Shown here: one piece after another, positions 1 to 64,000 of the stretch
Numbering within the stretch: position 1 is the stretch's first letter
How the letters are laid out: each line of letters starts with the position of its first letter
From: a virus
DNA: 64,000 bases
Strand: one strand, 5' to 3'
IMG/VR virus record: IMGVR_UViG_3300037246_001677
Coordinates: 56,171 to 120,170 of that record
Notes under the pieces: model-generated
What the model was told of the DNA's origin: nothing
Database searches by the model: none
What the model saw: the letters and a program-made list of their open reading frames with translations, nothing else
Translations under genes and position numbers: made by a program

Positions 1-1
1 A

Positions 2-160
2 GCAATAGATGCAATAAGAAAAGGACATTCAGTTTATATAGCAACAATGAGAGACCTCTTTCCACCTAAAAGTAAAGTATGGAAGAAATTTGCAAAGAAG
101 TATAAATTCTATATGGAGATACTCAAAAAAGAAGGGGATATTAAACCCTATAAAAAATGA
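2..160 (+). CDS. 3' end of hypothetical protein (partial, runs off window)
   Basis: Open frame from base 2 (AIDAIRKGHS...IKPYKK*) ending in TGA overlapping the ATG of the next gene (ATGA). Confidence 0.6.
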   Translation, partial: AIDAIRKGHSVYIATMRDLFPPKSKVWKKFAKKYKFYMEILKKEGDIKPYKK

Positions 161-879
161 AACTCCAAAATTATTTAATAGAAGATAATAAAAGTTTAGC
201 TTACTATACTAAGAAAATTCAAGCCGAGTGCAAACCATTTCTGAAAGAAATTAAAGGCGCACGTGGAACTTTAACTAGACATCAAAAAGCACCAAATCCA
301 GGTGGCGGTGGATCAATAAAAGTCAAAAAAGTAAATACTACTCCAGTATTCAAAAAGACAACCAGAAAAGATAGACAACCACTTGACTCACCATTTGACT
401 TCCATATATTAATAGATGATTGGTTTGCAAATAGTAAATTTGGATGGAGAGCAAGAAGTAGTGCGTTATTCTGTTGGGGCACGCCATTTCCATTACTCGC
501 GTCAGACTGGATGGTATTTCCTGCTGGTAAATTTCAGTATGTTTGGTCACCAAAAGTTACTGATTTATATGGTAAAGTAGAAATATTCTTTGAAAAGGGA
601 AAAGGAGAAAAACGAAAAGCCGAACAAGAATCAGATGGGCCAAAAAGTTTCGGTGATCCATATATGGACCGTGCAACTGATGAAGCATGGGAAGTATTTG
701 AAAAGCAATTAGCTCCAACCTATACAAATAAAAATTTAAAAAAGGCTGTCGTGTCCTCAAAAGAAATAATGGTTAATTGTAGTTACTCATACCTTGTGAG
801 ACAAGAATTAATAGAAAATGTAAATGATTTACTTGATTTAAGACTACAAGGTGCTAAATTCGTTGGAAGAAAATTATGA
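157..879 (+). CDS. Hypothetical protein, putative head-packaged protein; paralogue of 4920..5999, possibly degenerate ADP-ribosyltransferase fold
   Basis: N-term MKLQNYLIE; shares CxPF, DRxPxD, KFGWxARS, FPxGKxxY, DLY and EIMxxC blocks with 4920..5999. Confidence 0.55.
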   Translation: MKLQNYLIEDNKSLAYYTKKIQAECKPFLKEIKGARGTLTRHQKAPNPGGGGSIKVKKVNTTPVFKKTTRKDRQPLDSPFDFHILIDDWFANSKFGWRARSSALFCWGTPFPLLASDWMVFPAGKFQYVWSPKVTDLYGKVEIFFEKGKGEKRKAEQESDGPKSFGDPYMDRATDEAWEVFEKQLAPTYTNKNLKKAVVSSKEIMVNCSYSYLVRQELIENVNDLLDLRLQGAKFVGRKL

Positions 880-1394
880 GACTAAAACAATACTTAATAG
901 AAGTAGAAGATAAAAAAATTTTCCTTGATATGGATGGAGTTATAGTAGATTTTATGGCTTCTGTTGGAAAATTATTTAAGTTAACTGACTTCACAAGTTG
1001 GGAAGCAATGGGGAAAGAGAAATATCGCGAAATAAATAAAATGGGTGAAAGATGGTGGAGTCAAATGAAGTGGACAAACGATGGTAAAAAGCTTTGGAAT
1101 CATCTAAAATCTTATGATGTAACAATTTTGTCCGCAACTCCAGTTGATCCAGTATCAAGAGCAATATCAATCAAAGGAAAAAGAAATTGGTTAACTAAAA
1201 ATATTGGCTCATCCTATGCAAGCAACGCACTTATAGTAATTGGAATTGATAAACAAAAATACGCTGATAAAAACCATATACTTATAGATGATTCAGAAAG
1301 AAATATTAGACAATGGAGAAGTAAAGGCGGAATTGGTATTCTACATAAAAATACTAGCGATACAATTAAACAATTGGAACAATTAAATATATGA
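876..1394 (+). CDS. HAD-superfamily 5'(3')-deoxyribonucleotidase-like phosphatase
   Basis: FLDMDGV motif I, ILSA motif II, K, ILIDD motif IV, W..KGGIGILH C-terminus. Confidence 0.85.
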   Translation: MRLKQYLIEVEDKKIFLDMDGVIVDFMASVGKLFKLTDFTSWEAMGKEKYREINKMGERWWSQMKWTNDGKKLWNHLKSYDVTILSATPVDPVSRAISIKGKRNWLTKNIGSSYASNALIVIGIDKQKYADKNHILIDDSERNIRQWRSKGGIGILHKNTSDTIKQLEQLNI

Positions 1395-2818
1395 AGTTTT
1401 TAGACTACATATCAGAAGCAAGAGAAATGTTAAAAGATTGGCAATCATATGTGAGTAAAAATCCAGAGCTTGCCGCTGGAGTTAAAGTACTCCAAAAAAT
1501 AAACAAAGCTGGATATAAGGCTTACATTGTTGGTGGACCAGTACGTGATATTACCCTTGGTATTCAACCCAAAGATATTGATATAGCAACAAATATGCCA
1601 ATGAAAGAACTTGATAAAATGTTTAGAACTTATGATATTGGTAAGTCAAAAGATTTTGGTATATTAGTTGTAAAGGAGGGAGGTAATGATTTTGAAGTCG
1701 CCCAGTTTAGAACTGATGGAAAATACATTGATGGACGAAGACCGGAGTCAGTCAAAATCCAAGGAAGCTTTGAAGATGATGCTGGTCGCAGAGATTTTAC
1801 AATTAATGCAATGGGAGTTAATGCGAAAGGAGAGATCATTGACTACTTCGATGGCAAACGAGATATTAAGAACAAAGTGCTCCGCACCGTGGGAGACCCC
1901 TTAAAAAGGTTTGGTGAGGACTACTTACGAATGATGCGCCTTGCAAGATTTTCTTCAAGACTTGGATTTGAAATTGATCCAGAAACAAAGAAAGCTGCTA
2001 AGAAACTTTCACCTAATATACTAAGTCTTGCACCAGAAAGAGTTAAAGATGAGTTAATGAAGTCAGCCGCCCAGAGTGGTGAGAAGTTTGCTCAATATAT
2101 TCAGATACTTGGAGACTTAAAAATACTTAGAATTATCTTACCAGAAGTAATGAATTTAAAATGGTTTAGAGAAAACTTACAACATCACCCAGAAACAAGA
2201 GGTGAGGGTGGTACAGTATACAGTCATGTAATGGCTGCATTGAAACAAAGTAAAACAGCGGACCCAATTAAAAACCTAGCTATTTTACTACATGATATTG
2301 GTAAAGGAGTCACGTTTGCACCGAAGCCAGGTGCTGGAACACCAACATATTATAGACATGCAAGAAAAAGCGTTCGGTTAGTCAATGCAATTGCTGATAG
2401 ACTTAAAATGAGTAATAAAGAACGTGATGCTCTTATATTTGGCGTTGGTAACCACATGAAATTTCATCAAATACTGGATATGAAACCATCTAAAATAGCC
2501 AGGCTTGTGTCAGATGAAAACTGGGAAGTACTTGTGGCTGTCGGTAAAGCGGATGAGTTTTCTCGTGGTAAAACTTTTATGCACTCTGGTGATTTTGAAA
2601 AAATAGTTGATAAGGCAATTAAGATAAAAGAGAAATATGGAACAAAAGAAGTAGTAAAAAGAATAAAGCTTGTTAATGGAAACCATGTTATGAAAATAAC
2701 TGGTTTACCACAAGGAAAGAAAGTTGGTGATATAATTAGGAAAACAACCGAGTGGATCATGGACAACGATGTAAAAGATAAAGAAGTAATTGATAATTAT
2801 ATAATGAGTTTAGCATGA
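1391..2818 (+). CDS. cca: Class II CCA-adding tRNA nucleotidyltransferase with HD domain
   Basis: VGGPVRD, KDIDIAT, RRDFTINAM, RFGEDYLRMMR motifs; HD domain (HHPE, LLHDIGK, RHA). Confidence 0.9.
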   Translation: MKFLDYISEAREMLKDWQSYVSKNPELAAGVKVLQKINKAGYKAYIVGGPVRDITLGIQPKDIDIATNMPMKELDKMFRTYDIGKSKDFGILVVKEGGNDFEVAQFRTDGKYIDGRRPESVKIQGSFEDDAGRRDFTINAMGVNAKGEIIDYFDGKRDIKNKVLRTVGDPLKRFGEDYLRMMRLARFSSRLGFEIDPETKKAAKKLSPNILSLAPERVKDELMKSAAQSGEKFAQYIQILGDLKILRIILPEVMNLKWFRENLQHHPETRGEGGTVYSHVMAALKQSKTADPIKNLAILLHDIGKGVTFAPKPGAGTPTYYRHARKSVRLVNAIADRLKMSNKERDALIFGVGNHMKFHQILDMKPSKIARLVSDENWEVLVAVGKADEFSRGKTFMHSGDFEKIVDKAIKIKEKYGTKEVVKRIKLVNGNHVMKITGLPQGKKVGDIIRKTTEWIMDNDVKDKEVIDNYIMSLA

Positions 2819-3036
2819 GATTAAGAGAATTTATAGAGAAGAAAACACAAGAGGAGCTAAGAGGTGATCTTATTAGAGCTATTGACTTGTCTAAGGACAC
2901 TGAAGATATGATGCAAGCAGTAGCACTTATTACTTCTGCTTCACAAGAATTAGAGAATGATACTCTTATTTTTGTTCAACATTATTTTGATAAAAAATGG
3001 GGAAATATGAGATCACAAGTGAGAAGCGTGGGATGA
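2815..3036 (+). CDS. Small hypothetical protein
   Basis: ATGA-coupled on both sides; N-term MRLREFIE. Confidence 0.6.
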   Translation: MRLREFIEKKTQEELRGDLIRAIDLSKDTEDMMQAVALITSASQELENDTLIFVQHYFDKKWGNMRSQVRSVG

Positions 3037-3227
3037 AATTCAAAGAATACATAGAAGAAGGAAAGGAAGCAAAATTCATAAAGGCTATTAAAGGTGCTGT
3101 GTCCATGGCTCAAGCCAGAAGATATAAAGAGTTATTTCATCTAATGGATATGAGTGAGAAAGAAAGAGAAAAAATAAAAAAAGCACTAGATATTAAGTTA
3201 TCATCATTAGAGAAGAAAAGGAAATGA
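3033..3227 (+). CDS. Small hypothetical protein
   Basis: Start reassigned to ATG 3033 (ATGA overlap), N-term MKFKEYIEE. Confidence 0.6.
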   Translation: MKFKEYIEEGKEAKFIKAIKGAVSMAQARRYKELFHLMDMSEKEREKIKKALDIKLSSLEKKRK

Positions 3228-4648
3228 ATAAATTCAATGACTTCATATTTGATGGATTAGGACCAGCGGATCAGTTCAAAAAAATAAAAGTAATAAATGA
3301 AAAATCAGATAAAACATTTGACTTCAACGTTTTAATACTTACTAGCAAAGCTGATGAAAATCCAGATGGTCTTTACCAAACTGCAGAACGACTTGCTGAT
3401 GAATGTACTAAAAAGGGAATATCAAATTATATAATGTTTTCAGAATCAGCAAGGTTAGAGTTGGACGATGATGGAAATTATACTGCATATAACTTAGAAG
3501 ACCCCACTGGTTTTCCAGTTCTACCAGACAAAACTGTCGCCATAAACAGAGGTTCTGTTATGGAAAAGTTTAACTCACGTAATATAATTTCACAATTAGA
3601 AAGGGGAAACATCTTTTGTATAAACTGTAGAGAGTGTATAGAAGTGTGTAATGATAAGTATAGAACAATATTAAGACTCGCGGACGCTGGTATTGCCTCA
3701 CCAAAAACAGTGCTCATACAGGGAGAAGAAGGAATAGATGATGCAGTAGAACAAATTGGTGGTAAATTCCCATATATATTAAAAACATTATTTGGGTCCA
3801 AAGGAATTGGGGTTATGTTTGTTGAATCATTAAAATCATTAAAATCAATGCTTCAGCTTATATGGAAAGTAAGTGAAGATGAAGAACTTATACTTCAAGA
3901 ATACATACCAACAGATTATGATGTAAGAGTTCACGTTTTAGGTGATGAAGTTATTGCCGCTATGAGAAGATATATAATAAAAGATGACTTCAGAAGTAAC
4001 TACTCACAAGGTGGTAAAGTAACCAAACATAAATTATCAGATATTGAAAAAGAAGCTTGTATTAAATCCTCAAAAGCCGTTGGTGCTTCATGGAGTGGTG
4101 TGGATTACATTCTTAACAGTAAAAAAGAGCCATTAGTAATAGAAGTAAATGCTTCACCGGGAACCGAAGGCATAGAAGAGGCAACTAAAGAAAATGTAGT
4201 TGGTAAAATATTAGATTGGGCCGGTGATAAAAGTAACTGGGATAAAGTATCCAAAGAAATTGGATATAAAGAAATGGTTAAAGTTAATGGATTTGACCTT
4301 GTAGCTAAATTTGATACAGGAAATGGACTTCTTTCTGTAATGCACGCTGATAAATATGAAATTAATAAGAAGAAGAAATTGGTTACTTGGACATCACATG
4401 GTAAAAAGTTTGAGAATGAATTAAAAGACATAGAGGAAGTAGAAGTTGGTGGAGCTAAAAATTATACTGAAAAAAGACCAGAAATAGAACTAGATATGTT
4501 CTTTGATGGTGTGTTATATAAAGAAGTGGGGTTTACCTTAGATGATAGATCAGACAGGACACCAATATTAATAGATCGTAGTTTTATGAAAAGAGCAAAT
4601 GTTTCGGTCAATCCAGCCAAACAGTTTGTAATAACTGTAGAGGAGTAA
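3224..4648 (+). CDS. rimK: RimK-family ATP-grasp ligase fused to C-terminal retropepsin-like (RimK-associated) protease domain
   Basis: NDKYRT, PKT, GSKGIGV, ILQEYI, DVRVHV, DFRSNYSQGG, GVD, VIEVNASPG; C-term AKFDTGNG, RPEIEL, FTLDDRS, ILIDRSFM. Confidence 0.85.
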   Translation: MNKFNDFIFDGLGPADQFKKIKVINEKSDKTFDFNVLILTSKADENPDGLYQTAERLADECTKKGISNYIMFSESARLELDDDGNYTAYNLEDPTGFPVLPDKTVAINRGSVMEKFNSRNIISQLERGNIFCINCRECIEVCNDKYRTILRLADAGIASPKTVLIQGEEGIDDAVEQIGGKFPYILKTLFGSKGIGVMFVESLKSLKSMLQLIWKVSEDEELILQEYIPTDYDVRVHVLGDEVIAAMRRYIIKDDFRSNYSQGGKVTKHKLSDIEKEACIKSSKAVGASWSGVDYILNSKKEPLVIEVNASPGTEGIEEATKENVVGKILDWAGDKSNWDKVSKEIGYKEMVKVNGFDLVAKFDTGNGLLSVMHADKYEINKKKKLVTWTSHGKKFENELKDIEEVEVGGAKNYTEKRPEIELDMFFDGVLYKEVGFTLDDRSDRTPILIDRSFMKRANVSVNPAKQFVITVEE

Positions 4649-4650
4649 TA

Positions 4651-4923
4651 ATGAAACTTGATAAGTACTTAAAAGAAGAAAGACTGCATAGTAAAGATAA
4701 AAGAGCTATAATGGGATTTATGAAAAATCCACCTAAATCTAAAACCGCCCATAAGATGCAGAGTGGTGAATTATTTAAGGTGGAGCCTACCAGTAATGGA
4801 GTCAAATTTATTTACGACAAGGATGACTTTGAACTTGTCACTACTCTTGTAGACATAGCAGACTCCCTTGGTGGGTATAAATTTCAATCAAAACCAGGTG
4901 TATTTATAGTGATGGTAAAATGA
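4651..4923 (+). CDS. Small hypothetical protein
   Basis: ORF in coupled block, N-term MKLDKYLKEE. Confidence 0.6.
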   Translation: MKLDKYLKEERLHSKDKRAIMGFMKNPPKSKTAHKMQSGELFKVEPTSNGVKFIYDKDDFELVTTLVDIADSLGGYKFQSKPGVFIVMVK

Positions 4924-5999
4924 AATTTACTGAGTATATAGATGAGTCCTCAAAGCGTGAATTGAAATTATATGGTATGATTCAATCTTTATACAAAAAT
5001 TGCGCTCCATTTATAAAAGAGTTAAGAAAGTCAGGTGAAAATAAAGTACTGTGGAGAGGAACCAATAAAATCAGCACAACAACAATAAAACAAGTAACTC
5101 CAAGACAAGACCGTGCTCCAAAAGATATGCCAGTAGAAATACACGACGAACTTGATGTAAGATTCAAAAAGAAATTTGGATGGATGGCGAGAAGTGAAGG
5201 TGTGTTTATTACATCACAAAGAGCATCAGCGGAAACTTATGGTGATGGTTATATATTTTTTCCAGTAGGAAAATATGAGTACTTATATAATCCATTTATT
5301 AGTGATTTATATTCAGAAGTGGATTCTGATTTAGATATATATAATGCATTTGTTGAAGGAGAAAATGCTGAATGGGAAATGGAATGGGAAAATGAGTATG
5401 GAGAAAATGAGTATGGAACATGGTATTATTTAGGAACAGACACAGGAGAGTCTGACACAGAAGAAGCAACAATAGCAGCAGCAGAGGCAGAAGGAATTGA
5501 ATATGATGAACATGATCTTGAAAACATAGAAAATGATTTAGAGTGGACTCCTGAAGTGTCATTACAAGATTATTTGGATGAAAAAAAAGAAGGAGCAAAA
5601 GAAGAAGGAGTATATAATTTAGAACAAGTTTTGAAAGGTTATAGGTCCACTAATTTAGGATTGGCTATAAAAAGGAAAGTGGAAATTATGTTCAAATGTA
5701 AAAGTTATTATTTAATCGAAGGTCATTTCAAAAAGGATATTATAAAATATGTGTTGGAAGGTAAACCAATGAAGTTTAATCCTAAGCAAAAAGAACTTCC
5801 ATTTGTCAGGGATCCAAATTGGAGAAAAAAACCAGGGGTAAAACCAGCATTCATTGATCCATACAGCTTAGAAGACTGGAAAGTATCCGGACTTGGTATG
5901 AAAGCAGCCCATCAAAAGTTTGGTAAGTTAATGTCAAAAGCTAAAAAGGGACACCAGAAACCAGTAATTAAAAATAAACTTAAGAAATTAATTAAGTAA
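4920..5999 (+). CDS. Putative ADP-ribosyltransferase-fold protein with acidic insert
   Basis: LWRG, GVFITS, A..YG, VEIMF spaced like the R-S-E ART signature; N-term MKFTEYIDE. Confidence 0.45.
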   Translation: MKFTEYIDESSKRELKLYGMIQSLYKNCAPFIKELRKSGENKVLWRGTNKISTTTIKQVTPRQDRAPKDMPVEIHDELDVRFKKKFGWMARSEGVFITSQRASAETYGDGYIFFPVGKYEYLYNPFISDLYSEVDSDLDIYNAFVEGENAEWEMEWENEYGENEYGTWYYLGTDTGESDTEEATIAAAEAEGIEYDEHDLENIENDLEWTPEVSLQDYLDEKKEGAKEEGVYNLEQVLKGYRSTNLGLAIKRKVEIMFKCKSYYLIEGHFKKDIIKYVLEGKPMKFNPKQKELPFVRDPNWRKKPGVKPAFIDPYSLEDWKVSGLGMKAAHQKFGKLMSKAKKGHQKPVIKNKLKKLIK

Positions 6000-7440
6000 T
6001 CTCTATCTTATCAATATCAATGGTATCACCCTCTTCAAATAAGTACTCTGATATATGAAATTTTTCGGAGTCGTAGTATCTATACCTTACATCACCATGC
6101 TTTTCAAAGAAAGTAGTGTGGTCATGTAAGTCAAAGATGTACGCTCCGTTTTCTTTGTCCGCGTGGCTCCTCAAAGCCCTACCTATTGACTGCAGTACTC
6201 TAATTTTAGATTTAAATGGCGAGGCCAAAATAATATACTTCAAGTTTGGAATATTGATCCCCTGTTGAAAAATACCATAAGTAGCTATAAGTGCTACATC
6301 CTTACGGTCTTTCATTTTATTTCTCCACTCTTCTCTTAACTCAACAGAATCCCTACCTGACAAGAACACTACTTCTTTATTAGTGATTAAATTATCTTTT
6401 AGATAATCACCTTCTTTCTCCACTTTACCAACCAACAATAATGTATTGTGGTCAAAACGATCAACCAACCTATTAATGATAGATAATCTAAACTCGTTTG
6501 TAAAAACTTCATCTTTAACTTCATCATAAGTACCTTCATGTCGATCTCCTTTATATTCTAAATTTAACACATTAACATTACACTTACTGATAAATCCTTT
6601 ATCAGCTAATAACCCCGATGGATACTCTTTTAGAATTGGGCCAAGATATGATTTAGTGTTCCAATTATCAAGTACTCCGGAGTGCATGGTTCCTGTAAAT
6701 CCTAATCTATATCTTGCTCTAACTGACTTCACTAAAATCTTTTTTAATTCAAAGGCTTTTGATTGGTGTACTTCATCTACAATCACACAATTATAATTCA
6801 TCAACTTATCATGGTTATTCTTAAGCGTCTGCCAAGTTGATATAGTTATTGGATAATCCCATTGCTTTGACTTACCATGTACTCTACCTATAAAATCCTC
6901 TGGTATGCCATACTCTATCATATCACCATAAAATTGCTCAACCAAACTAATTGTAGGCACAATAATTATAGCGTTTTCAACACCAGATTTTTTCCTTTCC
7001 AATAGAGTTTTAACTACATATGATATGACTAATGACTTACCGCTGGCAGTGGCTGACCTAATTATTCCTTTGGTATATTTAAGACAGGCACGTATACTTT
7101 CTTTCTGATAATTGCGTGGGTATAGTGATAGGTTATATCTGGGTATGAATTTTGGTCCTTTAAATAATGACTTCACTTCAGTATCAACAGTTAACTTATG
7201 CCTTGGAAAGTGCATCTTATGTATTTTAATTAACTCAAATAATAAACCATAAGGTAACGTATCAAACCTATGCATCATACAGGTTTTACCATTCCAACCA
7301 CCACTTCTATACTGAGGCATATACTGAAATCCCTCTACGTATTCAGTAAAGTGTTCTTTCATACCATCAAGATAATCAACATCTTCTGTGTTTATTTTTA
7401 TCAGCATTGGATTCTGCTGGCTAATATTTACTAATTCCAT
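5992..7440 (-). CDS. uvsW: UvsW-like SF2 DNA helicase
   Basis: PRNYQ, SATASGKS, IIVPT, VDEVH, GFTGT, QGINIPNL, LQSIGRALR; start probably ATG 7440 or 7449 rather than 7578. Confidence 0.9.
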   Translation of the reverse strand: MELVNISQQNPMLIKINTEDVDYLDGMKEHFTEYVEGFQYMPQYRSGGWNGKTCMMHRFDTLPYGLLFELIKIHKMHFPRHKLTVDTEVKSLFKGPKFIPRYNLSLYPRNYQKESIRACLKYTKGIIRSATASGKSLVISYVVKTLLERKKSGVENAIIIVPTISLVEQFYGDMIEYGIPEDFIGRVHGKSKQWDYPITISTWQTLKNNHDKLMNYNCVIVDEVHQSKAFELKKILVKSVRARYRLGFTGTMHSGVLDNWNTKSYLGPILKEYPSGLLADKGFISKCNVNVLNLEYKGDRHEGTYDEVKDEVFTNEFRLSIINRLVDRFDHNTLLLVGKVEKEGDYLKDNLITNKEVVFLSGRDSVELREEWRNKMKDRKDVALIATYGIFQQGINIPNLKYIILASPFKSKIRVLQSIGRALRSHADKENGAYIFDLHDHTTFFEKHGDVRYRYYDSEKFHISEYLFEEGDTIDIDKIEIT

Positions 7441-7651
7441 TTCTTTCATTTTTATCATATACTTTCTGAGCTTGACCACGTAATAACATACTGATTTTAT
7501 ACCAAACAATTGTATCTTCACATCCACATGGACATAAGTCCGGTGACCAACTACCACCACCTTTAAAATGTCTTTCATGAGTTAAACAATTTTCACAAAA
7601 TATATCTCTCCCCTTTCCCGTCCATCCTTTTTCTATTGGTAATTTTGTCAT
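7421..7651 (-). CDS. Small Cys-rich hypothetical protein
   Basis: CENC...CPCGC; coupled to neighbours. Confidence 0.55.
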   Translation of the reverse strand: MTKLPIEKGWTGKGRDIFCENCLTHERHFKGGGSWSPDLCPCGCEDTIVWYKISMLLRGQAQKVYDKNERNGISKY

Positions 7652-7890
7652 TATACTAAAATATCTTCATCCTTTAAAAATTCTTTTTTTTCTGGGTATT
7701 CATGTACTCCAAGTGGTATATAAGGTGTATAATAAAAACACTCTTCCCAATTAACATACCATCTACCTTTTAATTTACGCTCACGCTCAACTAATCTTGT
7801 CTTTACTATTTTAAATGAAATTTCAGATAATCCATTTGCCATTGGTTGGACACCACATATTTCCTCAGCTATTAAATTTGGCAATCTCAT
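7651..7890 (-). CDS. Small protein composed of gp23 major-capsid-like motifs
   Basis: PNLIAEEICGVQPM, RKLKGRW, YYTPYIPL resemble three motifs of the capsid protein at 52209. Confidence 0.6.
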   Translation of the reverse strand: MRLPNLIAEEICGVQPMANGLSEISFKIVKTRLVERERKLKGRWYVNWEECFYYTPYIPLGVHEYPEKKEFLKDEDILV

Positions 7891-8181
7891 ATCCCTATCC
7901 TCACAATTATATCAATTACTTTATCACTAATTTCTGTTTGTTCAAGATTACAAAGATAATGACCAAACACATGTTTAGCATGGTACTCATATGAAGTATC
8001 TAATTTACCTTTCACAAATAATCTAATTACTTGTGGACTAGTAAAATCACATAGCTCGTCATGATACGTTCCAAAAAATAATGGTACTGGTAAGTCATAT
8101 TTTATACATAATGATTCTATCATTTTAAACACGTTTTGAAATCTATCACCTTCTAACCATTTACTCATATCCCTATCCTCA
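7886..8181. repeat. 18-bp exact direct repeat CTCATATCCCTATCCTCA at 7886-7903 and 8164-8181
   Basis: Read directly; flanks ORF 7887..8168; both upstream proteins end RIGI*. Confidence 0.9.
7887..8168 (-). CDS. Hypothetical protein with HxxGH metal-binding-like motif
   Basis: Start reassigned to ATG 8168 (ATGA overlap with uvsY stop); AKHVFGHYL. Confidence 0.55.
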   Translation of the reverse strand: MSKWLEGDRFQNVFKMIESLCIKYDLPVPLFFGTYHDELCDFTSPQVIRLFVKGKLDTSYEYHAKHVFGHYLCNLEQTEISDKVIDIIVRIGI

Positions 8182-8593
8182 TTGCATCTATAAATGACTT
8201 CATTCTCCACCCTACCTGTTCAAAGGCTTTAAATGCAATCTCAAAAAATCTCACTCTTGCTTTTTGCCTTGCCATAATTCTTTTCATCTGAATTATTTTA
8301 TCATCGGATGGTATACAGTACTTCTCTATTTCAGGTTTAGACCACTCTTTGTCGTCGTCAAATCTATAAAATTTATACCGAATACCAACTAACTTTTCAT
8401 ATTTCATTTCCAGTTCTTCCATCACTGCAAGTTCTTTATAATATAACTCTTTGTATTTAACAATCATAAATGGATTTTCTTCCAGCTTTTCTGTTAAATT
8501 CAAATCTGTAAATCTGACCATATCATGAATTGGGTGGTCCTCAAGTAGGTCTTTTACAATATTTTCTTCCTTCGTCATACTAAATTCCTCCAT
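8165..8593 (-). CDS. uvsY: UvsY-like recombination mediator
   Basis: ~140 aa helical protein next to uvsW; C-term FEQVGWRMKSFID resembles UvsY C-terminal motif. Confidence 0.7.
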   Translation of the reverse strand: MEEFSMTKEENIVKDLLEDHPIHDMVRFTDLNLTEKLEENPFMIVKYKELYYKELAVMEELEMKYEKLVGIRYKFYRFDDDKEWSKPEIEKYCIPSDDKIIQMKRIMARQKARVRFFEIAFKAFEQVGWRMKSFIDAMRIGI

Positions 8594-8598
8594 GAGTA

Positions 8599-8627
8599 AT
8601 TATATCGGATTAAATATAATATGTAAA
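8599..8627 (-). promoter_or_regulatory. Sigma70-type promoter TTTACA-17-TATAAT driving uvsY/uvsW
   Basis: Reverse complement reads ATTTACA tattatatttaatccga TATAAT. Confidence 0.7.
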
Positions 8628-8635
8628 TTCATATA

Positions 8636-8664
8636 TTTACTTTTCGCTGTATTTAGTGTATAAT
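8636..8664 (+). promoter_or_regulatory. Sigma70-type promoter TTTACT-17-TATAAT driving replication genes
   Basis: TTTACT 8636-8641, TATAAT 8659-8664, then GGAGAGG SD. Confidence 0.7.
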
Positions 8665-8692
8665 ATAGAAAAGGGATGGAGAGGAAAATAAC

Positions 8693-9112
8693 ATGAAATT
8701 AAGTGCGGATGCAATAATATGTAAAGGTGGATATTGGTTTGAGGGAGGTATAGATGGGTTTGACTTCAAGATACTAAAGCGCATAACTAAATCTGATGAT
8801 GTGTTAGCACCAATGAACCACGTTACTGCAAAGCAATTCTTATACCAAAAAGGAGTTAAAGATGATGATAATAGAATCGTAGCAACTCTACTTAAAAGTA
8901 TAAAAATATATGCTTATACAGATAAGAGCAAAATTGCACAAAAAGTTGGACAAGGGGTTGAGAAGCTATTTATTGTAAATCAAAGTAAAGTCGGAACATA
9001 CATGGGATTTAATTTCTTATGTGCCCAGTGCGTGTGGACATGTAAGCAATCAAAATCAGTAAAGTTATATAGTTGCAAAGCATTTAAAAGAGATACATTT
9101 CAAGGGGATTAA
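8693..9112 (+). CDS. Hypothetical protein with C-terminal Cys cluster
   Basis: Strong SD; CAQCVWTCKQ...SC. Confidence 0.65.
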   Translation: MKLSADAIICKGGYWFEGGIDGFDFKILKRITKSDDVLAPMNHVTAKQFLYQKGVKDDDNRIVATLLKSIKIYAYTDKSKIAQKVGQGVEKLFIVNQSKVGTYMGFNFLCAQCVWTCKQSKSVKLYSCKAFKRDTFQGD

Positions 9113-9125
9113 CGGGGGATTATAA

Positions 9126-10526
9126 TTGGAAAGATTGGATAGTGATTTTCTGGAGAAGTTAATCATTAAAGGTATGATGACGGATAAGAATTTTCTTGTC
9201 TTAGTCACGAGTGTTTTCGAACCTAACTATTTCGATGATTCATCAGTCAGTCATATTTTTAAATTTTGTAGGGATTATGTAAGTGAGTATAGTGAAATCC
9301 CACAAATAGAAACAGTAATTAACTCTTTACCAGATGAATTTGAACAAAATGATATTAAAGAAATATTTGAAGAAATTGATACAATTGATTATGATATAGC
9401 TAGGAATTATAAACACTTAGTTGACCAAACAAATGACTATTTGAAAGAGCAAGCTGTTAAAAATGCCATAATAGAATCAGTTGATATTGTTGAAGATAAA
9501 GAAAGACGTCCGGAAATACGGCAAAAAATAGAAACTGCTTTGACTAAAGATATTAAGATTGACTTAGGTCTTGATTACTTTGGTGATCTCGGTGATAGGT
9601 TAAGGAGAATATTCACAGCATCTGATATAAAAATCCCAACCTATTATCCACAGTTTGATGAGTATATAAATGGTGGTTTTCCACCATTTACTTTGTCAGT
9701 ATTGACAGCTAGGATTCATGGGTTCAAATCGAATACCATGGCCAACTTTGCGGCGAGACAAGTACTACATGGACATAATGTAGTACTTATGACTTTAGAA
9801 ATGGCACAGGATGCTTTTGCGCAGAGGTTTGACTCGATATACACCGGACTTGATATAAACAGAATATATGTTTCAAATAATTATAAGAATAGATTAACAA
9901 GAAGTTTAGCTGAAGTAAAAGCACGAGAAGGAAGGGGATCATTATTAATAAAACAGTTTCCAACTGGTAACGCTTCGGTATTAGACTTCACAATTTATCT
10001 TCGTGAGTTATTGATAAGAGGCATAATGCCTTCAATAATTTATGTTGACTATATCAACCTTATGAAAACGGCTTATAAGGTTGAGAGAAATATGTATTCA
10101 GCAGTAAAGAGAATAGCCGAGGAGTTAAGAGCATTATCATTTACATTTGAAATTCCTGTTATTTCAGTAAGTCAGTTAAACAGAGAAGGATCATTTGTAG
10201 GGTTTGAAGAACTTGACTTCACTTATATTGCAGAAAGTTTGGGGCTTCCAGCCACAGCAGATTTTATGGCAATTTTAGGAACAGATGATGATGCAATGGT
10301 TTATCAAAATGAAATTCTATATAAGATAGTTAAGAACAGACTTGGCGGTAGAGTAGGTGAGGTAGATAGGCTTTACTATGACTCAAGAAGTCTTAAAATG
10401 TATGACTCAACAGAATTAGATTTATGGAATCAAGACGCAACAACATCTGGTGATGAAAGAAATGTAGCACCAACACCTAATCACAGAGAAGAAGCAAATA
10501 GAACAAGAGGAAGGAGAAATAGATAA
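9126..10526 (+). CDS. gp41: DnaB/gp41-like replicative helicase
   Basis: TLEMA, IKQFP, YVDYINLM, IAEELRAL, SQLNREG, AESLGLPATADF, VKNR motifs; TTG start after GGGGGA. Confidence 0.9.
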   Translation: MERLDSDFLEKLIIKGMMTDKNFLVLVTSVFEPNYFDDSSVSHIFKFCRDYVSEYSEIPQIETVINSLPDEFEQNDIKEIFEEIDTIDYDIARNYKHLVDQTNDYLKEQAVKNAIIESVDIVEDKERRPEIRQKIETALTKDIKIDLGLDYFGDLGDRLRRIFTASDIKIPTYYPQFDEYINGGFPPFTLSVLTARIHGFKSNTMANFAARQVLHGHNVVLMTLEMAQDAFAQRFDSIYTGLDINRIYVSNNYKNRLTRSLAEVKAREGRGSLLIKQFPTGNASVLDFTIYLRELLIRGIMPSIIYVDYINLMKTAYKVERNMYSAVKRIAEELRALSFTFEIPVISVSQLNREGSFVGFEELDFTYIAESLGLPATADFMAILGTDDDAMVYQNEILYKIVKNRLGGRVGEVDRLYYDSRSLKMYDSTELDLWNQDATTSGDERNVAPTPNHREEANRTRGRRNR

Positions 10527-10733
10527 ATGGATAAAGAAATGATTACAGAAGTGATTGATGATATTGGTGATATTTTATATGAAATAGCACCAGAACTTAC
10601 CGAACTAATAGAAGAAGATAACGTTAGCAAAGGGATTATTAATAGATTGGTAAAATTAAAAGAAGACGTTCAAGAAATACGTGAATGTGTTTATAAGGAG
10701 TACTATAAGGAAGATGAATTGCTCGAAACATAA
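10527..10733 (+). CDS. Small acidic hypothetical protein
   Basis: ORF abutting helicase stop. Confidence 0.55.
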   Translation: MDKEMITEVIDDIGDILYEIAPELTELIEEDNVSKGIINRLVKLKEDVQEIRECVYKEYYKEDELLET

Positions 10734-11256
10734 ATGGAAAAGTACTAAGTATCATAGGTCATTTAATAATTATGATTTTTGTGAGTATTGTAAAATAAGA
10801 AGAGGTGATGAATTTAACACTATAAAATTCAAAAAGTTAGATGATAACGCAGTTATACCAAAATATATGACTGATGGTGCAGTAGGATTTGATATTTATT
10901 CAACTATATCACTTGTTCTTGCAGTTGGAGGAACAGGAATCGTTACAACAGGTTTAGCAGTTGAAATACCCAAAGGATCGGAACTTACGATAAGACAAAG
11001 AAGTGGTCTATCAAAATCATATCCAAACTATATTGTTATAGGAATAGGCACAATAGATCAAGACTATCGTGGTGAAATTGAGATTCCAATAGTCAATAAT
11101 AATGAAACGAACATGTTTAAAATTAATATAGGTGATAGAATAGCACAAGGAATAGTAAGCCCAATAATAAGATGTGTCATTGAAGAAGTAGATAATTTAA
11201 GTGATACTACTCGGGGCGAGAAAGGATTTGGTTCAACAGGTGGAATTACTAAGTAA
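10714..11256 (+). CDS. dut: Trimeric dUTPase with N-terminal Cys/His extension
   Basis: AVGFDI, RSGL, GTIDQDYRGEI, GDRIAQ, RGEKGFGSTG; start probably ATG 10714. Confidence 0.92.
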   Translation: MNCSKHKWKSTKYHRSFNNYDFCEYCKIRRGDEFNTIKFKKLDDNAVIPKYMTDGAVGFDIYSTISLVLAVGGTGIVTTGLAVEIPKGSELTIRQRSGLSKSYPNYIVIGIGTIDQDYRGEIEIPIVNNNETNMFKINIGDRIAQGIVSPIIRCVIEEVDNLSDTTRGEKGFGSTGGITK

Positions 11257-11821
11257 TAAACAAATAAGAATGCTATTACTTCTTGATGGTATGGTAAGTA
11301 AGTGTACAGAATGTGTCCTATATAAAGGAGGCCGCGTAAAACCATACTGGACACCAATGTCCATATATGCTGCTGTGGGTGAGGCACCGGGTGCACAAGA
11401 AGTGGCACAAAATGAACCATTCGTTGGTAAAGCCGGTGAAATACTAGCCGAATCTATGGCAAAAGTTGGTTTTAGAAAAGAACAATTTTTGTTTATAAAT
11501 TCAGTTAATTGTAGACCAACGGATGGTAGTAAGAATAGTAAGCCAAGTCTACTTCAAGTTGATATATGTAGAAAGTGGATGCGAAAATATATAAAAGTAC
11601 TTAATCCAGAAAAAATAATTGGATTTGGAAACTTTGCAAGAGGATCATTATCTGGTAATTATACTGGAATTATAAAATATAATGGATGGGTTGATTCTAT
11701 ACATCCATATAACAAAAGAGTAGTTTATAGTGTACATCCAGCTTACTGTATATATAATCAAAGTGATGGAGAGAAAAAGCTTGACTACGCAATAGAAAGG
11801 TTCAGAAATTTAGATATTTAG
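11201..11821 (+). CDS. Family-4 (Fe-S) uracil-DNA glycosylase
   Basis: CTECVL, VGEAPG, EPFVGKAG, NSVNCRP, HPAY; true start likely somewhat downstream. Confidence 0.88.
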   Translation: MILLGARKDLVQQVELLSNKQIRMLLLLDGMVSKCTECVLYKGGRVKPYWTPMSIYAAVGEAPGAQEVAQNEPFVGKAGEILAESMAKVGFRKEQFLFINSVNCRPTDGSKNSKPSLLQVDICRKWMRKYIKVLNPEKIIGFGNFARGSLSGNYTGIIKYNGWVDSIHPYNKRVVYSVHPAYCIYNQSDGEKKLDYAIERFRNLDI

Positions 11822-11834
11822 GGAGGAAAAGAAA

Positions 11835-14426
11835 ATTTTTAAGAATACATTTTATGACACAAAAACTTCAACTATCCATTTATGGGAACAATTGGATGGC
11901 GAAGACTTATACACGAAAATAGATTGGGTTCCATATATTTTCGTTCCAGCAAGGGGCCGACCAGAAGAAGCAAACACAATTTATGGAACACCAGTAATAA
12001 AAAAAGAATTTAGAAATTATTTTGAATACTATAAATTTCAAAAAGATCACTCAAATATATATGAGAACAAAACAAGACCAGATGTGCAGTTCTTATCTGA
12101 AAGATACTATGATATTCCAGATGATGAAATGCCAGTACCAAATCTTTTAGTTTATTATATTGATATTGAAGTAATAGCAGAAAAGGGGTTTCCTGATGCA
12201 CTGGATCCAAAAGACCAGGTAGTACTTGTTTCATTAACAAATAATAAAACTCAAAAAACAATAACATTTGGCACAAAGCACTATACAGGAAGTATGAAGG
12301 ATATAATATTTGTATATTGTGAAACAGAACGAGACTTACTTCGTAAACTCTTTACTTATATGCACAAATATCCTTGTGATGTTCTAAGTGGTTGGAATAT
12401 ATGGAAATTTGATTTACCATACCTTATCAATAGGTCTAAGAAATTATTTATGGGTGATTCATTACATAACTTAATGTCACCTATCGGTATAGTCAAAACA
12501 TGGAAACAACAAAACAGTGAAGAAATAAACATAGACATTGCTGGTGTATGTATTCTTGATTATTACAATGTATATAGATGGTATACTAGCAAAAATCTTG
12601 AAAACTACACTCTTCAATATGTATGTGAAAATGAACTTGGTGTTGGTAAACTTGAAAATAAGTTTAATAGTTTTCAAGATTGGTATGTTAATGATTGGGA
12701 TTCATTTACTGAATACAATGCAATTGACTGTATAAGAGTAGATGAGTTAGAAAATAAGTTAGGATATATTAAACTTATTCAATCACTATCATTGCTATCA
12801 AAGGCTCCAGCAAAGTACTATAATGCTATGACTCAATTAATTGAAGGAGCATTATTAACTCACTTTAGGAGAAATAACTTATGTGCTCCACATTTAGCTG
12901 GTGGTTCACAAGAAACATTCGAAGCCGCTTATGTAAAAGAACCAATTACCGGACTTCACGAATGGGTAATTGATATTGATATTATATCATCCTATCCATT
13001 TAAGATAATAACTTTAAACATGAGTAGTGAAACTTATTATGGTAGAATACTTGGCATAAGAGAACAAGATATTATATACTATACTAAAAATAGAGAATTT
13101 CCAAGATTTGATATGTATAAAGAAGAAAAGGGTATCGTATCATTTGACGGATTAAATTTAGAGAAGTTTAATATGGCAGTCAAAAAAGGATTGCTAGCAA
13201 TTGCTCCATGTGGTTCAGTATTCACAACTTCTGAAACAGGAGTTATCGCACAAGTTGAGAAAAATGTTTTCTTGAAGAGAAAAGATGTTAAAGACAAAAT
13301 GAGAGCAATGAGAGATAAGGCAGCAACATTGCCAGATGGTAAAGAAAAGGAACAACTACTTGAAAAGGCACAAGAATTATTTTCACTACAATGGGCTTTG
13401 AAAATTTGGTTAAATGCTGTATTTGGAATTTTAGCTGTTCCTTATTCCAGATATTTCAATACAAATATTGCGGAAGCAATTACTTCTTGTGGTAGACATT
13501 CAATTAAACAAGGTGAGAAATTTGTTAATGAGTACTTCAGTAATCTTAAAATTGACGGCATGCCATTGGACATGGTCGCTTATATAGATACTGACTCACT
13601 ATTCGTTAGACTGGGTGAGTACTTTTCAAGAGTAGATAAAAATTGGGAATCAAAAAGCAGTGAAGAGAAAATAGAAAGCATAATTGACTTCTCAAAAAAT
13701 GAGTTAGAACCACATGTCAATATGAGAATATATGAAGAGACTCAGTTGATGGATTTTAACTCACAAGTAACTGATTTCAAAATAGAATTTAAACAAGAAA
13801 TTATTGCTAGAACTGCTTTATTCATAAAGAAAAAGAAATACGCATACTGGATGGTAAATGAAGAAGGAACGCCATGTAATGAAATTTCTGTTACTGGTCT
13901 TGAAATTATTAGATCAGATAGTGCCCAGGCTGTTAGACCAAGATTAAGACATATCATGGAAATGATTATGAGACAGGAACCAGAAGATCAAATTACTGTA
14001 ATGATTAAGAAGTACAAAAAGGAGTTAAGAAGTCTAACACCAGGAGAGTTAGCTGCTAATATAGGAATCAATAATATTCAGAAATATCTCGGTACTGGTA
14101 AACCAATAAAAGGTACACCATGGCATGTAAAAGGCGTTTATAATTACAGAATGTTATTGAAATTATTAGACATTGAACACAAATATGAGGACATCCATGA
14201 GGGCATAAAGTCAAAGGTTGCTTATGTTAAAAAGAACCCATTTAATGTTGAAACAATTACGTTTCAACAATGGCCGGATGAATTTGATGCATTACTTCAG
14301 TTCGATGCTGATACTATGATTGATAAGTTCTTTATTAAGAAAATTGAAACTCTTTTAAAACCAATGGTTAAAGAGTACTTAATAAGAGGAGATACAAAAG
14401 CAAAGTTAAATTTATTTTTTAATTAG
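11835..14426 (+). CDS. gp43: Family-B DNA polymerase (gp43-like)
   Basis: Exo DIE, GWNIWKFDLPY, YNAID; pol DIISSYP, KIWLNAVFG, YIDTDS, KKKYA; frame is open to an ATT at 11835, 8 nt after GGAGG. Confidence 0.95.
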   Translation: MFKNTFYDTKTSTIHLWEQLDGEDLYTKIDWVPYIFVPARGRPEEANTIYGTPVIKKEFRNYFEYYKFQKDHSNIYENKTRPDVQFLSERYYDIPDDEMPVPNLLVYYIDIEVIAEKGFPDALDPKDQVVLVSLTNNKTQKTITFGTKHYTGSMKDIIFVYCETERDLLRKLFTYMHKYPCDVLSGWNIWKFDLPYLINRSKKLFMGDSLHNLMSPIGIVKTWKQQNSEEINIDIAGVCILDYYNVYRWYTSKNLENYTLQYVCENELGVGKLENKFNSFQDWYVNDWDSFTEYNAIDCIRVDELENKLGYIKLIQSLSLLSKAPAKYYNAMTQLIEGALLTHFRRNNLCAPHLAGGSQETFEAAYVKEPITGLHEWVIDIDIISSYPFKIITLNMSSETYYGRILGIREQDIIYYTKNREFPRFDMYKEEKGIVSFDGLNLEKFNMAVKKGLLAIAPCGSVFTTSETGVIAQVEKNVFLKRKDVKDKMRAMRDKAATLPDGKEKEQLLEKAQELFSLQWALKIWLNAVFGILAVPYSRYFNTNIAEAITSCGRHSIKQGEKFVNEYFSNLKIDGMPLDMVAYIDTDSLFVRLGEYFSRVDKNWESKSSEEKIESIIDFSKNELEPHVNMRIYEETQLMDFNSQVTDFKIEFKQEIIARTALFIKKKKYAYWMVNEEGTPCNEISVTGLEIIRSDSAQAVRPRLRHIMEMIMRQEPEDQITVMIKKYKKELRSLTPGELAANIGINNIQKYLGTGKPIKGTPWHVKGVYNYRMLLKLLDIEHKYEDIHEGIKSKVAYVKKNPFNVETITFQQWPDEFDALLQFDADTMIDKFFIKKIETLLKPMVKEYLIRGDTKAKLNLFFN

Positions 14427-14434
14427 GAGAAATT

Positions 14435-15031
14435 ATGAATAACGTTTTAGATTTAGTAAAGGCCGGAGAGTATATTAAGGCAATAAAATTACATAGAGAA
14501 CAAACAGGATTAGGTCTCAAAGAATCAAAAAAACATATTGATGAACTAAGAATGCAGCAAAGTCTTAGCTACAATGATATTGATAAAATGAAAGACCACA
14601 TACAAGGAATGTACTTTATTGATGAAAAACAAAGGAACTTTATACTTGACTTAGTTGAAGAAGCGTATTACCTTGGTGAGGATAATGGTGACACAACAGG
14701 ATACAATAGATCACTAAACGAAAATGAAGGAACGGCGGATTATGATGAAGATGATGTGTATGAGCGAGCATATGATGAAGGCTGGCAAGAAGGTCGATCA
14801 GAAGGACACGAAGATGGACAGAGAGAAGGATACGAACAAGGCATGGAAGAAAAATCAGAACAATCATATAACGATGGAGTTGAAGATGGTAAAAATGAAG
14901 GATATGAAGATGGTAAAAATGAAGGATATGAAGAAGGATATGATATAGGTAAGTTAGAAGGATATGAAGGAGGACATCAAACGGGACTCGAACAAGGCAG
15001 AGCAGAAGAAAGATTTGAAAGGAGTGGATGA
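14435..15031 (+). CDS. Ribosomal L7/L12 CTD-like N-terminal domain plus acidic GYxEG-repeat protein
   Basis: IKAIKLHREQTGLGLKESKKHID; many GYEEG/GYEDG units; 24-bp tandem DNA repeat near 14881-14930. Confidence 0.6.
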   Translation: MNNVLDLVKAGEYIKAIKLHREQTGLGLKESKKHIDELRMQQSLSYNDIDKMKDHIQGMYFIDEKQRNFILDLVEEAYYLGEDNGDTTGYNRSLNENEGTADYDEDDVYERAYDEGWQEGRSEGHEDGQREGYEQGMEEKSEQSYNDGVEDGKNEGYEDGKNEGYEEGYDIGKLEGYEGGHQTGLEQGRAEERFERSG

Positions 15032-15738
15032 TGTTATATACAACTAATTACTCATCAAAAACAATAAAAATATACAAACATGGTTATAGAATTTTCTTAA
15101 TTTTATTTATAATATCTGTATCTATTATATGGGGTGGTAATGTGTATTTTCAGGGTCCGCGCTATATTCAAAAAATTGTTAAAAATAATATGCCATATAT
15201 AGAGCCAGAATCAAGAGAAGTTATTAGATATATTGAGAAAAAAGACGCTATACCGACATGGAGACTTATACAGCATCTTAATGGAAGGCTTGATAAAGAT
15301 ACATCAATTATAATAGCAAATGAAATCAATAAGGCACATGAAAAATATGGACTACCTAAGAAATTGATAATTGCTATTATGAGAAAAGAAAGTAATCTTG
15401 ATCCACTTGCTAAAAGTAAAAATAAAGAAGGTAAAATTATTGCAAGAGGGTTAATGCAGATATTTGCAAAGTGGCATCCAAAGAAAATGGAAGGAATATC
15501 TTTAGAGGAGTTATATCATATTGATATAAATGTTAATATGGGTTGTCAAATATTTAGGGAATACTACGATAAAAGCGAGGGTGACTTAACAGAAACTTTT
15601 CATAAGTACTTATCTAAAAGGGCGAGTAAAGCAGATGCTAAAAAGTATATGGATCAAATATTAAAATGGTGGGCTACGTTAGAAATGTATGAATATAACA
15701 AAAATGTAAATATTATGAAACATTCTCCGCAAATGTAA
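15028..15738 (+). CDS. Lytic transglycosylase (SLT domain) with N-terminal TM helix
   Basis: AIMRKESN, ARGLMQI, NVNMGCQIF; hydrophobic IFLILFIISVSIIWGG. Confidence 0.85.
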   Translation: MMLYTTNYSSKTIKIYKHGYRIFLILFIISVSIIWGGNVYFQGPRYIQKIVKNNMPYIEPESREVIRYIEKKDAIPTWRLIQHLNGRLDKDTSIIIANEINKAHEKYGLPKKLIIAIMRKESNLDPLAKSKNKEGKIIARGLMQIFAKWHPKKMEGISLEELYHIDINVNMGCQIFREYYDKSEGDLTETFHKYLSKRASKADAKKYMDQILKWWATLEMYEYNKNVNIMKHSPQM

Positions 15739-16270
15739 TTGCTATTTCTCTAGCATGAGCATCATTTTTTATAGTAAAGTCGGATTCATATTTTCCATTA
15801 TCAAAATCAAGTTCACCAATAGTTGGTATTGCTGTAGCTTTATCTGATTTAGCGGCTGCAGCTAGAGCAGCATCAACATCTGATTGTGTATATTTTGGAT
15901 AATCAACCTTCTTACCCATACTATCACCTTTTACTTCATCACCAGCTTTAAATCCATATATTGCTCTATGACTCCAACCATACCACTTACCATCAGCAGC
16001 CGATTTTCCAATACTTGCTACAGAATGATCTGGATGTGTTTTTTCACCTTTAATTTCCAACCAGGCTTGAGGTGTTACTTTATTTTTTCCAGTTGAGTAC
16101 TTAGGTATGTTTTTGAAACTTCGCTCCTCTGGTGGTACTTTTGTAACCAACTGTTTTATTTTTTTAAAGTTTTTTTCTCTATTTGTTTTAGGGTTTATTT
16201 TTCTATGCTTTTCACGTTTTATCATCGGAACAGTATAAGTTGTTTCCACAAAATCTTTAAACTTTGTCAT
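15713..16270 (-). CDS. Hypothetical phage protein
   Basis: Start MTKFKDFVE at 16270 after GAGGAG; KWYGWSHRAIYGF motif. Confidence 0.65.
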   Translation of the reverse strand: MTKFKDFVETTYTVPMIKREKHRKINPKTNREKNFKKIKQLVTKVPPEERSFKNIPKYSTGKNKVTPQAWLEIKGEKTHPDHSVASIGKSAADGKWYGWSHRAIYGFKAGDEVKGDSMGKKVDYPKYTQSDVDAALAAAAKSDKATAIPTIGELDFDNGKYESDFTIKNDAHAREIAITFAENVS

Positions 16271-16400
16271 TACTTCTCTCCTCGTCTTTGCATTTATCAC
16301 ATATCTTTCTATAATCCCTACATATATAAATCACAAAGGAATACTCCCCACAATTATCGCATTTAGTTCCTTTATTATCCGACTTGTTGATCGAGAACAT
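16257..16400 (-). CDS. 47-aa zinc-ribbon micro-protein (not in ORF track)
   Basis: ...KCDNCGEYSFVIYICRDYRKICDKCKDEE; fills the gap between two genes. Confidence 0.45.
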   Translation of the reverse strand: MFSINKSDNKGTKCDNCGEYSFVIYICRDYRKICDKCKDEERSNDKV

Positions 16401-17217
16401 TTACTAAATCCTGTGCAAATATACTTTTCATCGTATACTTCTGCTTCCAATCCATTCCTCTAACCTGCCCGAGTTCAATTATATATGTATCAGACCTTCT
16501 ATCATAAGTAATAATAACTCTGCCGCGGAATTTCGATCCCCTAACGTCAAATTGAATACTATCATTACTTGATACATAGTTCTTTGCTCCATAGGAATCA
16601 AGAGCCCATCTATCAATAGCGTTTATTTGTTTTAAAATTGTCTTAGCTACTTTTGACTCAGTTAACTTTTTCTTTTTCTTTTTACAACCATCAATTAGAA
16701 GGTTATCAATTCTATCTAATAAGTTCATTCTTTCACTTACCTCCAATTCCTCTGGCGGATCAACTGTCTCTTCTTTATCTTTACCTAATTGAGTATCAGC
16801 GTCACGTTCTGGTTTAAGTTGTTTTTTAAATCTTAAATCAACTGTTTTATCTGGGACGTTTCTCATTTTCTTCCAAGCATTATTCCATACTTCTTCTGGA
16901 AATAACTTATTCATGCTCTTCAATGTTTCTGAATAGTTACCATAATCATCTTGACCAACTAGTTCTTTAAAATAATCCCATTTAAAATTCTCTTTGTCAT
17001 CATAGTCCCAGATAGTACTATACTGAGTTAACTTATTGAAATAATCCCTTCTCTCAAATCTGGGACCCATAAGTATATTTCCAGGTGGACGATCGTCGTC
17101 ACCAGCAATACCAGACCCATCATCTGGATAACTATTTCCGGCTTCGTCTCCCATTCCAGTCCAAGTAGACTCAGACAAGTACTTATCAAAATGTCCTATT
17201 ATCTTATCTTGTTTCAT
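16375..17217 (-). CDS. Hypothetical protein, putative head protein with two tag-like segments
   Basis: FDKYLSE near N-term; internal MNLLDRIDNLL...LTE. Confidence 0.6.
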   Translation of the reverse strand: MKQDKIIGHFDKYLSESTWTGMGDEAGNSYPDDGSGIAGDDDRPPGNILMGPRFERRDYFNKLTQYSTIWDYDDKENFKWDYFKELVGQDDYGNYSETLKSMNKLFPEEVWNNAWKKMRNVPDKTVDLRFKKQLKPERDADTQLGKDKEETVDPPEELEVSERMNLLDRIDNLLIDGCKKKKKKLTESKVAKTILKQINAIDRWALDSYGAKNYVSSNDSIQFDVRGSKFRGRVIITYDRRSDTYIIELGQVRGMDWKQKYTMKSIFAQDLVNVLDQQVG

Positions 17218-17381
17218 TATCCTTCTTTTATCATTTTCTCGTAAGCTTTTTCTATATTATCTTTATATATACCAGTTAATCTTTTCTTTTCTTTTACTTC
17301 ATTTTCGACATCTTCACTTAAGATTTTCAAATATGAATCATTTACGTCTTTAATATATTTTTTTGCTTTTTCGTTATACAT
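17217..17381 (-). CDS. 54-aa hypothetical protein (not in ORF track)
   Basis: MYNEKAKKYIKDVNDSYLKILSE...AYEKMIKEG*; TAATG overlaps at both ends. Confidence 0.55.
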   Translation of the reverse strand: MYNEKAKKYIKDVNDSYLKILSEDVENEVKEKKRLTGIYKDNIEKAYEKMIKEG

Positions 17382-17707
17382 TACTTTTTCCCCTTTGGTA
17401 ATTGTTTTTTAAATCTATCCTTCTTTACATCCTTTTTCGCTTGTTTCTTAGGTTTATCTTTGCCTCTCCAGTTAGGACTTCCATAAGAAGCGTCTTTAAG
17501 TGAAGCGCAAAATCCTTGAGCTTTTTCTTTATCAAATCCTTTTTTACCTTCCATTCGTTTTACACAAGCAGCAAAAAATCCTTTGTCTTGTGGGTCTTTG
17601 CCAATAGTCTTTCCAAATTTCTCAACTGATGCCTGAGTCCAACCCTTTGAACCAATAGGAGCCTCATTTAAGTAATCCTCAATCATTAACTTCTCAAAGA
17701 ATTTCAT
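17381..17707 (-). CDS. Basic hypothetical protein
   Basis: DYLNE near N-term; Lys-rich C-term; FFAACV..M, GFCASLKD. Confidence 0.6.
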   Translation of the reverse strand: MKFFEKLMIEDYLNEAPIGSKGWTQASVEKFGKTIGKDPQDKGFFAACVKRMEGKKGFDKEKAQGFCASLKDASYGSPNWRGKDKPKKQAKKDVKKDRFKKQLPKGKK

Positions 17708-18057
17708 TGTATTTTCTCCATTAACAAATCCATTTTCCTTTTTACATCACTTCTTTCTCGTTTAACATCTTGATAGTCCTGACGTAATTCTCGATCTTCT
17801 GGAAACCTTCTTAACTGTCTCCTTATTTCAAACATATCCTGTGTCAATTTATCATACATAAATTGATAAAATTTATAATTATTTTGTATTTGTTGATTTT
17901 GAATAGCACCAGCAACTTGAATTTCAACTCTTTCAATTTCCGTATCAACTTTTTTATTTGTCGCATAGTGATTTTCAAATGCCCACAAACCACCAAGTAT
18001 AGTAAAAATTGCGGTAATTATACTAGCAGCAGCTATTATAATTTTTTTTAAATTCAT
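17704..18057 (-). CDS. Single-TM coiled-coil membrane protein
   Basis: IIIAAASIITAIFTILGGLWAF followed by coiled-coil. Confidence 0.6.
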   Translation of the reverse strand: MNLKKIIIAAASIITAIFTILGGLWAFENHYATNKKVDTEIERVEIQVAGAIQNQQIQNNYKFYQFMYDKLTQDMFEIRRQLRRFPEDRELRQDYQDVKRERSDVKRKMDLLMEKIQ

Positions 18058-18284
18058 GTTACTCTGCCATATTTTACATGTACTTTATTTATTAAATCTT
18101 GTAACTCATCTTTTGTAAGTTCTTTAGTTCTTGTAGCTTTCTCCATTTTCTTCATGAGTTTGCTCAACTCATCTTTTACCTTTGCCCCCGCTACCAACCC
18201 TCTGTATTTGAACCAACTCTTTGACTTCTGTTTTCCAAATACACTTTCGGGTATAAGTTTATCTATTCTATCTAATAATTTCAT
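18054..18284 (-). CDS. Small hypothetical protein
   Basis: MKLLDRIDKLIPE; ATGA overlap. Confidence 0.6.
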   Translation of the reverse strand: MKLLDRIDKLIPESVFGKQKSKSWFKYRGLVAGAKVKDELSKLMKKMEKATRTKELTKDELQDLINKVHVKYGRVT

Positions 18285-18285
18285 T

Positions 18286-19722
18286 TTATCTCTCCACTAA
18301 CTCTTTGTCTTTCATGGCATTCGCAGCAGCCGCCATCATAGGTTTAAGCAAGTCATCTACATACCCCTTACCCCAGAAATTCAATCCTGAAATATTAGTA
18401 ATGTCTTTATGACCACCAGACCCAGCTTGTATCAAGTCCCAAAGAGGAATTTCAATCTTTCTTAGAATATTTTTTTGTTTGAATGATAATTTTTTATATG
18501 GTTTATTCATAATGTCTTGTTGCATGTCCCTATACTTACTTTTTTCTTTACCGAGACCACTCAAATTCTTTTCATATAGAGCCATCATATCTTTCCAAGT
18601 AAATCCCATGGCGTTTTCAATTTTCTTCTTTTCAATGTCCATTTCAAACATTCTCTTTGCTGATTCCATGCTAATCATCTTAGACTGTAATTTACTCTTA
18701 AATTTACCGAGTACATCTTTTTGTGCTATGTTACCTAAATGATAAGGATTATCTCTACCAATAAATGGATTTTTTGTTATTTGAAGTAAACCCATTGGCC
18801 AAGCAATTATTAAATATTGTGCATCTGGATTATTTTTAAATGGAGTATATCTATCATAGCCTTTGAACATTCCCCCGCCACCATACTGAACTATAGTATT
18901 ACCTATTATGACTTGAGCACCACTCTTTAGTCCTTTAACATCAGATACTTTTCCTTTACCCATTGACTTACCTTTTTGTTGTTTAACATAGTCAAACTTA
19001 CCAGCTTCAACATCTTCCGGTGTTTTATATCCATTCTTTACAGCAAGTTTCTTTATGACATTATACATTGATAACAATGAAGGTTCTGAATCCATAACAA
19101 GACTAGATAAAAATCCAGGCTTATTTTTATAAGCCAATGTTAATGAGTTTGTTGCATAACCCATCATATCTCTATTTACTTTAGCACCCTTTGATTTATC
19201 TAATCTAAACACTGCTCTCATAACATCATCTGGTGTCATATTATTTCTAGCAAAATCTGCTGAGTCAACAGTACTAATAACTTTTACATCTGCTGGTGGA
19301 AATAAGTCATTCGGTGAGAGTGTTTGTGAGATATGAGCTAAATTAGATGGCGTGTGTTTAAATGAAGTACTTGTTCCTTTTTCAACACCTACCTGTCCTT
19401 CATGGTGGTCTGTGTGAATATTCATGGTGGGTTTACCATGAGCAAAGTCAACCATGACTGCAAGTGTTTTATTCCTTGGTTTCGGTACTGCATACTCTTC
19501 ACCACCATATTGAATAGGATGAGCAGCAATTGTTTTAATTCCATATCTCTTTAAATAAGATTTCATGCCTATCGCAGAGGTAACACCATCAAGGTCTTTA
19601 TGAAAATATATTTCCGCTTCTTTATATTCTTTACTTAAATTTTTTATATTTCTAATACCGGACTCACTTACAATTTGATCCTGTTCTATAATCATATCAA
19701 TCTTACTTAATATATTCATCAT
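18286..19722 (-). CDS. DHH-family phosphoesterase-like protein
   Basis: YFHKDLDGVTSA, VDFAH, TDHH, GGGH-like GSGGHKDI; start at 19722 after AGGAG. Confidence 0.8.
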   Translation of the reverse strand: MMNILSKIDMIIEQDQIVSESGIRNIKNLSKEYKEAEIYFHKDLDGVTSAIGMKSYLKRYGIKTIAAHPIQYGGEEYAVPKPRNKTLAVMVDFAHGKPTMNIHTDHHEGQVGVEKGTSTSFKHTPSNLAHISQTLSPNDLFPPADVKVISTVDSADFARNNMTPDDVMRAVFRLDKSKGAKVNRDMMGYATNSLTLAYKNKPGFLSSLVMDSEPSLLSMYNVIKKLAVKNGYKTPEDVEAGKFDYVKQQKGKSMGKGKVSDVKGLKSGAQVIIGNTIVQYGGGGMFKGYDRYTPFKNNPDAQYLIIAWPMGLLQITKNPFIGRDNPYHLGNIAQKDVLGKFKSKLQSKMISMESAKRMFEMDIEKKKIENAMGFTWKDMMALYEKNLSGLGKEKSKYRDMQQDIMNKPYKKLSFKQKNILRKIEIPLWDLIQAGSGGHKDITNISGLNFWGKGYVDDLLKPMMAAAANAMKDKELVER

Positions 19723-20173
19723 CAAAATCTCCTGGATCTGGTTGTTCTGTACCAACTTCTGGATTATCACTCATGTCATGTGCTCTTGGTACAAAAGCAC
19801 CTAATATTTTATTAAATTTAACAGCTAATTTATTATCTGGTTCTTTCTGCTGCATAATAGTTATTGATTGTCCATAGTCTCCAACTGCCCTTGTTTGTCC
19901 CGAACCAATGACATTAACTGTGGTTCCACCAATATAACTACCACCAACAACAGACATTTCTACCAATAACTTATCTATTCTATTAATTATTTTTTCACTC
20001 ATGTTTATCCTCTTTTCTTTTGTTAGTGCTTTTTGGCATTTTACGCATATAGACTCGGCATTCTTCCGATCATCTTCCATAGCTTTACTACATTTCGCAC
20101 ATAGAGCTGATGCTGATTTAAAAACATCACCATATTCAAAATCCATATTAGCTACTTTAATATATTGAGTCAT
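19703..20173 (-). CDS. Hypothetical protein; N-terminal CxxC..CxxC part in frame with a likely internal start at 20002 (MSEKIINRIDKLLVE)
   Basis: AGAGGA SD precedes ATG 20002; CAKC/CVKC upstream. Confidence 0.55.
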   Translation of the reverse strand: MTQYIKVANMDFEYGDVFKSASALCAKCSKAMEDDRKNAESICVKCQKALTKEKRINMSEKIINRIDKLLVEMSVVGGSYIGGTTVNVIGSGQTRAVGDYGQSITIMQQKEPDNKLAVKFNKILGAFVPRAHDMSDNPEVGTEQPDPGDFDDEYIK

Positions 20174-20436
20174 TTATTCTTTCCTTTACCAGTGTCTTCC
20201 AACGGAACACATTCCTTTTTCATCGGTCACCACTTCTGGCCTTCTGGACATTCCTCGTCTTCCTCATGTACTATAGTTTCAGTACCAAGTTTATTTTTTC
20301 TTTTCCTTTTTCTATATTTCATACCAATAACATCAATATGTCCCTTGCCTGTATTCTTTGCTACATTACTGGTCATTGTGGCACCAGACTCATCGCCAAT
20401 TAATAATTTATTCATTCTATCTAATAGATTATCCAT
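20170..20436 (-). CDS. Putative 88-aa selenoprotein / UGA-readthrough protein (ECPEGQKW-U-PMKKECVP)
   Basis: In-frame TGA 20227-20229; frame continues 18 codons to a TGA overlapping the next ATG; SECIS-like hairpin downstream. Confidence 0.6.
20192..20210 (-). promoter_or_regulatory. Candidate bacterial-type SECIS hairpin GUGUUCC-GUU-GGAAGACAC
   Basis: 7-bp bulged stem, G-first apical loop 23 nt after the UGA. Confidence 0.45.
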
Positions 20437-20447
20437 TTTTATGTCCC

Positions 20448-20912
20448 TTATTTACTTGCTAGCATTTTTGAAAATTTCGACTTAGGTTTAACTATCTTCT
20501 CTACTTTTTTTTCTACTAACTTTTTTGGTTTAATATCTAGCTCTGTAAGAATCATAGCTTTAATATTAGGTTTAATTCTTTCTTCAATTTCTTCTGTATC
20601 TTGAATTACCGCCTCAACTTTAATTGGCTTTTCAATTCTGATTGTATCCGACCATGGTGTTAAATAAACATCATCTGCAATAATCTCAAGTTTTGCAGTC
20701 ATATTTTGATTATCTTTTAATTCTGAAATAATAACATTCTCCAAAGGTGGTATTTCAACAAATATTTTATTATCTACAATTTTGATTGGAAAACCATATT
20801 CAATACCTTCATGAGTCAATCTAACTGCTCCTTTAATGTCTTCCATCAGAACACCTGAGATTTCAACACCAAATTTAATTTGTTTTGATCTTTGTACATT
20901 TAATGTTATCAT
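20448..20912 (-). CDS. Hypothetical protein
   Basis: 154-aa ORF, ATGA-coupled. Confidence 0.6.
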   Translation of the reverse strand: MITLNVQRSKQIKFGVEISGVLMEDIKGAVRLTHEGIEYGFPIKIVDNKIFVEIPPLENVIISELKDNQNMTAKLEIIADDVYLTPWSDTIRIEKPIKVEAVIQDTEEIEERIKPNIKAMILTELDIKPKKLVEKKVEKIVKPKSKFSKMLASK

Positions 20913-21106
20913 AATATTTCCACCTCTATAATATTAATTATAGGTTTTTGTTTTGTTTTTGACTCAACATTTCTTATGAGAATAACTGGTTTCTTTTTTA
21001 CTTCTTCGTAATATCCACCGCCTCCGCCACCTATGCCTTGTCCATCAACAACACCAGTACCGATTGATGGATTAAAATATCCCATAGTAGCTATTGCAAC
21101 TGACAT
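20909..21106 (-). CDS. Small Gly-rich hypothetical protein
   Basis: AAGGA SD; MSVAIATMGYF...GGGGGG. Confidence 0.55.
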   Translation of the reverse strand: MSVAIATMGYFNPSIGTGVVDGQGIGGGGGGYYEEVKKKPVILIRNVESKTKQKPIINIIEVEIL

Positions 21107-21118
21107 TATTTATCCTTT

Positions 21119-24100
21119 TTATACTTTTATTTGCTTCCACGTTATAAATTTACCAGGTCCGCTTCCTGGTGCAGTTATCTCATATGTTCCAATCACATCA
21201 TTTGCAGTACCAGTGCTACTTGGGTCTGAGTAGATACGAACCCTTGCTGATGTTAGGTTTGTATCACCATCATATACTGGATTATCAATATAAATATTTT
21301 CGTGCATTAGACCAAGTGCTTTTCTTAATACCAAACCAAAAGTTTCATCAACCCCGTATCCAGATGTTGGTTCGCTCCACACAGCTACTGCTATATCTTT
21401 AGCCGTTATAACTTCTACTGAAGTTACAGCACAATAATCGAGATAAAGAATATGATTAGCATTATATGATGTAATATGGTGTCTTATTCTAATTCTAACT
21501 TCGTTGTTATTAGTCCTATCTATATGCCTTTCATAGTACTCATGTGTATATTCAGCATTAGAAACAAAACCACCTGGCATGTACTGATCTACTAAATTTT
21601 CCCATACATCGGCTTCGTAATTGTATGCATCTAAATCCATATAGTGAGTATTTGATGGAGTACCAGTATATCTACCAAATGTTGTAAAGACACCGGCTCT
21701 GTCTTCGTCCGGAATATTAAAAATCAATTCAGCTGTTATTCCAGTTACAGCATTTTCTTGAATCTGCCAATAAACACCATCTTTTATAAAAGTACTTGTA
21801 TAAGTGTTGGTTTCTGTTCCAAATATAGCTCCACCACTTACCGCAGTAAAGAATGAAGTTGAAGTACTTGCGGCAATATCTGCTTTTGTTGCCAACTCTG
21901 CGCCATAAGTTCCAACTATTGTGTGATTTGCTAACTCTTCATTCCACACAGCATTTGTAATGGAAGTATTAGTAAGTGCCGCTTGTAAAACAAGACAATT
22001 CGGACCACTTTCATCAATAATTCTTGTAAGACCAGCAATAACAATTGTTCCAGAAACACAAGTACTATCGACTCTAACTGTACCATTTAAGTCAAATGAT
22101 GATACGTTCGTAGAAGTCTTTCCCAACACAGCATATTGACCACGACCTCTTATCATATTAAAATTACTATCAGATATATTTATATTAATAAATGTTAATG
22201 GATCGGTTACAAATGTATCACACTCTGTCATGTAATTATTACCACCAGCTATAAAATTGACATCGTTTGTAGTTAATGAATTTTTTATACCACCAGATAA
22301 GTTATTAATTTCACCTAAAACACAAAAAGTAAATCTTGCCGCGCCACTCAATGTACCTGATACCGTTAAGTCATTAAAATATGTTAATTCTGTTTTAGGA
22401 TTTACTAATGTTACAGAATTTCCTAAGCTTCTATCTGCATCAAAAGTATATCCACTAATGTCCTCACCACCTGAAATAGTCAAAGAACCAATTATATGAA
22501 AATGTGATAATTCATAATTAGATGATAATGTTAAAGCATCTGCTAATGAATTTACAGGGGATTGTCTAATACCAGCAGGATAAACAGTACCCGGTGTTCC
22601 ATTCACTACATCAATATAAATAGCATTATCATATGACTGCTGTAATAAAGCATGTCCAGTTGTTTCATCGTCCGCATGGTTAGCCAATGGCTCATCCCAT
22701 ACTGCTGATGCTATTGACTCTTTAGTTTCACCGCGAGCTGGAATCATAACATAAGCAGAATTTAAATCTGGAACTATGTTCCAGTCAACATCAACAGTAG
22801 CAACCTTAGTTGTTCCGTCATATGCTGTAATAGTTCTAACTTGGTCTTCACCTGTACCAGACCTAATAAATACTCGTTGCCTAATATAATTACCAGATAC
22901 GGGCGATGCTAAAGTATTTAATGTAATTGTACTAAGTGTTCCACCTCGTGCTAGTCCTTCATTTACATGCTCTCTGCCTGCCCATGCAGTTATTACATAT
23001 TTGCTAATTCCAGTAATTGGATATACTTTCCAATCTCTATCGACAGTTATAACTCTATTTGTACCATCATACTGAAAAATTCCTCTTGTCTGTCCATCAC
23101 CCGGACCATCAGTAATTGTTACTAATGCCGGGTCATAAGCACCATCTACACTACTTGCAAAATTATCTAGTTCAAGTTGGTTTACACCATTACCACTTCC
23201 AGCAACAGTACCAGTAAGAACAACAGACGCTGCAAGGTCTTTTAATTTTTTTCCTGTTGTGCCATCACTACCATGTCCGTCTATTTGTTCATCCCATACA
23301 AAATCCGCAATATTTTCATTACTAATAAAACCTTCTATATCAACATTGCAATTTGGTCCTGAATTATCCGATTCAATTTGACCAACACCCAATAACTGAA
23401 TACTTCCAGATACACATGATGAGTCAATTATTATATTACCAGAGCTAGTATTTAAAACAGTTCTGTTTGTACCAGTTTTACCCTTTAAATTAATATTACC
23501 AGTCCAGTTAGACATGTTTAAATCTGCTGTTCCAATTACTATTTCTGGTTCACTACCAGCCGAACCACCTGCGGTTCCTTGAATAATTGTAGCCCATATT
23601 CCGAGATTTATTTCCGCATTATCTCCAAAAGCAACATTGTTCATAATACCAGAAAAGTTATCAAAATCAAGTACTGAACAGTCATTTAAAAGAATAGCAT
23701 CTCCATTTATAAGCTCACCGGTTATATTTAAGTTTTTAAATACTGAGTTAGCCGCCGAACAGCCTGTTGTCAATGTTACTGTTGTACCCAATATACCAAT
23801 TGTCTCTATGGATTTCTCAGAAATATTATCATCTGCATCAACAGTTACGCTAGACAACAATGAAATTCTCTTTATCCTTCTACCATTAGCAATAAGTAGA
23901 GCGTCTCCTATATTGTTTACTGGTTTTGCTTTTGTACCAACACCAAAATCAGTTCCTGAAAATAAAGAATCTTCATCAACATAAATTTGGTCACCATATA
24001 AAAGAACTTGAAGTGCCCCTGCCGCAGATTTTGGTGAGTAACCAGATACTTGGTCAGACCACACCGAATTTCTCACATCATCATAGTAATTTTCATTACC

Positions 24101-24334
24101 GGCATAAGTATATCTTTCATTAAATGAAAGTACTACACCACCATCACACCTAATAGCATAATCTTTAGTAGAATCATATAATGTATAGTCATACTTATAA
24201 TGGCCATCACCTACATCACTCATCGCAGCATCAGTAATTACAAGAGAATTATCAAATAAATCTCTTATTCTTATTATTGCTGATAGTCCTGATGTTGGAA
24301 CGCCACTATTTGTAAAAAATGCAGTTATAATCAT
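21119..24334 (-). CDS. Large virion structural (tail fibre/baseplate-associated-like) protein with internal duplications
   Basis: 1071 aa, G/T/S/N-rich beta composition, five I/V-xx-VW[DNS][ED] repeats, duplicated domains. Confidence 0.6.
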   Translation of the reverse strand: MIITAFFTNSGVPTSGLSAIIRIRDLFDNSLVITDAAMSDVGDGHYKYDYTLYDSTKDYAIRCDGGVVLSFNERYTYAGNENYYDDVRNSVWSDQVSGYSPKSAAGALQVLLYGDQIYVDEDSLFSGTDFGVGTKAKPVNNIGDALLIANGRRIKRISLLSSVTVDADDNISEKSIETIGILGTTVTLTTGCSAANSVFKNLNITGELINGDAILLNDCSVLDFDNFSGIMNNVAFGDNAEINLGIWATIIQGTAGGSAGSEPEIVIGTADLNMSNWTGNINLKGKTGTNRTVLNTSSGNIIIDSSCVSGSIQLLGVGQIESDNSGPNCNVDIEGFISNENIADFVWDEQIDGHGSDGTTGKKLKDLAASVVLTGTVAGSGNGVNQLELDNFASSVDGAYDPALVTITDGPGDGQTRGIFQYDGTNRVITVDRDWKVYPITGISKYVITAWAGREHVNEGLARGGTLSTITLNTLASPVSGNYIRQRVFIRSGTGEDQVRTITAYDGTTKVATVDVDWNIVPDLNSAYVMIPARGETKESIASAVWDEPLANHADDETTGHALLQQSYDNAIYIDVVNGTPGTVYPAGIRQSPVNSLADALTLSSNYELSHFHIIGSLTISGGEDISGYTFDADRSLGNSVTLVNPKTELTYFNDLTVSGTLSGAARFTFCVLGEINNLSGGIKNSLTTNDVNFIAGGNNYMTECDTFVTDPLTFININISDSNFNMIRGRGQYAVLGKTSTNVSSFDLNGTVRVDSTCVSGTIVIAGLTRIIDESGPNCLVLQAALTNTSITNAVWNEELANHTIVGTYGAELATKADIAASTSTSFFTAVSGGAIFGTETNTYTSTFIKDGVYWQIQENAVTGITAELIFNIPDEDRAGVFTTFGRYTGTPSNTHYMDLDAYNYEADVWENLVDQYMPGGFVSNAEYTHEYYERHIDRTNNNEVRIRIRHHITSYNANHILYLDYCAVTSVEVITAKDIAVAVWSEPTSGYGVDETFGLVLRKALGLMHENIYIDNPVYDGDTNLTSARVRIYSDPSSTGTANDVIGTYEITAPGSGPGKFITWKQIKV

Positions 24335-24690
24335 TAATACGGTCCACTTCCACTTGTCGCAATTGTTGTTAGCTGTTTTTTAGCATTATAAGTAAACAAT
24401 TTTGTTAGTGTTTCACTATCTGATATTCTAGTTAAATCTGTTCTAACTAATTGTTTACTAGGGTTATATGCCAAATCTTTATTAAATAACTTAGTTGTTT
24501 TTATACTATCTATCCATATCCCAATATTTGTCAATTGTTTCTTAGCATTATAGGTAAGTTCTTTATAATAGTATAGATAAATGGATTTAAATTCTAACTC
24601 CATTTCATTTGCAAGCTTTTCTAATACTGAATATGCACCGGTTCCACTTGCTCCAGCAGAAGTTGTTTGTTTAGTTACAATAACACCCAT
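24334..24690 (-). CDS. Small protein with three YD/RHS-like repeats
   Basis: KELTYNAKKQLT, KDLAYNPSKQLV, KLFTYNAKKQLT. Confidence 0.55.
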   Translation of the reverse strand: MGVIVTKQTTSAGASGTGAYSVLEKLANEMELEFKSIYLYYYKELTYNAKKQLTNIGIWIDSIKTTKLFNKDLAYNPSKQLVRTDLTRISDSETLTKLFTYNAKKQLTTIATSGSGPY

Positions 24691-25227
24691 TTATACCGTC
24701 CCTGGAATTAGTGTAGTATCAGTTTTAATATCACTAACTATTTCTCCAAAGCTTCCTGAAACCACGTGACTTGCAGTGCTTTCATCCCAAACAGCATCAG
24801 CGATTGCTGCAGGATCGGCAGCAGAAGGTGATTCAGAAGTAATCAAAGTAGCTGAAGATGAAGCAGCTCTATCAACACTTACAAAGGCTGTCGGTTTTCT
24901 TGGGTCCAATGAATCACCGCTTTCATCAACTGCAACAATATTACCACCACCAATTGTACACAATGTCCAGTCTGGACCAAGTCGCGCCTCAAATGCAATT
25001 TGAGCATTATTCAACGTTGCTGTGATACCTACTTGTACAGTACCACCTAAAGGTTCCTTTCCAGCTGCATCAATGAGAAATTCATATACTTCACCTGGTG
25101 TCACATCCTCAAAATTCCTACAAGTATCTACAATTTCTTGAATACTAATTTCGACTGACGGCGATGCAACTGTTAAAATTCTTGGACTAGTATACCAAGT
25201 TATAGTTACATCATTCCGTATCGCCAT
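24691..25227 (-). CDS. Putative structural protein with IADAVWDE repeat
   Basis: Shares IADAVWDE..H..GSFG motif with 21119..24334. Confidence 0.55.
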   Translation of the reverse strand: MAIRNDVTITWYTSPRILTVASPSVEISIQEIVDTCRNFEDVTPGEVYEFLIDAAGKEPLGGTVQVGITATLNNAQIAFEARLGPDWTLCTIGGGNIVAVDESGDSLDPRKPTAFVSVDRAASSSATLITSESPSAADPAAIADAVWDESTASHVVSGSFGEIVSDIKTDTTLIPGTV

Positions 25228-25420
25228 CCCTTACTACCTCCACCAGAGACTTCATTTCATCACGAATTTTTGCCTCTCGTTCTTTTCTGTGTACGGTATC
25301 TGTCATATCATGATACTCTTTGATAGTATCTCTTTCCTTCTCTATAGCATCCTCAAAGGTTTTTATATTTTTTTTACACGCCTCTATTCCATTTTCTAAA
25401 GACTTAACACTATATGTCAT
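25211..25420 (-). CDS. Small coiled-coil hypothetical protein
   Basis: AGGAG SD; heptad-like sequence. Confidence 0.55.
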   Translation of the reverse strand: MTYSVKSLENGIEACKKNIKTFEDAIEKERDTIKEYHDMTDTVHRKEREAKIRDEMKSLVEVVRDGDTE

Positions 25421-25431
25421 ATATTTTCTCC

Positions 25432-27927
25432 TTAAGTAATAATTGTATCTTCTGTTCTAATAACCGGAACCGACTGATCCGTTCCTGTTGTTGTACCATC
25501 TGAACTATATGGTTTTATCTTCGTTGTCGCTCTTGTATTTCTAACTTTAACTCTAAAGAATATTTGAGATATATAAATAATAGAAACACTTTCCTGAGCC
25601 GCTGAAGCAATCCTATCAATAAATGGAACATAAACATAATCTGTTGATTTTACTGTTATAGGAACAGAATTTATTTCAATTATATCACCATCATTTTGAC
25701 CAGCAATTCCTTCTCCTTCAAGTGTTAATTGAGAATCGCTATCAACAGTTTTAACATATCCCGACAAACCAACATCATTATTATAAACTAAATCACCTCG
25801 TTCTACATCAGTAATAAAACTACCAACATCATATGTTACTATTGTTGGAGTAGTTGTAGCTGTTGCGGCAAACGCCGAAACATTAGCAAGTGTAAATGTT
25901 GAAACATCCCATGAGGAATATCTTATTTTATATTCATCACCCGTCGCAGATGGAGCATCAACTAATACTAACCACCCACCTACCACTTTTCCAGGAACGT
26001 CCTGAGCAATACCACCAGAAACAGTAACTGTTGAATCTCCAGGAGCTTCACCACCGGCTGCGTTATACTCAGCTTTTACAATACTTCCTCCAGCTCCATC
26101 AAGACGGAATACACTAACTCTATCATGTACAGCAGCACTTGTAGGACCACCTTCAAGGTTTGTAACTTCAATGGTAATAGCCTGTGGTCTTTCTTTTGTA
26201 CCACCTTCTATTGGAGTTAGAAGAAATGAGTTCTCGTCTGCACTTATCCAACTTGAAAGAAGAACACCACGTGCACCAAAGAAAGTTCCTCCAGCGAATG
26301 TACCTAATGGAGAAGCAGTTTTTGCGGCAAAAGTAACAGCCGCACCATCTGGTCTAACAGAACCACCATTATCATTATCTGTTACAATATCCGTAGTATT
26401 AAATGTTCCACGAATATCTCTAAGTAATATAACTTTTTCAGTATCATCAAATGCTATAATAACACCAGTAGCACCAGTACCTGCTTGAGTAACATCTCCA
26501 CCTTCTGCGATTGAAGCAGTTACCGCACCTGTCCAACTTAAGTAGACTTCACCACCAATGTATCTTTCACCATTAATACCATCAAGGTCGTCTGTTACTT
26601 CACCATTTCTTGTGGCATATTTTAACCATTCATATACTTCTGTTAATGGATTATTTTGACAGTTAATTGTAATACCATAATCTTCAGTGGTACCATCATC
26701 ATCAACATCGAAAGTAACATGTGTAAATGTAACCGTTGGTGTAGTATTACTTGTAAACCAAGTATTCTCACCAGGTCCGGTATCGGTAGGTGAAGCATCA
26801 GTTGTTGCTGTTGCAGTTGATATAGCACCAGTAATTACTTCTGCACCGCCACTATGAAATTCTAATTGTGGATCATCAATAGGAATATAAGTTATTGATG
26901 CACCATCAACTTGTGCTGTTACAATACCACGAGCATCCGAAACAGCACCAGTAATAATTTCACCAACTATATATGGTCCATCAGAAAAAACACCAGTAGT
27001 TACAATCTTAATACCACTTGTATTATCAAGGTCAGCGGAAGTTTGAAGTGGAATTGGGTTTCTACCACCAGCAGTGGTTGAGTTTGCAACTTCAAATGAG
27101 GCATATAAGTCACCATACTTACGAGCGAAACAAGTAACATACCCATCATCAATTATTGACCATGTACTTGACTCAATATTTTTTAATGCCACACAAATAT
27201 CAATATGACTATTTCCATACCAGTCTTGTGTTGCATCGTTCCATGAATATACTCTATTTCTTAAAGCATCATCGGAAGCAACACCTTGATATAAGTAAAG
27301 GTGAACATTTGCATCAATAGTACCAATCGAGTATAGATTAGCCCAAATCATTTCACCTGTAGTACTTGCCGCAGTATCCCATTGAACGGCATCATGTGTA
27401 TTACATGTTATTACCTGGTCTATATCAGTAAAATCATCACCTGCATCAGAACTATCCGGTCTAATAATTAAATAATCCCAGGTTGCACCAGTATCAATGA
27501 ACTCTAACAGAGTACCATTACCATCTGTGCCACCTGAAATATCAAATCCTCTATCACCAGCCACGATGTCTCCACCTGTATCAACTGGAACACAAATAAT
27601 ACCTGTATTAGAACCGGTAACTCTGGTCCATCCAGAAGTCCTTAGCGCGCCAGCAGTAATTTTTTCCATTAAATCAAAAGACATGAACCAAGGTTCGGTA
27701 TCTCCTGAATCAATTTTACCTGTTGTATATTCAACAGGAGTTTCAGCGGAGAATGCTGTTCCACTATCAATTGTTGCAGTTTCATCAAGCAATGTTGCCA
27801 TTGCAGAGTACAATTCATTCATAGTGTAAGAGGTATTGGTTCCGCCAATCCAATACATTAGTTTTTGTCTGTTATTAGCGAGATAGTTAATTCCTATATC
27901 ACCATTTAAAATCGTTGCGTCAGCCAT
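25432..27927 (-). CDS. Large acidic Gly/Thr-rich putative virion structural protein
   Basis: 831 aa beta-rich; repeated GE.ITGA.S.A.G-type units; downstream of late-promoter-like CATAAATA. Confidence 0.6.
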   Translation of the reverse strand: MADATILNGDIGINYLANNRQKLMYWIGGTNTSYTMNELYSAMATLLDETATIDSGTAFSAETPVEYTTGKIDSGDTEPWFMSFDLMEKITAGALRTSGWTRVTGSNTGIICVPVDTGGDIVAGDRGFDISGGTDGNGTLLEFIDTGATWDYLIIRPDSSDAGDDFTDIDQVITCNTHDAVQWDTAASTTGEMIWANLYSIGTIDANVHLYLYQGVASDDALRNRVYSWNDATQDWYGNSHIDICVALKNIESSTWSIIDDGYVTCFARKYGDLYASFEVANSTTAGGRNPIPLQTSADLDNTSGIKIVTTGVFSDGPYIVGEIITGAVSDARGIVTAQVDGASITYIPIDDPQLEFHSGGAEVITGAISTATATTDASPTDTGPGENTWFTSNTTPTVTFTHVTFDVDDDGTTEDYGITINCQNNPLTEVYEWLKYATRNGEVTDDLDGINGERYIGGEVYLSWTGAVTASIAEGGDVTQAGTGATGVIIAFDDTEKVILLRDIRGTFNTTDIVTDNDNGGSVRPDGAAVTFAAKTASPLGTFAGGTFFGARGVLLSSWISADENSFLLTPIEGGTKERPQAITIEVTNLEGGPTSAAVHDRVSVFRLDGAGGSIVKAEYNAAGGEAPGDSTVTVSGGIAQDVPGKVVGGWLVLVDAPSATGDEYKIRYSSWDVSTFTLANVSAFAATATTTPTIVTYDVGSFITDVERGDLVYNNDVGLSGYVKTVDSDSQLTLEGEGIAGQNDGDIIEINSVPITVKSTDYVYVPFIDRIASAAQESVSIIYISQIFFRVKVRNTRATTKIKPYSSDGTTTGTDQSVPVIRTEDTIIT

Positions 27928-27986
27928 TTTCTCTTTCTCCTATAATACTTTTTTCTTCTTTATTATTTATGCGGTTGCGTTATTAT

Positions 27987-29612
27987 TTACGATGTTGCGT
28001 TATTATTTGGATCCACTATCATCGTAACTGCAAGAGATAACCCAGTTGTTGTTGCTATAGTTTGCAGCGAACTATAATTTTTATATTTTGTTGCTCCAGA
28101 TGATGATTTTCTACATCTAACTTCGGTATCAACAGGCGTCGAACCTGTATAACCTACATCTACTTCGCCATTTACATCTGTATCTTGATTAATAAGTTCT
28201 GTTCTATCTGAAGTTTTATAAACAGCTGTTTGAACATCTTGAATTGGATCTCCAGCTTCATCATTAACTAGAATAAGAACTGGAACTGAAGCAGTAATTA
28301 TTGTTGTTGATCCAGGTTCATCATGCCATGATGGGATTTGTCCTGTCCCAACAGCAATTGTAACAGTTCCGCCTGTATTATTGTAAATCGCTTCATTTCC
28401 TGTGCTTCCAGATGTAGCAGCATAACCAACAAATGAGCATCCTGACATTGTATAACTGTTACCTGCCATTGAAGCATTTAATTCCATGGCATATCCAGTT
28501 CCATCACTATTAAATACACAGTCATCAACAACATTTAAATTTGTAACCTCAAAACCAACAGGTCCAGATGGTTCATCAAATAAACAACCATCAAATGTTG
28601 CTCCACCTTGAGTTACTAATCCACATCTACGGAATGTTGTATCATTAATAATAACTGTATTAATTCCAACATTGAATATAAATGAATCCATATCTATGAA
28701 TGTGCATTTATCTATTGCTACATCTGCATCATCTGTCATTAAAAATCTTCCTTTTGATGCAGTTGTTACATCTAATACTTGAAATGTAAAACCTGTCATT
28801 TCAATATTACTATCTGCGTTAAGTATCTCAATTAAATTGAAGTTTGCTGTAACTTTTGGAGTCCATTTAATAAATATAGTTCTGTCGGCATCTCTGAAGT
28901 CTGCTGAAGCAGCAACAGTTCCAAGAGACATTCTACCTTGCCATAAATAACCACCACCAACTTCTTGAATCAATCCCCATCTATTAATTTGGTTATCATT
29001 TTCAAGAGCAAACCCAGGAATTGTAGCATAACCATTTCCAAGATCACCCTCCTCAAATATAGCGCTACACCTTCCAAATCTCATAGCATCAACTGAATGA
29101 GGTTCACCTTTTGATGGGAAAGCTATAAGTGCTACACCTGCACCAACAACTTGATCTGATACATATGTGCCTGTTTCTCTATCAAATGCAACAGTAGTAT
29201 TAACAGCATGACATTGAAATCCACCATAAGGATTTGGAGTTTTATCGCTTCCACCAACATCCCACCAACCAAAGTTAGAATCATCTGCACCTACAAGAAC
29301 GTGCATACCACCAAAGGTAGTTGATGTTCCTACATAATCATCTATTGCAAAAGGTGATGCAAATAATTGCCATACAAGAAAAGCACCATCCGTAGGAAGA
29401 TTTATAGCTTGACCAAAATCAAAACCTAAATTAGCAAGAGTCTTACTCTTACTACAAGTTTGAGTAATAGCAAAACTACCTTGAATGTAAGGATAATCAG
29501 CATCTTCATATGATGGGAGCCCCTGATCGTTAGTGCTAAAGCTAGTCCAACCAGAAGCTTCATCTCCGGTGGCTATGTCTGTGAGGTCTTCTGTATAGCT
29601 TGGCGCCGCCAT
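27987..29612 (-). CDS. Putative virion structural protein with beta-helix-like region
   Basis: 541 aa; xxCxF repeats (DKCTF, DGCLF, DDCVF, SGCSF). Confidence 0.55.
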   Translation of the reverse strand: MAAPSYTEDLTDIATGDEASGWTSFSTNDQGLPSYEDADYPYIQGSFAITQTCSKSKTLANLGFDFGQAINLPTDGAFLVWQLFASPFAIDDYVGTSTTFGGMHVLVGADDSNFGWWDVGGSDKTPNPYGGFQCHAVNTTVAFDRETGTYVSDQVVGAGVALIAFPSKGEPHSVDAMRFGRCSAIFEEGDLGNGYATIPGFALENDNQINRWGLIQEVGGGYLWQGRMSLGTVAASADFRDADRTIFIKWTPKVTANFNLIEILNADSNIEMTGFTFQVLDVTTASKGRFLMTDDADVAIDKCTFIDMDSFIFNVGINTVIINDTTFRRCGLVTQGGATFDGCLFDEPSGPVGFEVTNLNVVDDCVFNSDGTGYAMELNASMAGNSYTMSGCSFVGYAATSGSTGNEAIYNNTGGTVTIAVGTGQIPSWHDEPGSTTIITASVPVLILVNDEAGDPIQDVQTAVYKTSDRTELINQDTDVNGEVDVGYTGSTPVDTEVRCRKSSSGATKYKNYSSLQTIATTTGLSLAVTMIVDPNNNATS

Positions 29613-30010
29613 TTAATATCCTCCTCAACAGATTGTGTCGTATGACCATCTGCTAAATAAAACGTTCTTGTTTTTTCATTTTGATTTACTATTAAAATAG
29701 AGATACCCTCCCTTTGAAAATATCCTATTTGATTAAAAATTAATTTTGATAAGTTAGTTTCTGTTGAACCAACTATAACTCTATCAGACCATTTCTCAAA
29801 CAATACTCCACAGTTGTCAGGTCTTAATTCTTCTGTTGTAATTTTCATTTGTTTCCAACAACATTCAAATATTTTACATGCTTCTGGTCTTTCAGAGTAT
29901 ATCTTACAACCAACACCTTCTTCACAATATCGACAGAGATCACCTTCTTTGCTATCTGTGTCTATTATTTGTAATTGTTTACAACATATGGTGCATCTAT
30001 TACATTCCAT
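29573..30010 (-). CDS. YkgJ-like Cys-cluster (Fe-S/Zn) protein
   Basis: CNRCTICC, CRYC, GCKIYSERPEACKIFEC, RPDNCGV. Confidence 0.75.
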   Translation of the reverse strand: MECNRCTICCKQLQIIDTDSKEGDLCRYCEEGVGCKIYSERPEACKIFECCWKQMKITTEELRPDNCGVLFEKWSDRVIVGSTETNLSKLIFNQIGYFQREGISILIVNQNEKTRTFYLADGHTTQSVEEDIKWRRQAIQKTSQT

Positions 30011-30041
30011 ATTTATTACATTCCATTACGTTTATTGTTTA

Positions 30042-30049
30042 TATTTATA
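30042..30049 (-). promoter_or_regulatory. T4-type late promoter TATAAATA
   Basis: Exact motif on - strand upstream of structural cluster. Confidence 0.55.
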
Positions 30050-30069
30050 CTTTTAAAATAAAATGTTAT

Positions 30070-30939
30070 TCATTTAACTCTTTTCTTCATATATGTTTCA
30101 TCTATATATTTCCACGGTATTTTTGTTTTGTATTTATTTCCATAACCCCATTCTCCATGAATGTGTCTAAATCCAATAGTTTTATACCATGTACCATGAC
30201 CAGGCTTATGTGATTGAGTATTATATGGATTCTCTGGTACTTTTACTAACTTCAGTCCTAATTGTTTAATCGCTAATGCAAATCTCGACTCCGTATTTCC
30301 AAATTCCTCTGCATACTTTTCATAATTATCAAAAGGAATTAAGTGATCCTGAAAATGTTTCATCATAGCTTGAGCAGCTGTAGTCTTAGCAAGAAAAGCT
30401 GTTGTGTTAAACATTTCTTTTCCTTGTGGAGTTTTCTCCCAACCACAACCTATTATATCACCATCACCAAGCATATCAATTATTTGTTCGAAGTTTTCTG
30501 GTTTCTCCAAAACACAATCACCATTTGTACAGTAAACATATTCAAATGCACCCATTGTATGCAAACCAAATTTCAAAATCCAAAAGTATGGATATAGCAC
30601 ACCACCCCATGTTTGATGGTGAGGTATTATAAACGTATCAACTTGGTCGAATACTTCCCTTTTTGGCATAAGTATGTCATAAGTTGATTGTTTATTTTTC
30701 GGGTCCCAGTAGTTATCATATGCCAAAGTAATCCAATAACCCAATTTCTTATGTGTCTCAATAGACGCTTTTAGAAATGGTCTCGTACTTGGATGAGCAG
30801 TCATAAGTACTCCAATCGGCTTAAGTGCTTTTACAGCCCATTCATCATTGGCCATATAATCATTTAAAATAAGTTTCAAATGTTTCTTTTCATTTCCTGG
30901 TTTTAAGCTTTTTACATATTTTCTTGTTATCGTCATCAT
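30070..30939 (-). CDS. Putative GT-A-fold glycosyltransferase (paralogue 1)
   Basis: IGVLMT, LAYD, YCTNGDCVLEKP; in sugar cluster. Confidence 0.55.
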   Translation of the reverse strand: MMTITRKYVKSLKPGNEKKHLKLILNDYMANDEWAVKALKPIGVLMTAHPSTRPFLKASIETHKKLGYWITLAYDNYWDPKNKQSTYDILMPKREVFDQVDTFIIPHHQTWGGVLYPYFWILKFGLHTMGAFEYVYCTNGDCVLEKPENFEQIIDMLGDGDIIGCGWEKTPQGKEMFNTTAFLAKTTAAQAMMKHFQDHLIPFDNYEKYAEEFGNTESRFALAIKQLGLKLVKVPENPYNTQSHKPGHGTWYKTIGFRHIHGEWGYGNKYKTKIPWKYIDETYMKKRVK

Positions 30940-31982
30940 TACTCCCTAATAATTTTTTTCCACTTACTATAGTAAAGATCATCCTTTAATATAAACGATC
31001 CATAATTTACTCTATCAAAATGTCCTAATCTTTCAGAAGGCGGACCAAGTTTTTCTCTTTTGAAGTCATCATGTAAAGGTTTATCCCCATAATACTCTAT
31101 TGGATAATATCTTCTATTCCAATATGAGTCCTCGCCCTCTGCCCAATATTTATACAGCCAACGTCTATCATCTGTTTCAAAATATTTTAATAATACATGC
31201 TCATGCTTTGTATAATATTCTACTTTACTAATATCAAAGTACTTTTTAGGAGGTGATTCTAAATGTTCTAATGAACATTGTCTAAGTTCAGCGCCAAGAT
31301 TTCTATATCCTAATATATTTTTCCAAGTACTATTTTGATTTGAAGAACTATAATGATCCACTTGACCACTATATCTATGTTTTTTTGGATGCCTCGGTTG
31401 AAGTGGCGCTGACATATTTTTAATGTTATTCTTACTGACAAAATCTTGTATCACGCCTTCTGGACTATAAGATTCTGGTAAGTTATTCTTTAAACATAAA
31501 GAAACCCAATCAACAAATTTTTGAAATATATGTGCCTTATACATAACAGCACAAGTATGGATTGTTCCATTACTAGTTACAGGCATCATATCACAATCAT
31601 CACCAAGAAATTTAATTAACTCGTTTATATTTTGTGGTTTCTCCCATACACAATCACTATTCACAGTAAATACAGTTTCAATATTATTGAACGACTTCAG
31701 TATTGTCCCTGCATATAGAACGTCCCAGAGCCACCCATTTCTTTTATCCGCGCCAAATGTTCTATGTTTAAATACCCAAGAATGTGGTATTCCCATCATA
31801 TATTGTTTTGGATGATTTGGATTAGCGTCATAGCTACATATTACATAAGCTCCAGTTTGCATATAATTTTCTAAAGTACTCTTTAGAAACATTCTATGTC
31901 CATCCCAACTTGTTACAATTATTGCTACTTTTGATCTTAAAGGAAAATCATTCAAATTATATCTATTACTTTTAATGACCAT
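30939..31982 (-). CDS. Putative GT-A-fold glycosyltransferase (paralogue 2)
   Basis: VAIIVTS, CSYD, FTVNSDCVWEKP, SPEG. Confidence 0.55.
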   Translation of the reverse strand: MVIKSNRYNLNDFPLRSKVAIIVTSWDGHRMFLKSTLENYMQTGAYVICSYDANPNHPKQYMMGIPHSWVFKHRTFGADKRNGWLWDVLYAGTILKSFNNIETVFTVNSDCVWEKPQNINELIKFLGDDCDMMPVTSNGTIHTCAVMYKAHIFQKFVDWVSLCLKNNLPESYSPEGVIQDFVSKNNIKNMSAPLQPRHPKKHRYSGQVDHYSSSNQNSTWKNILGYRNLGAELRQCSLEHLESPPKKYFDISKVEYYTKHEHVLLKYFETDDRRWLYKYWAEGEDSYWNRRYYPIEYYGDKPLHDDFKREKLGPPSERLGHFDRVNYGSFILKDDLYYSKWKKIIRE

Positions 31983-31983
31983 A

Positions 31984-32613
31984 TTATCTTAACACCAATG
32001 GTTTGGGTCTTTTGAAGTATTTCTTATGATCTACTCTATCAATAGACTTGAATCCTCTATCTAATAATAACTGATGTCTTCCTGCATCAGCATCGTATAT
32101 CATTTTTTGATAAGGAATATCTTTTGGCCATTTTAATCCTGTAAATATTTCTAATCCTTTTATAACTGGTTCGGGATCTTTCATTAAAGTTGATGTATTC
32201 AAAATATAGAAAGGATCTAGTAAACCTTTACTTACATAAGACGCAATATGTTTTTCACCTTTGACCAATGTATCCCATGCTTCTTCAACATTTGTTGATC
32301 TATGATAATATTGAGATAACATAGTTGCCATCCAATCCCTCTGTAAAATAATGGTATACATTTTATACCCTTCTTTTTCAAATAATGATCTTACATCGGA
32401 AGGGTTGGTCCACTCTCTTTCATAAGGAACACTTCTTCTTAAAACAATATTTTCATTATCTGTAACATCTTTTAAAGTACATTCGCCTCTTATAAACACA
32501 TCTATATTTAATTTTTGAGGTTCTTTCCAAAAACATCCCATTGTTTGTAATACTAATGATGATACATGATTTCCTGCACTTTCTGGACCAAAAACAAAAA
32601 ATAATTTACGCAT
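31984..32613 (-). CDS. Sulfotransferase-like P-loop protein
   Basis: FFVFGPESAGNH, IILQRD..A...S, L.KDPE..I..L..F.G. Confidence 0.55.
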   Translation of the reverse strand: MRKLFFVFGPESAGNHVSSLVLQTMGCFWKEPQKLNIDVFIRGECTLKDVTDNENIVLRRSVPYEREWTNPSDVRSLFEKEGYKMYTIILQRDWMATMLSQYYHRSTNVEEAWDTLVKGEKHIASYVSKGLLDPFYILNTSTLMKDPEPVIKGLEIFTGLKWPKDIPYQKMIYDADAGRHQLLLDRGFKSIDRVDHKKYFKRPKPLVLR

Positions 32614-33313
32614 CTAAATATCTCCTTATCAAATCTTTATTAAGTTTATAATGACCTCTGTCACCTTTTGGAAACTGTTTTGATTTACCCAAATATAAGT
32701 CTGCAACCCTTGGATGTTTTAATCCCTCAGCTATTGCTAACCCAGTTGATTGATTTCCCAAATAGAGTTTCGATCCTTTGATTATTTGAGCGAACTCCAT
32801 AGCATCTTTAATTTTATAATGAGGAAGTTTGTAGTTTCTATTTTCGCAAAAGTTTTTATACTCACCATCAAGTCCAACGAATACCGCTCTATCCTCATAT
32901 CCTCGTAATTGTTCCCAATCAACGGTAATTCCTTCCCACCTTATTTTACCTGTATCATTAATAACAATATCAGCAACGTGTTTTGGCTCAACATTAAAGA
33001 ACCACGGTTTTGTCAAATCAAATTTTATACCCATAGCCATCATATGACATTCCAATATTGTATATCCACCATTGAAAGGTTGCTCTCTAAATAAATCCAA
33101 ATTATAATCACATTCAAATAATTTCCATTTACCAGTAACTCTGATATGATGCTCAACCCTCTGTATATAAGGTTGTTTTAGTAGAAGATCATAATAAAAT
33201 TTAAGTCTTTTATCAAAGTTCAGGTGAAGAACACCACCGCCCAAATTATACATAGTAGCTAACCCATAGATCATATCACCGCCACCACCAGAGTGTTTAA
33301 ATGTTTTAGTCAT
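32606..33313 (-). CDS. GT9 (heptosyltransferase)-like glycosyltransferase
   Basis: FKHSGGGGDMIY, QPYI, IKGSKLYLGNQSTGLAIAEGL. Confidence 0.65.
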   Translation of the reverse strand: MTKTFKHSGGGGDMIYGLATMYNLGGGVLHLNFDKRLKFYYDLLLKQPYIQRVEHHIRVTGKWKLFECDYNLDLFREQPFNGGYTILECHMMAMGIKFDLTKPWFFNVEPKHVADIVINDTGKIRWEGITVDWEQLRGYEDRAVFVGLDGEYKNFCENRNYKLPHYKIKDAMEFAQIIKGSKLYLGNQSTGLAIAEGLKHPRVADLYLGKSKQFPKGDRGHYKLNKDLIRRYLDA

Positions 33314-33349
33314 CCAAAATCTCCCTCATTAATTATATCCTCAAACATT

Positions 33350-33577
33350 TTATCTCTCCTCTATTATTCTAATAATTTTTCTTGCTTGCTCTCTATCTGA
33401 TTCCTTTTCTTCTTCTGATAAATCAATATATTCTGTATCAAATTGTCTTTTCCATCTATCTACTGCCCACTTTGGAATAGTAACTGTACCATCACTATTT
33501 AAAACTGATTTTTCAAATAAATATTTCATCCATCCAGACCAAGAATCATGTGAATATTTTGATAAAGATTCTAACAT
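33350..33577 (-). CDS. Small hypothetical phage protein
   Basis: HDSWSGWMKY, RWKRQ..T.Y.DLSEEEKESDR. Confidence 0.65.
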   Translation of the reverse strand: MLESLSKYSHDSWSGWMKYLFEKSVLNSDGTVTIPKWAVDRWKRQFDTEYIDLSEEEKESDREQARKIIRIIEER

Positions 33578-33578
33578 A

Positions 33579-34679
33579 TTACCAACCTCCTTTTATAGTT
33601 TCAGCTATATACTGACGATGGCTTTCTGTTAACCACCAACCTACTGGTATACAAATCATATCATTAATAACTGATTCTAAACCAGGTAATTCTTTACTAT
33701 ACTTTCTTGTAAAAGTATGCTTATCATTTCGTTCATGTACTCTTGAAACAGAAATTCCTTTTGTTCCCATCATATGAGCAAACGAAGTTCTGTCCTCTAC
33801 CAATAATGTATAAATCCAATAAGATGAAAGCCTATCTGTTTTCGTTTGAATTACTTTTACTCCAGGAACACCAAATAATTCTTGGTTATAGTACTTAGCA
33901 TTAGCTCTTGCAATTTCAACATTTTCCAATGCATCATCAAAATTACCAAGACCAACTGTAGCACAAACATCGTTCATGTGATACTTATATCCCCACTCTA
34001 CAATGTCTTCCTCGCATCTCATATCTTTTCGAGGACTTTCTCTATCAATTCCATACCATCTTAGTAACTTACCTCGCTCATAATCCTTTATGTATTTTAA
34101 GAAGAGTGCTCCTCCATCTACTGTAGTCAAGTGCTTAATTGCTTGAAAACTCATCATTGAATAATCAGAATATACACAACTACCCACTACACATCCCTTA
34201 TAAACAGAACCAAAAGCGTGAGCACCATCCTCTATAATTCTTATATCATGTTTAGAAGCTATTTCATAAATTTCCTTCATGTCACATGGGTAACCACCCC
34301 AGTGTACCACCATTATTGCTTTAGTTCTCTCAGTAATGCTTGACTCAACACTTCGTGGGTCAATATTTAAATCATTTGGCTTGATGTCAGCCCAGACAAT
34401 ATCCGCTCCATTCATAAGAATAGGCATGTTTGTCGCAGTGCAAGTCAGTGGGGTTGTTATGACTTCATCACCCGGACCGACACCAGCCAATCTCAAAGCA
34501 AGGCTCAAACCATGAGTCCCCGCTGACAACGCTAGTACTTTATCATTCTCAAATTGTTTTCCTAATCTTTTTTCAAATTCAACTACTTTAGGACCTTGTC
34601 CTATCCATCCAGAATATATAACTGAATTTAATATTGGAGTGACTTCATCACTCATAAATACTTTAAATAAAGGTATCAT
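33579..34679 (-). CDS. DegT/DnrJ/EryC1/StrS PLP-dependent sugar aminotransferase
   Basis: GPKVVEFE, GPGDEVIT, VHWGG, IEDGAHAFG, SFQAIKHLTTVDGG. Confidence 0.93.
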   Translation of the reverse strand: MIPLFKVFMSDEVTPILNSVIYSGWIGQGPKVVEFEKRLGKQFENDKVLALSAGTHGLSLALRLAGVGPGDEVITTPLTCTATNMPILMNGADIVWADIKPNDLNIDPRSVESSITERTKAIMVVHWGGYPCDMKEIYEIASKHDIRIIEDGAHAFGSVYKGCVVGSCVYSDYSMMSFQAIKHLTTVDGGALFLKYIKDYERGKLLRWYGIDRESPRKDMRCEEDIVEWGYKYHMNDVCATVGLGNFDDALENVEIARANAKYYNQELFGVPGVKVIQTKTDRLSSYWIYTLLVEDRTSFAHMMGTKGISVSRVHERNDKHTFTRKYSKELPGLESVINDMICIPVGWWLTESHRQYIAETIKGGW

Positions 34680-35308
34680 TTCGTCCTCCTTAAATATCCT
34701 TTCGGATTGAATGTCATTATATATTTTTCACACCAGTACTGTGGTTCGAAGTAATCTCTTGTAGATAAAAACCACTCTACTGCTTCATATGGTCCTTTCC
34801 CATGTTCCCATTCCACAGGGTGTCCGCTCACATGAGTATCTTCCACTATAATATATGATCCAACCGGCACAATTTCCTCATATAATTCAAGTTCCTTACA
34901 TACGTTGTAATAAGAATGCCATGAGTCAAGTATGACTAAGTTTCTTTTACCTTTACATAAGTATTCTACATCTCTATATATTATTTCATTAGTACTTGAC
35001 CCACTTAAAAATGTTATTCTATCAGACCATTCATGTTGTGAAATATCAACAGGTTTTAATTTCTGTTCAATATCAATAGTAATTACTTTTCCTTCACCAA
35101 GTAACTCACAAATACCAGCATAAAATAAAGCCGATCCTCCATGTCCAGTTCCAGTTTCAATTATATATTCGGGTCTCAACTGATATATAATTTCTTGAAT
35201 TACCATAGCATCGAAAGGTAATTTCCACATAGGTATTCCGAACCAATAACTCTGCTCCCACAATCTTGACTGTTCATAAAATTTATGATACTCATCTACA
35301 CATCTCAC
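34676..35308 (-). CDS. CmcI-family (cephalosporin hydroxylase / rhamnosyl O-methyltransferase-like) protein
   Basis: WFGIPMWKLPFD, IIETGTGHGGSA, ILDSWH, YIIVEDT, FNPKGYL. Confidence 0.88.
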   Translation of the reverse strand: MRCVDEYHKFYEQSRLWEQSYWFGIPMWKLPFDAMVIQEIIYQLRPEYIIETGTGHGGSALFYAGICELLGEGKVITIDIEQKLKPVDISQHEWSDRITFLSGSSTNEIIYRDVEYLCKGKRNLVILDSWHSYYNVCKELELYEEIVPVGSYIIVEDTHVSGHPVEWEHGKGPYEAVEWFLSTRDYFEPQYWCEKYIMTFNPKGYLRRTK

Positions 35309-35310
35309 AA

Positions 35311-36327
35311 TTAATAATCCTCCAAATTTTTCTTCATCCTTTCAATTCTAATTTCTCTTGGTACTTCATATGGGTCTTGATCCCACCACATCCTTATATA
35401 CCGTTCATCACCAGTTAAGTAATAATTAACTAAAGTATTCTTATCATGGTCACGGTAATATAATTTAATATCTCTCAAGTCAAAGTACTTTACATCTAAA
35501 GGCTCTTTGTGTTTACTACACAGCCAATTTTTTTCAGATTCAAGATTTCTAAAACCCAGAACATCTCTCCAAGTACTTGGTCCACCTTCTTCACAATATG
35601 TATCATGGCGACCTTTAAATTCACCAGTTGTATAATATGGTTGAACTGGAGCATGGTCCCACTTTATATTATGTTCCTTTGTCCATAGTTGAATAAGATA
35701 CTCAGGACTAAAAGAAACAGTACTAGAATCAGGCATCATATCAAGAATAAAATCTATAAAATCAAAATACGCATCTCTTTTAAATACCATAGAACATGTA
35801 TGAATAAATTCCCATCCATCCGTTTCACGTGTTTGACTTTGACCAGACATGAAATCATTATCACCAAGCATTTCAATAATTTCATTTACTCCTTCCGGTC
35901 TATCCCATACACAATCACCATTTGCAGTGAATATGTACTTTATATTCTTGTACTGTCTTAGAATTGACGAAGCATATATCTGTAACCATATCCATCCATG
36001 CCTTTTATGATGTCCACCCCAAGTATAATGTTTAGTAAACCACATGTGAGCTAGATACCATATATCTGGAAATGGAAAACCTCTTCTCTTATCTGTATCT
36101 GGTGTAACTATTCTACTATCATATGCACCAACTATAAACATATCCTCAATTTTTCTATACTGCTGTAAGGCGTATTTCATATACGGCATATGTCCCATAT
36201 GACAAGTAAAAATCAATCCAATCTTAGCATTCAGAGGAAACAAGTTTACTTCACTCATTATTTTATCTTGTGCTTTATCTGGTCTATCAACTTTATGTAA
36301 TGCTAACATTTCCTCATAACTTCTCAT
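35311..36327 (-). CDS. Putative GT-A-fold glycosyltransferase (paralogue 3)
   Basis: IGLIFT, GAYD, FTANGDCVWDRP, IHTCS, SPEY; closely parallels 30939..31982. Confidence 0.55.
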   Translation of the reverse strand: MRSYEEMLALHKVDRPDKAQDKIMSEVNLFPLNAKIGLIFTCHMGHMPYMKYALQQYRKIEDMFIVGAYDSRIVTPDTDKRRGFPFPDIWYLAHMWFTKHYTWGGHHKRHGWIWLQIYASSILRQYKNIKYIFTANGDCVWDRPEGVNEIIEMLGDNDFMSGQSQTRETDGWEFIHTCSMVFKRDAYFDFIDFILDMMPDSSTVSFSPEYLIQLWTKEHNIKWDHAPVQPYYTTGEFKGRHDTYCEEGGPSTWRDVLGFRNLESEKNWLCSKHKEPLDVKYFDLRDIKLYYRDHDKNTLVNYYLTGDERYIRMWWDQDPYEVPREIRIERMKKNLEDY

Positions 36328-36328
36328 A

Positions 36329-36889
36329 CTATCTCCTAAACATTATAGTCATTGATGGAAATTCTTTATAAGTATAGTAAACATAATTCTCATTTACTAT
36401 TTCATTTGTTCTAAGTTCCTCAATTATTGACTCTTTATCATATAAACTCATCCAATCAACATTATCTCGCTCTGCTGACCCACCTTCAAATGCAATCATT
36501 CCAGAAACTTTTGGATGCCATAACTCCATAATTTCTCTGATAACTTTTCCATCGTTACTAATGTCTACATGTAAAAAATCAATTGTTTCATCTGCCCACT
36601 CTACGTACACTTCAAAGGCATCACCCTTATACATGGTTACATGTTGGCTAACTCTATTATCTAAAAGCATTTCATATACTTGATCCATATCACCATGCTT
36701 ATACTCATATCCATCCCATAAGTCATATCCATATAGATGACCACTACCATTCATAGATAGTCCTTTTGCTATATGAAGAGTACTATATCCATCAAGTATA
36801 CCTAGCTCAACTACAGTTTCTGGCTTATATGATCTTACTAACTTATAAAATATTTCACCGAAGTCATTTTCTTTATATGATGTTCTCAT
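36329..36889 (-). CDS. Class I SAM-dependent methyltransferase
   Basis: VVELGILDGYST, GYDLW, IDFLHVD. Confidence 0.8.
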   Translation of the reverse strand: MRTSYKENDFGEIFYKLVRSYKPETVVELGILDGYSTLHIAKGLSMNGSGHLYGYDLWDGYEYKHGDMDQVYEMLLDNRVSQHVTMYKGDAFEVYVEWADETIDFLHVDISNDGKVIREIMELWHPKVSGMIAFEGGSAERDNVDWMSLYDKESIIEELRTNEIVNENYVYYTYKEFPSMTIMFRR

Positions 36890-37241
36890 CGTCAGTTTTA
36901 CTCCTTACAGGTTTAATTATTTTTACTAACTCATAACTAATTATACTATTTTTTATTTTATCCCATGTCTCTTGGGTAAACGCGCCGTCAGGTAAATCAC
37001 TACCTCTTGTCCAATCTTCTCCTGCTCTTGGTTTTCTACGGGACACCGTACATCCTAAATACGTTCTATCTTCTTTCTTATTATCTTTAGCCGTTATCCT
37101 ATACAGATTATCACGAGTATAAAAATTTATCATTATTAAATATTCATCCGGTGAACTTGTTTCACCCATCAACTGCATAAAATAATCGTTTCGGCCCCAC
37201 CTACTAATTTCTTTTAACCATCTTTCTAATTGTTCTTTCAT
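36873..37241 (-). CDS. Hypothetical phage protein
   Basis: GGAGG SD; YLGC..RKPRAGEDWTRGSDLPDG. Confidence 0.65.
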   Translation of the reverse strand: MKEQLERWLKEISRWGRNDYFMQLMGETSSPDEYLIMINFYTRDNLYRITAKDNKKEDRTYLGCTVSRRKPRAGEDWTRGSDLPDGAFTQETWDKIKNSIISYELVKIIKPVRSKTDDENII

Positions 37242-37291
37242 TTTTCCTCCAATTTTTATACCGCAAGGTATGCGGTCTTTTTATTTTAAAA

Positions 37292-37690
37292 ATAGATAGT
37301 AGACATTTATCTATTAATAATTTGCTACTATTTTTTCAATGGTTTTACCATTATCATTCAATACATAACACACTGTATCAAATGCTATACTATACTCGCT
37401 ACCATCATCCAATCTGCATATAAGCACATTGTAATATATACAAGAATCACATTCATCTTCATTATCACAAGTACAATCTGTTTGTACCATATCCATAAAT
37501 ATTGCATCATAATCATGGTCAGCAAGCGTCTTTTGCTGCTTTCTAATTGGATTTGATAAACTATATTTTCTTACACTATCAAACATCCAATATCGTTGGT
37601 CATCATTCTCGTTTTTCGGTCCTCTATTATATCTTTCTATCTTTAATATCATTCTTTCTCCTATGTTCTGTCTATTTGTCTACTATCTAT
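37292..37690. repeat. 14-bp inverted repeat ATAGATAGTAGACA (37292-37305) / TGTCTACTATCTAT (37677-37690) bracketing one gene
   Basis: Read directly; exact reverse complements. Confidence 0.85.
37314..37652 (-). CDS. Hypothetical protein
   Basis: AGGAG SD; CTC...CDSC and C-term YVLNDNGKTIEKI. Confidence 0.65.
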   Translation of the reverse strand: MILKIERYNRGPKNENDDQRYWMFDSVRKYSLSNPIRKQQKTLADHDYDAIFMDMVQTDCTCDNEDECDSCIYYNVLICRLDDGSEYSIAFDTVCYVLNDNGKTIEKIVANY

Positions 37691-37704
37691 CTAATATACT
37701 TCAC

Positions 37705-37878
37705 CTATTGTTTTTTAACTGAAATGTAATGAGTAAAAGAGTGAACTGACTTCTCAGAATTATTATAAAATACTACAGCAAATTTCCCATCCGATGCAGC
37801 AATTTCAAAATATTCCGCTTCAACTTCATCTTCAACTTCATTTCCACTATCTAAATATTTTACTTTATATTTGTTCAT
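37705..37878 (-). CDS. 57-aa hypothetical protein (not in ORF track)
   Basis: MNKYKVKYLDSG...SVKKQ*; GAGGAG upstream. Confidence 0.5.
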   Translation of the reverse strand: MNKYKVKYLDSGNEVEDEVEAEYFEIAASDGKFAVVFYNNSEKSVHSFTHYISVKKQ

Positions 37879-37908
37879 TTCTTATCATCTCCTCATACAA
37901 ATTTACAT

Positions 37909-40590
37909 TTAACTAATTCCAATTACTTCTCCTAAAATTTCCTCAATCCAGCGTTCCGGGACAAAATTTTTCTTAGCATGATCTCTTGCCGATTCACCTT
38001 TAATCTTTATAATTTCAGGATTATCTATAATTTCTTTTATAACCTCTAAGTAGTCTTCCCATTCCTCACATAGCCAACCAGTTTCAGGAGTTACTCTGTC
38101 CTTAGCACCATATCTATTGTCAGCAATTACTGGCATTCCACAAGCCATCGCTTCAATCACGACTCTTGGACCTTGGTCCTGGTAACCTGGTGGTAAGTGA
38201 TACCAGAAGCAATTTCCTTTTGATAAGAACTCATAGACTGGTGGATTATTCTTAGGATACTTATAAACTTGTGGCATATCCATACATTTTGAATAAGCTG
38301 GCATATAGTGAAACTCAACACTTGAGTCAATTCTCATAACGTCTCTAATCATATTGTTTGTATAATCAGGATGTTTCGCATCACCTTGTGAATTATGTCT
38401 GATAAGTTTCAATGGAAAATTATAATCTATCTTTTGTTTCAAGAACTCAGTTAAGTCAGTTGGTGGTGGTAGTACTTTTGTATAAGCATCTGGAATCCTA
38501 TCCAATAACTCTTGTTCTTTAGTGCTATTTAAGAACATATACTTATCCCAACCAAGTGTCCATGGTACTTTACCGGCCTCACCAAGCTGGTAATTAAGTA
38601 TCATTACTTTCCTATCTGTTCTAAGCTCCTCCATTATATCCCATTGCTGTTCCTTAAAGCTCCAAATCATATCACTACAGTAAAGTACAGTTAAGTCTGA
38701 TGGCATACTTAATTGATCCCACTTGACTGTATTAACTCCCTCTGGAATATTCTTTAAGTACTCACCAGAAACACTTGCTTTTGGCACTAAGTCAACTCTA
38801 TATCCTTTATCTAATAACATATTCATTATTTTAACTGTTGATCTTTCGCTTCCACCCCATCCTCGTGCTGTTGTAACCATTCGAGCAAGTGGTTTACTTG
38901 TGTCTATCGTAATTTCTTTTTTTCTTTTCCAATAATGACAACGATGTCCACCTTTTGCAGCTAATTTAAATTCTGGTTCAAGATATTTTGCCTGCCACTT
39001 TCTTTCTGGTACTCTACCGGCATCATGAATTACCACTAAGTCAGCATGTTTTGAAGCATACTCCGTTGACCATTCTCTGTTCTCTCCTCCAGCTGGACCA
39101 TCAACAAAAGCAAAGTCATATTTTTCTTTCAAACTCTCACGTACTATTCTACCATTCCAGTGTCTTATCGTGGAATTTTCTGGAGCCATACTACTTATCT
39201 TCTTAATCCATCCTGGTTGAGTTTCATATGTTTCAACACTATCTACAGTATTAGCGAATAATATAGTAGAAAGACCAGCACCAAATTCAAGTATTGTTTT
39301 TACTTTCTCTTTCGCAAATATTTCTTTTAAAAAAATCCAATCTTTATCAGTAACACTACCACCACCCCATTGAAATCCATGTTTCTCCAATATTTCATTA
39401 TCCAATGGTGTAGTTGTTGGAACAACAAACACTTTCTTTTCTTTTACAATATTCTTAAAGAATATATTATTAATTTTTCTACCATATTGTAGCCTTCCAC
39501 CTTCATAGTACTTCTCAACTCCTCTGACTACTTCATCTGGTCTAATAATATCAACGCATTTTGGCACATCGTCCGTATGGTTACTACATCCGCCTGGTTT
39601 CAATGAAGTTTTCCAACAAGCTTTATACTCTGCACACTCTGGTATGGCACCATTAGTCTGTATATATTGATGACCCATATAATTAGTAAAGTGCGCCGGC
39701 TCTCTGGCACCAGCTACCACAACACATGGATTATTAAAAGCAGCACTTAAGTGCATATGCATTGAAACAAGACCAAGAGAACCCTGAGAATGTAAAAATA
39801 TATTAAATAAATCCCTAATACCAGTATCTTTATGTTCTGTTTTACCAATATAATCAACCACGTTTTTCAAGTGAGCATATGGATGTCTTGCCATACCTAA
39901 CTGAACAAACTTGATATTTGGAAGTGAATCAATTACTTCTTGCCATCTATCTTCTGGCCACATCTTAGCTGTCCATCCCGGTTCACCACCTATAATTATT
40001 ACCCAGTATGGTCCTTCAATCAACGGTGGCCTATGATACTCTTCTTCTGTTAACCATATATCTGGTCTTGTATCACCTTGAGTTATTGAAATCCCAAGTG
40101 CTTGTTCCATGCTTAATCTAAAAGCATTACACATATGATAGTTCCAAGTATTTGATTTGTTAGTTAAATAACCAGGTCCAACCCCAGTTACTTTTTCAGA
40201 ATCTCTGAATTGAAGGTCTACATTTGGATTGTTGTCCCAAATATGCATAGCAGTAGATATAACTCCAATTCTTGTATCAGGATATGTAGCCTTGAAATCT
40301 CTAACACCGGCAGTGAAAGTTAAAATATCACCGATAGCTTGTCTGTTTTTGAAAACTACTTCATTTGGTGGTTGTTTTGATCCAACGGTAGGAGACATGT
40401 CAATGTTGACATGACTTATTAGGTCCCCAGCAATCTCTGTTGCCAATGGTTCATTTGGTAGGACATGGTGTATATGTCCATTTTTAAATTTTATAGACAT
40501 AGAAAGGTCGGTAGCATCATTTCGTTTACCGACATTATCGTCTCTTATGAGCAAATCTAACTCACGTTTTAACAACTTCTTGATATTCAT
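37909..40590 (-). CDS. Multidomain GT9-like + SAM methyltransferase + GT4-like glycosyltransferase
   Basis: AIGDIL, AKMWP..RWQEV, MHMHLSAAF (GT9); ILEFGAGLST, FVDGP (MTase); GGSERS, QGPRVVIEAMACGMPVI (GT4). Confidence 0.8.
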   Translation of the reverse strand: MNIKKLLKRELDLLIRDDNVGKRNDATDLSMSIKFKNGHIHHVLPNEPLATEIAGDLISHVNIDMSPTVGSKQPPNEVVFKNRQAIGDILTFTAGVRDFKATYPDTRIGVISTAMHIWDNNPNVDLQFRDSEKVTGVGPGYLTNKSNTWNYHMCNAFRLSMEQALGISITQGDTRPDIWLTEEEYHRPPLIEGPYWVIIIGGEPGWTAKMWPEDRWQEVIDSLPNIKFVQLGMARHPYAHLKNVVDYIGKTEHKDTGIRDLFNIFLHSQGSLGLVSMHMHLSAAFNNPCVVVAGAREPAHFTNYMGHQYIQTNGAIPECAEYKACWKTSLKPGGCSNHTDDVPKCVDIIRPDEVVRGVEKYYEGGRLQYGRKINNIFFKNIVKEKKVFVVPTTTPLDNEILEKHGFQWGGGSVTDKDWIFLKEIFAKEKVKTILEFGAGLSTILFANTVDSVETYETQPGWIKKISSMAPENSTIRHWNGRIVRESLKEKYDFAFVDGPAGGENREWSTEYASKHADLVVIHDAGRVPERKWQAKYLEPEFKLAAKGGHRCHYWKRKKEITIDTSKPLARMVTTARGWGGSERSTVKIMNMLLDKGYRVDLVPKASVSGEYLKNIPEGVNTVKWDQLSMPSDLTVLYCSDMIWSFKEQQWDIMEELRTDRKVMILNYQLGEAGKVPWTLGWDKYMFLNSTKEQELLDRIPDAYTKVLPPPTDLTEFLKQKIDYNFPLKLIRHNSQGDAKHPDYTNNMIRDVMRIDSSVEFHYMPAYSKCMDMPQVYKYPKNNPPVYEFLSKGNCFWYHLPPGYQDQGPRVVIEAMACGMPVIADNRYGAKDRVTPETGWLCEEWEDYLEVIKEIIDNPEIIKIKGESARDHAKKNFVPERWIEEILGEVIGIS

Positions 40591-40623
40591 AACAATTTCC
40601 CCCCACTAATTTCTTACCTATAT

Positions 40624-41133
40624 TTATCGTATTCGATCCACTTTGTCAGCCTCAGGATTATTTTTTCTTAAATCTTTAAATTCTTTTCTAAACTCTTTTC
40701 TTATTGCTTCTATAACTTGTCTCTTTATTTCATCGTGTCCTAGTTCTACTTCTATTTCTCGTTCTATTTGCTGTTCTTTAGTATACTTTGCGTCAAAATA
40801 AAATCTCGCGATAAAATATGCTATACCGGAAATGACCACAGCAGCAGAAACTATACCAATCATAAGCTTAACTTTTATAGTTAAATCTTTTACTTCATCT
40901 AATATTGAATCACTTTTCGTTTCAATTTTATCTGAAATGCCCTTTCTCTCATTAAATGCAGCAGCAACATGATCTTTTATGTCTTGTTTAATTTCACTTA
41001 TTGGCATCTTTTCAACTGTACTAATTAAAGAAACTTGTTGGTCCACAAGTTTCTGTAATGTCTTGCTGTTATTATCAGTTGCCTTTTCAAGAGTGCCAAA
41101 CAACTGATCTATAAAATCAAATTGGTCCACCAT
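40624..41133 (-). CDS. Coiled-coil protein with one TM helix
   Basis: LMIGIVSAAVVISGIAYFIA. Confidence 0.6.
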   Translation of the reverse strand: MVDQFDFIDQLFGTLEKATDNNSKTLQKLVDQQVSLISTVEKMPISEIKQDIKDHVAAAFNERKGISDKIETKSDSILDEVKDLTIKVKLMIGIVSAAVVISGIAYFIARFYFDAKYTKEQQIEREIEVELGHDEIKRQVIEAIRKEFRKEFKDLRKNNPEADKVDRIR

Positions 41134-42059
41134 TAAACTACTCCATTGCTTATATGCATGATGCGATCATCCATAGCTTGTAATTGTTTCTCTTGTAATT
41201 GTCTTGTAATAAAAGACTCTTGTTTCCAAACCTGTAGCTTCTTTCCTAATTCAATATATACCTGCTCTTCTTTGTATATAGCTTCTATCTGTGCTAACTT
41301 TCTATCTGTAATATCAAGTGCTATAACTCTAGCCCCAACTGGTATTCCTCTTTTCATTTTATAACTAGCTGTAATTAAACACCAAACTGTTGATCCATTT
41401 TTAATTTTAACTTCATACTCAAAAGTATTTGGTACTTTTTTTCCCTGTGACATTAACATATATCTCTTAATCCAATTTTTTCTGCTTTGTTCAGTAAGTA
41501 CATCACTTATACTCATTTTCAAAAGCTCTTCCCTACTCCAACCAGTAAGTTCACACATAACATCATTTACATAAGTAAGTACATTTCTTCTAAAACAAAT
41601 TTCATATATTGCAGCATGTGTTTTTTCTACAATTTCTTGATACATTCCTTGAATATGTAATTTTTCTAATTCTAATCTTTTTCTTTCTATAGCATACTTA
41701 ACTGATCTTATTAATAAACCAGGTGTTAATATATCATTTGGTGGGAGAAAATCTTGTGCGCCATGTCTTACAGCATCACATCCTAAATCATCATATTTAG
41801 ATATAATAATAATAGGACAATCCTCACAGTATCCATATAACCTTTTAAAAGTATCAATGCCTTCACTGTTTGGTAAAACTAAGTCTAATAAAACTATATC
41901 AATATTAATTTTGTTAAATTTCTTAGCTTCTTTTAAAGTTTTAACATGTGATATTTCAAACCTTGTAAATTTAGTCTCACTGAGTTTGTTTTTAATAAAA
42001 TCGGAAGTTTTTTCGGATCCCTCAACAAGCAATAACCTTACAACTTCTGGAATTTGCAT
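41133..42059 (-). CDS. Response-regulator receiver + PAS domain protein, no output domain
   Basis: VLLDLVLP..GIDTF, PIIIIS, GAQDFL, L.RSVKYAIERK; YVND..CELTGWSREELL, DITDRK. Confidence 0.85.
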   Translation of the reverse strand: MQIPEVVRLLLVEGSEKTSDFIKNKLSETKFTRFEISHVKTLKEAKKFNKINIDIVLLDLVLPNSEGIDTFKRLYGYCEDCPIIIISKYDDLGCDAVRHGAQDFLPPNDILTPGLLIRSVKYAIERKRLELEKLHIQGMYQEIVEKTHAAIYEICFRRNVLTYVNDVMCELTGWSREELLKMSISDVLTEQSRKNWIKRYMLMSQGKKVPNTFEYEVKIKNGSTVWCLITASYKMKRGIPVGARVIALDITDRKLAQIEAIYKEEQVYIELGKKLQVWKQESFITRQLQEKQLQAMDDRIMHISNGVV

Positions 42060-42068
42060 TTTTGCTCC

Positions 42069-42800
42069 TTATCCTGTCACTCTTTTTAATGATCCATCTG
42101 GCTTTACTAGTAATCCAAAGAATTGGATTGGTGGGAACGTTTCTTTTTCTGGTATGCCATGTATCTGTCTTACCTTATCCATAATCGCTTTGTTCTTTTC
42201 GACCTTCTTTTGTAGAGCAACAAAGTCTTTTATATTTTTTATATCGTCATCTATAAGCCTTACTCTCCTATACTCTCCAGTTGATAAGTAATTAGTAATT
42301 ACTTTTGCTTTAGCATCAGCAGTACTCTTAGGTTGTCCTTGATTCTTGACTATCCTTTTATAAATCTCTGGTCTTGATTGAAAATTACCAACTCTCTCAA
42401 CATACATCTGGTCAATGGGTAATCCAACCTCACGGAATTTGTTTAAGAATGTATCTTTATCATCAAAATCAGCACGAGCAGTAAGCAGTACTACTTTTGA
42501 TCCTCTGCGATCTATATTCTGAAACATCCTTTTGATTCTTTTAATTGTTTGTGGTATTGGAATAGAAGTCTTATTAAACTTTTCCGCATTTCTAAATTCA
42601 TTAAACTCAAACTCTTCATTAGGTTTAAGTTTATAGGTATTAAATTCTTGGTTGTTTAACTTCTTTACTACTTCTTTGGTTTCTTTATCCAATACATAAA
42701 TCATAGCGAATGTTTTAAAAATTGTTTCGTCTATATCTATAAAAGTGATACCTTTACCATATTCACTTGCTAGTTCTGTAAGATAACTTCTTAACCTCAT
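42069..42800 (-). CDS. HAD-like phosphatase
   Basis: TFIDIDETIF, LLTARA, AKAK, LIDDD..N; N-term MRLRSYLTE. Confidence 0.75.
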   Translation of the reverse strand: MRLRSYLTELASEYGKGITFIDIDETIFKTFAMIYVLDKETKEVVKKLNNQEFNTYKLKPNEEFEFNEFRNAEKFNKTSIPIPQTIKRIKRMFQNIDRRGSKVVLLTARADFDDKDTFLNKFREVGLPIDQMYVERVGNFQSRPEIYKRIVKNQGQPKSTADAKAKVITNYLSTGEYRRVRLIDDDIKNIKDFVALQKKVEKNKAIMDKVRQIHGIPEKETFPPIQFFGLLVKPDGSLKRVTG

Positions 42801-42833
42801 TAATAAAATTCCTCCTGATTTATACTCACCAAA

Positions 42834-42841
42834 TATTTATA
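42834..42841 (-). promoter_or_regulatory. T4-type late promoter TATAAATA
   Basis: Exact motif at head of the long - strand block. Confidence 0.55.
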
Positions 42842-42892
42842 CAAAATTACTAAATATACAATAAATAGGTATAAGAATATACTTGGAGAAAA

Positions 42893-43573
42893 ATGCCCAT
42901 GAGATTTGATGAATACTTAAAAGAAGAACAACTAATAAATGAGAACATAATTCTCGACACAATTAAAAAAATTGCCGGTAAGCCTGCTAATACAGTCATG
43001 AAAATGTTTAAAGATGGATATAAGAAGTTTGTGGCTTTTTTGGAAAAAGACCAAATGACTATGGGTGGTGGGATAGACTTAGATAAGGTATTAGGTATCA
43101 TAAATAAAGCTTATGGCACCAACTATAAAAATATTGGTGATTTAAAAAAGCAAATAAACGCCAGTCTGAAAGAGTCAACAGAATTAAACGAAGACTGGGC
43201 ACGTTATTGGGATTTAATTAAGGGTGAGGCATTTCCTGCATTATCATTTTTTCCAGCTTTGACTGTATGGCTTGAAATAGATAAGATCATAAGAAGTAGT
43301 GGTGATGCTAACGCCAGAGTCATTATTGTTTACGGTTTAATATGGTTGCTACTAATTAGTGGTAAGTTTATAAAAGGATTTAAAAAATGGAAGAAAGAAC
43401 ATCCAGAAGAGTACTATGAAGAAAGACCAAAGAAAGCAGCAAAAATTACAAGGAAAGCAGAAAAAGCAGCAATAGCGGCAAAGAAAAAAAGCAAACAGAA
43501 AGAATTGGAAAAATGGGAAGTAGATAGAGAACATGAACAGTGGAAAAAAAGAACAAGTGCATTCGGTAAATAA
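42893..43573 (+). CDS. Hypothetical protein with two hydrophobic helices
   Basis: MRFDEYLKEE..LINE; VIIVYGLIWLLLISG. Confidence 0.6.
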   Translation: MPMRFDEYLKEEQLINENIILDTIKKIAGKPANTVMKMFKDGYKKFVAFLEKDQMTMGGGIDLDKVLGIINKAYGTNYKNIGDLKKQINASLKESTELNEDWARYWDLIKGEAFPALSFFPALTVWLEIDKIIRSSGDANARVIIVYGLIWLLLISGKFIKGFKKWKKEHPEEYYEERPKKAAKITRKAEKAAIAAKKKSKQKELEKWEVDREHEQWKKRTSAFGK

Positions 43574-43587
43574 AAGGAGAAGTTAAT

Positions 43588-43785
43588 ATGTTGTTGGATA
43601 AATTAGATAATTATATATCTGAAGTTGAAAAACATGATAAAGTGTGGAGTGGGATTATTACGTCTGGTATACAGTTAAATGAAGTTATGGAAATGGATAA
43701 AGAAGAAAGAAATAAAATACTACATTTGCTAGATGAAAAAATTATAAATAAAATTAAAAAATTAGAGGAAGGCGGATTACTATGA
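43588..43785 (+). CDS. Small hypothetical protein
   Basis: MLLDKLDNYISE; AGGAG SD. Confidence 0.6.
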   Translation: MLLDKLDNYISEVEKHDKVWSGIITSGIQLNEVMEMDKEERNKILHLLDEKIINKIKKLEEGGLL

Positions 43786-44147
43786 GTCACAAATTCAAAG
43801 ACTATCTAGTCGAAGGAAAAGAAAAATTAAAACCAAAACTTCATTTACTTGATGATAAGATTGAGGGGTTTATTGAAAAAATAGAAAAGAGAGTGGATGA
43901 AATAGATGACAATCCTGTTTTTCAAAGAAAAATGAATCAGCTACTTGTAGATATGAGTAAAGAACATGGAGAATTTATACTTGCGCTTAGAAGTGTTGTA
44001 GCTGCTATGGATAGAGGCGGACAAGTCATACCAAGTTTGAAAAGACATAGTTTTGATCCAAGAGGAATAAGTCAAGAAGAACCAGGACTTACAACACCAC
44101 CCGGACAAGAAGGAGAACAAGGACAGGAAGCACCACAGGAACAATAA
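43782..44147 (+). CDS. Hypothetical protein
   Basis: MSHKFKDYLVE; coupled. Confidence 0.6.
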   Translation: MSHKFKDYLVEGKEKLKPKLHLLDDKIEGFIEKIEKRVDEIDDNPVFQRKMNQLLVDMSKEHGEFILALRSVVAAMDRGGQVIPSLKRHSFDPRGISQEEPGLTTPPGQEGEQGQEAPQEQ

Positions 44148-44602
44148 TGTACGATGTACTTGAACAAGTTGATAACTTTCTTAGTGAACCGATTGAAACG
44201 GATGACGGTCAAGAAATATTTGATAGATTAGTTGACTTCATTATGAACCTGAAGCCAGACTCTCTTTCAGACGATCAAATTGAAGAAGTAATGGATATCC
44301 TGGACCAGTTAAAAATTGAAGATGAAATAACAGAACAACAAAAAAGGGTTCCAAAGTTAGCGAACAAAACTCCGATGGAAAAAAGACAGTACTCAAGAAA
44401 GTACACACGTCAAAATAGAGTTAAAATAAAGAAAACAAGAATTAAACTTAAGAGATCGTCCGATGGTAGAAAACGTAAAAGACTAAAACCCAATATGGGA
44501 AGAAAATTTAAAACTCCAACTGGTAGAGATAAAACAAGATACCATCCAACCAGAGGTGGACAGGGTGGTAAAAGAGAAAAAAAGGAGAATGGAAAAAAAT
44601 GA
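44147..44602 (+). CDS. Acidic-N/basic-C putative core protein (paralogue A)
   Basis: DNFLSE; acidic half then K/R-rich half. Confidence 0.6.
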   Translation: MYDVLEQVDNFLSEPIETDDGQEIFDRLVDFIMNLKPDSLSDDQIEEVMDILDQLKIEDEITEQQKRVPKLANKTPMEKRQYSRKYTRQNRVKIKKTRIKLKRSSDGRKRKRLKPNMGRKFKTPTGRDKTRYHPTRGGQGGKREKKENGKK

Positions 44603-44775
44603 GAATCTTAGAAAAGATTGATAATTACTTAAGTGAAGAAACATATAAAGAGTTCTTTAGTAAAAAACTTAAAGAATATGGAGTCAGTTCACCAAATGAA
44701 TTAGATGATAGCAAGAAAAAAGAGTTCTTTAATATGATAGATAAAGAATGGAAAGGTAAAAAAGAAGAGGACTAA
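44599..44775 (+). CDS. 58-aa hypothetical protein (not in ORF track)
   Basis: MRILEKIDNYLSEETYKEFFSKKLKEYGVSSP...; ATGA overlap. Confidence 0.65.
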   Translation: MRILEKIDNYLSEETYKEFFSKKLKEYGVSSPNELDDSKKKEFFNMIDKEWKGKKEED

Positions 44776-45186
44776 ATGACTTCTACTTACGATAAAATAG
44801 AAAAGTATCTTCAAGAACAAGAAGATATAAGTACTGAAGAAGCCAATTATCTTAATGATGATGCTTTGCTTGAAAAAATGTACAACTTTATTACTTCACT
44901 TGATCCAGATAAGTTAACTGATATGGAAGCCGGAGAACTAGTTGATATTATTGATGAGTTAGCCGGTGAAAATGACGATGAACTTGATGAAATTAAACGA
45001 GTAAGAATAAGCCCCGCTGACAAACGTAAAAGAAGCAAGGCTTATAAAAAGAATAGATCAAAAATAAAAATATCAGCAAAGAGATACAGACGAACAGCTG
45101 GTTATAAAAGATATAAAAGAAAATCTAAAAGAATGTCCAGAACTGGAAAAACCTCTACTGGTAAACGTGTAAGGAAATTTATATGA
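44776..45186 (+). CDS. Acidic-N/basic-C putative core protein (paralogue B)
   Basis: EKYLQE; same architecture as 44147..44602. Confidence 0.6.
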   Translation: MTSTYDKIEKYLQEQEDISTEEANYLNDDALLEKMYNFITSLDPDKLTDMEAGELVDIIDELAGENDDELDEIKRVRISPADKRKRSKAYKKNRSKIKISAKRYRRTAGYKRYKRKSKRMSRTGKTSTGKRVRKFI

Positions 45187-45410
45187 AAACAATGGATAAG
45201 TATTTAAGTGAAGCAGACTCAGATGAAAATTCAAAACAATACACTAATACAAAGAAAAAAATACAAGTTCTTTTAAAGGTTATAGAAAAAACCTTAAGCA
45301 AACATGAAAAAAGATTCCTTTCTGTGCCTGCGTCAAGGAATTTAGCACTGCTAGGTCAGCTAGAACAAGTAGAAAGACAAATGAAAGTACTTGCATTATT
45401 GTTGAGATGA
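45183..45410 (+). CDS. Small hypothetical protein
   Basis: MKTMDKYLSE; coupled. Confidence 0.6.
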   Translation: MKTMDKYLSEADSDENSKQYTNTKKKIQVLLKVIEKTLSKHEKRFLSVPASRNLALLGQLEQVERQMKVLALLLR

Positions 45411-45865
45411 TTAAAAGGGGCAAAAGAAATAAAAATTTTGGTCAATTCATACCAACATTTACAGAAAAATATGTTGGTAGTTATCCTATAATTGTTAGAA
45501 GTTCATGGGAAAGAATGATGTGTCAGTGGCTCGACTGCAATGTAGAAGTAGTTAGGTGGTCAAGTGAGGGACATGTTATTCCTTATTATGATCCAATACA
45601 GCAAAAAAGACGAAGATATTTTCCTGATTACTTTGCAGTCATATTGAATAAAAATAAACAACCAGTAAAATATATCATAGAAGTAAAACCCAACAAAGAA
45701 ACAAAACCACCAGTAAAAACTCGTGGCCAATCAAAAAAAACAAAACTACATCAGGAAGCCACATGGTTAACCAACCAAGCAAAGTTCGATGCAGCACAAC
45801 AGTACTGTAAGAAACTTGGTTACCGATTTAAGCTTCTAACTGAAAAGGAGATGTTCGGGAGATAA
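45407..45865 (+). CDS. gp4: Head completion nuclease gp4-like (TnsA-type PD-(D/E)xK)
   Basis: KYVG, RSSWE, WSSE, RYFPDY, IIEVKP, NQAKF.AA, LTEKE. Confidence 0.88.
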   Translation: MIKRGKRNKNFGQFIPTFTEKYVGSYPIIVRSSWERMMCQWLDCNVEVVRWSSEGHVIPYYDPIQQKRRRYFPDYFAVILNKNKQPVKYIIEVKPNKETKPPVKTRGQSKKTKLHQEATWLTNQAKFDAAQQYCKKLGYRFKLLTEKEMFGR

Positions 45866-45868
45866 ACA

Positions 45869-46123
45869 ATGGATGAAAAGGAAAGAATCCAAAAGGCATA
45901 TGAAAAAGTATTGAATGAAGCAAGATATTTTCAAACGAAAAAAGTACAACAAGCTAGAATTAGCAAAGCAATGCAGAAAGCACAAAATGCTTTTTGGGCT
46001 GTTGTAGCAAAAGAATTTAAAGAAGTTAAATCTGGTGATATGGACCCAATGCAAACAATGAAAATGGAAGATGATATGATGGAAGCCATAAATGTTTGGT
46101 TGGAAAATAATTACGAAATGTAA
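45869..46123 (+). CDS. Small hypothetical protein
   Basis: AYEKVLNE; AFWAVVA. Confidence 0.6.
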   Translation: MDEKERIQKAYEKVLNEARYFQTKKVQQARISKAMQKAQNAFWAVVAKEFKEVKSGDMDPMQTMKMEDDMMEAINVWLENNYEM

Positions 46124-46124
46124 A

Positions 46125-46601
46125 ATGAGATACTTAGATTACTTATCAGAACAGAAGAAGTTTACCAAATGGGTAAACTATACACCTGAATCTCTTAGCT
46201 CTGACTTCGCTGAGTATAAAAAGAAAGAGGAGAGAAAATGGAAAACACGCGCTCAAGCAATCGGTGCTAGGTTTCCTATATTCAAAGACTTTCCTGAATT
46301 TACTCAAGCACTTAAAAAGGCTAAAGTAAAAAAGTTATTCAAAGGTGAGGCACAAAAGATAGGTAATGTATCATTAAATGATGAATTATTTGGCGTTAGA
46401 AAAATGGTAAGTCATTATGATACACCACGAGATGTAGATAAAATAGTAAAGGGATTTGAATCAAATACTAAAATGCCCATGCCAATAATATTAAAAGGTA
46501 GAACAGATAAATTCATCATGGCGGGTAATACAAGATTAAATGTAGCCTATATTATGGGTATTTTACCACAAGTACTTGTGGTAGATGTAATTAAGGAATA
46601 A
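46125..46601 (+). CDS. ParB/Srx-like domain protein
   Basis: MPMPIILKG...IMAGNTRL; start reassigned to MRYLDYLSE. Confidence 0.55.
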   Translation: MRYLDYLSEQKKFTKWVNYTPESLSSDFAEYKKKEERKWKTRAQAIGARFPIFKDFPEFTQALKKAKVKKLFKGEAQKIGNVSLNDELFGVRKMVSHYDTPRDVDKIVKGFESNTKMPMPIILKGRTDKFIMAGNTRLNVAYIMGILPQVLVVDVIKE

Positions 46602-46603
46602 TA

Positions 46604-46930
46604 ATGAATATAATAGAAAAAATAGATAAACTATTAGTCGGTGAAGGAATTTTCAAACAAGCAACGCAAGCAGCAGCCGATTTTATAGGTATTCAAATAG
46701 ATGCATTAGACCACTATCTTGCACAAAAAAGAATTGGTCAGCATGTAAGTATGACTTGGGATAAGAAGAAAATTAAAGAACTTAAGAAAATGACAAAAAA
46801 GTTGGAAAAAGATTTGAAAAAAGAACTTGGTCCAGATTGGAGAAAAGCAAAACCAGAAGATTTAAGCAAACAGAGTAGTGATCTTTTTTGGAAAGTATTA
46901 AAAATGCGTAGCGATATTTATGGGTATTAA
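46604..46930 (+). CDS. Hypothetical protein
   Basis: MNIIEKIDKLLVGE. Confidence 0.6.
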   Translation: MNIIEKIDKLLVGEGIFKQATQAAADFIGIQIDALDHYLAQKRIGQHVSMTWDKKKIKELKKMTKKLEKDLKKELGPDWRKAKPEDLSKQSSDLFWKVLKMRSDIYGY

Positions 46931-47433
46931 TGGGAATAAGAAGAGCATACTATAAAAAATTTCAAGGTGTAGAAATGAAGTCTGGATATTTCTACACCTT
47001 TAAATATCAATCATGGGAAAATGATCCAGAACCTACTATTATTCTTATGTATGCTTTGGAAGGTATTCATCCAAATACTGGACACCAATGGCGTTTTTTT
47101 CAAGCAATTAATTTTACCTATATTCCAAGATCAGTTAGAAAAAGATTTTTGAATGAATGGAAAAGAGTACTTGCTTCAACTAATGATCCTCGCTTTACTT
47201 GGGAATTAATAAAAAGAAAGTACCCTTGGTTACAGATTGCAGTAAGAAGATACTTCTTTAGACCAAATTATTTTATAAAAAGCTTGAAAGAAATACCTAT
47301 TGAAGATATAGATAAAGTGATTGTTTCAACATGGCATAAAGATTTTAGCAAAAAAGTGAAAGCAACGTTGATAAATAAATTCAGACGTGTATTAAGAAAT
47401 AGGGGCAAAGCAAAGAAATCCAGGAGAAAGTAA
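46930..47433 (+). CDS. gp2: gp2-like DNA end protector protein
   Basis: G.FYTFKY, DPEP.I, AINFTYIP..R..FL, AVRRY; head-module position. Confidence 0.65.
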   Translation: MGIRRAYYKKFQGVEMKSGYFYTFKYQSWENDPEPTIILMYALEGIHPNTGHQWRFFQAINFTYIPRSVRKRFLNEWKRVLASTNDPRFTWELIKRKYPWLQIAVRRYFFRPNYFIKSLKEIPIEDIDKVIVSTWHKDFSKKVKATLINKFRRVLRNRGKAKKSRRK

Positions 47434-47745
47434 ATGGCGGATAGAACATATCAAGAACTTAACATAAATGAAATAAGAGCTGTTGAATTAACCATTGAAA
47501 ATAAAGATGGTGTTAGTTTTTCTCCAAGCGCTGCATGGGTAACAGTAAATGATAGTCAGGGTAATGATATAGTAGCAAGACAATCTGCTTCTACTTCAGG
47601 AAATCAAATATCGACAGTTATCGGAACCATAACTACTAGCGCTACAGGTGACTATAGTATAATTTGGGAAATGTTAAGCGGCGATGGTTATATTTATTAT
47701 CATTGTACACAACTAGAAGTTATACCACTCTGCTTGGGAGATTAA
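47434..47745 (+). CDS. Small beta-rich (Ig-like) hypothetical protein
   Basis: TGDYSIIWE; ORF abuts neighbours. Confidence 0.55.
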   Translation: MADRTYQELNINEIRAVELTIENKDGVSFSPSAAWVTVNDSQGNDIVARQSASTSGNQISTVIGTITTSATGDYSIIWEMLSGDGYIYYHCTQLEVIPLCLGD

Positions 47746-47928
47746 ATGACAGAGCTAAGTTATTACAACTCAACAGAAACTTTAGGATTCGAAACAACAA
47801 CACCCAAAAATGTATATTACAACTCAACAGAAACTTTAGGATTCGAAACAACAACACCCAAAAATGTATATTACAACTCAACGCAAGTTTTAAAATTTGA
47901 AGTCACAACAATTGACGAAGAAACATAA
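47746..47928 (+). CDS. 60-aa repeat protein (YYNSTETLGFETTTPKNV)n
   Basis: GGGAG SD; 18-aa repeat. Confidence 0.55.
   Translation: MTELSYYNSTETLGFETTTPKNVYYNSTETLGFETTTPKNVYYNSTQVLKFEVTTIDEET
47761..47882 (+). repeat. 54-bp exact tandem repeat, ~2.25 copies
   Basis: Units start 47761, 47815, 47869. Confidence 0.95.
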
Positions 47929-47940
47929 AGGATTATTTTA

Positions 47941-48795
47941 ATGGATATTAGAAAAATAGATCAAACCTCATATAAACTAAACTACAGGAAAGACCCATCA
48001 GATATTAGAGATTACGCTTATAGAACTTCTCTTAGCGCACCATCTTTAGAAGATATAATTAACACCCTACCACAAAAAGTAGATTACATAAGCAAAATGA
48101 GTCCAATAAAAAATCAAGGTAGATTAGGAAGCTGCGTTGGATTTGCTGTTACTGCTTTAAAAGAATACCAAGAACAAAAAGAACATTCACAAGAAGTAGC
48201 AGAGGGTAAGAAAAACCATAGAGACGAAAAGTACTATGACTTATCCGAATCATGGATTTACTGGATGTCTAAAAAAATTGACCCATGGCCAAATGAAGAA
48301 GGAACGTCAATTAGATGTGCCATGAAAGTACTAAAACGTATTGGAGTACCAACTGAAAAAGCATGGCCATATGATGATAAAGTATATGGAGAACCAAAAA
48401 TATGGGCGAACTTGGTTGCAAGATGGTCATTGATTGACTCGTATTGGAGAGTAGACAATCTAAATGAGTTAAAAATAGCTTTATCAAAATCACCAGTTGT
48501 AATAGGAATAGGATGTTACGCAGAAATATTTAATGTTGGTTCCGATGGAATAATAAAAGATCCAGCAAATCCACAATATGGTTATGGTGGACATGCTATA
48601 TGTGCTGTAGGCTATAATGATTTCAAAAAATTAGTGAAATTTAAAAACAGTTGGAGTACTAATTGGGGCCAAAATGGATATGGATATATAAGCTATAACT
48701 ATATCAATCAGTATATGTGGGATGCTTGGGCATGTAAAGATTTAAGTGTAACAAAAGAAATGCTAAAAGGAACCAGAAAACTAATTAGAGTATAA
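47941..48795 (+). CDS. Papain-like C1A cysteine peptidase
   Basis: NQGRLGSCVGFA, GGHAICAVGY, KNSWSTNWGQNGYG. Confidence 0.92.
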   Translation: MDIRKIDQTSYKLNYRKDPSDIRDYAYRTSLSAPSLEDIINTLPQKVDYISKMSPIKNQGRLGSCVGFAVTALKEYQEQKEHSQEVAEGKKNHRDEKYYDLSESWIYWMSKKIDPWPNEEGTSIRCAMKVLKRIGVPTEKAWPYDDKVYGEPKIWANLVARWSLIDSYWRVDNLNELKIALSKSPVVIGIGCYAEIFNVGSDGIIKDPANPQYGYGGHAICAVGYNDFKKLVKFKNSWSTNWGQNGYGYISYNYINQYMWDAWACKDLSVTKEMLKGTRKLIRV

Positions 48796-48798
48796 ATA
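48791..48798 (+). promoter_or_regulatory. T4-type late promoter TATAAATA upstream of portal
   Basis: Exact motif; variants GATAAATA/CATAAATA precede 50443, 51343, 60483, 62060. Confidence 0.6.
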
Positions 48799-48822
48799 TG
48801 TTCATGTAAAAGGAGAAAAAAA

Positions 48823-50400
48823 ATGGCAAAATGGTATAACCCAACAACATGGGGACAAGAACCAGAAAGAATGGATGAAGCTATAAGAGCTTTTGAGGAA
48901 AGACCAAAACCAAAATTAAAAGATACTCTTGCAACAAGAGGTGAAGGTTGGGAAAATGTACTTGATATGCCTGGCATTGGTCGAGTAGGACTGCAGTCAT
49001 TCAATATGTTTTATAATACTCTCATTAACAAACAATTTGAAAATGAGGTAGAAAGAATTTGGGAGTATAGAAGTATGGCATCCCAAACAGAAATAGCAGA
49101 TGTTGTTGAAGATGCAGTAAATGAGGCAACACAGGAAGATGATGATGGAAAAGTTTTCCATCTTGAAATCATTGATAAAGAATTAGAAAAAAATGAAAAC
49201 ATAGTTAAAAATTTAAGACAAGAATTTTATAAGCTTTTCATCGAACGTCTAAGTATGGATGATTTTGTATGGGGAATGTTCCATAACTATATGGTAGATG
49301 GTAGAGTTTTCTATGAAAGAATTATTGACTCAAGACATCCAAAAAATGGAATAATCCACGTTAAAAGATTACCATCCGAAACAATGGATTACATTTATGA
49401 TCCATTAAGTTCGGAAATTATATTGTATATGCAATATCTAAAACCAAAACCAAAAAAACCTGCTACAGTTGAAGAGGCCAGAAAAAGACATGGTGATGAC
49501 TTAATTATATTTGAACCCGACCAAATAGGATTTGTGGATTATGGTATTTATGGATCAAGTAGATACAATATTTTTGGTTACCTTGAAAAAGCAAGAGTTC
49601 CATTTAACCAATTAAAATTATTAGAAACATCAGTAATAATATATAGAATAGTAAGATCACCCGAGCGATTCGTTTTTAGAATTGACACAGGGAACATGCC
49701 AAGAGATAAGGCTCTAAAGTATGTAGAGAAAATCAAACAGAAGATGAGTAAGAAACAAACTTACGATCCTCGATCTGGCACACTTACTAATGAACCAGAA
49801 ATTATGAGCATTCTTGAAAACTTCTACTTACCACAATCTGCTGAAGGTAGAGGTAGTCAAATTGAATCCATTGGAGGATTCTCACCGGGCTTTACCGAGC
49901 TTGATGATATTTACTACTTCGCAAGAAAGCTCTACCGATCTTTGAAATATCCAGCCTCACGTGTCCAAGCAGCACAAGAAAGTAGAACAGGAGATGTTCT
50001 ATTTGGTCAAGGTGACACTGGTACTATTTCAAGAGATGAAATAAAATGGAGTAAATTCCTTGAAAGACAACAAAGGAAATTTTGTAAGGATTTTACTGAT
50101 ATGTTTTTAATTCACTTAGAATTTAAAGGTCTTAAAAAACTATATAGTTTAGATGAAGAAAAAATAAAAGTAGTTATGAATCCACCGTCCAGATACAAAG
50201 AACAAATGGATCAAAGCTTCTTAGATTCTCGTTTCAACAACTACTCTCAATTAGCAGATAGAGAAGAAATGAGTAAGTCATACTTAATGAGAAAGTACTT
50301 GAAGTGGGATGACGATGAAATCAAAGCCAATGTTGATGGAATGAAAAAAGACAAACTGCTAGGATTCAGGTCAGATGAAGAAGGCGGCGGTGGATGGTAA
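48823..50400 (+). CDS. gp20: Portal protein
   Basis: YRSMA, VDGR, NQLKLLE, IYRIVRSPERFVFRIDTGNMP, ISRDEIKW. Confidence 0.95.
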   Translation: MAKWYNPTTWGQEPERMDEAIRAFEERPKPKLKDTLATRGEGWENVLDMPGIGRVGLQSFNMFYNTLINKQFENEVERIWEYRSMASQTEIADVVEDAVNEATQEDDDGKVFHLEIIDKELEKNENIVKNLRQEFYKLFIERLSMDDFVWGMFHNYMVDGRVFYERIIDSRHPKNGIIHVKRLPSETMDYIYDPLSSEIILYMQYLKPKPKKPATVEEARKRHGDDLIIFEPDQIGFVDYGIYGSSRYNIFGYLEKARVPFNQLKLLETSVIIYRIVRSPERFVFRIDTGNMPRDKALKYVEKIKQKMSKKQTYDPRSGTLTNEPEIMSILENFYLPQSAEGRGSQIESIGGFSPGFTELDDIYYFARKLYRSLKYPASRVQAAQESRTGDVLFGQGDTGTISRDEIKWSKFLERQQRKFCKDFTDMFLIHLEFKGLKKLYSLDEEKIKVVMNPPSRYKEQMDQSFLDSRFNNYSQLADREEMSKSYLMRKYLKWDDDEIKANVDGMKKDKLLGFRSDEEGGGGW

Positions 50401-50442
50401 ACATTTTGGAAATAGATAAATACACAGGAGGAGAAAACTGTT

Positions 50443-50643
50443 ATGCCAGTAGATAATGAACAAATTAAAAAAGCGTTAGATCATTTTGAGAATGATGAGT
50501 TTGTGGATGCTAAAGAAATTTTACAAAAGGAAATTAGAAAGTCAAAAAACGACCATCTAAAAAATAAATTGGAACTCAAACAAGATATTGAACCATTAGA
50601 GGAACCAGAAAAAAAAGAGGACCAAGAAGAAGAAGAGGAGTAA
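50443..50643 (+). CDS. Small acidic prohead core-like protein (gp67 position)
   Basis: Between portal and protease; Glu-rich C-term. Confidence 0.55.
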   Translation: MPVDNEQIKKALDHFENDEFVDAKEILQKEIRKSKNDHLKNKLELKQDIEPLEEPEKKEDQEEEEE

Positions 50644-50646
50644 AAA

Positions 50647-51249
50647 ATGATAACCAAAGCACATCTTATTACAGAAGTTAGCCATGATTTTGAAATTTCA
50701 GAATCAAGTTCAGGTGATACACACATTGTTGGTATCTTTAGCTCTGCAGAATTAGAAAACAATAACAAGAGAAGATATAAGAAATCAATACTTGAAAGAG
50801 AGTTAAAGAAAGTTCAAGAAAAGGTTTCTGGTAAATCTCTTTGGGGTGAATTAGGTCACCCACCGAATCCGGAAGTAAACCCAGATAAAATTGCTATCTT
50901 AACTACACAGTTAGAGTGGAAAGGTAATGACGTATATGGTAGAGCAAAAGTACTTGATACACCTATGGGTAATATAGCAAAAACTCTTATTAAAGAGGGT
51001 AAGATGGGTATTAGTTCGAGAGGTTTAGGAACTGTTGGAGACGATGGGTATGTAAACGAAGATTTTAACTTAATTACCTGGGACCTTGTTACTGATCCAT
51101 CAAATAGCCCATCATGGGTTAATGGTGTATATGAAGGAAGAACTTGGGAAGTAGAATCACCAGATAAGGAACCAACAATACAAGAAGCACAGGAACACCA
51201 CAAGAAACAAATTTGGCAAGTAATTAAAAATATTGAAAGTAATATTTAA
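50647..51249 (+). CDS. gp21: Prohead maturation protease
   Basis: NNNKRRY, GELGHP, LDTPMG, GISSRGLG, WDLVTDPS. Confidence 0.93.
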   Translation: MITKAHLITEVSHDFEISESSSGDTHIVGIFSSAELENNNKRRYKKSILERELKKVQEKVSGKSLWGELGHPPNPEVNPDKIAILTTQLEWKGNDVYGRAKVLDTPMGNIAKTLIKEGKMGISSRGLGTVGDDGYVNEDFNLITWDLVTDPSNSPSWVNGVYEGRTWEVESPDKEPTIQEAQEHHKKQIWQVIKNIESNI

Positions 51250-51342
51250 AATCAATAATCATATACTTTTCGATACGTTTCTATAACTAAACGTATGTAT
51301 CATAAATACATATTGAATAAAATAATATAGGAGGAAAATAGC

Positions 51343-52176
51343 ATGGACAAACTTCTTGAAATACTTGGCGCTAATAAGTTAAACGAAGACGATCAGAGTC
51401 AAGTAAAAGAAAGACTTGAAACACTAATTGAAGTGAAAGGTCAAGAACTGTCACAGAGCAAACTTCAGGAAGCGAAGGAACAGCTAGTAGAGTCCTACGA
51501 AACTAAATTTGAAGAATATAAAGAAGATATTACTTCCAAGTTTTCAAACTTCGTTGACTCAGTTTTGGAAGAAGAAATGACAATTCCAGATAAAGTTCTT
51601 GAATTTGCAAAGAAGGGTGAGTTATATCATGACTTGATTGAACAATTCAAAATCAGATTAAGCGTTGATGAAGGATTGCTTGATGAAGAAGTGAAAAACT
51701 TACTCAAAGAAGCTAAAGGAGAAATCCTTAAACTTCGATCAGACCTTGATGAAAACATTGCTAAAAATCTTGAAGTCATCAGTGACGCACAAGAATTGGC
51801 ATCTGAGCTTTATCTCAGAAGAAAATGCGATGGTCTAACTGAAAGCCAAAAGAAAAGAGTTCTTGAAATGCTTTCTGGCATTAAAGACAGGGCTGAAATA
51901 GATCGCAAATTTGACATCGTTCTCGAAGCTTACGACGACAAAGAAGAAAAAGATGACGAGGAAGAAGAGGACGACGAGAAAAAGGAAAAGAAAAAGAAAG
52001 ACAAAGAAGAAGAAGAGGAAGACGAAGACGAGAAAAAGAAGAAAGACGAGGAAGAAGAAGAGGAAGACAAGAAAAAGAAGGAAGACAAAAAAGCCAATGA
52101 AGGCTTAAATGAGGACAGTCCCTTCAAACAACACCTTAAAGAGTATCAAAAGATACTAAGAGAAGGTAGATTTTAA
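51343..52176 (+). CDS. gp22: Prohead scaffold/core protein
   Basis: Coiled-coil, GLTESQK, E/D/K low-complexity tail, directly upstream of capsid. Confidence 0.8.
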   Translation: MDKLLEILGANKLNEDDQSQVKERLETLIEVKGQELSQSKLQEAKEQLVESYETKFEEYKEDITSKFSNFVDSVLEEEMTIPDKVLEFAKKGELYHDLIEQFKIRLSVDEGLLDEEVKNLLKEAKGEILKLRSDLDENIAKNLEVISDAQELASELYLRRKCDGLTESQKKRVLEMLSGIKDRAEIDRKFDIVLEAYDDKEEKDDEEEEDDEKKEKKKKDKEEEEEDEDEKKKKDEEEEEEDKKKKEDKKANEGLNEDSPFKQHLKEYQKILREGRF

Positions 52177-52208
52177 AGAAGTAAAATAGTATAGGAGGAA
52201 ACAACAAC

Positions 52209-53432
52209 ATGGACGTTAGAGACCTAGTCAAAAAATGGGAAGGAGTTCTAAATGAAGGCGGAAAAATTAAATCTGAAAAGATTCAAAAAAGTACTGCCAT
52301 CATGTTAGAAAACCAACACAACTACCTCATGGAGCAAACTGCTTGGGGTAATGACTCGTTTGGTACTGGTGACGGTCGTGGCTTAGCTAATTGGCCAACT
52401 TCTGGTATGTTTAACAAAATCGCAGTTCCGATGGTTAGACGTACTTTTCCAGAATTGGTAGCACATCAACTAGTTGGTGTACAACCACTAACCGGACCTG
52501 TTGGTCTTGCTTTTGCGCTTAGGTTCAGAGCAGGTACGACAGCCGGTAATTATACTGCGAATGTAACAGAACTTGGTTACAATACCATCGACTCTACTTA
52601 TTCAGGTTCATATATCACCTCTGCTGGTGAAGCCTTAGGTTCTAAGGCCGGTTCTGGTGTAGGAAATGATATTGGACTTGGTGTAGGATCTGGTACACAT
52701 ATTCGTGAAGTCAACTTGACCGTTGAAAAAGTACAGATTGAAGCAAAAACCCGTAAACTAAGAAGCCGTTGGTCCCTTGAAGTTGCTCAAGATTTGAAAG
52801 CTATGCACGGTCTTGATCTCGAAGAGGAAATGATGGATATTCTAGCTTACGAAATTACCCAAGAAATCGACCGTGAATTGATTGCAGCTATAGACGCTAC
52901 AGTCAGAGGCGTTACTGGTTATGACACAACCTGGGACTTCTTAGCTTCGGCACAAGGAGTAAAAGGTAGATGGGAGATGGAGCGTTATCGTGAGCTTTAT
53001 CACAGTGTTATACGTAGATGCCAAGACATCGCAATCAACACACGTAGAGGATCGGGTAACTGGATCGTAGGTAATCCAAGAGCCGTTGCTATTCTTGAAA
53101 CTCTGGCAGCTTTTACAATTGCCCCAGTTCCAAGTGATGTAACAACTCAACCAACTGGAGTATCAAGGATCGGTTCTCTTGACGGAAGATTAGTAGTTTA
53201 CCGTGATACTTTTGAAAGTAGAGATCAATTCCTAGTGGGTTATAAAGGCCCAAGTGAATATGATACAGGTGTAATTTATTTACCTTACATCCAACTACTT
53301 GCAAGTAAAGCAGTATTCGAAAACTCATTCCATCCAACAGTAGGATTGATGAGTCGTTATGCGATTCACAACCATATGTTCGGAGCAAGAGAATATTACC
53401 AGTTAATTCAATTAACGAATATTCCACAATAA
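52209..53432 (+). CDS. gp23: Major capsid protein
   Basis: KW..VLNE, MLENQ, VRRTFP.L, GVQPLTGP.GL.FALR, AKTRKL..RWS.E.AQDLKAMHG, VGYKG, YLPY. Confidence 0.97.
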   Translation: MDVRDLVKKWEGVLNEGGKIKSEKIQKSTAIMLENQHNYLMEQTAWGNDSFGTGDGRGLANWPTSGMFNKIAVPMVRRTFPELVAHQLVGVQPLTGPVGLAFALRFRAGTTAGNYTANVTELGYNTIDSTYSGSYITSAGEALGSKAGSGVGNDIGLGVGSGTHIREVNLTVEKVQIEAKTRKLRSRWSLEVAQDLKAMHGLDLEEEMMDILAYEITQEIDRELIAAIDATVRGVTGYDTTWDFLASAQGVKGRWEMERYRELYHSVIRRCQDIAINTRRGSGNWIVGNPRAVAILETLAAFTIAPVPSDVTTQPTGVSRIGSLDGRLVVYRDTFESRDQFLVGYKGPSEYDTGVIYLPYIQLLASKAVFENSFHPTVGLMSRYAIHNHMFGAREYYQLIQLTNIPQ

Positions 53433-53446
53433 AGAGTAAACCAAAC

Positions 53447-53481
53447 AAAAAGGCGGTGAATTTATTTTCACCGCTTTTTTT
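53447..53481 (+). terminator. Rho-independent terminator after capsid gene
   Basis: GCGGTGAA/TTCACCGC stem flanked by A- and T-tracts. Confidence 0.85.
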
Positions 53482-53491
53482 ATGCCAAATA

Positions 53492-53527
53492 TTTACATTT
53501 AACCATTTTTGTAGTATAATATAAATA
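53492..53527 (+). promoter_or_regulatory. Overlapping sigma70-type (TTTACA-17-TATAAT) and late (TATAAATA) promoters
   Basis: TTTACA 53492-97, TATAAT 53515-20, TATAAATA 53520-27. Confidence 0.7.
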
Positions 53528-53550
53528 CTGTGCAGGAGGATTATAAAAGC

Positions 53551-53976
53551 ATGGAATTAAACAGAAATAATTTATCCGATGCCTTTGATATGGATGGCAT
53601 AGAAAGTGAAGTGGATCGTCTTACCCTTGTTTCAGACACTGACCCGGAAGAAGTACTTAAAGAAAATATAGACAGAGCGAATAGAATATTAGATAGGGTA
53701 GAACAAGAATTAGAAAGTGGAAATTTTACAGCAAGAATGGTAGAGGTTGCTGGAGCCATTTTAAATACCGTAACGAACTCGAGTAAGGAAATAATGGCTA
53801 ACATTAACTATAAAAAATATTTACAAATTCGCGATTCTATGGTAAAATATAAGTATGATGAATTGGAATCCAAAAAAGCAAAATTCCGTTCTCCAACGAG
53901 TCAAAATATTATCGTCTCAAATAGAGAAGATATAATGAAACTACTAAACGGAGAATTAAAACAAATTGAAAAATAA
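53551..53976 (+). CDS. Probable terminase small subunit (gp16-like)
   Basis: ARMVEVAG and NIIVSNREDIMKLL resemble T4-like TerS; start ATG 53551 after AGGAGG. Confidence 0.6.
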   Translation: MELNRNNLSDAFDMDGIESEVDRLTLVSDTDPEEVLKENIDRANRILDRVEQELESGNFTARMVEVAGAILNTVTNSSKEIMANINYKKYLQIRDSMVKYKYDELESKKAKFRSPTSQNIIVSNREDIMKLLNGELKQIEK

Positions 53977-54001
53977 AAAACTAAAAGAAAGGAAAACTGT
54001 T

Positions 54002-55966
54002 ATGTTTGATAAGAACAACGATTTTATGGAGGTCATCCTTGGTCAGCAAAAAGGAACTGGTATCAAAAAGTGGGAGGGAACGACCATTGATTATTTGGCT
54101 GAAGTAGAAAAAAGACCAGAAATTTGCAATTTTGCCCCTGGTCGAATCTATAATATGATTATGAAGGTGGGCACAGAGCAAGTATCAGACGAGTTAAAAA
54201 CTAAAGGTTATGAGGATTTAGTTAAATATAATTTCTTCAAGAAAAAAATCTTCGGTACTCTTGAGCCGATTCATGATATGATGAAATTTATGAAAGCCGC
54301 TGCAAGGAGAACAGAAACTGGTAAACGAATCTTTATCATGGTTGGTCCTGTTTCTTCGGGTAAATCAACTATCGCTGCCTTAATCAAAAGAGGACTTGAA
54401 AAGGACTGTACTCCAAAATATGCAATCTCAGGATGTCCAATCCACGAGGAACCTCTTCACTTGATTCCAGAAGATGATCGACCATACTGGGAGGATCGAC
54501 TTGGTATAAAAATCGAGGGCCATCTTTGTCCGGTTTGTACTCAAATGTTGGATGAAAAATACACAAACAAAGATGGAGTAATTCAATGGCATGAGGTACC
54601 AACCGAAACAATTAGAATCAGTGAACAACGAAGGATTTGTATCGGTACATTCCAACCTAGTGATCCAAAATCACAGGACATTACTGAACTTATTGGTCGA
54701 GTTGATATGACTAAGATGGCTAGATATGGTGAAACCGATCCAAAAGCTTATAAGTTCGATGGTGAGCTTCAAGTTGCAAATGGTGGTATGATTGAATACA
54801 TCGAAATTCTAAAAGCAGATATTAAATTTCACTATATTCTTATCACCGCCGCTCAAGAGCAAGTTATCAAGGCCCCTGGTTTCCCACAAATGTACATTGA
54901 TACATTGATTATGAGTCATACAAACCAAACAGAATTTGACTCATTCAAATCAGACAAAAAGAACGAAGCTCTACATGATAGGATGTATAAAGTAGAGGTA
55001 CCATGGAATCTAAGAGTAGATGATGAAATAAAGATTTATGAAAAAATGATTGATGAATCTGACTTTAGAAATATCCATATCGCCCCTGGAACATTGAGAG
55101 TTGCCGCAGAGTTTGCAGTACTTTCAAGATTGAGAAAGTCAACCAGAGTTAGCAATAAAATCACCAAGATGAAACTCTACAACGGTGAAATTCCAGTCGA
55201 GTTCAAAAAGACCGACATTGATATTAAGAAATTAAGAGAAGAAGGAAGAGAACTAGGTGAAGGTATGAGTGGTATCTCTCCAAGATTTGTTGTTAATGCT
55301 CTTAACTTAGCACTTGGTGCAAAAGAAGAAAGGAAGTGTATAAATCCGATTGACATGATTAGATCACTTAGAGATAACTTTAACCATCACATTGGTATTC
55401 CAGATGAAGATAAAGAAATCTTTATGAGTATATTAACTGGTAACAAAGAGTCGGTAGCATCCGAGTATAAAGATTGGGCAAAGAAAGAAGTCAACATGGC
55501 TTTCTTATGGGCATATGATGAACAAGCCCAGGAACTATTTTACAGGTATATGATAAATGCCGAAGGTTATTGTAAAAATGAACAAATCATTGATTCAGTA
55601 ACTGGTGAATATCATAACCCAGATGAAAAAGTCATGAGGTCCATCGAAGAACTAATCGGAGTACCAATGGAATCAAGAAAAGAATTTAGAAATGGTATTT
55701 TCGTTTATAAATCAGACTTCTTAGGTAGAGGCAAAGACTTTACTTTCAAGGACTACGATCCGTTGAGAGAAGGTATTGAGAAAAAGTTGATGGGTGATTT
55801 GAAAAATGTTGTATCACTTTCAATTGCTGACTCATCTGCCACAAATCCGAAGTCCAAAAAGAGAAGAGAGGTGGCCCTGGAAACCTTGAAAGAAAAAGGA
55901 TATTGTGATAAATGTGGTTCAATGCTTCTTAGCTTTATAGGTGAGGTATTACGTAAGGAAGATTAA
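54002..55966 (+). CDS. prkA: PrkA/YeaG-family AAA+ serine kinase
   Basis: MVGPVSSGKST, CPIHEEPL, FQPSDPKSQD, ANGGMIEYIEILK, NEALHDR, EGMSGISPRF. Confidence 0.93.
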   Translation: MFDKNNDFMEVILGQQKGTGIKKWEGTTIDYLAEVEKRPEICNFAPGRIYNMIMKVGTEQVSDELKTKGYEDLVKYNFFKKKIFGTLEPIHDMMKFMKAAARRTETGKRIFIMVGPVSSGKSTIAALIKRGLEKDCTPKYAISGCPIHEEPLHLIPEDDRPYWEDRLGIKIEGHLCPVCTQMLDEKYTNKDGVIQWHEVPTETIRISEQRRICIGTFQPSDPKSQDITELIGRVDMTKMARYGETDPKAYKFDGELQVANGGMIEYIEILKADIKFHYILITAAQEQVIKAPGFPQMYIDTLIMSHTNQTEFDSFKSDKKNEALHDRMYKVEVPWNLRVDDEIKIYEKMIDESDFRNIHIAPGTLRVAAEFAVLSRLRKSTRVSNKITKMKLYNGEIPVEFKKTDIDIKKLREEGRELGEGMSGISPRFVVNALNLALGAKEERKCINPIDMIRSLRDNFNHHIGIPDEDKEIFMSILTGNKESVASEYKDWAKKEVNMAFLWAYDEQAQELFYRYMINAEGYCKNEQIIDSVTGEYHNPDEKVMRSIEELIGVPMESRKEFRNGIFVYKSDFLGRGKDFTFKDYDPLREGIEKKLMGDLKNVVSLSIADSSATNPKSKKRREVALETLKEKGYCDKCGSMLLSFIGEVLRKED

Positions 55967-56076
55967 AAATAGCAGATTGGAACTTTAGTAGACTGCCGTT
56001 AGCGGGCCGGTGCTCATTGAGATAGGAAGGTTAAAATAAATAGCAGACTGACAAATATCCGTTGAGCTATGGAGGT

Positions 56077-56108
56077 GAAAACTCCGGAGGTTTTCCTCCG
56101 GAGTTTTC
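56077..56108 (+). terminator. Perfect 14-bp hairpin/terminator after prkA
   Basis: GAAAACTCCGGAGG-TTTT-CCTCCGGAGTTTTC. Confidence 0.8.
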
Positions 56109-56121
56109 TTATCTGAAGTAA

Positions 56122-56150
56122 TTTACATTCTCACTGAGTTATGATATAAT
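56122..56150 (+). promoter_or_regulatory. Sigma70-type promoter TTTACA-17-TATAAT with extended -10 TG
   Basis: TTTACA 56122-27, TGATATAAT ending 56150. Confidence 0.75.
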
Positions 56151-56156
56151 AAGATT

Positions 56157-56333
56157 ATGAATAAGAAAATAATAAATTTTATTTTCACTTTGTTATTAAT
56201 AAGAATGTTCGTTATAAGCGCATTTAATATTTGGCTTGTGTTTTTGCTTATAGTTTTTTGTGGAGACTGGTTAGCTATATTATGGTTAACTGATAAAAAT
56301 AATGATGAAAGGAAACAAAATGAATCTTTATAA
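56157..56333 (+). CDS. 58-aa hydrophobic membrane protein (not in ORF track)
   Basis: MNKKIINFIFTLLLIRMFVISAFNIWLVFLLIVFCG; possibly leaderless. Confidence 0.45.
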   Translation: MNKKIINFIFTLLLIRMFVISAFNIWLVFLLIVFCGDWLAILWLTDKNNDERKQNESL

Positions 56334-56499
56334 GAAGAACATGGGATTTTTTATTAATGCTGCCTTTTGGACAATAGCACTTTTTACTGATCCAATTTGG
56401 ATATTAATTAAAGAGTTAGGACCAATAGCTCTTGCTTTACCAGTTATGTTTGGTTGGTTACTGGCTAACTTTGAAAAAGATATTGACTGGGAGTTATAA
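56302..56499 (+). CDS. Small two-TM membrane protein
   Basis: Hydrophobic segments; start may be 56320. Confidence 0.55.
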   Translation: MMKGNKMNLYKKNMGFFINAAFWTIALFTDPIWILIKELGPIALALPVMFGWLLANFEKDIDWEL

Positions 56500-56720
56500 T
56501 GATAAGAACAATAATAAGAGAAATTGTTTATGCCGGAACTACTATAGCAATATCATTATTTAATGCTCTAGTAGAAACCTATGTAGCAATAAGAAGTATA
56601 ATGACTTGCATATGGTGGATGATGAATTTTTGCACTGTTGAGTATACAGTTGAGGATGACGATGGAACAATAATACACCGATTTCCCCAATTAAATAATG
56701 GAGACAATGATGGATTCTGA
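56499..56720 (+). CDS. Small hydrophobic hypothetical protein
   Basis: TAATG-coupled. Confidence 0.5.
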   Translation: MIRTIIREIVYAGTTIAISLFNALVETYVAIRSIMTCIWWMMNFCTVEYTVEDDDGTIIHRFPQLNNGDNDGF

Positions 56721-56895
56721 AAGAAAATTTGAATTGATAAAAGAACTAATAAAGGACCATAAGGTTAGTAAAATAAATAGCTTTGCCGCTATGATAGCTT
56801 TGGAATTAATAGTTGATCCTAAAAAACCAAGCAAAGAATGCAAAGAGTGGGCCAAGGATTGCTTAAAAATAGGAAGGTATTATAATGAAAATTGA
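56698..56895 (+). CDS. Small hypothetical protein
   Basis: Overlapping chain of small ORFs. Confidence 0.5.
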   Translation: METMMDSERKFELIKELIKDHKVSKINSFAAMIALELIVDPKKPSKECKEWAKDCLKIGRYYNEN

Positions 56896-57070
56896 AGTGA
56901 CACTAACTGTAGTAGAAAACGAATCCATTGAATATACTATCACCACAGGTGGAGAAACCTGGGAAGATATTCACACAATAATAAATAATGCAGAAAAAAT
57001 TAATTTACGAAAAGAAAAACCAAAGAAAAAAGGAAAGAGATTACCTGGATTTATACAGGAAAAGGAGTAA
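56885..57070 (+). CDS. Small hypothetical protein
   Basis: AGGAAGG SD. Confidence 0.5.
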   Translation: MKIEVTLTVVENESIEYTITTGGETWEDIHTIINNAEKINLRKEKPKKKGKRLPGFIQEKE

Positions 57071-57075
57071 ATGAA

Positions 57076-57258
57076 ATGCCTTACATAACGAAGGAAGATT
57101 TCAAATTTTTGCTCAGCTTGGCTCCTGATTGGGTTAATGATCCCAATAACGGACACGATCCAACTATGTACGGAACTGGAACCTATGAAGGGGATATCAA
57201 AGTCCACAATCGGATGGTAGAAATCAAGAATCAAATCCTTGGAAAGGAAAAAATATGA
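57076..57258 (+). CDS. Small hypothetical protein
   Basis: DPTMYGTG; ATGA overlap with yeaH. Confidence 0.55.
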   Translation: MPYITKEDFKFLLSLAPDWVNDPNNGHDPTMYGTGTYEGDIKVHNRMVEIKNQILGKEKI

Positions 57259-58610
57259 ACATACTTACTGGACTAGGCTTAGTAGCCACCACTATTTTAC
57301 ATGACGACTGGGATTTAAGTGAGAAAGGTAAAAAGGATGCCGAACGACATCAAGAAAAAATTGATGATGCTATTCGGAAAAATGTCCGTGATGTTATAGG
57401 TGAAGAGTCAATCATTACTAAAAAGGGGAAACGAAAAGTTCGAGTACCTGTAAGAGGAATGAAAGATTATAGATTTGTTCACGGTGATAATAAAGGACCA
57501 ACTGCTGGTGTTGGACAAGGTGATGGAAAAGCTGGTGATATTATCGACCAGAGACCGAATCAAGATGGACAACCTGGTGAACACAAACCTGGTGAACAAC
57601 GAGGTGAAGATTATATGGAAGCAGAAGTTGATATTGACTATCTGCTCAAAATAATGTTTGAGGACCTTGGTCTTCCTTGGATTGAAGAAAAAACTACTGC
57701 CAAAAAACTTGTTCCAAAGGGTTGGAAATTCGAAACAATTTCTAAAAAGGGCATCATGCCAAGGGTTCATAAAAAAAGAACAATGATGGAGGCAGTTAAA
57801 AGAAATATCATGTTATCCGCCGCTATCATGGAAGAAACTGGAGTTGATGAACCAACATCCTATAAAGCATTAAACCAAGCATATGGCGATATAAATTATG
57901 CTATAGAACTCATTGAAAAGAATGAAGTCAATTCAGATCAAGATGCGATTGTTATCAATGAGGATGACTTAAGATTCAAACAAATTGAAGAGGACACAGA
58001 ATACCATTCAAATGCTGTAGTTATAGCAATGATGGATGTATCTTATTCAATGGGTCCAGAAAAGAAGTACTTATGTAGAAGCCTTCTTTTCTGGTTGACT
58101 GAGTTTTTAAAGAAAAGATATGACCATGTTGATATTAGATTCATTCAACATACGACAGAAGCACAAATTGTTGATGAAGATACATTCTTTCACACTCACA
58201 CAACTGGTGGTACCATGTGTTTTACTGCTTTTGAAAAAGCTAACTACATGATTGACACAGAATATCCGTTGAATGAGTGGAATGTTTACTGTATCTATGT
58301 TGGTGATGGTGAAGATTTTGATACCAAGAAAACAGTTCAACAAATTGATTTAATGATTCAGAAGAAAATCAACATGTTAGGTTATGTTGAAATTGATCTT
58401 GACCACGACGAAGATGGTTTTGGTTTTAGAAATGCAATGAGAACTCTTCTGGTACAAATTAAAAAGAAATGGAATTTTTCCCATAACCGCGAAAGAGAAA
58501 CTGATTTTTATAAAAATGAAAAGAGTAGATTTCTGTGTGCAGTTATTAGGAATAAAACTCATGTATGGCCAACCCTTAAACACTTTTTATTTGAAAAGGA
58601 GAAAAAATAA
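57255..58610 (+). CDS. yeaH: YeaH/YhbH (DUF444) vWA-domain protein
   Basis: HDDWDL..KG, GVGQGDG, FEDLGLP, EDDLRF, MMDVSYSMG (MIDAS), TGGT, GDGED. Confidence 0.92.
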   Translation: MNILTGLGLVATTILHDDWDLSEKGKKDAERHQEKIDDAIRKNVRDVIGEESIITKKGKRKVRVPVRGMKDYRFVHGDNKGPTAGVGQGDGKAGDIIDQRPNQDGQPGEHKPGEQRGEDYMEAEVDIDYLLKIMFEDLGLPWIEEKTTAKKLVPKGWKFETISKKGIMPRVHKKRTMMEAVKRNIMLSAAIMEETGVDEPTSYKALNQAYGDINYAIELIEKNEVNSDQDAIVINEDDLRFKQIEEDTEYHSNAVVIAMMDVSYSMGPEKKYLCRSLLFWLTEFLKKRYDHVDIRFIQHTTEAQIVDEDTFFHTHTTGGTMCFTAFEKANYMIDTEYPLNEWNVYCIYVGDGEDFDTKKTVQQIDLMIQKKINMLGYVEIDLDHDEDGFGFRNAMRTLLVQIKKKWNFSHNRERETDFYKNEKSRFLCAVIRNKTHVWPTLKHFLFEKEKK

Positions 58611-58828
58611 TGGAAATGTTAAACGAAAGACAATTAGAAAACGGTGACTATGTTTATGACTGTACTTTTGAAGATGGTGAGTTCAAAACTCTATTAGGGT
58701 ATACCATTGAAAAGTACTTGAAAAATGAAGCCGATGAACTGACAGAAGAAATGAATAAGCTGATGAGTTTTGCTGTGACTGGTATCCTAAGAGAACAAAT
58801 GGAAAGGGAACACGATGGAAAAAAGTGA
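58610..58828 (+). CDS. Small hypothetical protein
   Basis: Between yeaH and spoVR, coupled. Confidence 0.55.
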   Translation: MEMLNERQLENGDYVYDCTFEDGEFKTLLGYTIEKYLKNEADELTEEMNKLMSFAVTGILREQMEREHDGKK

Positions 58829-60395
58829 ACTAAAACAACTAATAAAAATAGAGGATAGAATATATCAAATTGCAGAAGAAGAAGGACTTGAGTTCTGCGA
58901 TATTGAATTTGATATTATCCCACCACAGAAAATGCTAGAGATTATGGCTTACCGAATCCCCGGTAATATTTCAAACTGGAAGTATGGACGTGACTATGAA
59001 AGACTCAGAACAATTCATGAAAAGGTTCACGCGGGACTTCCATATGAAGTAGTCATAAACTCAGACCCATCAAGAGCATACTTGATGAAAGAGAACACTT
59101 TTGCTGTTCAAGCATTAGTCATGGCTCATGTTGTTGGTCACGTTGCTTTTTTCACAATGAATAAGTACTTCGCAGATACAAATAAAGATATTATTCCATT
59201 TATGAGTGAAGCTACAAAAAGATTCAATAAGTATGAAAGAATGTATGGCATAGATCAAGTTGAAAAAATAATTGATGCCGCACATTCAATTCAGTTTCAC
59301 TCTAGTCCATTTGATAATGAAACTGAAACTGAAAAAAGAGAAAGGATTTTTAAACAAAGAAAACAACAAGCTCATACAAAAAGAACAGCGGAATTTGATG
59401 ATATTGTTCCTATTGATGAAGCCTATAAAGACATGGATATTGCTCAATTCAATCAAAGACTTTGGAGATCATTAAAACTTAAAACACCTGTTGAACCAAC
59501 AGAGGACTTGTTAAGATATGTTATTGATAATTCAACAACACTTGAAAATTGGCAGAAAGATATTCTTGAAGTACTTAGAAGAGAAGGTAGATACTTCTGG
59601 CCTCAAATGAGAACCAGATATATGAATGAAGGATTTGCAACTTATTGGCATGAAAAAATAATGGGTAGATTATTTAAAGAAGAAGCGCTAAACATAAAAG
59701 ACCATGCTCAATATAACTTTTCTAACTCACTTGTAAAAGCCTCCCATAGAACAGCTTTAAATCCATATCTTATTGGTTCTAAAATGTGGGAAGATATTGT
59801 AATGAGATATGATAAAGGTAGATACGGTAGAGATTGGGATAATTGTGAACTCAGAAAGGAAAGAGATAATTGGGACACTAAAGAAATGCGTGGCAAAGAA
59901 AAAATGTTTGAGATCGTCAGAACCCATACTGACTGGTTCTTTATGAAAGGATATTTAACCCCAGATTTGGTAGATGATTTAGAACTCTACATTTTTGTTG
60001 AAAGAGTAAACCCAGTGACAAAGGACTTAGTCATTACAAAACAAAGAGCTGAAAAGATTGCTGAAATGATTGTACTAAACTTCACTCACAGTGGTGTTCC
60101 AAAAATTGACATCGTTGATGGCAATTGGAAGCAGATGGGACATTTATATCTTGCGCATAGATGGTCCGGAGCTAATCTTAAAAGAGATTACTGTAAAAAG
60201 ACCTTACAACATATTGCAAATATTTGGGGTAAGAATGTCTATCTCGAAACAAAAGATGGTCCTAAGAAAAAACTAATATATAAAGTAGAAAGAAAAGCCA
60301 AACTTGGTGGACCAAAGACACCTTCCGGTTCTCCAAGTATTAGCAGTAGTAGCATAAATCCGGATGTTTGGTCAACAATGATCGTTTCTGAATAA
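58815..60395 (+). CDS. spoVR: SpoVR/YcgB family protein
   Basis: PYEVVINSDP, MAHVVGHVAFF, WQKDIL, YFWPQ, MNEGFATYWH, NPYLIG. Confidence 0.93.
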   Translation: MEKSELKQLIKIEDRIYQIAEEEGLEFCDIEFDIIPPQKMLEIMAYRIPGNISNWKYGRDYERLRTIHEKVHAGLPYEVVINSDPSRAYLMKENTFAVQALVMAHVVGHVAFFTMNKYFADTNKDIIPFMSEATKRFNKYERMYGIDQVEKIIDAAHSIQFHSSPFDNETETEKRERIFKQRKQQAHTKRTAEFDDIVPIDEAYKDMDIAQFNQRLWRSLKLKTPVEPTEDLLRYVIDNSTTLENWQKDILEVLRREGRYFWPQMRTRYMNEGFATYWHEKIMGRLFKEEALNIKDHAQYNFSNSLVKASHRTALNPYLIGSKMWEDIVMRYDKGRYGRDWDNCELRKERDNWDTKEMRGKEKMFEIVRTHTDWFFMKGYLTPDLVDDLELYIFVERVNPVTKDLVITKQRAEKIAEMIVLNFTHSGVPKIDIVDGNWKQMGHLYLAHRWSGANLKRDYCKKTLQHIANIWGKNVYLETKDGPKKKLIYKVERKAKLGGPKTPSGSPSISSSSINPDVWSTMIVSE

Positions 60396-60446
60396 AAAAA
60401 CCCTGTATATCCGCATAAATAACTAAGTAGATATACAGGGTTTTTT
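60395..60446 (+). terminator. Terminator with late-promoter-like CATAAATA in its 18-nt loop
   Basis: AAAAAACCCTGTATATC / GATATACAGGGTTTTTT. Confidence 0.8.
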
Positions 60447-60482
60447 ATGCCCTGAATTTATAAATTAGGGAGGGAGACAGAA

Positions 60483-62030
60483 ATGGCAATAAGGTACGAC
60501 CAACAATTTGTTAAAAGACCAAGAGAAGAACTAGAATATACACCAGAACAGATACTTGAACTTCAAAAATGCATGCAAAGTGTTAATTATTTTTTGAAGT
60601 ATATTAAAATAGTTAACCCAGACCGAGGTGAAATATTTTTCGAACCGTATGATTATCAAATCGAGCTTCTTCAAAAGTTTCAGGATCATAGATTTAATGT
60701 AGGTTTATGCTCTCGCCAATCTGGTAAAACAACTATCGTATCTGCTTACGTACTTTGGTATGCTATTTTTCATGCAGATAAAAATATAGGAATTGTATCA
60801 AATAAAGAGTCAAGTGCCAAAATGATTTTATCAAGACTCAAAAGAATGTATGAGTGCTTACCATTTTGGTTAAAACCAGGTGTTACAGAATACTCTAAAA
60901 CTTTTACTACATTTGATAATGGAACAAGAATAATTATTTCAGCAACCTCACCCGATGCCTTTCGTGGTGAGTCAATGAACCTACTATGTTGTGACGAATT
61001 TGCGTTCGTCCCAAGTGTAGCAGCTGAGGACTTCTGGGCTGCTAACTATCCCACCATTTCAGCATCCAAACAAGCAAAAATCATAATCATTTCAACTCCA
61101 AACGGTCTATTCAATATATTCCATAGAATATGGGCACAGGCCAAAGCTGGGCTAAATACTTTTGTAACCACAAAAGTAAGTTATGAAAGAGTACCAGGCA
61201 GAGACGAAGAGTGGGCTGAAGAACAAATCAAAAATCTTGGTATGCAAAAGTTCAATCAAGAATTTGCAGTTAAGTTTATTGGATCAACAAATACAGTTCT
61301 AAACTCAGAAACAATTAAAACACTTCTAGCCTCTTGGAAAGAACCAGAGTTTGTAGACTTACAAGATAGACTCAGAATTTGGGAAAAACCAGAAGAAGGA
61401 GCATCATATGTATTAGGAGTAGACCCGGCAAAAGGAACAGGAGAAAACTGGTCCACAATACAAGTTTTTAAAATAATATCCTTAAATCCAGTAAAAATGG
61501 ATCAAGTTGCAGTATTCGAACATAATCTAACAGATGTTTTTGAATTTACAGATATTGTAGATAAAACATGTCTATACTATAACGGTGCATATATAATGTG
61601 TGAAAATAATGGTGAAGGCGCTGCAGTAATTCAAAGACTATGGTGGGATATTGAAAACGAACATCTTGTCAACTCTGGTTCCAAAACAGCTAGCCTTGGT
61701 GTTAGAGCTTCAAGAACCACAAAACCAAAAGCTGTTTTACTTATGAAAAAATTGATAGAAGATGGTAGTGTAAAGTTGGTTGATAAAAACACTATTCAAC
61801 AACTTGGTTCATTTATAGAAGAAAAAAATAAGTTTTTTGGTAAAGATAAACCAGATGATTTAGTATCAGCACTTTACTGGGCATGTTATCTATTAGAAAT
61901 GGATGTTCTTGATGAAAGTTATGAATTTATTGAATCTGAGGATAACGATGACGCATGGGGAGTACTATCAGACGTTGAGGCTGATATAGATGACTGGAGA
62001 TGGTTGACCGAAACAGAAGTTTTTGGATAA
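60483..62030 (+). CDS. gp17: Terminase large subunit
   Basis: SRQSGKTT, FRGES, CDEFAFV, ISTPNG, FNQEF, LGVDPAKG, ENN, DDLVSAL. Confidence 0.96.
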   Translation: MAIRYDQQFVKRPREELEYTPEQILELQKCMQSVNYFLKYIKIVNPDRGEIFFEPYDYQIELLQKFQDHRFNVGLCSRQSGKTTIVSAYVLWYAIFHADKNIGIVSNKESSAKMILSRLKRMYECLPFWLKPGVTEYSKTFTTFDNGTRIIISATSPDAFRGESMNLLCCDEFAFVPSVAAEDFWAANYPTISASKQAKIIIISTPNGLFNIFHRIWAQAKAGLNTFVTTKVSYERVPGRDEEWAEEQIKNLGMQKFNQEFAVKFIGSTNTVLNSETIKTLLASWKEPEFVDLQDRLRIWEKPEEGASYVLGVDPAKGTGENWSTIQVFKIISLNPVKMDQVAVFEHNLTDVFEFTDIVDKTCLYYNGAYIMCENNGEGAAVIQRLWWDIENEHLVNSGSKTASLGVRASRTTKPKAVLLMKKLIEDGSVKLVDKNTIQQLGSFIEEKNKFFGKDKPDDLVSALYWACYLLEMDVLDESYEFIESEDNDDAWGVLSDVEADIDDWRWLTETEVFG

Positions 62031-62059
62031 ATAGATAAATAAAGATAAGAGGATTTAAA

Positions 62060-62896
62060 ATGGCCATCACAAAACAACAACTAGCAGAAAAAATCAAACG
62101 TAGACTTGGATATCCAATGATTAAAGTTGAACTTGATCCACAGCAAATTGATGATACCATTGATTATGCACGTGATAAATTTATTAAGTGGGCAACTGGT
62201 CAAGCAACGCAAGAAACATACTTTACTATGTTATTGTCTGCTGGTCAAAACTTTTATGATTTACCAGTTGGTGTAACTGAAGTATTATCATACAATGATA
62301 AAGGATCCTCATGGGGAATAAATACATTATTTACTATTGATAATTACTTATATAGTAGAGGAGTATTTGATCCCATCTTTTGGGGCAGTGGAAGTGATTA
62401 TAACTTAATCTCATATCACATAGCCAGAGATTTTTTAGATACCCTTTCAAGATACACACCAAGTGTTTATAATTGGAAATATCATAGATTTGAAAACCAA
62501 TTAGAAATACATCCAGTTCCTCCATCTGGAAATTCAGTTTCTGTTACAGATCAATATGGTAATCTTATAGAAGCAGACACACCTGGATATGTTTTACTAA
62601 GAGCATATATGATTGAAGCGAGTCAGTATAATAATACAGATAGAGGATGGACGCCCGAGGATAGCTTTGAGAATTTCTATACTAGTGATTGGATTTTTGA
62701 CTATGCTCTTGCAGAGTGTAAAATTATACTTGGTAGAATAAGGACTAAATTTGCACAATTTGCATCTATTGGAAATACAGGTATAGCCTTAGATGGAGAT
62801 GCTCTGCTTAGCGAGGGAATAGAGGAAAAGAGGGAATTAAAAGAGACACTTCAATTAGAGGAGGTCTGGGATGGATATGATATATCAATGGGATAA
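62060..62896 (+). CDS. gp13: Neck protein gp13-like
   Basis: RRLGYP.IKVEL...QIDD.I, WIFDYALA..K..LG..R.KF, LDG..L..EG. Confidence 0.88.
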   Translation: MAITKQQLAEKIKRRLGYPMIKVELDPQQIDDTIDYARDKFIKWATGQATQETYFTMLLSAGQNFYDLPVGVTEVLSYNDKGSSWGINTLFTIDNYLYSRGVFDPIFWGSGSDYNLISYHIARDFLDTLSRYTPSVYNWKYHRFENQLEIHPVPPSGNSVSVTDQYGNLIEADTPGYVLLRAYMIEASQYNNTDRGWTPEDSFENFYTSDWIFDYALAECKIILGRIRTKFAQFASIGNTGIALDGDALLSEGIEEKRELKETLQLEEVWDGYDISMG

Positions 62897-62908
62897 AGGA
62901 ATAAAAAA

Positions 62909-63121
62909 ATGATAGAAAAAATAGATAAGTATTTAAATGAAGGCGGTGGAAAAGTAACACCTATATTAGATGAGCTTGACGCAACATCTAAAAAATTATT
63001 AGGAATATCAAAAAAACTAATGAATAATAAGTATGATGGAGCTAAAAAACTAATGAAGCTATCTCTTGATATTCAAAGAGTTTACGAAGACCTTTATAAT
63101 AAGTACTACGAAAAAGAATAG
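62909..63121 (+). CDS. Small hypothetical protein
   Basis: MIEKIDKYLNE. Confidence 0.6.
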   Translation: MIEKIDKYLNEGGGKVTPILDELDATSKKLLGISKKLMNNKYDGAKKLMKLSLDIQRVYEDLYNKYYEKE

Positions 63122-63130
63122 GAGAATGTT

Positions 63131-63499
63131 ATGGCAAAAAATGCGTACGAAAAAATGTTTGAAGATGGAACAGCGTTTCAACCAATTAAAATAGATCAAC
63201 CCTCACCAGATAATGAACAAGGGAAATTTGGTACAGGAGCTGATACAGGAGCTGATCCAGATATTGAAGTAGATTATAGTTTATTTGACGATCATATGGA
63301 TAATATGATGAAAGAAAAAATAGAAGCAAAGAAAACAAAAGTACTCGGAGAAGAAACTCCAGTAAAATTTACTGGAGATTTATCACCACAACCTCCAGCA
63401 CAAAGCAATAAAATAGTAAGACTTGAAAAAAGAATTGAACTTCTTGAACAAGCACTCGGTCTTGTTATGGAAACTCAAACAAAACTAATGAGAGGATAA
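63131..63499 (+). CDS. Hypothetical protein
   Basis: AGGAG SD; C-terminal coiled-coil. Confidence 0.6.
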   Translation: MAKNAYEKMFEDGTAFQPIKIDQPSPDNEQGKFGTGADTGADPDIEVDYSLFDDHMDNMMKEKIEAKKTKVLGEETPVKFTGDLSPQPPAQSNKIVRLEKRIELLEQALGLVMETQTKLMRG

Positions 63500-64000
63500 T
63501 GGCAAAGGCAGCAACACAAAGACGGCCCGAATGGCAGTTATATGACATCAGTAATAATATCGAACATGACTTATTTGAGGGATATATAGCTGAGTTCACA
63601 GATATTGCTGGTATCTTTTGTGATTATTATATTAGAGATAGAAGAATAGATTTAGATACTCTTTATGGTGAATCAACTAATACTGATTATCTTACACCTA
63701 AAAGAACCAAACTAATATATGAACCAACAGAAGAACCAACTCTAACAAGAGGATTTGGTATTCATTCAGAAGAAGTAATTACATATGCTTCACTTCCAAA
63801 GTTTACTTTCACCCGTGATGTAAGTGCTGGGTACCACCCAGTCCCAGGTGATGTTATAGTAACTCCTTGGAATGATAGAGCATATGAAATTGCAGATGTT
63901 GCTGAAGAAGAACATATTTTTCAATTAAAGAAATTCATTTGGGGTTTTGTACTTAGAGCATTTAGATTTAGCGACCAATCTGATGGAACAGTTGGTATTC
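63499..64000 (+). CDS. gp14: Neck protein gp14-like (partial, runs off window)
   Basis: Open frame MAKAATQRRPEW...DTLYGES...FGI...PVPGDVI; follows gp13. Confidence 0.75.
   Translation, partial: MAKAATQRRPEWQLYDISNNIEHDLFEGYIAEFTDIAGIFCDYYIRDRRIDLDTLYGESTNTDYLTPKRTKLIYEPTEEPTLTRGFGIHSEEVITYASLPKFTFTRDVSAGYHPVPGDVIVTPWNDRAYEIADVAEEEHIFQLKKFIWGFVLRAFRFSDQSDGTVGI

Follow-up and report, generated by a model that had tools for sequence, protein, structure and literature searches.

A small protein of a T4-like phage that resembles three conserved segments of the major capsid protein and probably mimics unassembled capsid protein

In the available text of PMC3014915, Gol is a 29-residue region of the T4 major capsid protein (MCP) gp23 that defines Gol function; the isolated peptide binds domains II-III of EF-Tu, with a preference for the GDP form, and this binding leads to cleavage of EF-Tu by the Lit protease. 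In the same text, Kleanthous and colleagues noted that no region of gp23 is more conserved than Gol and suggested that the gp23 of all T4-like phages binds host EF-Tu (PMC3014915). As given in the accessible part of Fang 2022 (PMC9546572), the T4 gp23 N-terminus through L106 lacks order in the unexpanded head, faces its interior and is probably in contact with the scaffolding core; later this part becomes the N-arm and N-fist. The same segment is the site of the length mutations A94V and G97S, and its residue Met98 belongs to a portal-whisker cluster (PMC9546572). Capsid proteins are also major triggers of bacterial immunity, and the portions available of three sources name Lit, CapRel, Avs7/8/10, Dsr1 and Thoeris (PMC9712102, PMC11312562, 10.64898/2026.01.04.697583). 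According to the available part of the last of these, a 2026 preprint, Avs7/8/10 and Dsr1 sense MCPs and Avs7 recruits EF-Tu, whereas Lit and CapRel read short motifs (10.64898/2026.01.04.697583). Full-text literature searches, supplements aside, found neither Gol-like or capsid-excerpt small proteins nor capsid-peptide decoys, and no capsid-peptide decoy is listed in the accessible portion of an editorial on phage countermeasures (PMC13728456).

Some proteins of mobile elements exploit or imitate the interfaces of structural proteins, or block the sensing of such proteins. The satellite proteins CpmB and Ccm of SaPIs and Sid of P4 redirect capsids and are folded; together with T4 capsid-targeting sequences and encapsulin cargo peptides, they are precedents for a partner in head assembly. 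DSAD1, in the part of the source at hand, is a sensor-blocking protein (PMC11087589). Unlike these folded satellite proteins and non-mimic inhibitors, the protein that we describe here, termed the mini protein, is encoded by a lytic phage, is predicted to be disordered and consists of capsid-family peptides. Microproteins, that is, dominant-negative excerpts of larger proteins, are a eukaryotic concept. Like them, the mini protein is small, derives from the interaction surface of a larger protein and plausibly competes for partners, but its family concatenates and shuffles several non-contiguous segments; no description of the microprotein concept for a phage capsid protein was found in the literature searched.

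With Gol itself the correspondence is direct, as the first segment of the mini protein (module 1) matches T4 gp23 at 104-117 in 12/14 residues, within the most conserved part of gp23. T4 Gol lies inside a late capsid protein, whereas the motif of the mini protein stands in a free-standing gene of a predicted early operon and is joined to two more capsid-derived pieces and a novel tail. In addition, with Gol taken to span gp23 residues 93-122, this copy has no counterpart of the N-terminal third of a region of that size, and EF-Tu binding and Lit activation are properties reported for T4 Gol.

The mini gene was found in a window of 64,000 nucleotides (positions 56171-120170 of a 120-kb IMG/VR record; 34.6% G+C) from a T4-like phage. 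Replication and recombination genes of the window encode UvsY, UvsW, a DnaB-like gp41 helicase, a UDG-family protein and a family-B DNA polymerase, and the head module at 48.8-53.4 kb comprises genes for Portal_T4, prohead protease S77, a T4-type scaffold and a 407-aa Gp23-family MCP, with the large terminase further on. Within the head module, the portal gene spans 48823-50400, the protease gene 50647-51249 and the scaffold gene 51343-52176. The closest cultured MCPs were only ~32-34% identical to that of the window and came from Pelagibacter phage HTVC008M, Methylophilales phage Melnitz, cyanophages and others. The sequencing runs with matching DNA were DNA runs only, labelled marine sediment or cold seep. 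Between the MCP gene and the large terminase, at 53966-60395, we observed a trio of PrkA kinase, DUF444 and SpoVR genes (E 2e-110, 2e-87 and 9e-100), which looks like a host-type stress-response module within the structural region; a 198-aa ORF at 14435-15031, directly after the DNA polymerase gene, is extremely acidic and rich in repeats (E/G/Y/D runs). The features of the operon, together with the MCP gene, are as follows.

8599-8627, minus strand: best sigma-70-like promoter match of the region (TTTACA-17-TATAAT, 11/12), just upstream of uvsY; a consensus match only
8165-8593, minus strand: uvsY, first gene of the operon (Pfam UvsY, PF11056, E 1.6e-8; PHROG 231)
7887-8168, minus strand: 93-aa ORF upstream of the mini gene, inserted between it and uvsY; no Pfam or PHROG family
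7898-7902, minus strand: GAGGA ribosome-binding site of the mini gene, 7 nt before the ATG, read from the sequence
7651-7890, minus strand: mini gene, encoding the 79-aa capsid-excerpt protein; ATG start, stop codon at 7651-7653, homologues found
7421-7651, minus strand: 76-aa Cys-rich ORF (CxxC...CxC) downstream of the mini gene; no Pfam or PHROG family
5992-7443, minus strand: uvsW helicase, last gene of the unit (Pfam UvsW_N, ResIII and Helicase_C), its start placed by comparison with the relative L016
52209-53432, plus strand: gp23-type MCP (Pfam Gp23, E 6.6e-93), with module-like segments at residues 80-94, 165-188 and 352-363

The operon thus runs in the order uvsY, 93-aa ORF, mini gene, 76-aa ORF and uvsW. 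A sequence-only reading of this DNA had reported the 79-aa ORF and placed it in the uvsY-uvsW unit and not in the head module; both the ORF, with strand, length and sequence as quoted there, and its location were reproduced here, as UvsY is encoded upstream, UvsW downstream and the head genes far away. The ATG of the mini gene overlaps the stop of the 93-aa ORF (ATGA; tcat on the plus strand at 7887-7890), and its TAA overlaps the ATG of the 76-aa ORF (TAATG, 7649-7653). The octamer TATAAATA was absent from 7.4-8.7 kb and was not enriched in the window (12 found versus 11.6 expected). The ribosome-binding site, the coupled start and stop, the operon behind a sigma-70-like promoter and the lack of TATAAATA at 7.4-8.7 kb all indicate that the mini ORF is a real gene, and its operon with an early-type promoter, away from the head module, predicts early expression. 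T4 likewise has small genes, uvsY.-1 and uvsY.-2, at the same map position between uvsY and uvsW, but their products are unrelated to the mini protein in sequence (best BLASTP E 0.15 for one, no alignment for the other). In one contig of run X3, 7441 is joined to 7905 through 13 other letters, omitting the 76-aa ORF and the mini gene; this is a weak hint of a relative without the two-gene cassette, as the side measures 37 letters at a likeness threshold of 80.

The sequence-only reading had regarded the protein as stitched from three separated capsid motifs in the order of gp23. Compared by BLASTP with the window MCP, the mini protein gave the colinear HSPs 3-17/80-94 (E 8e-4) and 21-44/165-188 (E 6e-4), and the third of the previously listed matches (FYYTPYIPL vs VIYLPYIQL) was not among the HSPs. 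A chained local alignment to the same MCP, with gap extension free in the MCP so that segments could be skipped, recovered all three stretches in order with a score of 106, compared with 48.1 +/- 7.7 for shuffled sequences, of which 0/1000 reached that score. A profile of T4-like MCPs built from 18 sequences (16 database representatives, T4 gp23 and the window MCP) also gave three colinear matches, of mini residues 4-20 to profile positions 77-93 (21 bits), 20-47 to 216-243 (5.4-8.3 bits) and 52-65 to 401-414 (3.7-7.2 bits). Modules 2 and 3 are weak in absolute score (4-8 bits), and residues 18-47 alone and 45-79 alone each outscored 500/500 shuffles. These results indicated that each of the three parts resembles the MCP significantly, and that the three motifs and their order, as first read, withstand shuffled controls both in the chained alignment and, part by part, against the profile. 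The intervening MCP stretches are indeed skipped; their sizes, however, are ~70 and ~165 aa and not the ~100-170 aa given before. The segments of the mini protein were delimited as follows.

7831-7884, minus strand: module 1, residues 3-20, a gp23 N-arm/Gol-type motif (Pfam Gp23 over residues 4-20, E 0.003; PHROG 12830; profile 21 bits)
7750-7833, minus strand: module 2, residues 20-47, a basic segment matching the MCP E-loop return strand (BLASTP E 6e-4; profile 5.4-8.3 bits, 0/500 shuffles)
7696-7737, minus strand: module 3, residues 52-65, matching the first strand of the MCP P-domain hairpin and the start of the P-loop (hmm 401-414, 0/500 shuffles)
7654-7695, minus strand: acidic-hydrophobic C-terminal tail, residues 66-79, family-specific and nearly invariant in the alignments

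In an AF2 model of the window MCP (pLDDT 69.5, pTM 0.63), which contains the expected HK97-type elements, the counterpart of module 1 immediately precedes the first E-loop strand, that of module 2 is the long strand E168-187, which returns and runs into the spine helix, and that of module 3 is the first strand of the long hairpin, E356-368. From general HK97 topology, we take the three segments to form the periphery of the MCP P-domain. In T4 gp23 numbering, modules 1, 2 and 3 lie at ~104-117, 256-270 and 447-456. They coincide with the three most conserved 14-residue windows of the 18-MCP alignment, a set that is biased, as its members were picked for resembling the mini profile. Another 21 MCPs, less than 80% identical and found solely through a DNA pattern of module 1, formed a second set, in which the modules fell in the 1st, 3rd, 4th and 6th most conserved 12-residue windows, and the 2nd (spine helix) and 5th had no counterpart in the mini protein. 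The most conserved 29-residue window of gp23 in the 18-MCP alignment was T4 97-125, and across the two alignments the most conserved stretch was T4 97-125/104-117.

The modules are therefore homologous to three conserved segments of the MCPs of the Gp23 family (PF07068, PHROG 138 and 12830), and yet the mini protein is not a member of this family, since it fails the defining features. With Pfam PF07068, it scored 17.4 bits (E 0.003; residues 4-20 on profile positions 17-33/376), below the gathering cut-off of 24.4 bits, and the Pfam Gp23 and PHROG 'major head protein' families detected module 1 only; none of the PHROG families extended to any other part. The HK97-type fold with spine helix and P and A domains was not attained by the 79 residues in AF2. 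In comparison with Gp23 MCPs, the mini protein lacks the spine helix, the A domain and a confident fold, and therefore could not build a shell. Its AF2 model, made with a nine-member alignment, had a mean pLDDT of 45.5 and one low-confidence helix at residues 22-42; an ESM Atlas model was similarly poor (0.45), and the Atlas contained no match to the mini protein at >=0.9. These models suggest that the protein is probably disordered alone and folds only on a partner, if at all.

We then compared the module-1 14-mer with the resident capsid and with other gp23 sequences. The motif is identical to T4 gp23 104-117 at 12/14 positions and to the MCP of its own phage at only 7/14; against 121 own-clade MCPs, the mean was 8.0/14 and the maximum 11. 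All of 120 own-clade MCPs (61-94% identical to the window MCP) have His and Val where the mini protein has Glu and Cys. Thus, the mini gene was not copied recently from the resident capsid gene, nor does it track the MCP. The motif was nearer to other gp23 clades than to its own, in a comparison set biased by having been picked through mini-profile similarity. The much closer match to T4 gp23 than to its own MCP or clade argues that the partner is probably conserved beyond the phage clade. A scenario in which the resident MCP had lately diverged to escape was rejected, as its motif is typical of the clade and is found identically in 25/120 relatives.

A word-indexed search of 5.8 billion proteins returned two homologues, 48% and 44% identical, with a longer capsid-like N-terminus, no module 2 and a C-terminal half almost invariant with that of the mini protein. 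A profile search of 1.84 billion representatives gave 63 matches at E <= 1e-3, 44 of them of <=200 aa; among the 19 longer ones, 16 were MCPs of 376-532 aa, matched at the N-arm. After the VQPM motif the true MCPs run into the first E-loop strand, whereas many of the small proteins diverge at once, and those that continue in an MCP-like manner may be gene fragments. When 49 small sequences were scanned with the MCP profile, module 1 was detected in all but one, module 3 in 10 and module 2 in 4, and the acidic-hydrophobic tail pattern occurred in 13; by alignment, module 2 was also visible in P0009 and P0188, both of which share the full three-module layout. A further profile search of the 5.8 billion proteins, with nine tail-type members, yielded 11 clusters at E <= 1e-6, none of them named, including P0188, which is 67% identical to the mini protein. 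Homologues at 31-67% identity retain the reading frame, the tail and many invariant residues, and module 2 has 10 invariant positions across five family members, with a basic signature. We defined the family by module 1 plus the acidic-hydrophobic C-terminal tail in a protein of less than ~170 aa, and the mini protein falls within it (alignments A1, A2 and A6). The homologue search, proposed along with the sequence-only reading, therefore revealed a conserved family and not a decayed fragment.

The modules are arranged variously. P0006 carries module 1 in tandem, followed by modules 3 and 2 and the tail, and P0020 has two copies of module 1. Members of a second subfamily (P0013, P0027, P0037 and P0060; alignment A3) join module 1 to a C-terminal Trp-rich domain of ~70 aa, for which PHROG has no family. 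The assembly from three motifs proposed at the outset therefore applies to the mini protein itself and is just one of several architectures in the family. In these sequences, module 1 behaves as a putative portable binding peptide, universal, duplicable and fused to varied C-terminal domains.

Several loci deserve separate mention. A gene of the Trp-rich subfamily (L020:5400-5708) lies on a phage contig with a UvsW-like helicase. At L002:1254-2140, two adjacent ORFs of 148 and 147 aa share a domain of ~70 aa, to which each adds a piece derived from the capsid. In the first, module 2 is N-terminal and the C-terminus resembles the spine helix (profile 246-285, 32 bits); in the second, the shared domain is followed by module 1 and the first E-loop strand, reversing the order of the MCP. 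At L117:6001-6348, a copy of a P0064-type gene forms a 115-aa ORF in which the tail is replaced by unrelated residues; its flanks align poorly to L110 without gaps, and it could be a frameshift or an assembly error.

Outside these collections, relatives were scarce. Searching 50,697 cultured phage records by tblastn with three family members gave no small-protein homologue; matches with >=80% query cover were confined to two Sa157lw records (E = 1), taken as chance, and all other matches were MCP genes hit through module 1. A pattern scan of viral contigs with alignment A1 found nothing, and two pattern-limited scans (A4 and A1) of 185,579 bacterial and archaeal genomes found no relative. A metagenome scan gave 12 loci that matched residues 3-32 only; by ORF scan, L002 and L010 carried small module-1 ORFs, L005 and L008 short MCP fragments, and the other 8 lay in ORFs of >=230 aa, which were taken as MCP genes. 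Within the scope of these searches, the family appears to be rare in metagenomes and phage-only, with its modules shuffled and sometimes in tandem.

We also addressed the gene neighbourhood of the family. L016 is a close relative of the window (gp41 89%, uvsW 88% and uvsY 77% identical), in which the homologue P0022 directly follows uvsY and is itself followed by an unrelated 122-aa ORF and then uvsW. The 93-aa ORF of the window has no counterpart there, and the 76-aa ORF is replaced by the 122-aa one. As the flanking ORFs differ between the two, the uvsY-uvsW gap appears to be a hot spot for small accessory genes. In the distant relatives L097/L098 and L110-L116 (polymerase ~53% and gp41 62-65% identical), the family gene is located between the UDG-family gene and the DNA polymerase gene; in L097/L098, its start and the stop of the gene upstream overlap, and uvsY lies next to uvsW. 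L110-L116 were 99.98-100% identical over the compared flanks and therefore represent one phage. Thus, in all contexts recovered (the window, L016, L097/L098 and L110-L116), the tail-type gene occupies the replication/recombination block, within which its position differs, suggesting that it moves inside this block and stays there. The records of L110, L097, L098, L116 and L020 contained no MCP gene. Most relatives retain an N-terminal extension with the N-half of the motif (~T4 94-102), which the window mini protein lacks.

Taken together, the results suggest that the capsid-excerpt protein probably mimics unassembled capsid protein. The earlier proposal of a capsid mimic stood in that the similarity to the MCP is real, the family is conserved, the protein is predicted to be disordered and the gene belongs to a recombination operon. 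For the roles suggested with it, a decoy of capsid-sensing immunity or a dominant-negative block on competing phages, the evidence points in both directions. We proposed that the mini protein would be made before the capsid protein and would occupy, as a competitive mimic, a partner to which nascent or unassembled gp23 otherwise binds through the corresponding exposed segment. This partner would preferably be on the host side, either EF-Tu itself or a sensor that recognises the gp23 motif in combination with EF-Tu, and capsid-triggered abortive infection would be blunted or pre-empted, or translation retuned, as a result. The host side was preferred because EF-Tu is the sole reported partner of the isolated peptide, itself the one version of this segment for which binding on its own has been described, the motif is of pan-gp23-consensus type and the locus is accessory and early; the early operon and the Gol/EF-Tu literature, as far as the available text goes (PMC3014915), favour it. 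Competitive mimicry with a host-side partner is nevertheless a tentative reading, plausible at somewhat less than even confidence, and the identity of the partner is its weakest step. Made early, a Gol-like peptide should set off a Lit-type system rather than inhibit it; a small accessory protein could not titrate a factor as abundant as EF-Tu; and most relatives retain an N-terminal half of the motif that is missing from the window copy. The low scores of modules 2 and 3 also weigh against mimicry. A decoy for the phage's own capsid should copy its own MCP, and the Glu and Cys of the mini protein against the invariant His and Val of its clade speak otherwise; that the motif is nearer to the pan-gp23 consensus than to the resident MCP is awkward for such a decoy and mildly favours a role against rivals. 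When a complex of the mini protein and E. coli EF-Tu was predicted from alignment A2, the score was 0.00 and the mark 0.32, which speaks neither way.

A partner in head assembly is only slightly less likely. Here the mini protein would bind the scaffolding core, the portal, the prohead protease or the edge of the MCP P-domain through surfaces used by gp23, and would thereby poison co-infecting T4-like rivals while its own diverged MCP is spared, delay the assembly of its own heads or enter the prohead as cargo. The location of all modules at the periphery of the HK97 fold in the window-MCP model fits such a role, as do the scaffold and portal contacts and the length mutations of the T4 gp23 N-terminal segment, within the accessible part of PMC9546572. 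The fusion of module 1 to varied C-terminal domains is likewise reminiscent of a targeting tag with cargo, and the departure of the motif from positions invariant in its own clade, towards other gp23 clades, would suit a weapon against rivals; the set that represents those other clades is, however, biased by its selection through the mini profile. Moreover, the head genes are far away, the operon of the mini gene has an early-type promoter, and the copy in the window lacks the N-half that is equivalent to the scaffold-facing part.

It is unlikely that the mini protein is an accessory factor of replication or recombination, in which the basic segment and the acidic tail would act on DNA, UvsY, UvsW, UDG or the polymerase and the likeness to the MCP would be historical. 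In its favour, the tail-type gene adjoins uvsY/uvsW or UDG/polymerase genes in every context recovered, and module 2 has an invariant basic signature of its own (10 positions in 5 sequences). Single-strand-binding proteins have acidic interaction tails with a hydrophobic end, which the tail of the mini protein resembles. Yet module 2 is missing from most family members and the capsid motif is universal, no protein of the 120-kb record has a similar tail, the C-terminus of the polymerase differs, and a neighbourhood of small phage genes is weak evidence. Two specific forms were discarded: a sliding-clamp-binding tail, as the window polymerase ends differently, and a mimic of the single-strand-binding-protein tail, for want of a similar tail elsewhere in the 120-kb record. 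Finally, a functionless, decaying remnant of a duplicated capsid gene, or a chance resemblance, might account for a short product with no family annotation, a low-confidence fold and only 11 close clusters, but is highly improbable and already largely refuted, since shuffle controls rule out chance, homologues at 31-67% identity keep the frame, tail and invariant residues, the position is kept in a relative with 77-89% identical neighbours, the translation signals are coupled, and the motif was not recently copied from the resident MCP.

Molecular mimicry by small derived proteins is a known kind of strategy; what is new here is the capsid-excerpt small proteins themselves. We suggest, with considerable reserve, that they represent 'capsid microproteins' of T4-like phages, early and disordered strings of conserved MCP peptides including the Gol motif that would blind capsid sensors or sabotage the heads of rivals. 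If this is true, a lytic phage would for the first time be seen to turn excerpts of its own structural protein into a weapon, and the long-unexplained interaction of Gol with EF-Tu would gain a physiological context. Centred on the Gol motif, the peptides of the family form a short set that lends itself to testing, and its modular small proteins are natural reagents with which the capsid segments read by host or phage partners can be mapped. Any partner would be informative, pointing to a new anti-sensor strategy, to a new form of interference between phages, or to a link between a translation factor and head assembly.

What the first reader, a model, noticed from the sequence alone, without database searches (positions are those of the whole stretch)
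20170..20436. Candidate phage selenoprotein: in-frame UGA at a Cys-like position with a SECIS-like hairpin
Seen: the 69-aa ORF 20227..20436 stops at TGA in the context E-C-P-E-G-Q-K-W-[TGA]-P-M-K-K-E-C-V-P-L..., and the frame continues 18 more codons to a second TGA (20170-72) that overlaps the ATG of the next gene (ATGA), the coupling style used throughout this genome; ending at the first TGA instead leaves an unusual ~54-nt gap. Starting 16 nt after the UGA the mRNA can fold GUGUUCC-GUU-GGAAGACAC (bulged 7-bp stem, G-first loop 23 nt from the UGA), with possible lower pairing ACCG/UGGU. Established: bacterial Sec insertion uses a hairpin immediately 3' of UGA with a G in the apical loop, bound by SelB. 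Inference: C-P-x-G-x-x-W-[C/U]-P-x-x-x-x-C looks like a Cys-cluster in which one Cys is encoded as Sec; the protein also carries the N-terminal head-targeting-like tag, so it could be a virion selenoprotein and would imply a Sec-utilising host.
Basis: partly seen in the sequence, partly recalled or inferred. Interest (0 to 1): 0.85.

Follow-up and report, generated by a model that had tools for sequence, protein, structure and literature searches.

The report
Likely selenocysteine codon in phage gene
A small gene of this uncultured marine-sediment phage reads through an internal UGA "stop" that related phages keep at the same codon, where other relatives have cysteine, and an RNA hairpin of the bacterial selenocysteine-insertion type always follows, so it most likely encodes a selenoprotein.

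Summary
On the minus strand a 69-codon ORF ends at TGA (20229-20227). The frame runs 18 more codons to a second TGA (20172-20170) that overlaps the next gene's ATG.

The window's hairpin alone is no better than chance (z -0.10). The case rests on comparison:
- 17 distinct related phage sequences keep TGA at exactly this codon, inside a short module C-P-x-G-x-x-[W/Y/F]-UGA-x5-C-[V/I]-P.
- The sequence after the TGA evolves as coding sequence.
- All 17 have a hairpin whose loop starts 23-24 nt after the UGA and carries G-U at its 5' side.
- Module copies with Cys or Asp at that codon (14 at DNA level) lack the hairpin.
- The UGA module occurs in three different protein contexts, like a portable cassette with a built-in SECIS.

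Best reading (about 0.72): selenocysteine inserted by the host's SelB machinery.

Weak points:
- The host is unknown.
- The half-complete phage record carries no sel genes and no tRNA-Sec.
- The stability criterion fails in 6 of 17 sequences, the window's included.
- Three database proteins show Trp at the site, and I could not see their DNA.

This scan has flagged other phage selenocysteine candidates on other DNA, but not this family. My paper searches found no phage selenoprotein.

The parts
20173..20436 (-). Full recoded gene: 88 codons with UGA as codon 70 (MDNLL...QKW-U-PMKKECVPLEDTGKGKNK)
   Evidence: The frame is conserved in relatives.
20227..20229 (-). In-frame UGA, proposed Sec codon (codon 70)
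   Evidence: TGA sits at the homologous codon in 17 distinct sequences. Relatives have Cys or Asp codons there.
20192..20211 (-). SECIS-like hairpin: stem UGU.UUCC / GGAA.ACA with loop GUU (20203-20201), beginning 23 nt after the UGA
   Evidence: A homologous hairpin is present in 17 of 17 TGA copies and absent in 14 of 14 Cys/Asp copies.
20203..20250 (-). Cys-rich mini-module C63-P-E-G-Q-K-W-U70-P-M-K-K-E-C76-V-P78
   Evidence: The same module occurs in three protein contexts.
20389..20436 (-). N-terminal motif MDNLLDRMNKLLIGDE, shared with neighbouring small genes
   Evidence: The motif is also found at window 20002, about 19722 and 18284 (minus strand) and at 46604 (plus strand).
20170..20172 (-). 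Second TGA, the real stop, overlapping the ATG of the next gene (ATGA)
   Evidence: In relatives the extended ORF also ends at or within 16 nt of the next start.
19703..20173 (-). Next gene (MTQYIKV...), translationally coupled. It has an internal Met at 20002 with its own KIDKLL motif and a strong Shine-Dalgarno-like AGAGGA upstream.
20448..20912 (-). Upstream 154-aa gene. Its homologues in more distant phages carry the UGA module at their own C-terminus.
   Evidence: 35% identity, E 5e-24 to L006

Best explanation
The gene at 20173-20436 (minus strand) is one 88-codon gene. Its codon 70, UGA, is read as selenocysteine. The hairpin that starts about 18 nt after the UGA, with loop G-U 23 nt downstream, acts as a bacterial-type SECIS. 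It would recruit the host's SelB.GTP.Sec-tRNA(Sec) to the ribosome paused at UGA. Ribosomes that fail to insert Sec terminate and give the 69-aa form.

Shown here: conservation of the UGA, conservation of the downstream reading frame, Cys at the same site in relatives, and strict co-occurrence of the hairpin with UGA.

Inferred: Sec rather than another residue, and the use of host machinery.

The UGA and its hairpin lie inside a roughly 16-residue module (C-P-x-G-x-x-aromatic-U-P-x-K-x-x-C-V-P). The module's own C-V-P-V-G codons form the hairpin, so module and SECIS travel together. It is found in three protein contexts in related phages.

Function, inferred with low confidence: an exposed selenol between two cysteines in a small, very basic protein. 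It could form a selenylsulfide or diselenide cross-link that persists in the reducing cytoplasm, or bind a metal. The protein may be delivered into the capsid via its N-terminal KIDKLL motif.
For: 1. TGA sits at the same codon in 15 copies from the window plus 14 loci. After further pattern scans this rises to 17 distinct 63-nt sequences. The same DNA pattern finds 17 viral contigs with TGA, 0 with TGG and 2 with TGY.

2. The sequence downstream is coding.
- The first codon after TGA is CCG/CCA/CCT in 12 of 16 sequences, showing third-base wobble.
- The second codon is hydrophobic, with T at position 2 in 14 of 16.
- Length differences are whole codons, and the extended ORFs end at or next to the next gene's start.
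- In L002/L004/L007/L030 the frame runs 85-96 codons past the TGA with dN/dS 0.13-0.29.
- P0045 joins the two halves in one uninterrupted ORF.

3. Cys occupies the site in relatives.
- Proteins: P0007, P0015, P0016; P0018, P0019, P0023, P0027, P0035.
- DNA level: L003 and L016, the L030 twin copy and L053.

4. All 17 TGA copies have a hairpin with a 5-8 bp stem, a 3-6 nt loop, G in loop position 1 or 2 followed by U, and spacing of 23-24 nt. This meets criteria (i)-(iii) of the bSECIS model quoted in PMC13188914 (passages).

5. For 16 TGA copies the mean MFE of the 30-nt segment is -6.4 kcal/mol (mean z -3.0). For 11 Asp copies it is -1.75 (z +0.4) and for 3 Cys copies -1.1 (z +0.6).

6. The L030 Cys twin encodes nearly the same peptide (CVPVGSG) with the stem broken.

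7. Stem pair 3 is A-U in 11 sequences, U-A in 5 and C-G in 1, at synonymous sites of the Val and Gly codons.

8. Three different 3' arms (tetraloop, hexaloop and triloop classes) keep the pairing even where the downstream peptide differs.

9. TGA is otherwise an ordinary stop: it ends 23 of 83 greedy ORFs in the window and 2-4 of 9-13 in each of nine relatives' loci.
Against: - The window's hairpin alone is not exceptional: z -0.10, with 84 of 200 shuffles as good.
- bSECIS criterion (iv), MFE <= -7.5, is met by only 11 of 17 sequences and not by the window (-6.6).
- Formal covariation is thin. In the 8-sequence tetraloop alignment, 1 of 6 pairs changes on both sides, and 19 of 500 shuffles reach the observed score.
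- No selA, selB or selD was found in the phage record, and no match to the tRNA-Sec model reached its cut-off (best 41 bits against 47; that hit is a tRNA-Ser). The record is only about 50% complete by CheckV. Five relatives' records gave no tRNA-Sec either. No tRNA with anticodon UCA was found in the genome or in any fetched locus.
- The host is unknown, so its Sec trait is untested.
- The homologous position is Asp in 11 of 14 non-TGA copies, so a Cys-like residue is not generally required there.
- Three database proteins show Trp at the site (P0042; P0044 and P0046). I could not see their DNA.
- No selenium measurement exists.
Confidence: 0.72

Rival explanations
1. Programmed or leaky UGA read-through by a standard tRNA (most plausibly tRNA-Trp, which the phage itself encodes). 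This would give a short and a long isoform. The hairpin would slow termination rather than bind SelB.
For: - Three database proteins carry Trp exactly at the site and run on through the module (P0042; P0044 and P0046).
- The base after UGA is C in 15 of 17 sequences. I recall, untested here, that UGA-C is a weak terminator in E. coli.
- The phage encodes tRNA-Trp(CCA).
- The window hairpin is weak.
- No Sec machinery was seen.
- The Asp paralogues show that the site tolerates non-Cys residues.
Against: - The DNA of the three Trp proteins was not seen. The protein collection holds gene calls read with TGA=W (stated in the look-up of encoding contigs description), so their W may be a printed TGA.
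- The matched DNA pattern with TGG finds 0 viral contigs, against 17 with TGA.
- Sense replacements verified at DNA level are Cys (L003, L016, L030, L053), not Trp.
- The +4 C is explained by the conserved Pro codon, which the Cys-type W-C-P copies share.
- Loop G-U and CCA-GUU are conserved at synonymous sites. This points to sequence-specific recognition.
- I know of no hairpin-stimulated read-through in bacteria other than SECIS (recalled, not searched).
Confidence: 0.15
2. The first TGA is the real stop. The conserved downstream stretch is a non-coding RNA element (for example a hairpin controlling translation of the next gene) plus a relic of former coding sequence.
For: - Standard gene calls end there: 11 of 14 homologous proteins end at ...KW.
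- Gaps of 50 nt or more are not rare in this genome (11 of 79).
- In the hexaloop class the 3' arm lies just before the next gene's start and contains AGG.
- In type-iii genes an internal Met could start the downstream domain separately. P0047 and P0048 are called that way.
Against: - Codon-type conservation follows directly after the TGA: Pro third-base wobble and a hydrophobic second codon.
- Length changes are whole codons only, and the extended ORF's stop is coupled to the next start in every class.
- The second half of the module (x5-C-V-P) is clearly translated in the 14 Cys/Asp copies.
- P0045 is a continuous fusion of both halves.
Confidence: 0.05
3. The phage or its host uses a code in which TGA is a sense codon (table 4 or 25). 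Alternatively, the TGA is a sequencing error or a dead allele.
For: None beyond the in-frame TGA itself.
Against: - TGA ends 23 of 83 greedy ORFs in the window, many as ATGA overlaps, and 2-4 ORFs in each of nine relatives' loci.
- Only this one gene shows the feature.
- 17 distinct sequences from independent assemblies share the TGA.
Confidence: 0.02

Closest known systems
Bacterial selenoprotein genes with an in-ORF SECIS read by SelB (prototype E. coli fdhF; consensus bSECIS model as quoted in PMC13188914 and PMC8659212)
   Same: - In-frame UGA with Cys in homologues.
- A hairpin immediately 3' of the UGA.
- Small apical loop with G followed by U in its first positions.
- UGA-to-loop spacing of 23-24 nt, within the 16-37 nt range.
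   Different: - The gene is carried by a phage, with no sel genes in the record held.
- The product is a tiny basic protein with no recognisable oxidoreductase fold.
- The site is Asp in most paralogues.
- Hairpins are weak: 6 of 17 are above -7.5 kcal/mol.
- In one class the second stop lies in the hairpin loop, only 9 codons after the UGA.
- UGA plus SECIS behave as a portable module found in three protein contexts.
Poxvirus selenoproteins (molluscum contagiosum and fowlpox glutathione peroxidases; PMC8310308, passages read)
   Same: A virus-encoded gene that depends on the host's Sec machinery. In fowlpox the SECIS lies in the coding sequence.
   Different: Those are eukaryotic viruses with captured cellular GPx genes and eukaryotic SECIS elements. 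This is a bacteriophage gene with a bacterial-type hairpin and no cellular homologue found.
Programmed UGA read-through in phage Qbeta (coat/A1 protein) (recalled, not read here)
   Same: A phage gene in which a UGA is passed by a share of ribosomes to give a C-terminally extended product.
   Different: As I recall, Qbeta needs no downstream hairpin and inserts Trp. Here a position-specific hairpin with a conserved G-U loop accompanies every UGA, and DNA-verified sense replacements are Cys.
C-terminal half of the chitin-binding peritrophin-A domain, CBM_14 (PF01607), and similar C-P-x-G-x-x-aromatic-[D/N]-x5-C repeats
   Same: Relatives with several tandem copies of the module (P0038, P0032, P0027) score on CBM_14 profile positions about 25-49 of 53.
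   Different: The window's protein gives no Pfam hit. Only a half-motif is shared. In that motif the position of the UGA is normally Asp/Asn, not Cys.
Other phage selenocysteine candidates noted earlier by this scan on other DNA (e1-5362015, e1-5998498, e1-5778751, e1-6055852, e1-6084864, e1-6071520, e1-5948320, e1-372161)
   Same: The same pattern is reported: conserved in-frame UGA, Cys in relatives and a SECIS-like hairpin, in uncultured (often marine, T4-like) phages.
   Different: Those notes are AI reports that I did not test.

Membership tests
Bacterial-type selenoprotein gene (UGA + bSECIS + SelB) | In-frame UGA conserved at the same codon among homologues | tested here: met
   17 distinct sequences. 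The matched pattern finds 17 viral contigs with TGA and 0 with TGG.
Bacterial-type selenoprotein gene (UGA + bSECIS + SelB) | Cys-containing homologues aligned at the UGA | tested here: met
   Proteins P0007, P0015, P0016 and P0018, P0019, P0023, P0027, P0035. DNA: L003 and L016, L030 twin, L053. However, 11 of 14 non-TGA copies have Asp.
Bacterial-type selenoprotein gene (UGA + bSECIS + SelB) | Protein-coding conservation continues 3' of the UGA | tested here: met
   Codon-pattern conservation, dN/dS 0.13-0.29 over 85-96 codons, and the continuous fusion P0045.
Bacterial-type selenoprotein gene (UGA + bSECIS + SelB) | bSECIS criteria (i)-(iii): 3-9 nt loop and 4-16 bp stem; G in the first two loop positions (mostly followed by G/U); 16-37 nt from UGA to loop | tested here: met
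   17 of 17: loops of 3-6 nt, stems of 5-8 bp, G then U, spacing 23-24 nt. Criteria come from the PMC13188914 Fig. 2 legend.
Bacterial-type selenoprotein gene (UGA + bSECIS + SelB) | bSECIS criterion (iv): MFE <= -7.5 kcal/mol | tested here: inconclusive
   11 of 17 in a 63-nt fold. The window's own is -6.6, so it is not met there. The length over which the model computes MFE is not known to me.
Bacterial-type selenoprotein gene (UGA + bSECIS + SelB) | selA, selB, selC (tRNA-Sec) and selD available in the cell | not testable with these tools
   The host is unknown. The phage record (about 50% complete) has none. Five relatives' records have no tRNA-Sec over the cut-off.
Bacterial-type selenoprotein gene (UGA + bSECIS + SelB) | Selenium shown in the protein (75Se labelling or mass spectrometry) | not testable with these tools
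   Experiment needed.
Programmed stop-codon read-through (Qbeta A1 type) | UGA decoded by a standard near-cognate tRNA; relatives carry that residue's codon at the site | tested here: inconclusive
   Three proteins have W at the site, but their DNA was not seen. The TGG pattern finds 0 viral contigs. DNA-verified replacements are Cys.
Reassigned genetic code (NCBI table 4 or 25) | TGA is sense throughout the genome and not used as a stop | tested here: not met
   TGA ends 23 of 83 ORFs in the window, and 16 of 79 same-strand gene junctions are ATGA overlaps.
CBM_14 / peritrophin-A domain (PF01607) | Match to the whole domain above Pfam's cut-off | tested here: not met
   The window protein has no Pfam hit at E <= 0.1. 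Only multi-repeat relatives score, and only on the C-terminal half of the profile.
T4-type capsid-targeting sequence cleaved by the prohead protease | Shared N-terminal peptide ending in a protease site, removed in the virion | tested here: inconclusive
   The motif M..LL.KIDKLL recurs in 5 ORFs, four of them consecutive. In relatives it also occurs internally. Cleavage and packaging are not testable here.

The most novel reading that the evidence does not exclude
Phages of marine sediments carry a self-contained, portable selenocysteine cassette of about 45 nt. The codons of a tiny Cys-x6-Sec-x5-Cys module themselves fold into the SECIS, so recombination can graft a Sec residue onto unrelated phage proteins. 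Three contexts are seen here. The resulting small basic selenoproteins would be packaged virion or internal proteins. Their selenol would make cross-links that survive the reducing cytoplasm. This would be the first bacteriophage selenoprotein family, and a natural minimal Sec tag.
Probability: 0.45. Interest if true: 0.9.

Novelty: new variant of a known kind. Interest (0 to 1): 0.8.

Why it matters
If the UGA is read as Sec, this is a selenoprotein encoded by a bacteriophage. My searches found no such report. Neither of two prokaryotic selenoproteome reviews contains the words phage or virus (PMC9312934 and PMC13188914). The viral recoding review PMC8310308 names only two poxviruses (passages read).

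Consequences if true:
- Phages would be tapping a costly, specialised host decoding system.
- Such a gene marks its host as Sec-using, which is a handle on host assignment for uncultured sediment phages.
- Standard gene callers would be systematically truncating such genes: 11 of 14 database homologues end at the UGA.
- The very compact module with a built-in SECIS could be a natural template for short Sec tags.

Tried and rejected
**Code reassignment.** Rejected: TGA is a common stop here.

**Sequencing error or pseudogene.** Rejected: 17 distinct sequences share the TGA.

**Phage-borne opal suppressor or tRNA-Sec.**
- ARAGORN finds 35 tRNAs in the 120-kb record, none with anticodon UCA.
- The second-best hit to the tRNA-Sec model (C1:29865-29955, 37.3 bits, below the cut-off) is a long-arm tRNA-Tyr(GUA) by its anticodon loop.
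- ARAGORN finds none with anticodon UCA among 78 tRNAs in 49 fetched loci.
- I could not judge a Hirsh-type change in the phage tRNA-Trp.

**Database scans of the window.**
- An Rfam gathering scan gave 0 matches.
- Megablast of 18000-24500 against the phage collection gave no match.
- tblastn of the protein gave only 4 chance-level hits.
- PHROGs and Pfam gave nothing for the gene and little for its neighbours. The aminotransferase at 33579-34679 is a DegT-type sugar enzyme, not a selenocysteine lyase.

**Other UGA-plus-hairpin genes.** A crude scan of the whole 120-kb record gave 10 candidates, none looking like coding sequence. The filter (perfect stem of 5 bp or more) also missed the window's own site, so this is not a real negative.

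**Covariance model.** Model R1 mis-aligned the triloop class (window, L010) and picked up four unrelated hits and the L030 Cys twin. I therefore counted pairs in a script instead.

**Host.**
- The PrkA gene's nearest Atlas clusters are mostly Pseudomonadota, with one Thermodesulfobacteriota cluster. This is a weak hint only.
- The two genome-contig hits are short contigs (2.2 and 1.6 kb) in archaeal MAG bins, most likely mis-binned phage fragments.

**Sequencing runs.**
- No RNA holder was listed.
- Laying four runs' contigs left 20204-20371, including the TGA, without cover, so nothing can be said from them.
- The run holding the full stretch is labelled marine sediment metagenome and may be the source. 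The small-share runs prove nothing about habitat.

**Trp-type proteins.** The DNA of P0042, P0044 and P0046 could not be obtained. The search for related loci with P0042 and P0046 found only other relatives. L048 and L049 are unrelated giant-virus-type repeats.

**Not run.** Structure prediction, complex prediction and fold search. The supplementary files of papers were closed and not consulted; they might list viral hits in selenoproteome surveys.
Full report
**What is there**

On the minus strand, ORF 20227..20436 encodes 69 aa ending ...EECPEGQKW and stops at TGA 20229-20227. The same frame continues PMKKECVPLEDTGKGKNK to a second TGA at 20172-20170. That second TGA overlaps the ATG of the next gene (19703-20173) as ATGA.

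Taken alone it is unremarkable. MFE is -6.6 kcal/mol, z is -0.10, and 84 of 200 shuffles fold as well. A 53-nt gap would not be odd either, since 11 of 79 same-strand gaps are 50 nt or more.

The window is the last 64 kb of a single 120,170-bp virus record. The record has 34.6% G+C and is about 50% complete by CheckV. ARAGORN finds 35 tRNA genes in it. One further tRNA-Tyr appeared only through a sub-threshold hit to the tRNA-Sec model.

TGA is an ordinary stop in this genome. It ends 23 of 83 greedy ORFs, and 16 of 79 same-strand junctions are ATGA overlaps.

**Relatives**

A protein search with the 88-aa read-through sequence gave 14 proteins among 15 candidates.
- Eleven, including the window's own, end exactly at ...[K/R]W.
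- Three (P0007, P0015, P0016) read W-C-P/D... and continue through ...C-V-P.

I therefore fetched DNA with the search for related loci, which gave 9 viral and 10 metagenome loci.

A motif scan of these loci plus the window found 15 copies of C-P-x-G-x-x-[W/Y/F]-*-x5-C-[V/I]-P in which the stop is TGA every time. It also found 10 copies with GAT (Asp) and 2 with TGC/TGT (Cys).

A degenerate DNA pattern built from these copies matched:
- 17 viral contigs;
- 2 short contigs filed under archaeal MAG bins;
- 0 viral contigs when TGA was replaced by TGG;
- 2 viral contigs when TGA was replaced by TGY.

After removing duplicates there are 17 distinct 63-nt TGA sequences.

**The TGA is translated through**

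Directly after the TGA, the 16 aligned sequences show a coding pattern:
- codon 1 is CCG/CCA/CCT in 12 (Pro, third-base wobble), CAA in 3 and GAG in 1;
- codon 2 has T at its second position in 14 (Met/Val/Leu/Ile);
- codon 3 is AAA/AAG/AGA in 15;
- the Cys codon, five codons on, is invariant.

Tails after the module differ in length by whole codons (9, 18, 20, 21, 22, 24, 29 and 85-96 codons). Each ends at, or a few bases before, the next gene's start as ATGA, TAATG, or a stop followed by 1-16 nt and then ATG.

In L002, L004, L007 and L030 the frame runs 85-96 codons beyond the TGA into a conserved domain, with pairwise dN/dS of 0.13-0.29 (6 pairs). An internal Met could in principle start that domain separately, and P0047 and P0048 are called that way. 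But P0045, from a relative, joins the same N-terminal and C-terminal domains in one uninterrupted ORF.

The second half of the module (x5-C-V-P) is plainly translated in the 14 Cys/Asp copies.

**The hairpin goes with the TGA**

All 17 TGA sequences fold into a hairpin in the same register:
- stems of 5-8 bp;
- loops AGUU (8), AGUUUA (6), GUU (2) and GUA (1);
- G in loop position 1 or 2, followed by U, in 17 of 17;
- 23-24 nt between the UGA and the loop.

These values satisfy criteria (i)-(iii) of the consensus bacterial SECIS model as quoted in the Fig. 2 legend of PMC13188914. That model asks for a 3-9 nt loop, a 4-16 bp stem, G in the first two loop positions (mostly followed by G or U), and 16-37 nt spacing (passages). 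G and U of the apical loop are also the named SelB contacts or conserved positions in the E. coli element (PMC8659212, passage).

Criterion (iv), MFE <= -7.5 kcal/mol, is met by 11 of 17 sequences in a 63-nt fold and not by the window.

The 30-nt segment holding the hairpin differs sharply between copy types:

| Copy type | n | Mean MFE (kcal/mol) | Mean z |
|---|---|---|---|
| TGA | 16 | -6.4 | -3.0 |
| Asp | 11 | -1.75 | +0.4 |
| Cys | 3 | -1.1 | +0.6 |

None of the 14 non-TGA copies, nor L053, has the hairpin.

The neatest control is L030. That phage has a UGA copy with the hairpin and, 311 nt upstream, a Cys copy. The Cys copy encodes almost the same peptide (...W-C-P-V-Q-K-K-C-V-P-V-G-S-G) with the stem broken.

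Covariation proper is limited. Stem pair 3 is A-U in 11 sequences, U-A in 5 and C-G in 1, at the third positions of a Val and a Gly codon. Pair 5 is G-C (8), G-U (4), U-A (3) or A-U (2). In the 8-sequence tetraloop alignment, 97.6% of cells pair, 1 of 6 pairs changes on both sides, and 19 of 500 shuffles reach the score.

More telling, three different 3' arms keep the pairing although the peptide after C-V-P differs (V-G-T-G..., V-stop, L-E-D-T...). In the hexaloop class the second stop (TAG) lies in the loop.

**A portable module**

The UGA module sits in three contexts:
- (i) After the motif M-D-x-L-L-D-K-I-D-K-L-L-I-G-D... and an N-T-A-K-G-H-I-D-V-I-G segment. This is the window, L010, L001, L011-L015 and L045.
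- (ii) At the C-terminus of homologues of the window's upstream 154-aa gene. These are L005, L006, L008 and L009. The window's 154-aa ORF and L006 share 35% identity, E 5e-24.
- (iii) Between an M-P-x-P-x-P-K...A-I-C-L-x-x-W domain and a C-terminal domain. These are L002, L004, L007, L021 and L030.

Cys versions exist in contexts (i) and (ii): P0007, P0015, P0016, P0018 and P0019 in (i), and the L030 twin in (ii).

The exhaustive protein search (27 hits) shows that the module belongs to a wider class of C-P-x-G-x-x-aromatic-[D/N/C]-x5-C repeats. Tandem copies in P0038, P0032 and P0027 score on the C-terminal half of Pfam CBM_14. The window's protein itself has no Pfam or PHROG hit.

**Mechanism proposed**

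The UGA is read as selenocysteine by host SelB with Sec-tRNA(Sec), recruited by the hairpin. Failures terminate and give the 69-aa form.

Shown here: UGA conservation, downstream coding, Cys alternation, and the hairpin-UGA association with bSECIS geometry.

Inferred: the identity of the inserted residue and the use of host factors.

I recall, without having read it here, that in E. coli the hairpin need not itself be translated provided its distance from the UGA is kept. That would allow the class in which the ORF ends 9 codons after the UGA.

The protein's function is unknown. Residue 70 lies between two invariant cysteines in a very basic small protein. My guess is a selenylsulfide or diselenide cross-link, or a metal site.

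The N-terminal K-I-D-K-L-L motif recurs in four consecutive genes plus one other. I did not test that, and in relatives the motif also lies inside proteins.

**What speaks against the reading**

- No selA, selB, selD or tRNA-Sec in the half-complete record, and none in five relatives' records. No UCA-anticodon tRNA anywhere fetched.
- Host unknown.
- Weak hairpins in this A+T-rich genome.
- Asp at the site in most paralogues.
- Three database proteins with Trp at the site (P0042, P0044, P0046). I could not fetch their DNA. The protein collection is stated to include calls read with TGA=W, so their W may be a printed TGA. The zero count for the TGG pattern fits that but does not prove it.
- Laid contigs did not cover the site.

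I put selenocysteine at about 0.72, read-through with a standard residue at 0.15, and a true stop at 0.05.

**Novelty**

Three full-text searches listed no paper on a natural bacteriophage selenoprotein. Only titles and abstracts of the listed papers were seen.
- 41 papers held all terms, 20 listed.
- 179 papers, 20 listed.
- 1,324 papers, 15 listed, none relevant.

The prokaryotic selenoproteome reviews PMC9312934 and PMC13188914 contain the word 'phage' and the word 'virus' zero times. The viral recoding review PMC8310308 names two poxviruses as the viruses with selenoprotein genes (passages).

This scan has already reported at least eight other phage Sec candidates on other DNA. None is this family. 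Those notes are untested AI reports and were not used as evidence.

Noticed in passing
G000:C1:43166-43239 (outside the window, 12.9 kb before it): A phage tRNA with anticodon CUA (amber suppressor; ARAGORN labels it tRNA-Pyl) among 35 tRNA genes. TAG is the rarest stop in the window (6 of 83 greedy ORFs).
   Followed up: no
G000:C1:29865-29955 (outside the window): A 91-nt tRNA missed by ARAGORN's default run. It was found as a sub-threshold hit (37.3 bits) to the tRNA-Sec model. Its anticodon loop reads GUA, so it is a long-variable-arm (bacterial-type) tRNA-Tyr, which argues for a bacterial host.
   Followed up: partly
window 20436, 20002, about 19722 and 18284 (minus strand) and 46604 (plus strand): Five ORFs begin with M-(x)-x-L-L-x-K-I-D-K-L-L, four of them consecutive. 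Three are followed by [L/I]-x-E, which I recall as the T4 prohead-protease site type. In relatives the same motif also lies inside longer proteins.
   Followed up: partly
window 19703-20173 (minus strand): This ORF looks like two units in one frame. The first is a 56-aa N-terminal part with two C-x-x-C pairs (weak double-zinc-ribbon hits, E 0.05). The second starts at an internal Met at 20002, preceded by AGAGGA, and carries its own KIDKLL motif and the V-V-G-G-S-Y...G-S-G-Q-T-R segment. In distant relatives that segment is fused directly to the Asp-type module.
   Followed up: no
L030 (minus strand), module copies at reverse-complement positions 10312 and 10623: One phage carries a Cys copy (no hairpin) and a UGA copy (hairpin) of the same module 311 nt apart, in adjacent genes. 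This is a natural matched control.
   Followed up: yes
L048 and L049 (giant-virus-labelled contigs): A protein with a long P-K-E-P-K-Q repeat followed by two C-P-E-G-K-E-I-N-P-V-T-K-R-C-V modules. This is the same short Cys motif class in a quite different virus group.
   Followed up: no
window 33579-36327 (minus strand): A sugar-modification set: a DegT/DnrJ/EryC1 aminotransferase (E 2e-79) and, upstream, a CmcI-type rhamnosyl O-methyltransferase (E 9e-54). An 893-aa protein with a weak glycosyltransferase hit lies nearby.
   Followed up: no
window 53966-55966 (plus strand): A full-length PrkA/YeaG-type kinase gene in the phage. Its nearest Atlas clusters are mostly Pseudomonadota, with one Thermodesulfobacteriota cluster.
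   Followed up: partly

Follow-up and report, generated by a model that had tools for sequence, protein, structure and literature searches.

A PrkA-YeaH-SpoVR triad in the packaging module of an uncultured T4-like phage clade, a candidate machine for recycling host protein

Why would a T4-like phage carry a typically cellular set of three genes, prkA, yeaH and spoVR, among its head and packaging genes, and what would their products do in the infected cell? The question is raised by a 64,000-nt stretch of a viral contig (IMG/VR record IMGVR_UViG_3300037246_001677), here called the window. The window phage is a member of an uncultured T4-like clade, and the habitat labels of the runs containing it or its relatives are marine sediment and cold seep, where the hosts are likely slow-growing. 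The first-pass annotation had described the triad as complete, intact and in bacterial order between a TerS-like gene and TerL, and the ORFs and Pfam families agree with this description (Table 1). The motifs it named have all been found: GPVSSGKST at residue 127 of PrkA; DVSYS, TGGT and GDGED at residues 261, 317 and 350 of YeaH; and HVVGH and NEGFA at residues 105 and 271 of SpoVR. The triad is set in a T4-like head and packaging module, and the phage encodes its own gp21 prohead protease, scaffold and portal. The three genes are not contiguous, being broken by five small ORFs and by a 72-aa ORF. Homologues of the five were found only in the closest relatives (L002, L004, L005, L030, L079 and L081), while the 72-aa ORF has a counterpart of 95% identity in L002 and of 36-44% in L004, L005 and L030. 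The hairpin following the capsid gene was also reported on the minus strand by the scan.

Table 1. Features of the module and its boundaries, in window coordinates
Feature	Position	Strand	Evidence or remark
gp23-like major capsid protein (MCP), upstream boundary of module	52209..53432	+	PF07068 6.6e-93, phrog_138
Terminator-like hairpin and T-run after capsid gene	53452..53481	+	RNAfold -14.2 kcal/mol
Sigma-70-like site TTTACA-17-TATAAT	53492..53520	+	11/12 match, consensus match only
T4-type late-promoter-like motif TATAAATA	53520..53527	+	31 nt 5' of ATG 53551
Probable gp16-like small terminase, helical hairpin protein; end overlaps prkA start	53551..53976	+	
PrkA/YeaG-family AAA+ protein, 666 aa	53966..55966	+	PF08298 2.1e-110, PF06798 6.5e-65
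Strong terminator-like hairpin and TTTTCTT after prkA	56082..56110	+	RNAfold -25.8 kcal/mol
Sigma-70-like site TTTACA-17-TATAAT with TG	56122..56150	+	11/12 match, consensus match only
Five small ORFs (60-73 aa) in prkA-yeaH gap, no family	56302..57258	+	
DUF444/YeaH vWA protein, complete MIDAS, 451 aa	57255..58610	+	PF04285 1.9e-87
72-aa ORF, no family	58610..58828	+	
SpoVR/YcgB-family protein, 526 aa	58815..60395	+	PF04293 8.9e-100, SpoVR_C PF24755
gp17-like TerL, Terminase_6N/6C	60483..62030	+	PF03237, PF17289; phrog_36964, phrog_5989, phrog_2

The triad is typically cellular and the contig is linear, with an estimated completeness of ~50%, and both facts would suit a chimeric assembly that includes host DNA, or a moron captured recently and now decaying. 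Against this explanation, GC is flat across the region (0.34-0.36 in the triad, 0.35 in TerL), the same synteny recurs in dozens of other viral contigs, and in run X1 the interval 53400-62100 is covered by three overlapping contigs at even depth (9.2, 8.8 and 8.4), although X1 may be the source sample, so that its flat depth is not independent evidence. The triad ORFs have neither stops nor frameshifts, and inteins are maintained in relatives. Both a chimera and a recent capture are rejected, and an artefact or passenger is scarcely credible.

The start of the TerS-like gene has been placed at the ATG, in agreement with the N-termini of its homologues; the ORF list begins at GTG 53530. The family phrog_445 (terminase small subunit) is matched by 19 of 24 homologues, at best with 5e-8 and in the window copy with 0.0037, and this ORF is its sole match in the 120-kb contig. 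Eight of the 24 also match phrog_735, and one matches PF11053 (at 0.024), a family without a match anywhere in the contig. The protein is modelled by AF2 as a long hairpin of helices (pLDDT 73.9). The ORF is real, and its assignment to the gp16-like small terminases is made with moderate confidence.

The order terS-like, PrkA, YeaH, SpoVR, TerL has been found in 32 of 43 PrkA-anchored clade loci, the remainder being cut by contig ends (9) or having the triad elsewhere (2), and SpoVR is present in 18/18 TerL-anchored clade loci with at least 3 kb of upstream DNA; the two sets share some contigs, and some contigs are near-duplicates. The synteny search proposed in the first-pass annotation thus finds the triad beside the terminases of related phages. 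Among 28 loci whose TerL is 28-40% identical, none has triad genes. For members below 80% identity, the median identity to the window is 67% for PrkA, 64% for MCP and 65% for TerL, and 56% for YeaH and SpoVR and 57% for the portal. PrkA matches the capsid protein and TerL in conservation, and purifying selection on the triad is as strong as on the capsid and terminase genes. The terS-terL position persists in most clade members, which a role linked to packaging could explain as well.

FastTree phylogenies were built for PrkA (134 rows), YeaH (134) and SpoVR (120). In each of them the phage clade is a single branch (100*), and the sister group is the same three cellular loci (L132-L134), two of them from Fibrobacteria MAGs and the third from a "Deltaproteobacteria" MAG; L133 is flanked by housekeeping genes of bacterial type. 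Identity to cellular copies reaches at most 56% for PrkA, 42% for YeaH and 48% for SpoVR, and for PrkA it does not exceed 42% outside L132-L134. The GC of the phage triad also differs from that of the sister loci (0.45-0.53). A recent host capture, one of the outcomes foreseen for these phylogenies, is not borne out. The ancestor of the clade gained the triad once, as a block, and it has been inherited vertically as a functional module since. In relatives, inteins have been identified in PrkA (within the Walker A at GK|S, near SHT|N and at two other sites), in YeaH (immediately before TGGT) and in SpoVR (NEGFA|T), that is, at or beside the putative catalytic loops of all three proteins.

A location between terS and terL would be explained if the triad had been repurposed to assemble, remodel or process the prohead, the portal or the terminase motor. 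The conserved position is consistent with such a role, as are the conservation equal to that of core head genes, the late-promoter motif described below and the spacing of prkA, which in 33 of 38 loci overlaps the called TerS-like ORF or lies at most 30 nt from it, with no distance above 89 nt in any locus. Moreover, in the Thermus phage phiYS40 the triad is two genes away from TerL. On the other hand, the loci L016 and L029 nest within the clade in all three trees and have their triads away from MCP and TerL: matches to MCP, TerS-like or TerL are absent within ~10 kb upstream of the triad in both and, downstream, within ~4 kb in L016 and 6.7 kb in L029. The triad neighbours in L029 are radical-SAM and protease-like ORFs, with matches to phrog_4871 (ATP-dependent protease) 1.9 kb downstream. 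In the viral groups vir2 and vir3, which also have the whole triad, the gene order differs from that of the window clade and the neighbours are genes without structural annotation (checked for L046). A gp21 protease, a scaffold and a portal are already encoded by the phage itself, and the catalytic and interface residues of the triad are identical to those of the cellular homologues. The T4-like cyanophage S-PM2 has unrelated ORFs between gp16 and gp17, so this site tolerates insertions. The head or packaging-motor option raised at first is therefore disfavoured by L016 and L029, by the contexts in three other viral lineages and by the phage's own protease and scaffold, and we consider it rather improbable.

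Of 38 clade loci, 24 have the motif TATAAATA in the 120 nt preceding the TerS-like gene, as does the window, and 13 of 32 have it ahead of TerL; it has not been found upstream of PrkA (0/40), YeaH (0/40), SpoVR (0/39) or MCP (0/30). It also occurs 25 nt 5' of the portal gene. The number of copies in the window is at chance level (12 against 11.6 expected), so that only the position is telling. Taken as a class, sigma-70-like sites show no enrichment here: the region has 49, and shuffled sequences gave 61.4 +/- 6.8. Those in Table 1 are consensus matches only. Early expression from host-sigma promoters, as originally suggested, is not supported; the conserved signal is of T4-type late character, and the module is probably transcribed with the packaging genes from a late promoter 5' of the TerS-like gene. 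Since prkA and yeaH are separated in the window by a strong terminator-like hairpin and a sigma-70-like site, one shared transcript or timing is not required.

The family motifs of the predicted proteins are intact. PrkA matches PDB 9xip (E 1.3e-118); across 27 viral sequences its Walker A is conserved, as are the aromatic residue 254 of the pore loop, E280, N320 and R339. D261, S263, S265, T320 and D351 of YeaH are invariant in 44 sequences, and H105, H109, E272, G273 and H279 are invariant in SpoVR. Sequence searches found solved relatives for neither YeaH nor SpoVR. In the AF2 model of SpoVR (pLDDT 85.1, pTM 0.82) the N-terminal ~390 aa adopt a zincin-like fold. Nearly all of the best 50 rows of a VIA-align comparison are zincin peptidases, with Z up to 10.9 (3o0y, rmsd 4.0, 192 aligned; M30 lugdulysin, Z 9.8; M1 aminopeptidases, Z 9.2-9.7; thermolysin, Z 7.0), where a Z of 9-11 can also be reached by chance for largely helical models. 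Foldseek against the PDB gave no match at E <= 0.001, and a profile search of PDB sequences gave nothing at E <= 10. The resemblance of the model to zincin metallopeptidases is new, and it bears out the earlier term "zincin-like" at the level of the predicted fold; at the level of the motif the term falls short, since SpoVR has HVVGH instead of HExxH and the general-base Glu of zincins is missing.

A YeaH-SpoVR complex is also newly predicted, with an ipSAE of 0.68 (best of three controls, 0.00). Among solved complexes 58 of 80 attained this mark, as did 2 of 110 mismatched pairs; because our own alignments were used, these counts apply only approximately. At least 83% of contacts agree between prediction runs, and the partner pLDDT is at least 80.

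Experiments on the cellular homologues suggest what such proteins might do together. YeaG is required for a nonspecific, starvation-induced degradation of cytoplasmic protein that yields amino acids and ATP (PMC13684143, 2026), and yeaG, yeaH and ycgB show cofitness in six bacteria (10.1101/072470). Highly purified PrkA has been described as a clade III AAA+ protein with a pore loop and without protease or kinase activity of its own (PMC13001217), so a partner must provide hydrolysis. YeaH and YcgB do not occur in the main text of the YeaG study (PMC13684143, PNAS), and a role for them in proteolysis is thus drawn from the cofitness only. By analogy, the best reading of the locus, held tentatively and at a little under even confidence, is a late-expressed AAA+/vWA/zincin-like machine that would recycle host protein. 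The phage proteins would act in the infected cell as their cellular homologues do, with PrkA as an FtsH/YME1-type AAA+ ring engaging cytoplasmic proteins. The N-terminal arm of YeaH would bind SpoVR and leave the vWA/MIDAS free for another partner, e.g., PrkA, while the zincin-like domain of SpoVR, with its HxxxH and NEGFA helices, would supply or control hydrolysis. Jointly they would drive a bulk, starvation-type turnover of host protein, freeing amino acids and energy for hundreds of capsid subunits in an energy-starved host.

The comparison with FtsH/YME1 has its limits. In FtsH/YME1 a single polypeptide combines a clade III AAA+ domain with an M41 zincin, whereas in the triad the parts are on separate proteins, joined according to the prediction by a vWA protein. 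PrkA shares the clade III AAA+ with pore loop 1 (PMC13001217), and the SpoVR model shares a zincin-like arrangement of a His-x3-His helix and a Glu-bearing helix, but without the HExxH Glu and without homology at the sequence level. No Pfam match to a transmembrane or M41 domain was found in any of the three triad proteins.

Alternatively, the triad could be a regulatory switch, kinase-like or remodelling, that makes the host enter or leave a starvation or stationary state, perhaps through an altered RpoS-type programme or ribosome hibernation, so that lytic growth could proceed in a dormant sediment cell; bulk proteolysis would not be involved. The pleiotropic, species-specific nitrogen and carbon phenotypes of cellular mutants, for which a signalling pathway has been proposed (10.1101/072470), and the altered expression of many sporulation genes in PrkA mutants (PMC13001217) are consistent with signalling, as are the intact motifs and the probably slow-growing hosts of marine sediment and cold seep. 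However, the promoter motif and operon position suggest an expression that is late for host reprogramming, and the zincin-like fold of SpoVR and YeaG-dependent bulk proteolysis point to hydrolysis. Signalling is thus possible but unlikely. The dormancy or starvation option of the first-pass annotation is better read in terms of proteolysis than of kinase signalling.

AAA+ unfoldases with adaptors are often substrate-selective, as with Lon, Clp and FtsH adaptors. This would allow the triad to be a targeted protease directed at particular host proteins (e.g., defence systems, host proteases or competitors of phage transcription) and not at bulk protein. The vWA/MIDAS of YeaH, intact and free in the predicted complex, could bind a specific partner, and several unrelated large phages have gained the triad independently. 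The late timing is poor for counter-defence, however, and the only physiological data (PMC13684143) describe a largely nonspecific turnover; we regard a targeted protease as quite improbable.

The recycling of host protein would have a parallel in phage genes that recycle host macromolecules, such as the host-DNA-degrading nucleases of T4-like phages: the triad is likewise host-derived and would feed phage synthesis, but its resource would be protein instead of DNA. In MoxR-type pairs, too, an AAA+ ATPase gene adjoins a gene for a MIDAS-containing vWA protein; PrkA differs in belonging to another AAA+ family (PF08298), with a kinase-like C-terminal domain, and in having an obligatory third, zincin-like partner. 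The cellular yeaG(spdA)/prkA-yeaH/yhbH-ycgB/spoVR operon has the same three Pfam families in the same order (PrkA-YeaH-SpoVR in 76 of 80 cellular loci) and keeps the Walker A, pore loop, MIDAS and SpoVR invariant residues. In contrast, the phage copy is located in the packaging operon of a lytic-type T4-like phage, behind a late-promoter-like motif and not a stress-sigma promoter, and is interrupted by small phage ORFs and, in relatives, by inteins.

In oxygen-minimum-zone viromes, spoVR reportedly outnumbers every other "sporulation" auxiliary gene and was interpreted as a sporulation inducer (PMC8940887), an unlikely role for a family that is widespread in bacteria that do not sporulate. Unlike these virome genes, the triad is clade-wide and as conserved as core genes. 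It is also annotated in the Thermus phages phiYS40, TMA, MN1, phiLo and Lalka, in the Ralstonia jumbo phage RsoM2USA and in huge-phage contigs, but the PrkA copies of these cultured and huge phages are only 26-36% identical to that of the window, and none of the phages is T4-like with the triad between terS and terL. For RsoM2USA, PrkA (ORF30) and SpoVR (ORF28) are table entries with functions from BLAST-based annotation only (PMC8504454). In phiYS40 the triad (YS40_056, 057 and 059) has the order YeaH-SpoVR-x-PrkA, unlike the window, and is a separate acquisition in the PrkA tree. With vir2 and vir3, this makes at least three other phage lineages that gained the triad independently.

The triad of PrkA/YeaG (AAA+), DUF444/YeaH (vWA) and SpoVR/YcgB is a phage-borne, host-derived module that is core-like in the uncultured T4-like phage lineage of the window (hereafter, the clade). 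The viral contig is linear, 120,170 bp long and an estimated ~50% complete, and the window, its last 64 kb, has a GC content of ~0.33 from end to end. The full T4-like head and packaging set (gp20, gp21, gp22, gp23, and gp17) is matched by Pfam in the window, and T4-like replication genes (a gp43-type polymerase, a DnaB-like helicase, and a second helicase) are located elsewhere in it. Against cultured phages, the capsid protein and TerL reach at most 34–37% identity, with cyanophages and Pelagibacter, Methylophilales, and Desulfovibrio phages as the best matches. A megablast search with the 8.5-kb region returned zero matches among cultured phages.

Head and packaging region of the window. 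Median identities are to the window copy, among clade members below 80% identity.
Feature	Position	Strand	Pfam family or hairpin energy	Median identity (n)
T4-type head and packaging module	48.8–63 kb	+		
gp20 portal	48823–50400	+	PF07230	57% (6)
gp21 prohead protease	50647–51249	+	PF03420	64% (22)
gp22-like scaffold	51343–52176	+	PF25623	53% (14)
gp23 capsid (MCP)	52209–53432	+	PF07068	64% (32)
Terminator-like hairpin after MCP	53452–53481			
TerS-like helical ORF, 141–148 aa	53551–53976	+		42% (35)
PrkA/YeaG	53966–55966	+	PF08298 + PF06798	67% (40)
Strong terminator-like hairpin after prkA	56082–56110		-25.8 kcal/mol	
Five small ORFs, 60–73 aa	56302–57258	+		
DUF444/YeaH	57255–58610	+	PF04285	56% (49)
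72-aa ORF	58610–58828	+		
SpoVR/YcgB	58815–60395	+	PF04293 + PF24755	56% (45)
gp17 TerL	60483–62030	+	PF03237	65% (40)
Head-tail adaptor	62060–62896	+		

A scan of IMG/VR anchored on PrkA yielded 75 loci, 43 of which belong to the clade (PrkA 63–95% identical). The order TerS-like gene, PrkA, YeaH, SpoVR, TerL is found in 32 of these 43, so the terminase-flanked arrangement first noticed in the window is shared with other phages; nine end at a contig edge, and in two (L016 and L029) the triad is located elsewhere. In a scan anchored on TerL (54 loci), SpoVR is present in 18/18 clade loci that extend at least 3 kb upstream and triad genes in 0/28 loci whose TerL is 28–40% identical, although locus counts are not independent events since contigs recur in both scans and include near-duplicates. 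Judged by the median identities of the triad proteins against those of MCP, TerL, portal, and the other head proteins, selection on the triad is comparable to that on hallmark genes. A host stress module is thus as fixed and conserved as capsid and terminase genes across an entire uncultured T4-like lineage; it lies within the packaging operon, and all three of its genes carry inteins in some members.

The triad has a GC content of 0.34–0.36, compared to 0.35 for TerL and 0.45–0.53 for the nearest cellular loci. In the sequencing run X1, possibly the source sample itself, positions 53400–62100 are tiled by three overlapping contigs (depths 9.18, 8.82, and 8.37) with 0–1 differences, and short fragments of relatives are found along the region in the runs X2 and X3 (marine sediment) and X10 (cold seep). 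None of the 11 runs listed is an RNA run. A cellular scan covering one genome per prokaryotic species, with the best 80 loci kept, shows the PrkA-YeaH-SpoVR order of the window in 76 of the 80. The closest cellular PrkA proteins (55–56%) come from two Fibrobacteria MAGs and one ‘Deltaproteobacteria’ MAG, the other loci of the best 80 reaching at most 42%, and the triad of one of these relatives (L133) is flanked by ordinary bacterial genes for a glycosyltransferase, an aminotransferase, and a carbamoyltransferase.

FastTree trees have been built for PrkA (134 rows: 79 cellular, 27 clade members plus the window, 21 vir2, 5 vir3, and the Thermus phage phiYS40), YeaH (134), and SpoVR (120), a length filter having removed intein-bearing, truncated, and duplicate sequences. 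In all three trees the clade is a single branch (local support 100) whose sister is formed by the same Fibrobacteria/‘Deltaproteobacteria’ loci. Two other viral groups, vir2 (L043–L070, gene order YeaH-SpoVR-PrkA, contigs up to 361 kb) and vir3 (from jumbo contigs), are each monophyletic and placed elsewhere in the tree, and phiYS40 forms a separate long branch. These placements indicate that the whole triad was taken up by phages at least three or four times, and once, long ago, by the clade, while the direction of transfer is not given by trees with local support only and midpoint rooting. The phiYS40 locus (L078) shares the vir2 gene order, yet it stands apart from vir2 in the PrkA tree. 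Assembly chimera with host DNA, which the first-pass annotation had named as fatal to its reading, and recent host capture are both rejected on the basis of the flat GC, the depth, the synteny in relatives, and the trees, which show an old phage clade for each of the three proteins. An artefact or a mere passenger is therefore almost certainly the wrong explanation of the triad.

Known phage copies are distant. PrkA of the window matches 17 genomes among cultured-phage records, all below 36% identity, and the carriers are Thermus phages, huge-phage contigs, Ralstonia RsoM2USA, and Enterobacter LAU1. In the searchable literature on PrkA, SpoVR, and phage, phage copies are treated only in the RsoM2USA paper, the accessible part of which gives them as table entries (PMC8504454), and PrkA as an auxiliary metabolic gene (AMG) was not found in that literature. 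The available text of another study counts spoVR as a sporulation AMG in viromes (PMC8940887). In the searchable literature, no account was found of a triad lying in the terS–terL interval of a T4-like clade or of inteins in triad proteins, nor, among the matches listed, of SpoVR as zincin-like.

The first-pass annotation had named intact Walker A, MIDAS, HVVGH, and NEGFA motifs in the triad proteins, and all of these are present, each in its place. PrkA of the window scores 369.6 bits with PF08298 and 219.8 bits with PF06798 (cut-offs 25) and aligns end to end with the PDB entry 9xip, ‘serine protein kinase’ (E 1.3e-118, residues 33–661); no paper on 9XIP was found in the searchable literature. 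The Walker A residues K133 and S134, the acidic Walker B-like E280, the sensor N320, and the conserved R339 are present in 27/27 viral PrkA sequences, and the pore-loop aromatic position 254 is Y, F, H, or W in all 27. YeaH gives a full-length match to PF04285 (294.5 bits) and its MIDAS (DxSxS...T...D) is complete, with D261, S263, S265, T320, and D351 invariant among 44 sequences; a single-sequence search of the PDB with YeaH gave zero matches. A weak protease activity of PrkA was reported in 2022 (PMC9512850). This report is called into question by a 2026 study in J Bacteriol, the accessible part of which describes no detectable protease or kinase activity of highly purified PrkA and a resemblance of PrkA to clade III AAA+ proteins such as YME1 (PMC13001217).

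The window SpoVR matches PF04293 (334.7 bits) and PF24755, SpoVR_C (40.6 bits), above the cut-offs, and its invariant residues are H105, H109, E272, G273, H279, and N316-P317-Y318. Sequence comparison with the PDB gave zero matches with the single sequence and, with an alignment profile, zero at E <= 10. The AF2 model, built with 44 sequences, is confident (pLDDT 85.1, pTM 0.82) and places a strand at 86–91, a helix at 96–115 that carries HVVGH, and a helix at 268–288 that carries NEGFA. The invariant H105-x3-H109 on a helix after a strand and the invariant N271-E272-G273 on a later helix correspond to the layout of gluzincins. NEGFA presumably resembles the ‘NEGFA’ third-ligand motif of M1 peptidases. 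When HExxH was sought in SpoVR, the motif found was HVVGH (consensus AHVxGH), in which both His residues are invariant and the Glu is absent.

Foldseek gave no match of the SpoVR model to the PDB at E <= 0.001; anthrax lethal factor, DPP3, and ACE2 were among the weak entries at the top of its list. An exhaustive VIA-align comparison (48,161 chains) matched residues 1–~390 almost solely to zincin metallopeptidases, with Z of 6–10.9, values within the range of chance matches for helical models. These matches include 3o0y (Z 10.9), the M30 lugdulysin (9.8), M1 aminopeptidases and LTA4 hydrolase (9.2–9.7), DUF885 (9.3), and thermolysin (7.0), as well as M61, M3, M2, M32, and M9 peptidases. SpoVR is not filed as a zincin here since these Z values are within the chance range and the HExxH Glu is absent, but the model suggests that it may be a working zincin-like enzyme or a metal-binding pseudo-peptidase. 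Among the matches listed for SpoVR and peptidase, no title or opening of an abstract casts SpoVR as a peptidase.

Complex prediction covered the pair YeaH and SpoVR and supports a putative binding of the two. The ipSAE values are 0.69, 0.68, and 0.68, compared to 0.00 for the best of three controls; the mark applied is reached by 58/80 solved complexes and 2/110 mismatched pairs, counts that are only rough because own alignments were used. The model runs agree in at least 83% of contacts, with a partner pLDDT of at least 80. The predicted interface on YeaH is its N-terminal arm (residues 12–35 and 68–102, the latter with the invariant F74), which leaves the vWA domain unoccupied; on SpoVR it comprises residues 3–62, 146–162, 310–319, and 389–466.

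Several relatives have triad ORFs far longer than those of the window, with Pfam Intein_splicing and LAGLIDADG domains within them. PrkA has one intein each in L032 (7991–11299), L036, and L042 and three in L037 (6815–12454), while SpoVR has one each in L021 (5497–8064), L034, L042, and the vir2 locus L052 (3255–5816) and two in L037 (14665–18693). YeaH has one in L016 (12447–15083), and TerL inteins are found in L015, L024 (11667–14543), L034, and L035; the triad and TerL genes of the window itself are intein-free. The insertion sites have been mapped onto the window proteins by BLAST, with an accuracy of a few residues. In PrkA they lie at Walker A (GK|S), at ~235/236 and ~284/285, and at the sensor Asn (SHT|N); in YeaH at H313|T314, directly before TGGT (the MIDAS Thr loop); in SpoVR at ~83 and at NEGFA|T (275/276); and in TerL at GK|T and others. 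Inteins usually persist at conserved functional sites in important proteins. Their placement is independent evidence that the intein-bearing loops, the so far uncharacterised NEGFA of SpoVR among them, are functionally critical, and their presence argues that the proteins are produced. In L021, L037, L039, and L042 the TerL ORFs are 294–303 aa long and span only residues 1–~260–275; TerL of several relatives may be split or interrupted past residue ~260, perhaps by a further mobile insertion (intron, free-standing endonuclease, or additional intein) or, in some cases, by the end of the contig.

The small ORF upstream of prkA is probably TerS. The profile phrog_445, ‘terminase small subunit’, is matched by 19/24 TerS-like homologues (best 5e-8, window copy 0.0037) and phrog_735 by 8/24, and the ORF is the sole phrog_445 match in the contig. 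PF11053 (Pfam gp16) was matched by one of the 24 homologues, at 0.024, and by nothing in the contig at E <= 1. The model folds into a long helical hairpin, like gp16-family proteins (helices 39–62 and 68–119), the profile matches S-PM2 gp16 only weakly in hhalign (E 0.011, probability 4%), and Foldseek of the model gave nothing significant, with 44RR gp16 (3txq) at rank 27 (E 2.2). The gene is not directly upstream of terL; in S-PM2, gp16 and gp17 are already parted by three small ORFs, whereas in the window 6.5 kb including the triad lie between them. In 33/38 clade loci the TerS-like ORF either runs into the start of prkA or is no more than 30 nt away from it, and the gap never exceeds 89 nt, while insertions of more than 500 nt are tolerated at all other junctions of the region. 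The partner of this small protein may conceivably be PrkA instead of, or besides, TerL.

The T4-type late-promoter-like motif TATAAATA has 12 occurrences in the window where 11.6 are expected, so that its number is uninformative and its positions are what is informative. It sits 31 nt before the ATG of the terS-like gene and 25 nt before the portal start. Among clade loci it is found within 120 nt upstream of the terS-like gene in 24/38 and upstream of TerL in 13/32, compared to 0/40 for PrkA, 0/40 for YeaH, 0/39 for SpoVR, and 0/30 for MCP; the chance per 141-nt stretch, taken from the window frequency, is ~1%. The hairpins after MCP and after prkA are each followed by an 11/12 sigma-70-like site. 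From these positions, hairpins, and sites, the terS-like gene and prkA look like one late unit, and a late timing of the triad is suggested. The site at 56122, which arrives with the inserted small ORFs, may additionally drive yeaH-spoVR-terL in the window phage and the relatives nearest to it. Homologues of these ORFs (56302–57258 and 58610–58828) are restricted to the closest relatives, and the insert carries its own terminator-like hairpin and sigma-70-like site. The first-pass annotation had joined its observation of the triad, which stands, to early host-sigma expression and to either dormancy manipulation or a head or packaging machine, an interpretation that is only partly borne out.

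The terS-triad-terL synteny and the terS-prkA overlap speak for a role of the triad in morphogenesis or packaging. However, the triad is distant from MCP and TerL in L016 and L029, and in L029 it adjoins radical-SAM ORFs and phrog_4871 ‘ATP-dependent protease’ ORFs. Other phage lineages also hold the triad in other contexts, and the window phage has a prohead protease and scaffold of its own, which makes a morphogenetic role improbable. Among the triad neighbours in the vir2 locus L046, PHROG annotation left 8/10 ORFs without a family, and structural annotation was found for 0/10.

Tight cofitness of yeaG, yeaH, and ycgB across six bacteria is described in the accessible text of a 2016 preprint (10.1101/072470). 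According to the available part of a 2026 PNAS paper, YeaG (renamed SpdA) is needed for a largely nonspecific, starvation-induced breakdown of cytoplasmic proteins through which amino acids and ATP are provided (PMC13684143). These 2026 papers, in the parts available, thus present a YeaG that is needed for bulk starvation proteolysis, yet a purified PrkA that is inactive as a protease. Based on the cofitness, the YeaG-dependent proteolysis, the inactive purified PrkA, and the results on the window, the most economical model of the triad is a three-part ATP-dependent degradation machine, with SpoVR as the hydrolytic or gating part. In this machine YeaH would bridge to PrkA, SpoVR would hydrolyse, and the phage copies would act on host protein. 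In a sediment host with limited energy, a large lytic phage would need very much capsid protein late in infection, and a late-controlled triad would convert host protein into building blocks.

We tentatively propose, as a possibility and not a settled assignment, an FtsH-like ATP-dependent metalloprotease split over three proteins (PrkA as clade III AAA+ unfoldase, YeaH as vWA bridge, and SpoVR as zincin-like hydrolase) that a sediment T4-like clade has made a core late gene set in its terS–terL operon and would use to draw amino acids from the proteome of its energy-starved hosts. A regulatory role of the triad in dormancy is rather unlikely by our estimate, and proteolysis targeted at counter-defence is very unlikely. 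Sporulation induction as such has been rejected: the family is common in non-sporulating bacteria, as stated in the accessible text of 10.1101/072470, and the nearest cellular relatives are Fibrobacteria/‘Deltaproteobacteria’ MAGs.

If the degradation machine is real, SpoVR would be the missing catalytic component of YeaG-dependent bulk proteolysis in starving bacteria, and the phage triad would be the protein counterpart of the host-DNA recycling by phage nucleases. It would constitute a new class of resource-recycling auxiliary genes that acts on protein and is suited to energy-starved sediment hosts, and it would alter the reading of ‘sporulation AMGs’ such as spoVR in viromes. Taken together, the SpoVR model with its zincin-like fold, the NEGFA and MIDAS sites marked by inteins, and the interface predicted between YeaH and SpoVR offer a concrete candidate both for the hydrolase that is missing and for the way the complex is built. 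The proposal also bears on an unanswered question of bacterial starvation physiology. The phage versions, which are compact and divergent, broaden the range of sequences available for structural studies.

Some additional features have been observed. In L029, an unrelated 137-aa ORF overlaps prkA in a terS-like manner (no match to the TerS-like profile in hhalign, E 0.16), two radical-SAM ORFs are located upstream of the triad, and two adjacent phrog_4871 ORFs 1.9 kb downstream of it (17206–19067) may be one split gene. The first two of the five small ORFs at 56302–57258 look hydrophobic; no family was found for three of these five in Pfam or for the 72-aa ORF in Pfam and PHROGs. Five large ORFs (494–1071 aa) on the minus strand at 18286–19770, 21119–24334, 25432–27927, 27987–29612, and 37909–40590, in what is presumably the tail/baseplate region, gave no match in a PHROG search at 1e-5, which underlines the divergence of the lineage. 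The tRNA and Rfam scans across the window returned zero matches, and this phage without tRNA genes in the window carries two translation-related auxiliary genes there: a tRNA nucleotidyltransferase of the CCA-adding enzyme type (1391–2818; phrog_2244, 9e-79) and an ATP-grasp protein that matches ‘ribosomal protein S6 glutaminyl transferase’ (3224–4648; phrog_2599, 8e-23).
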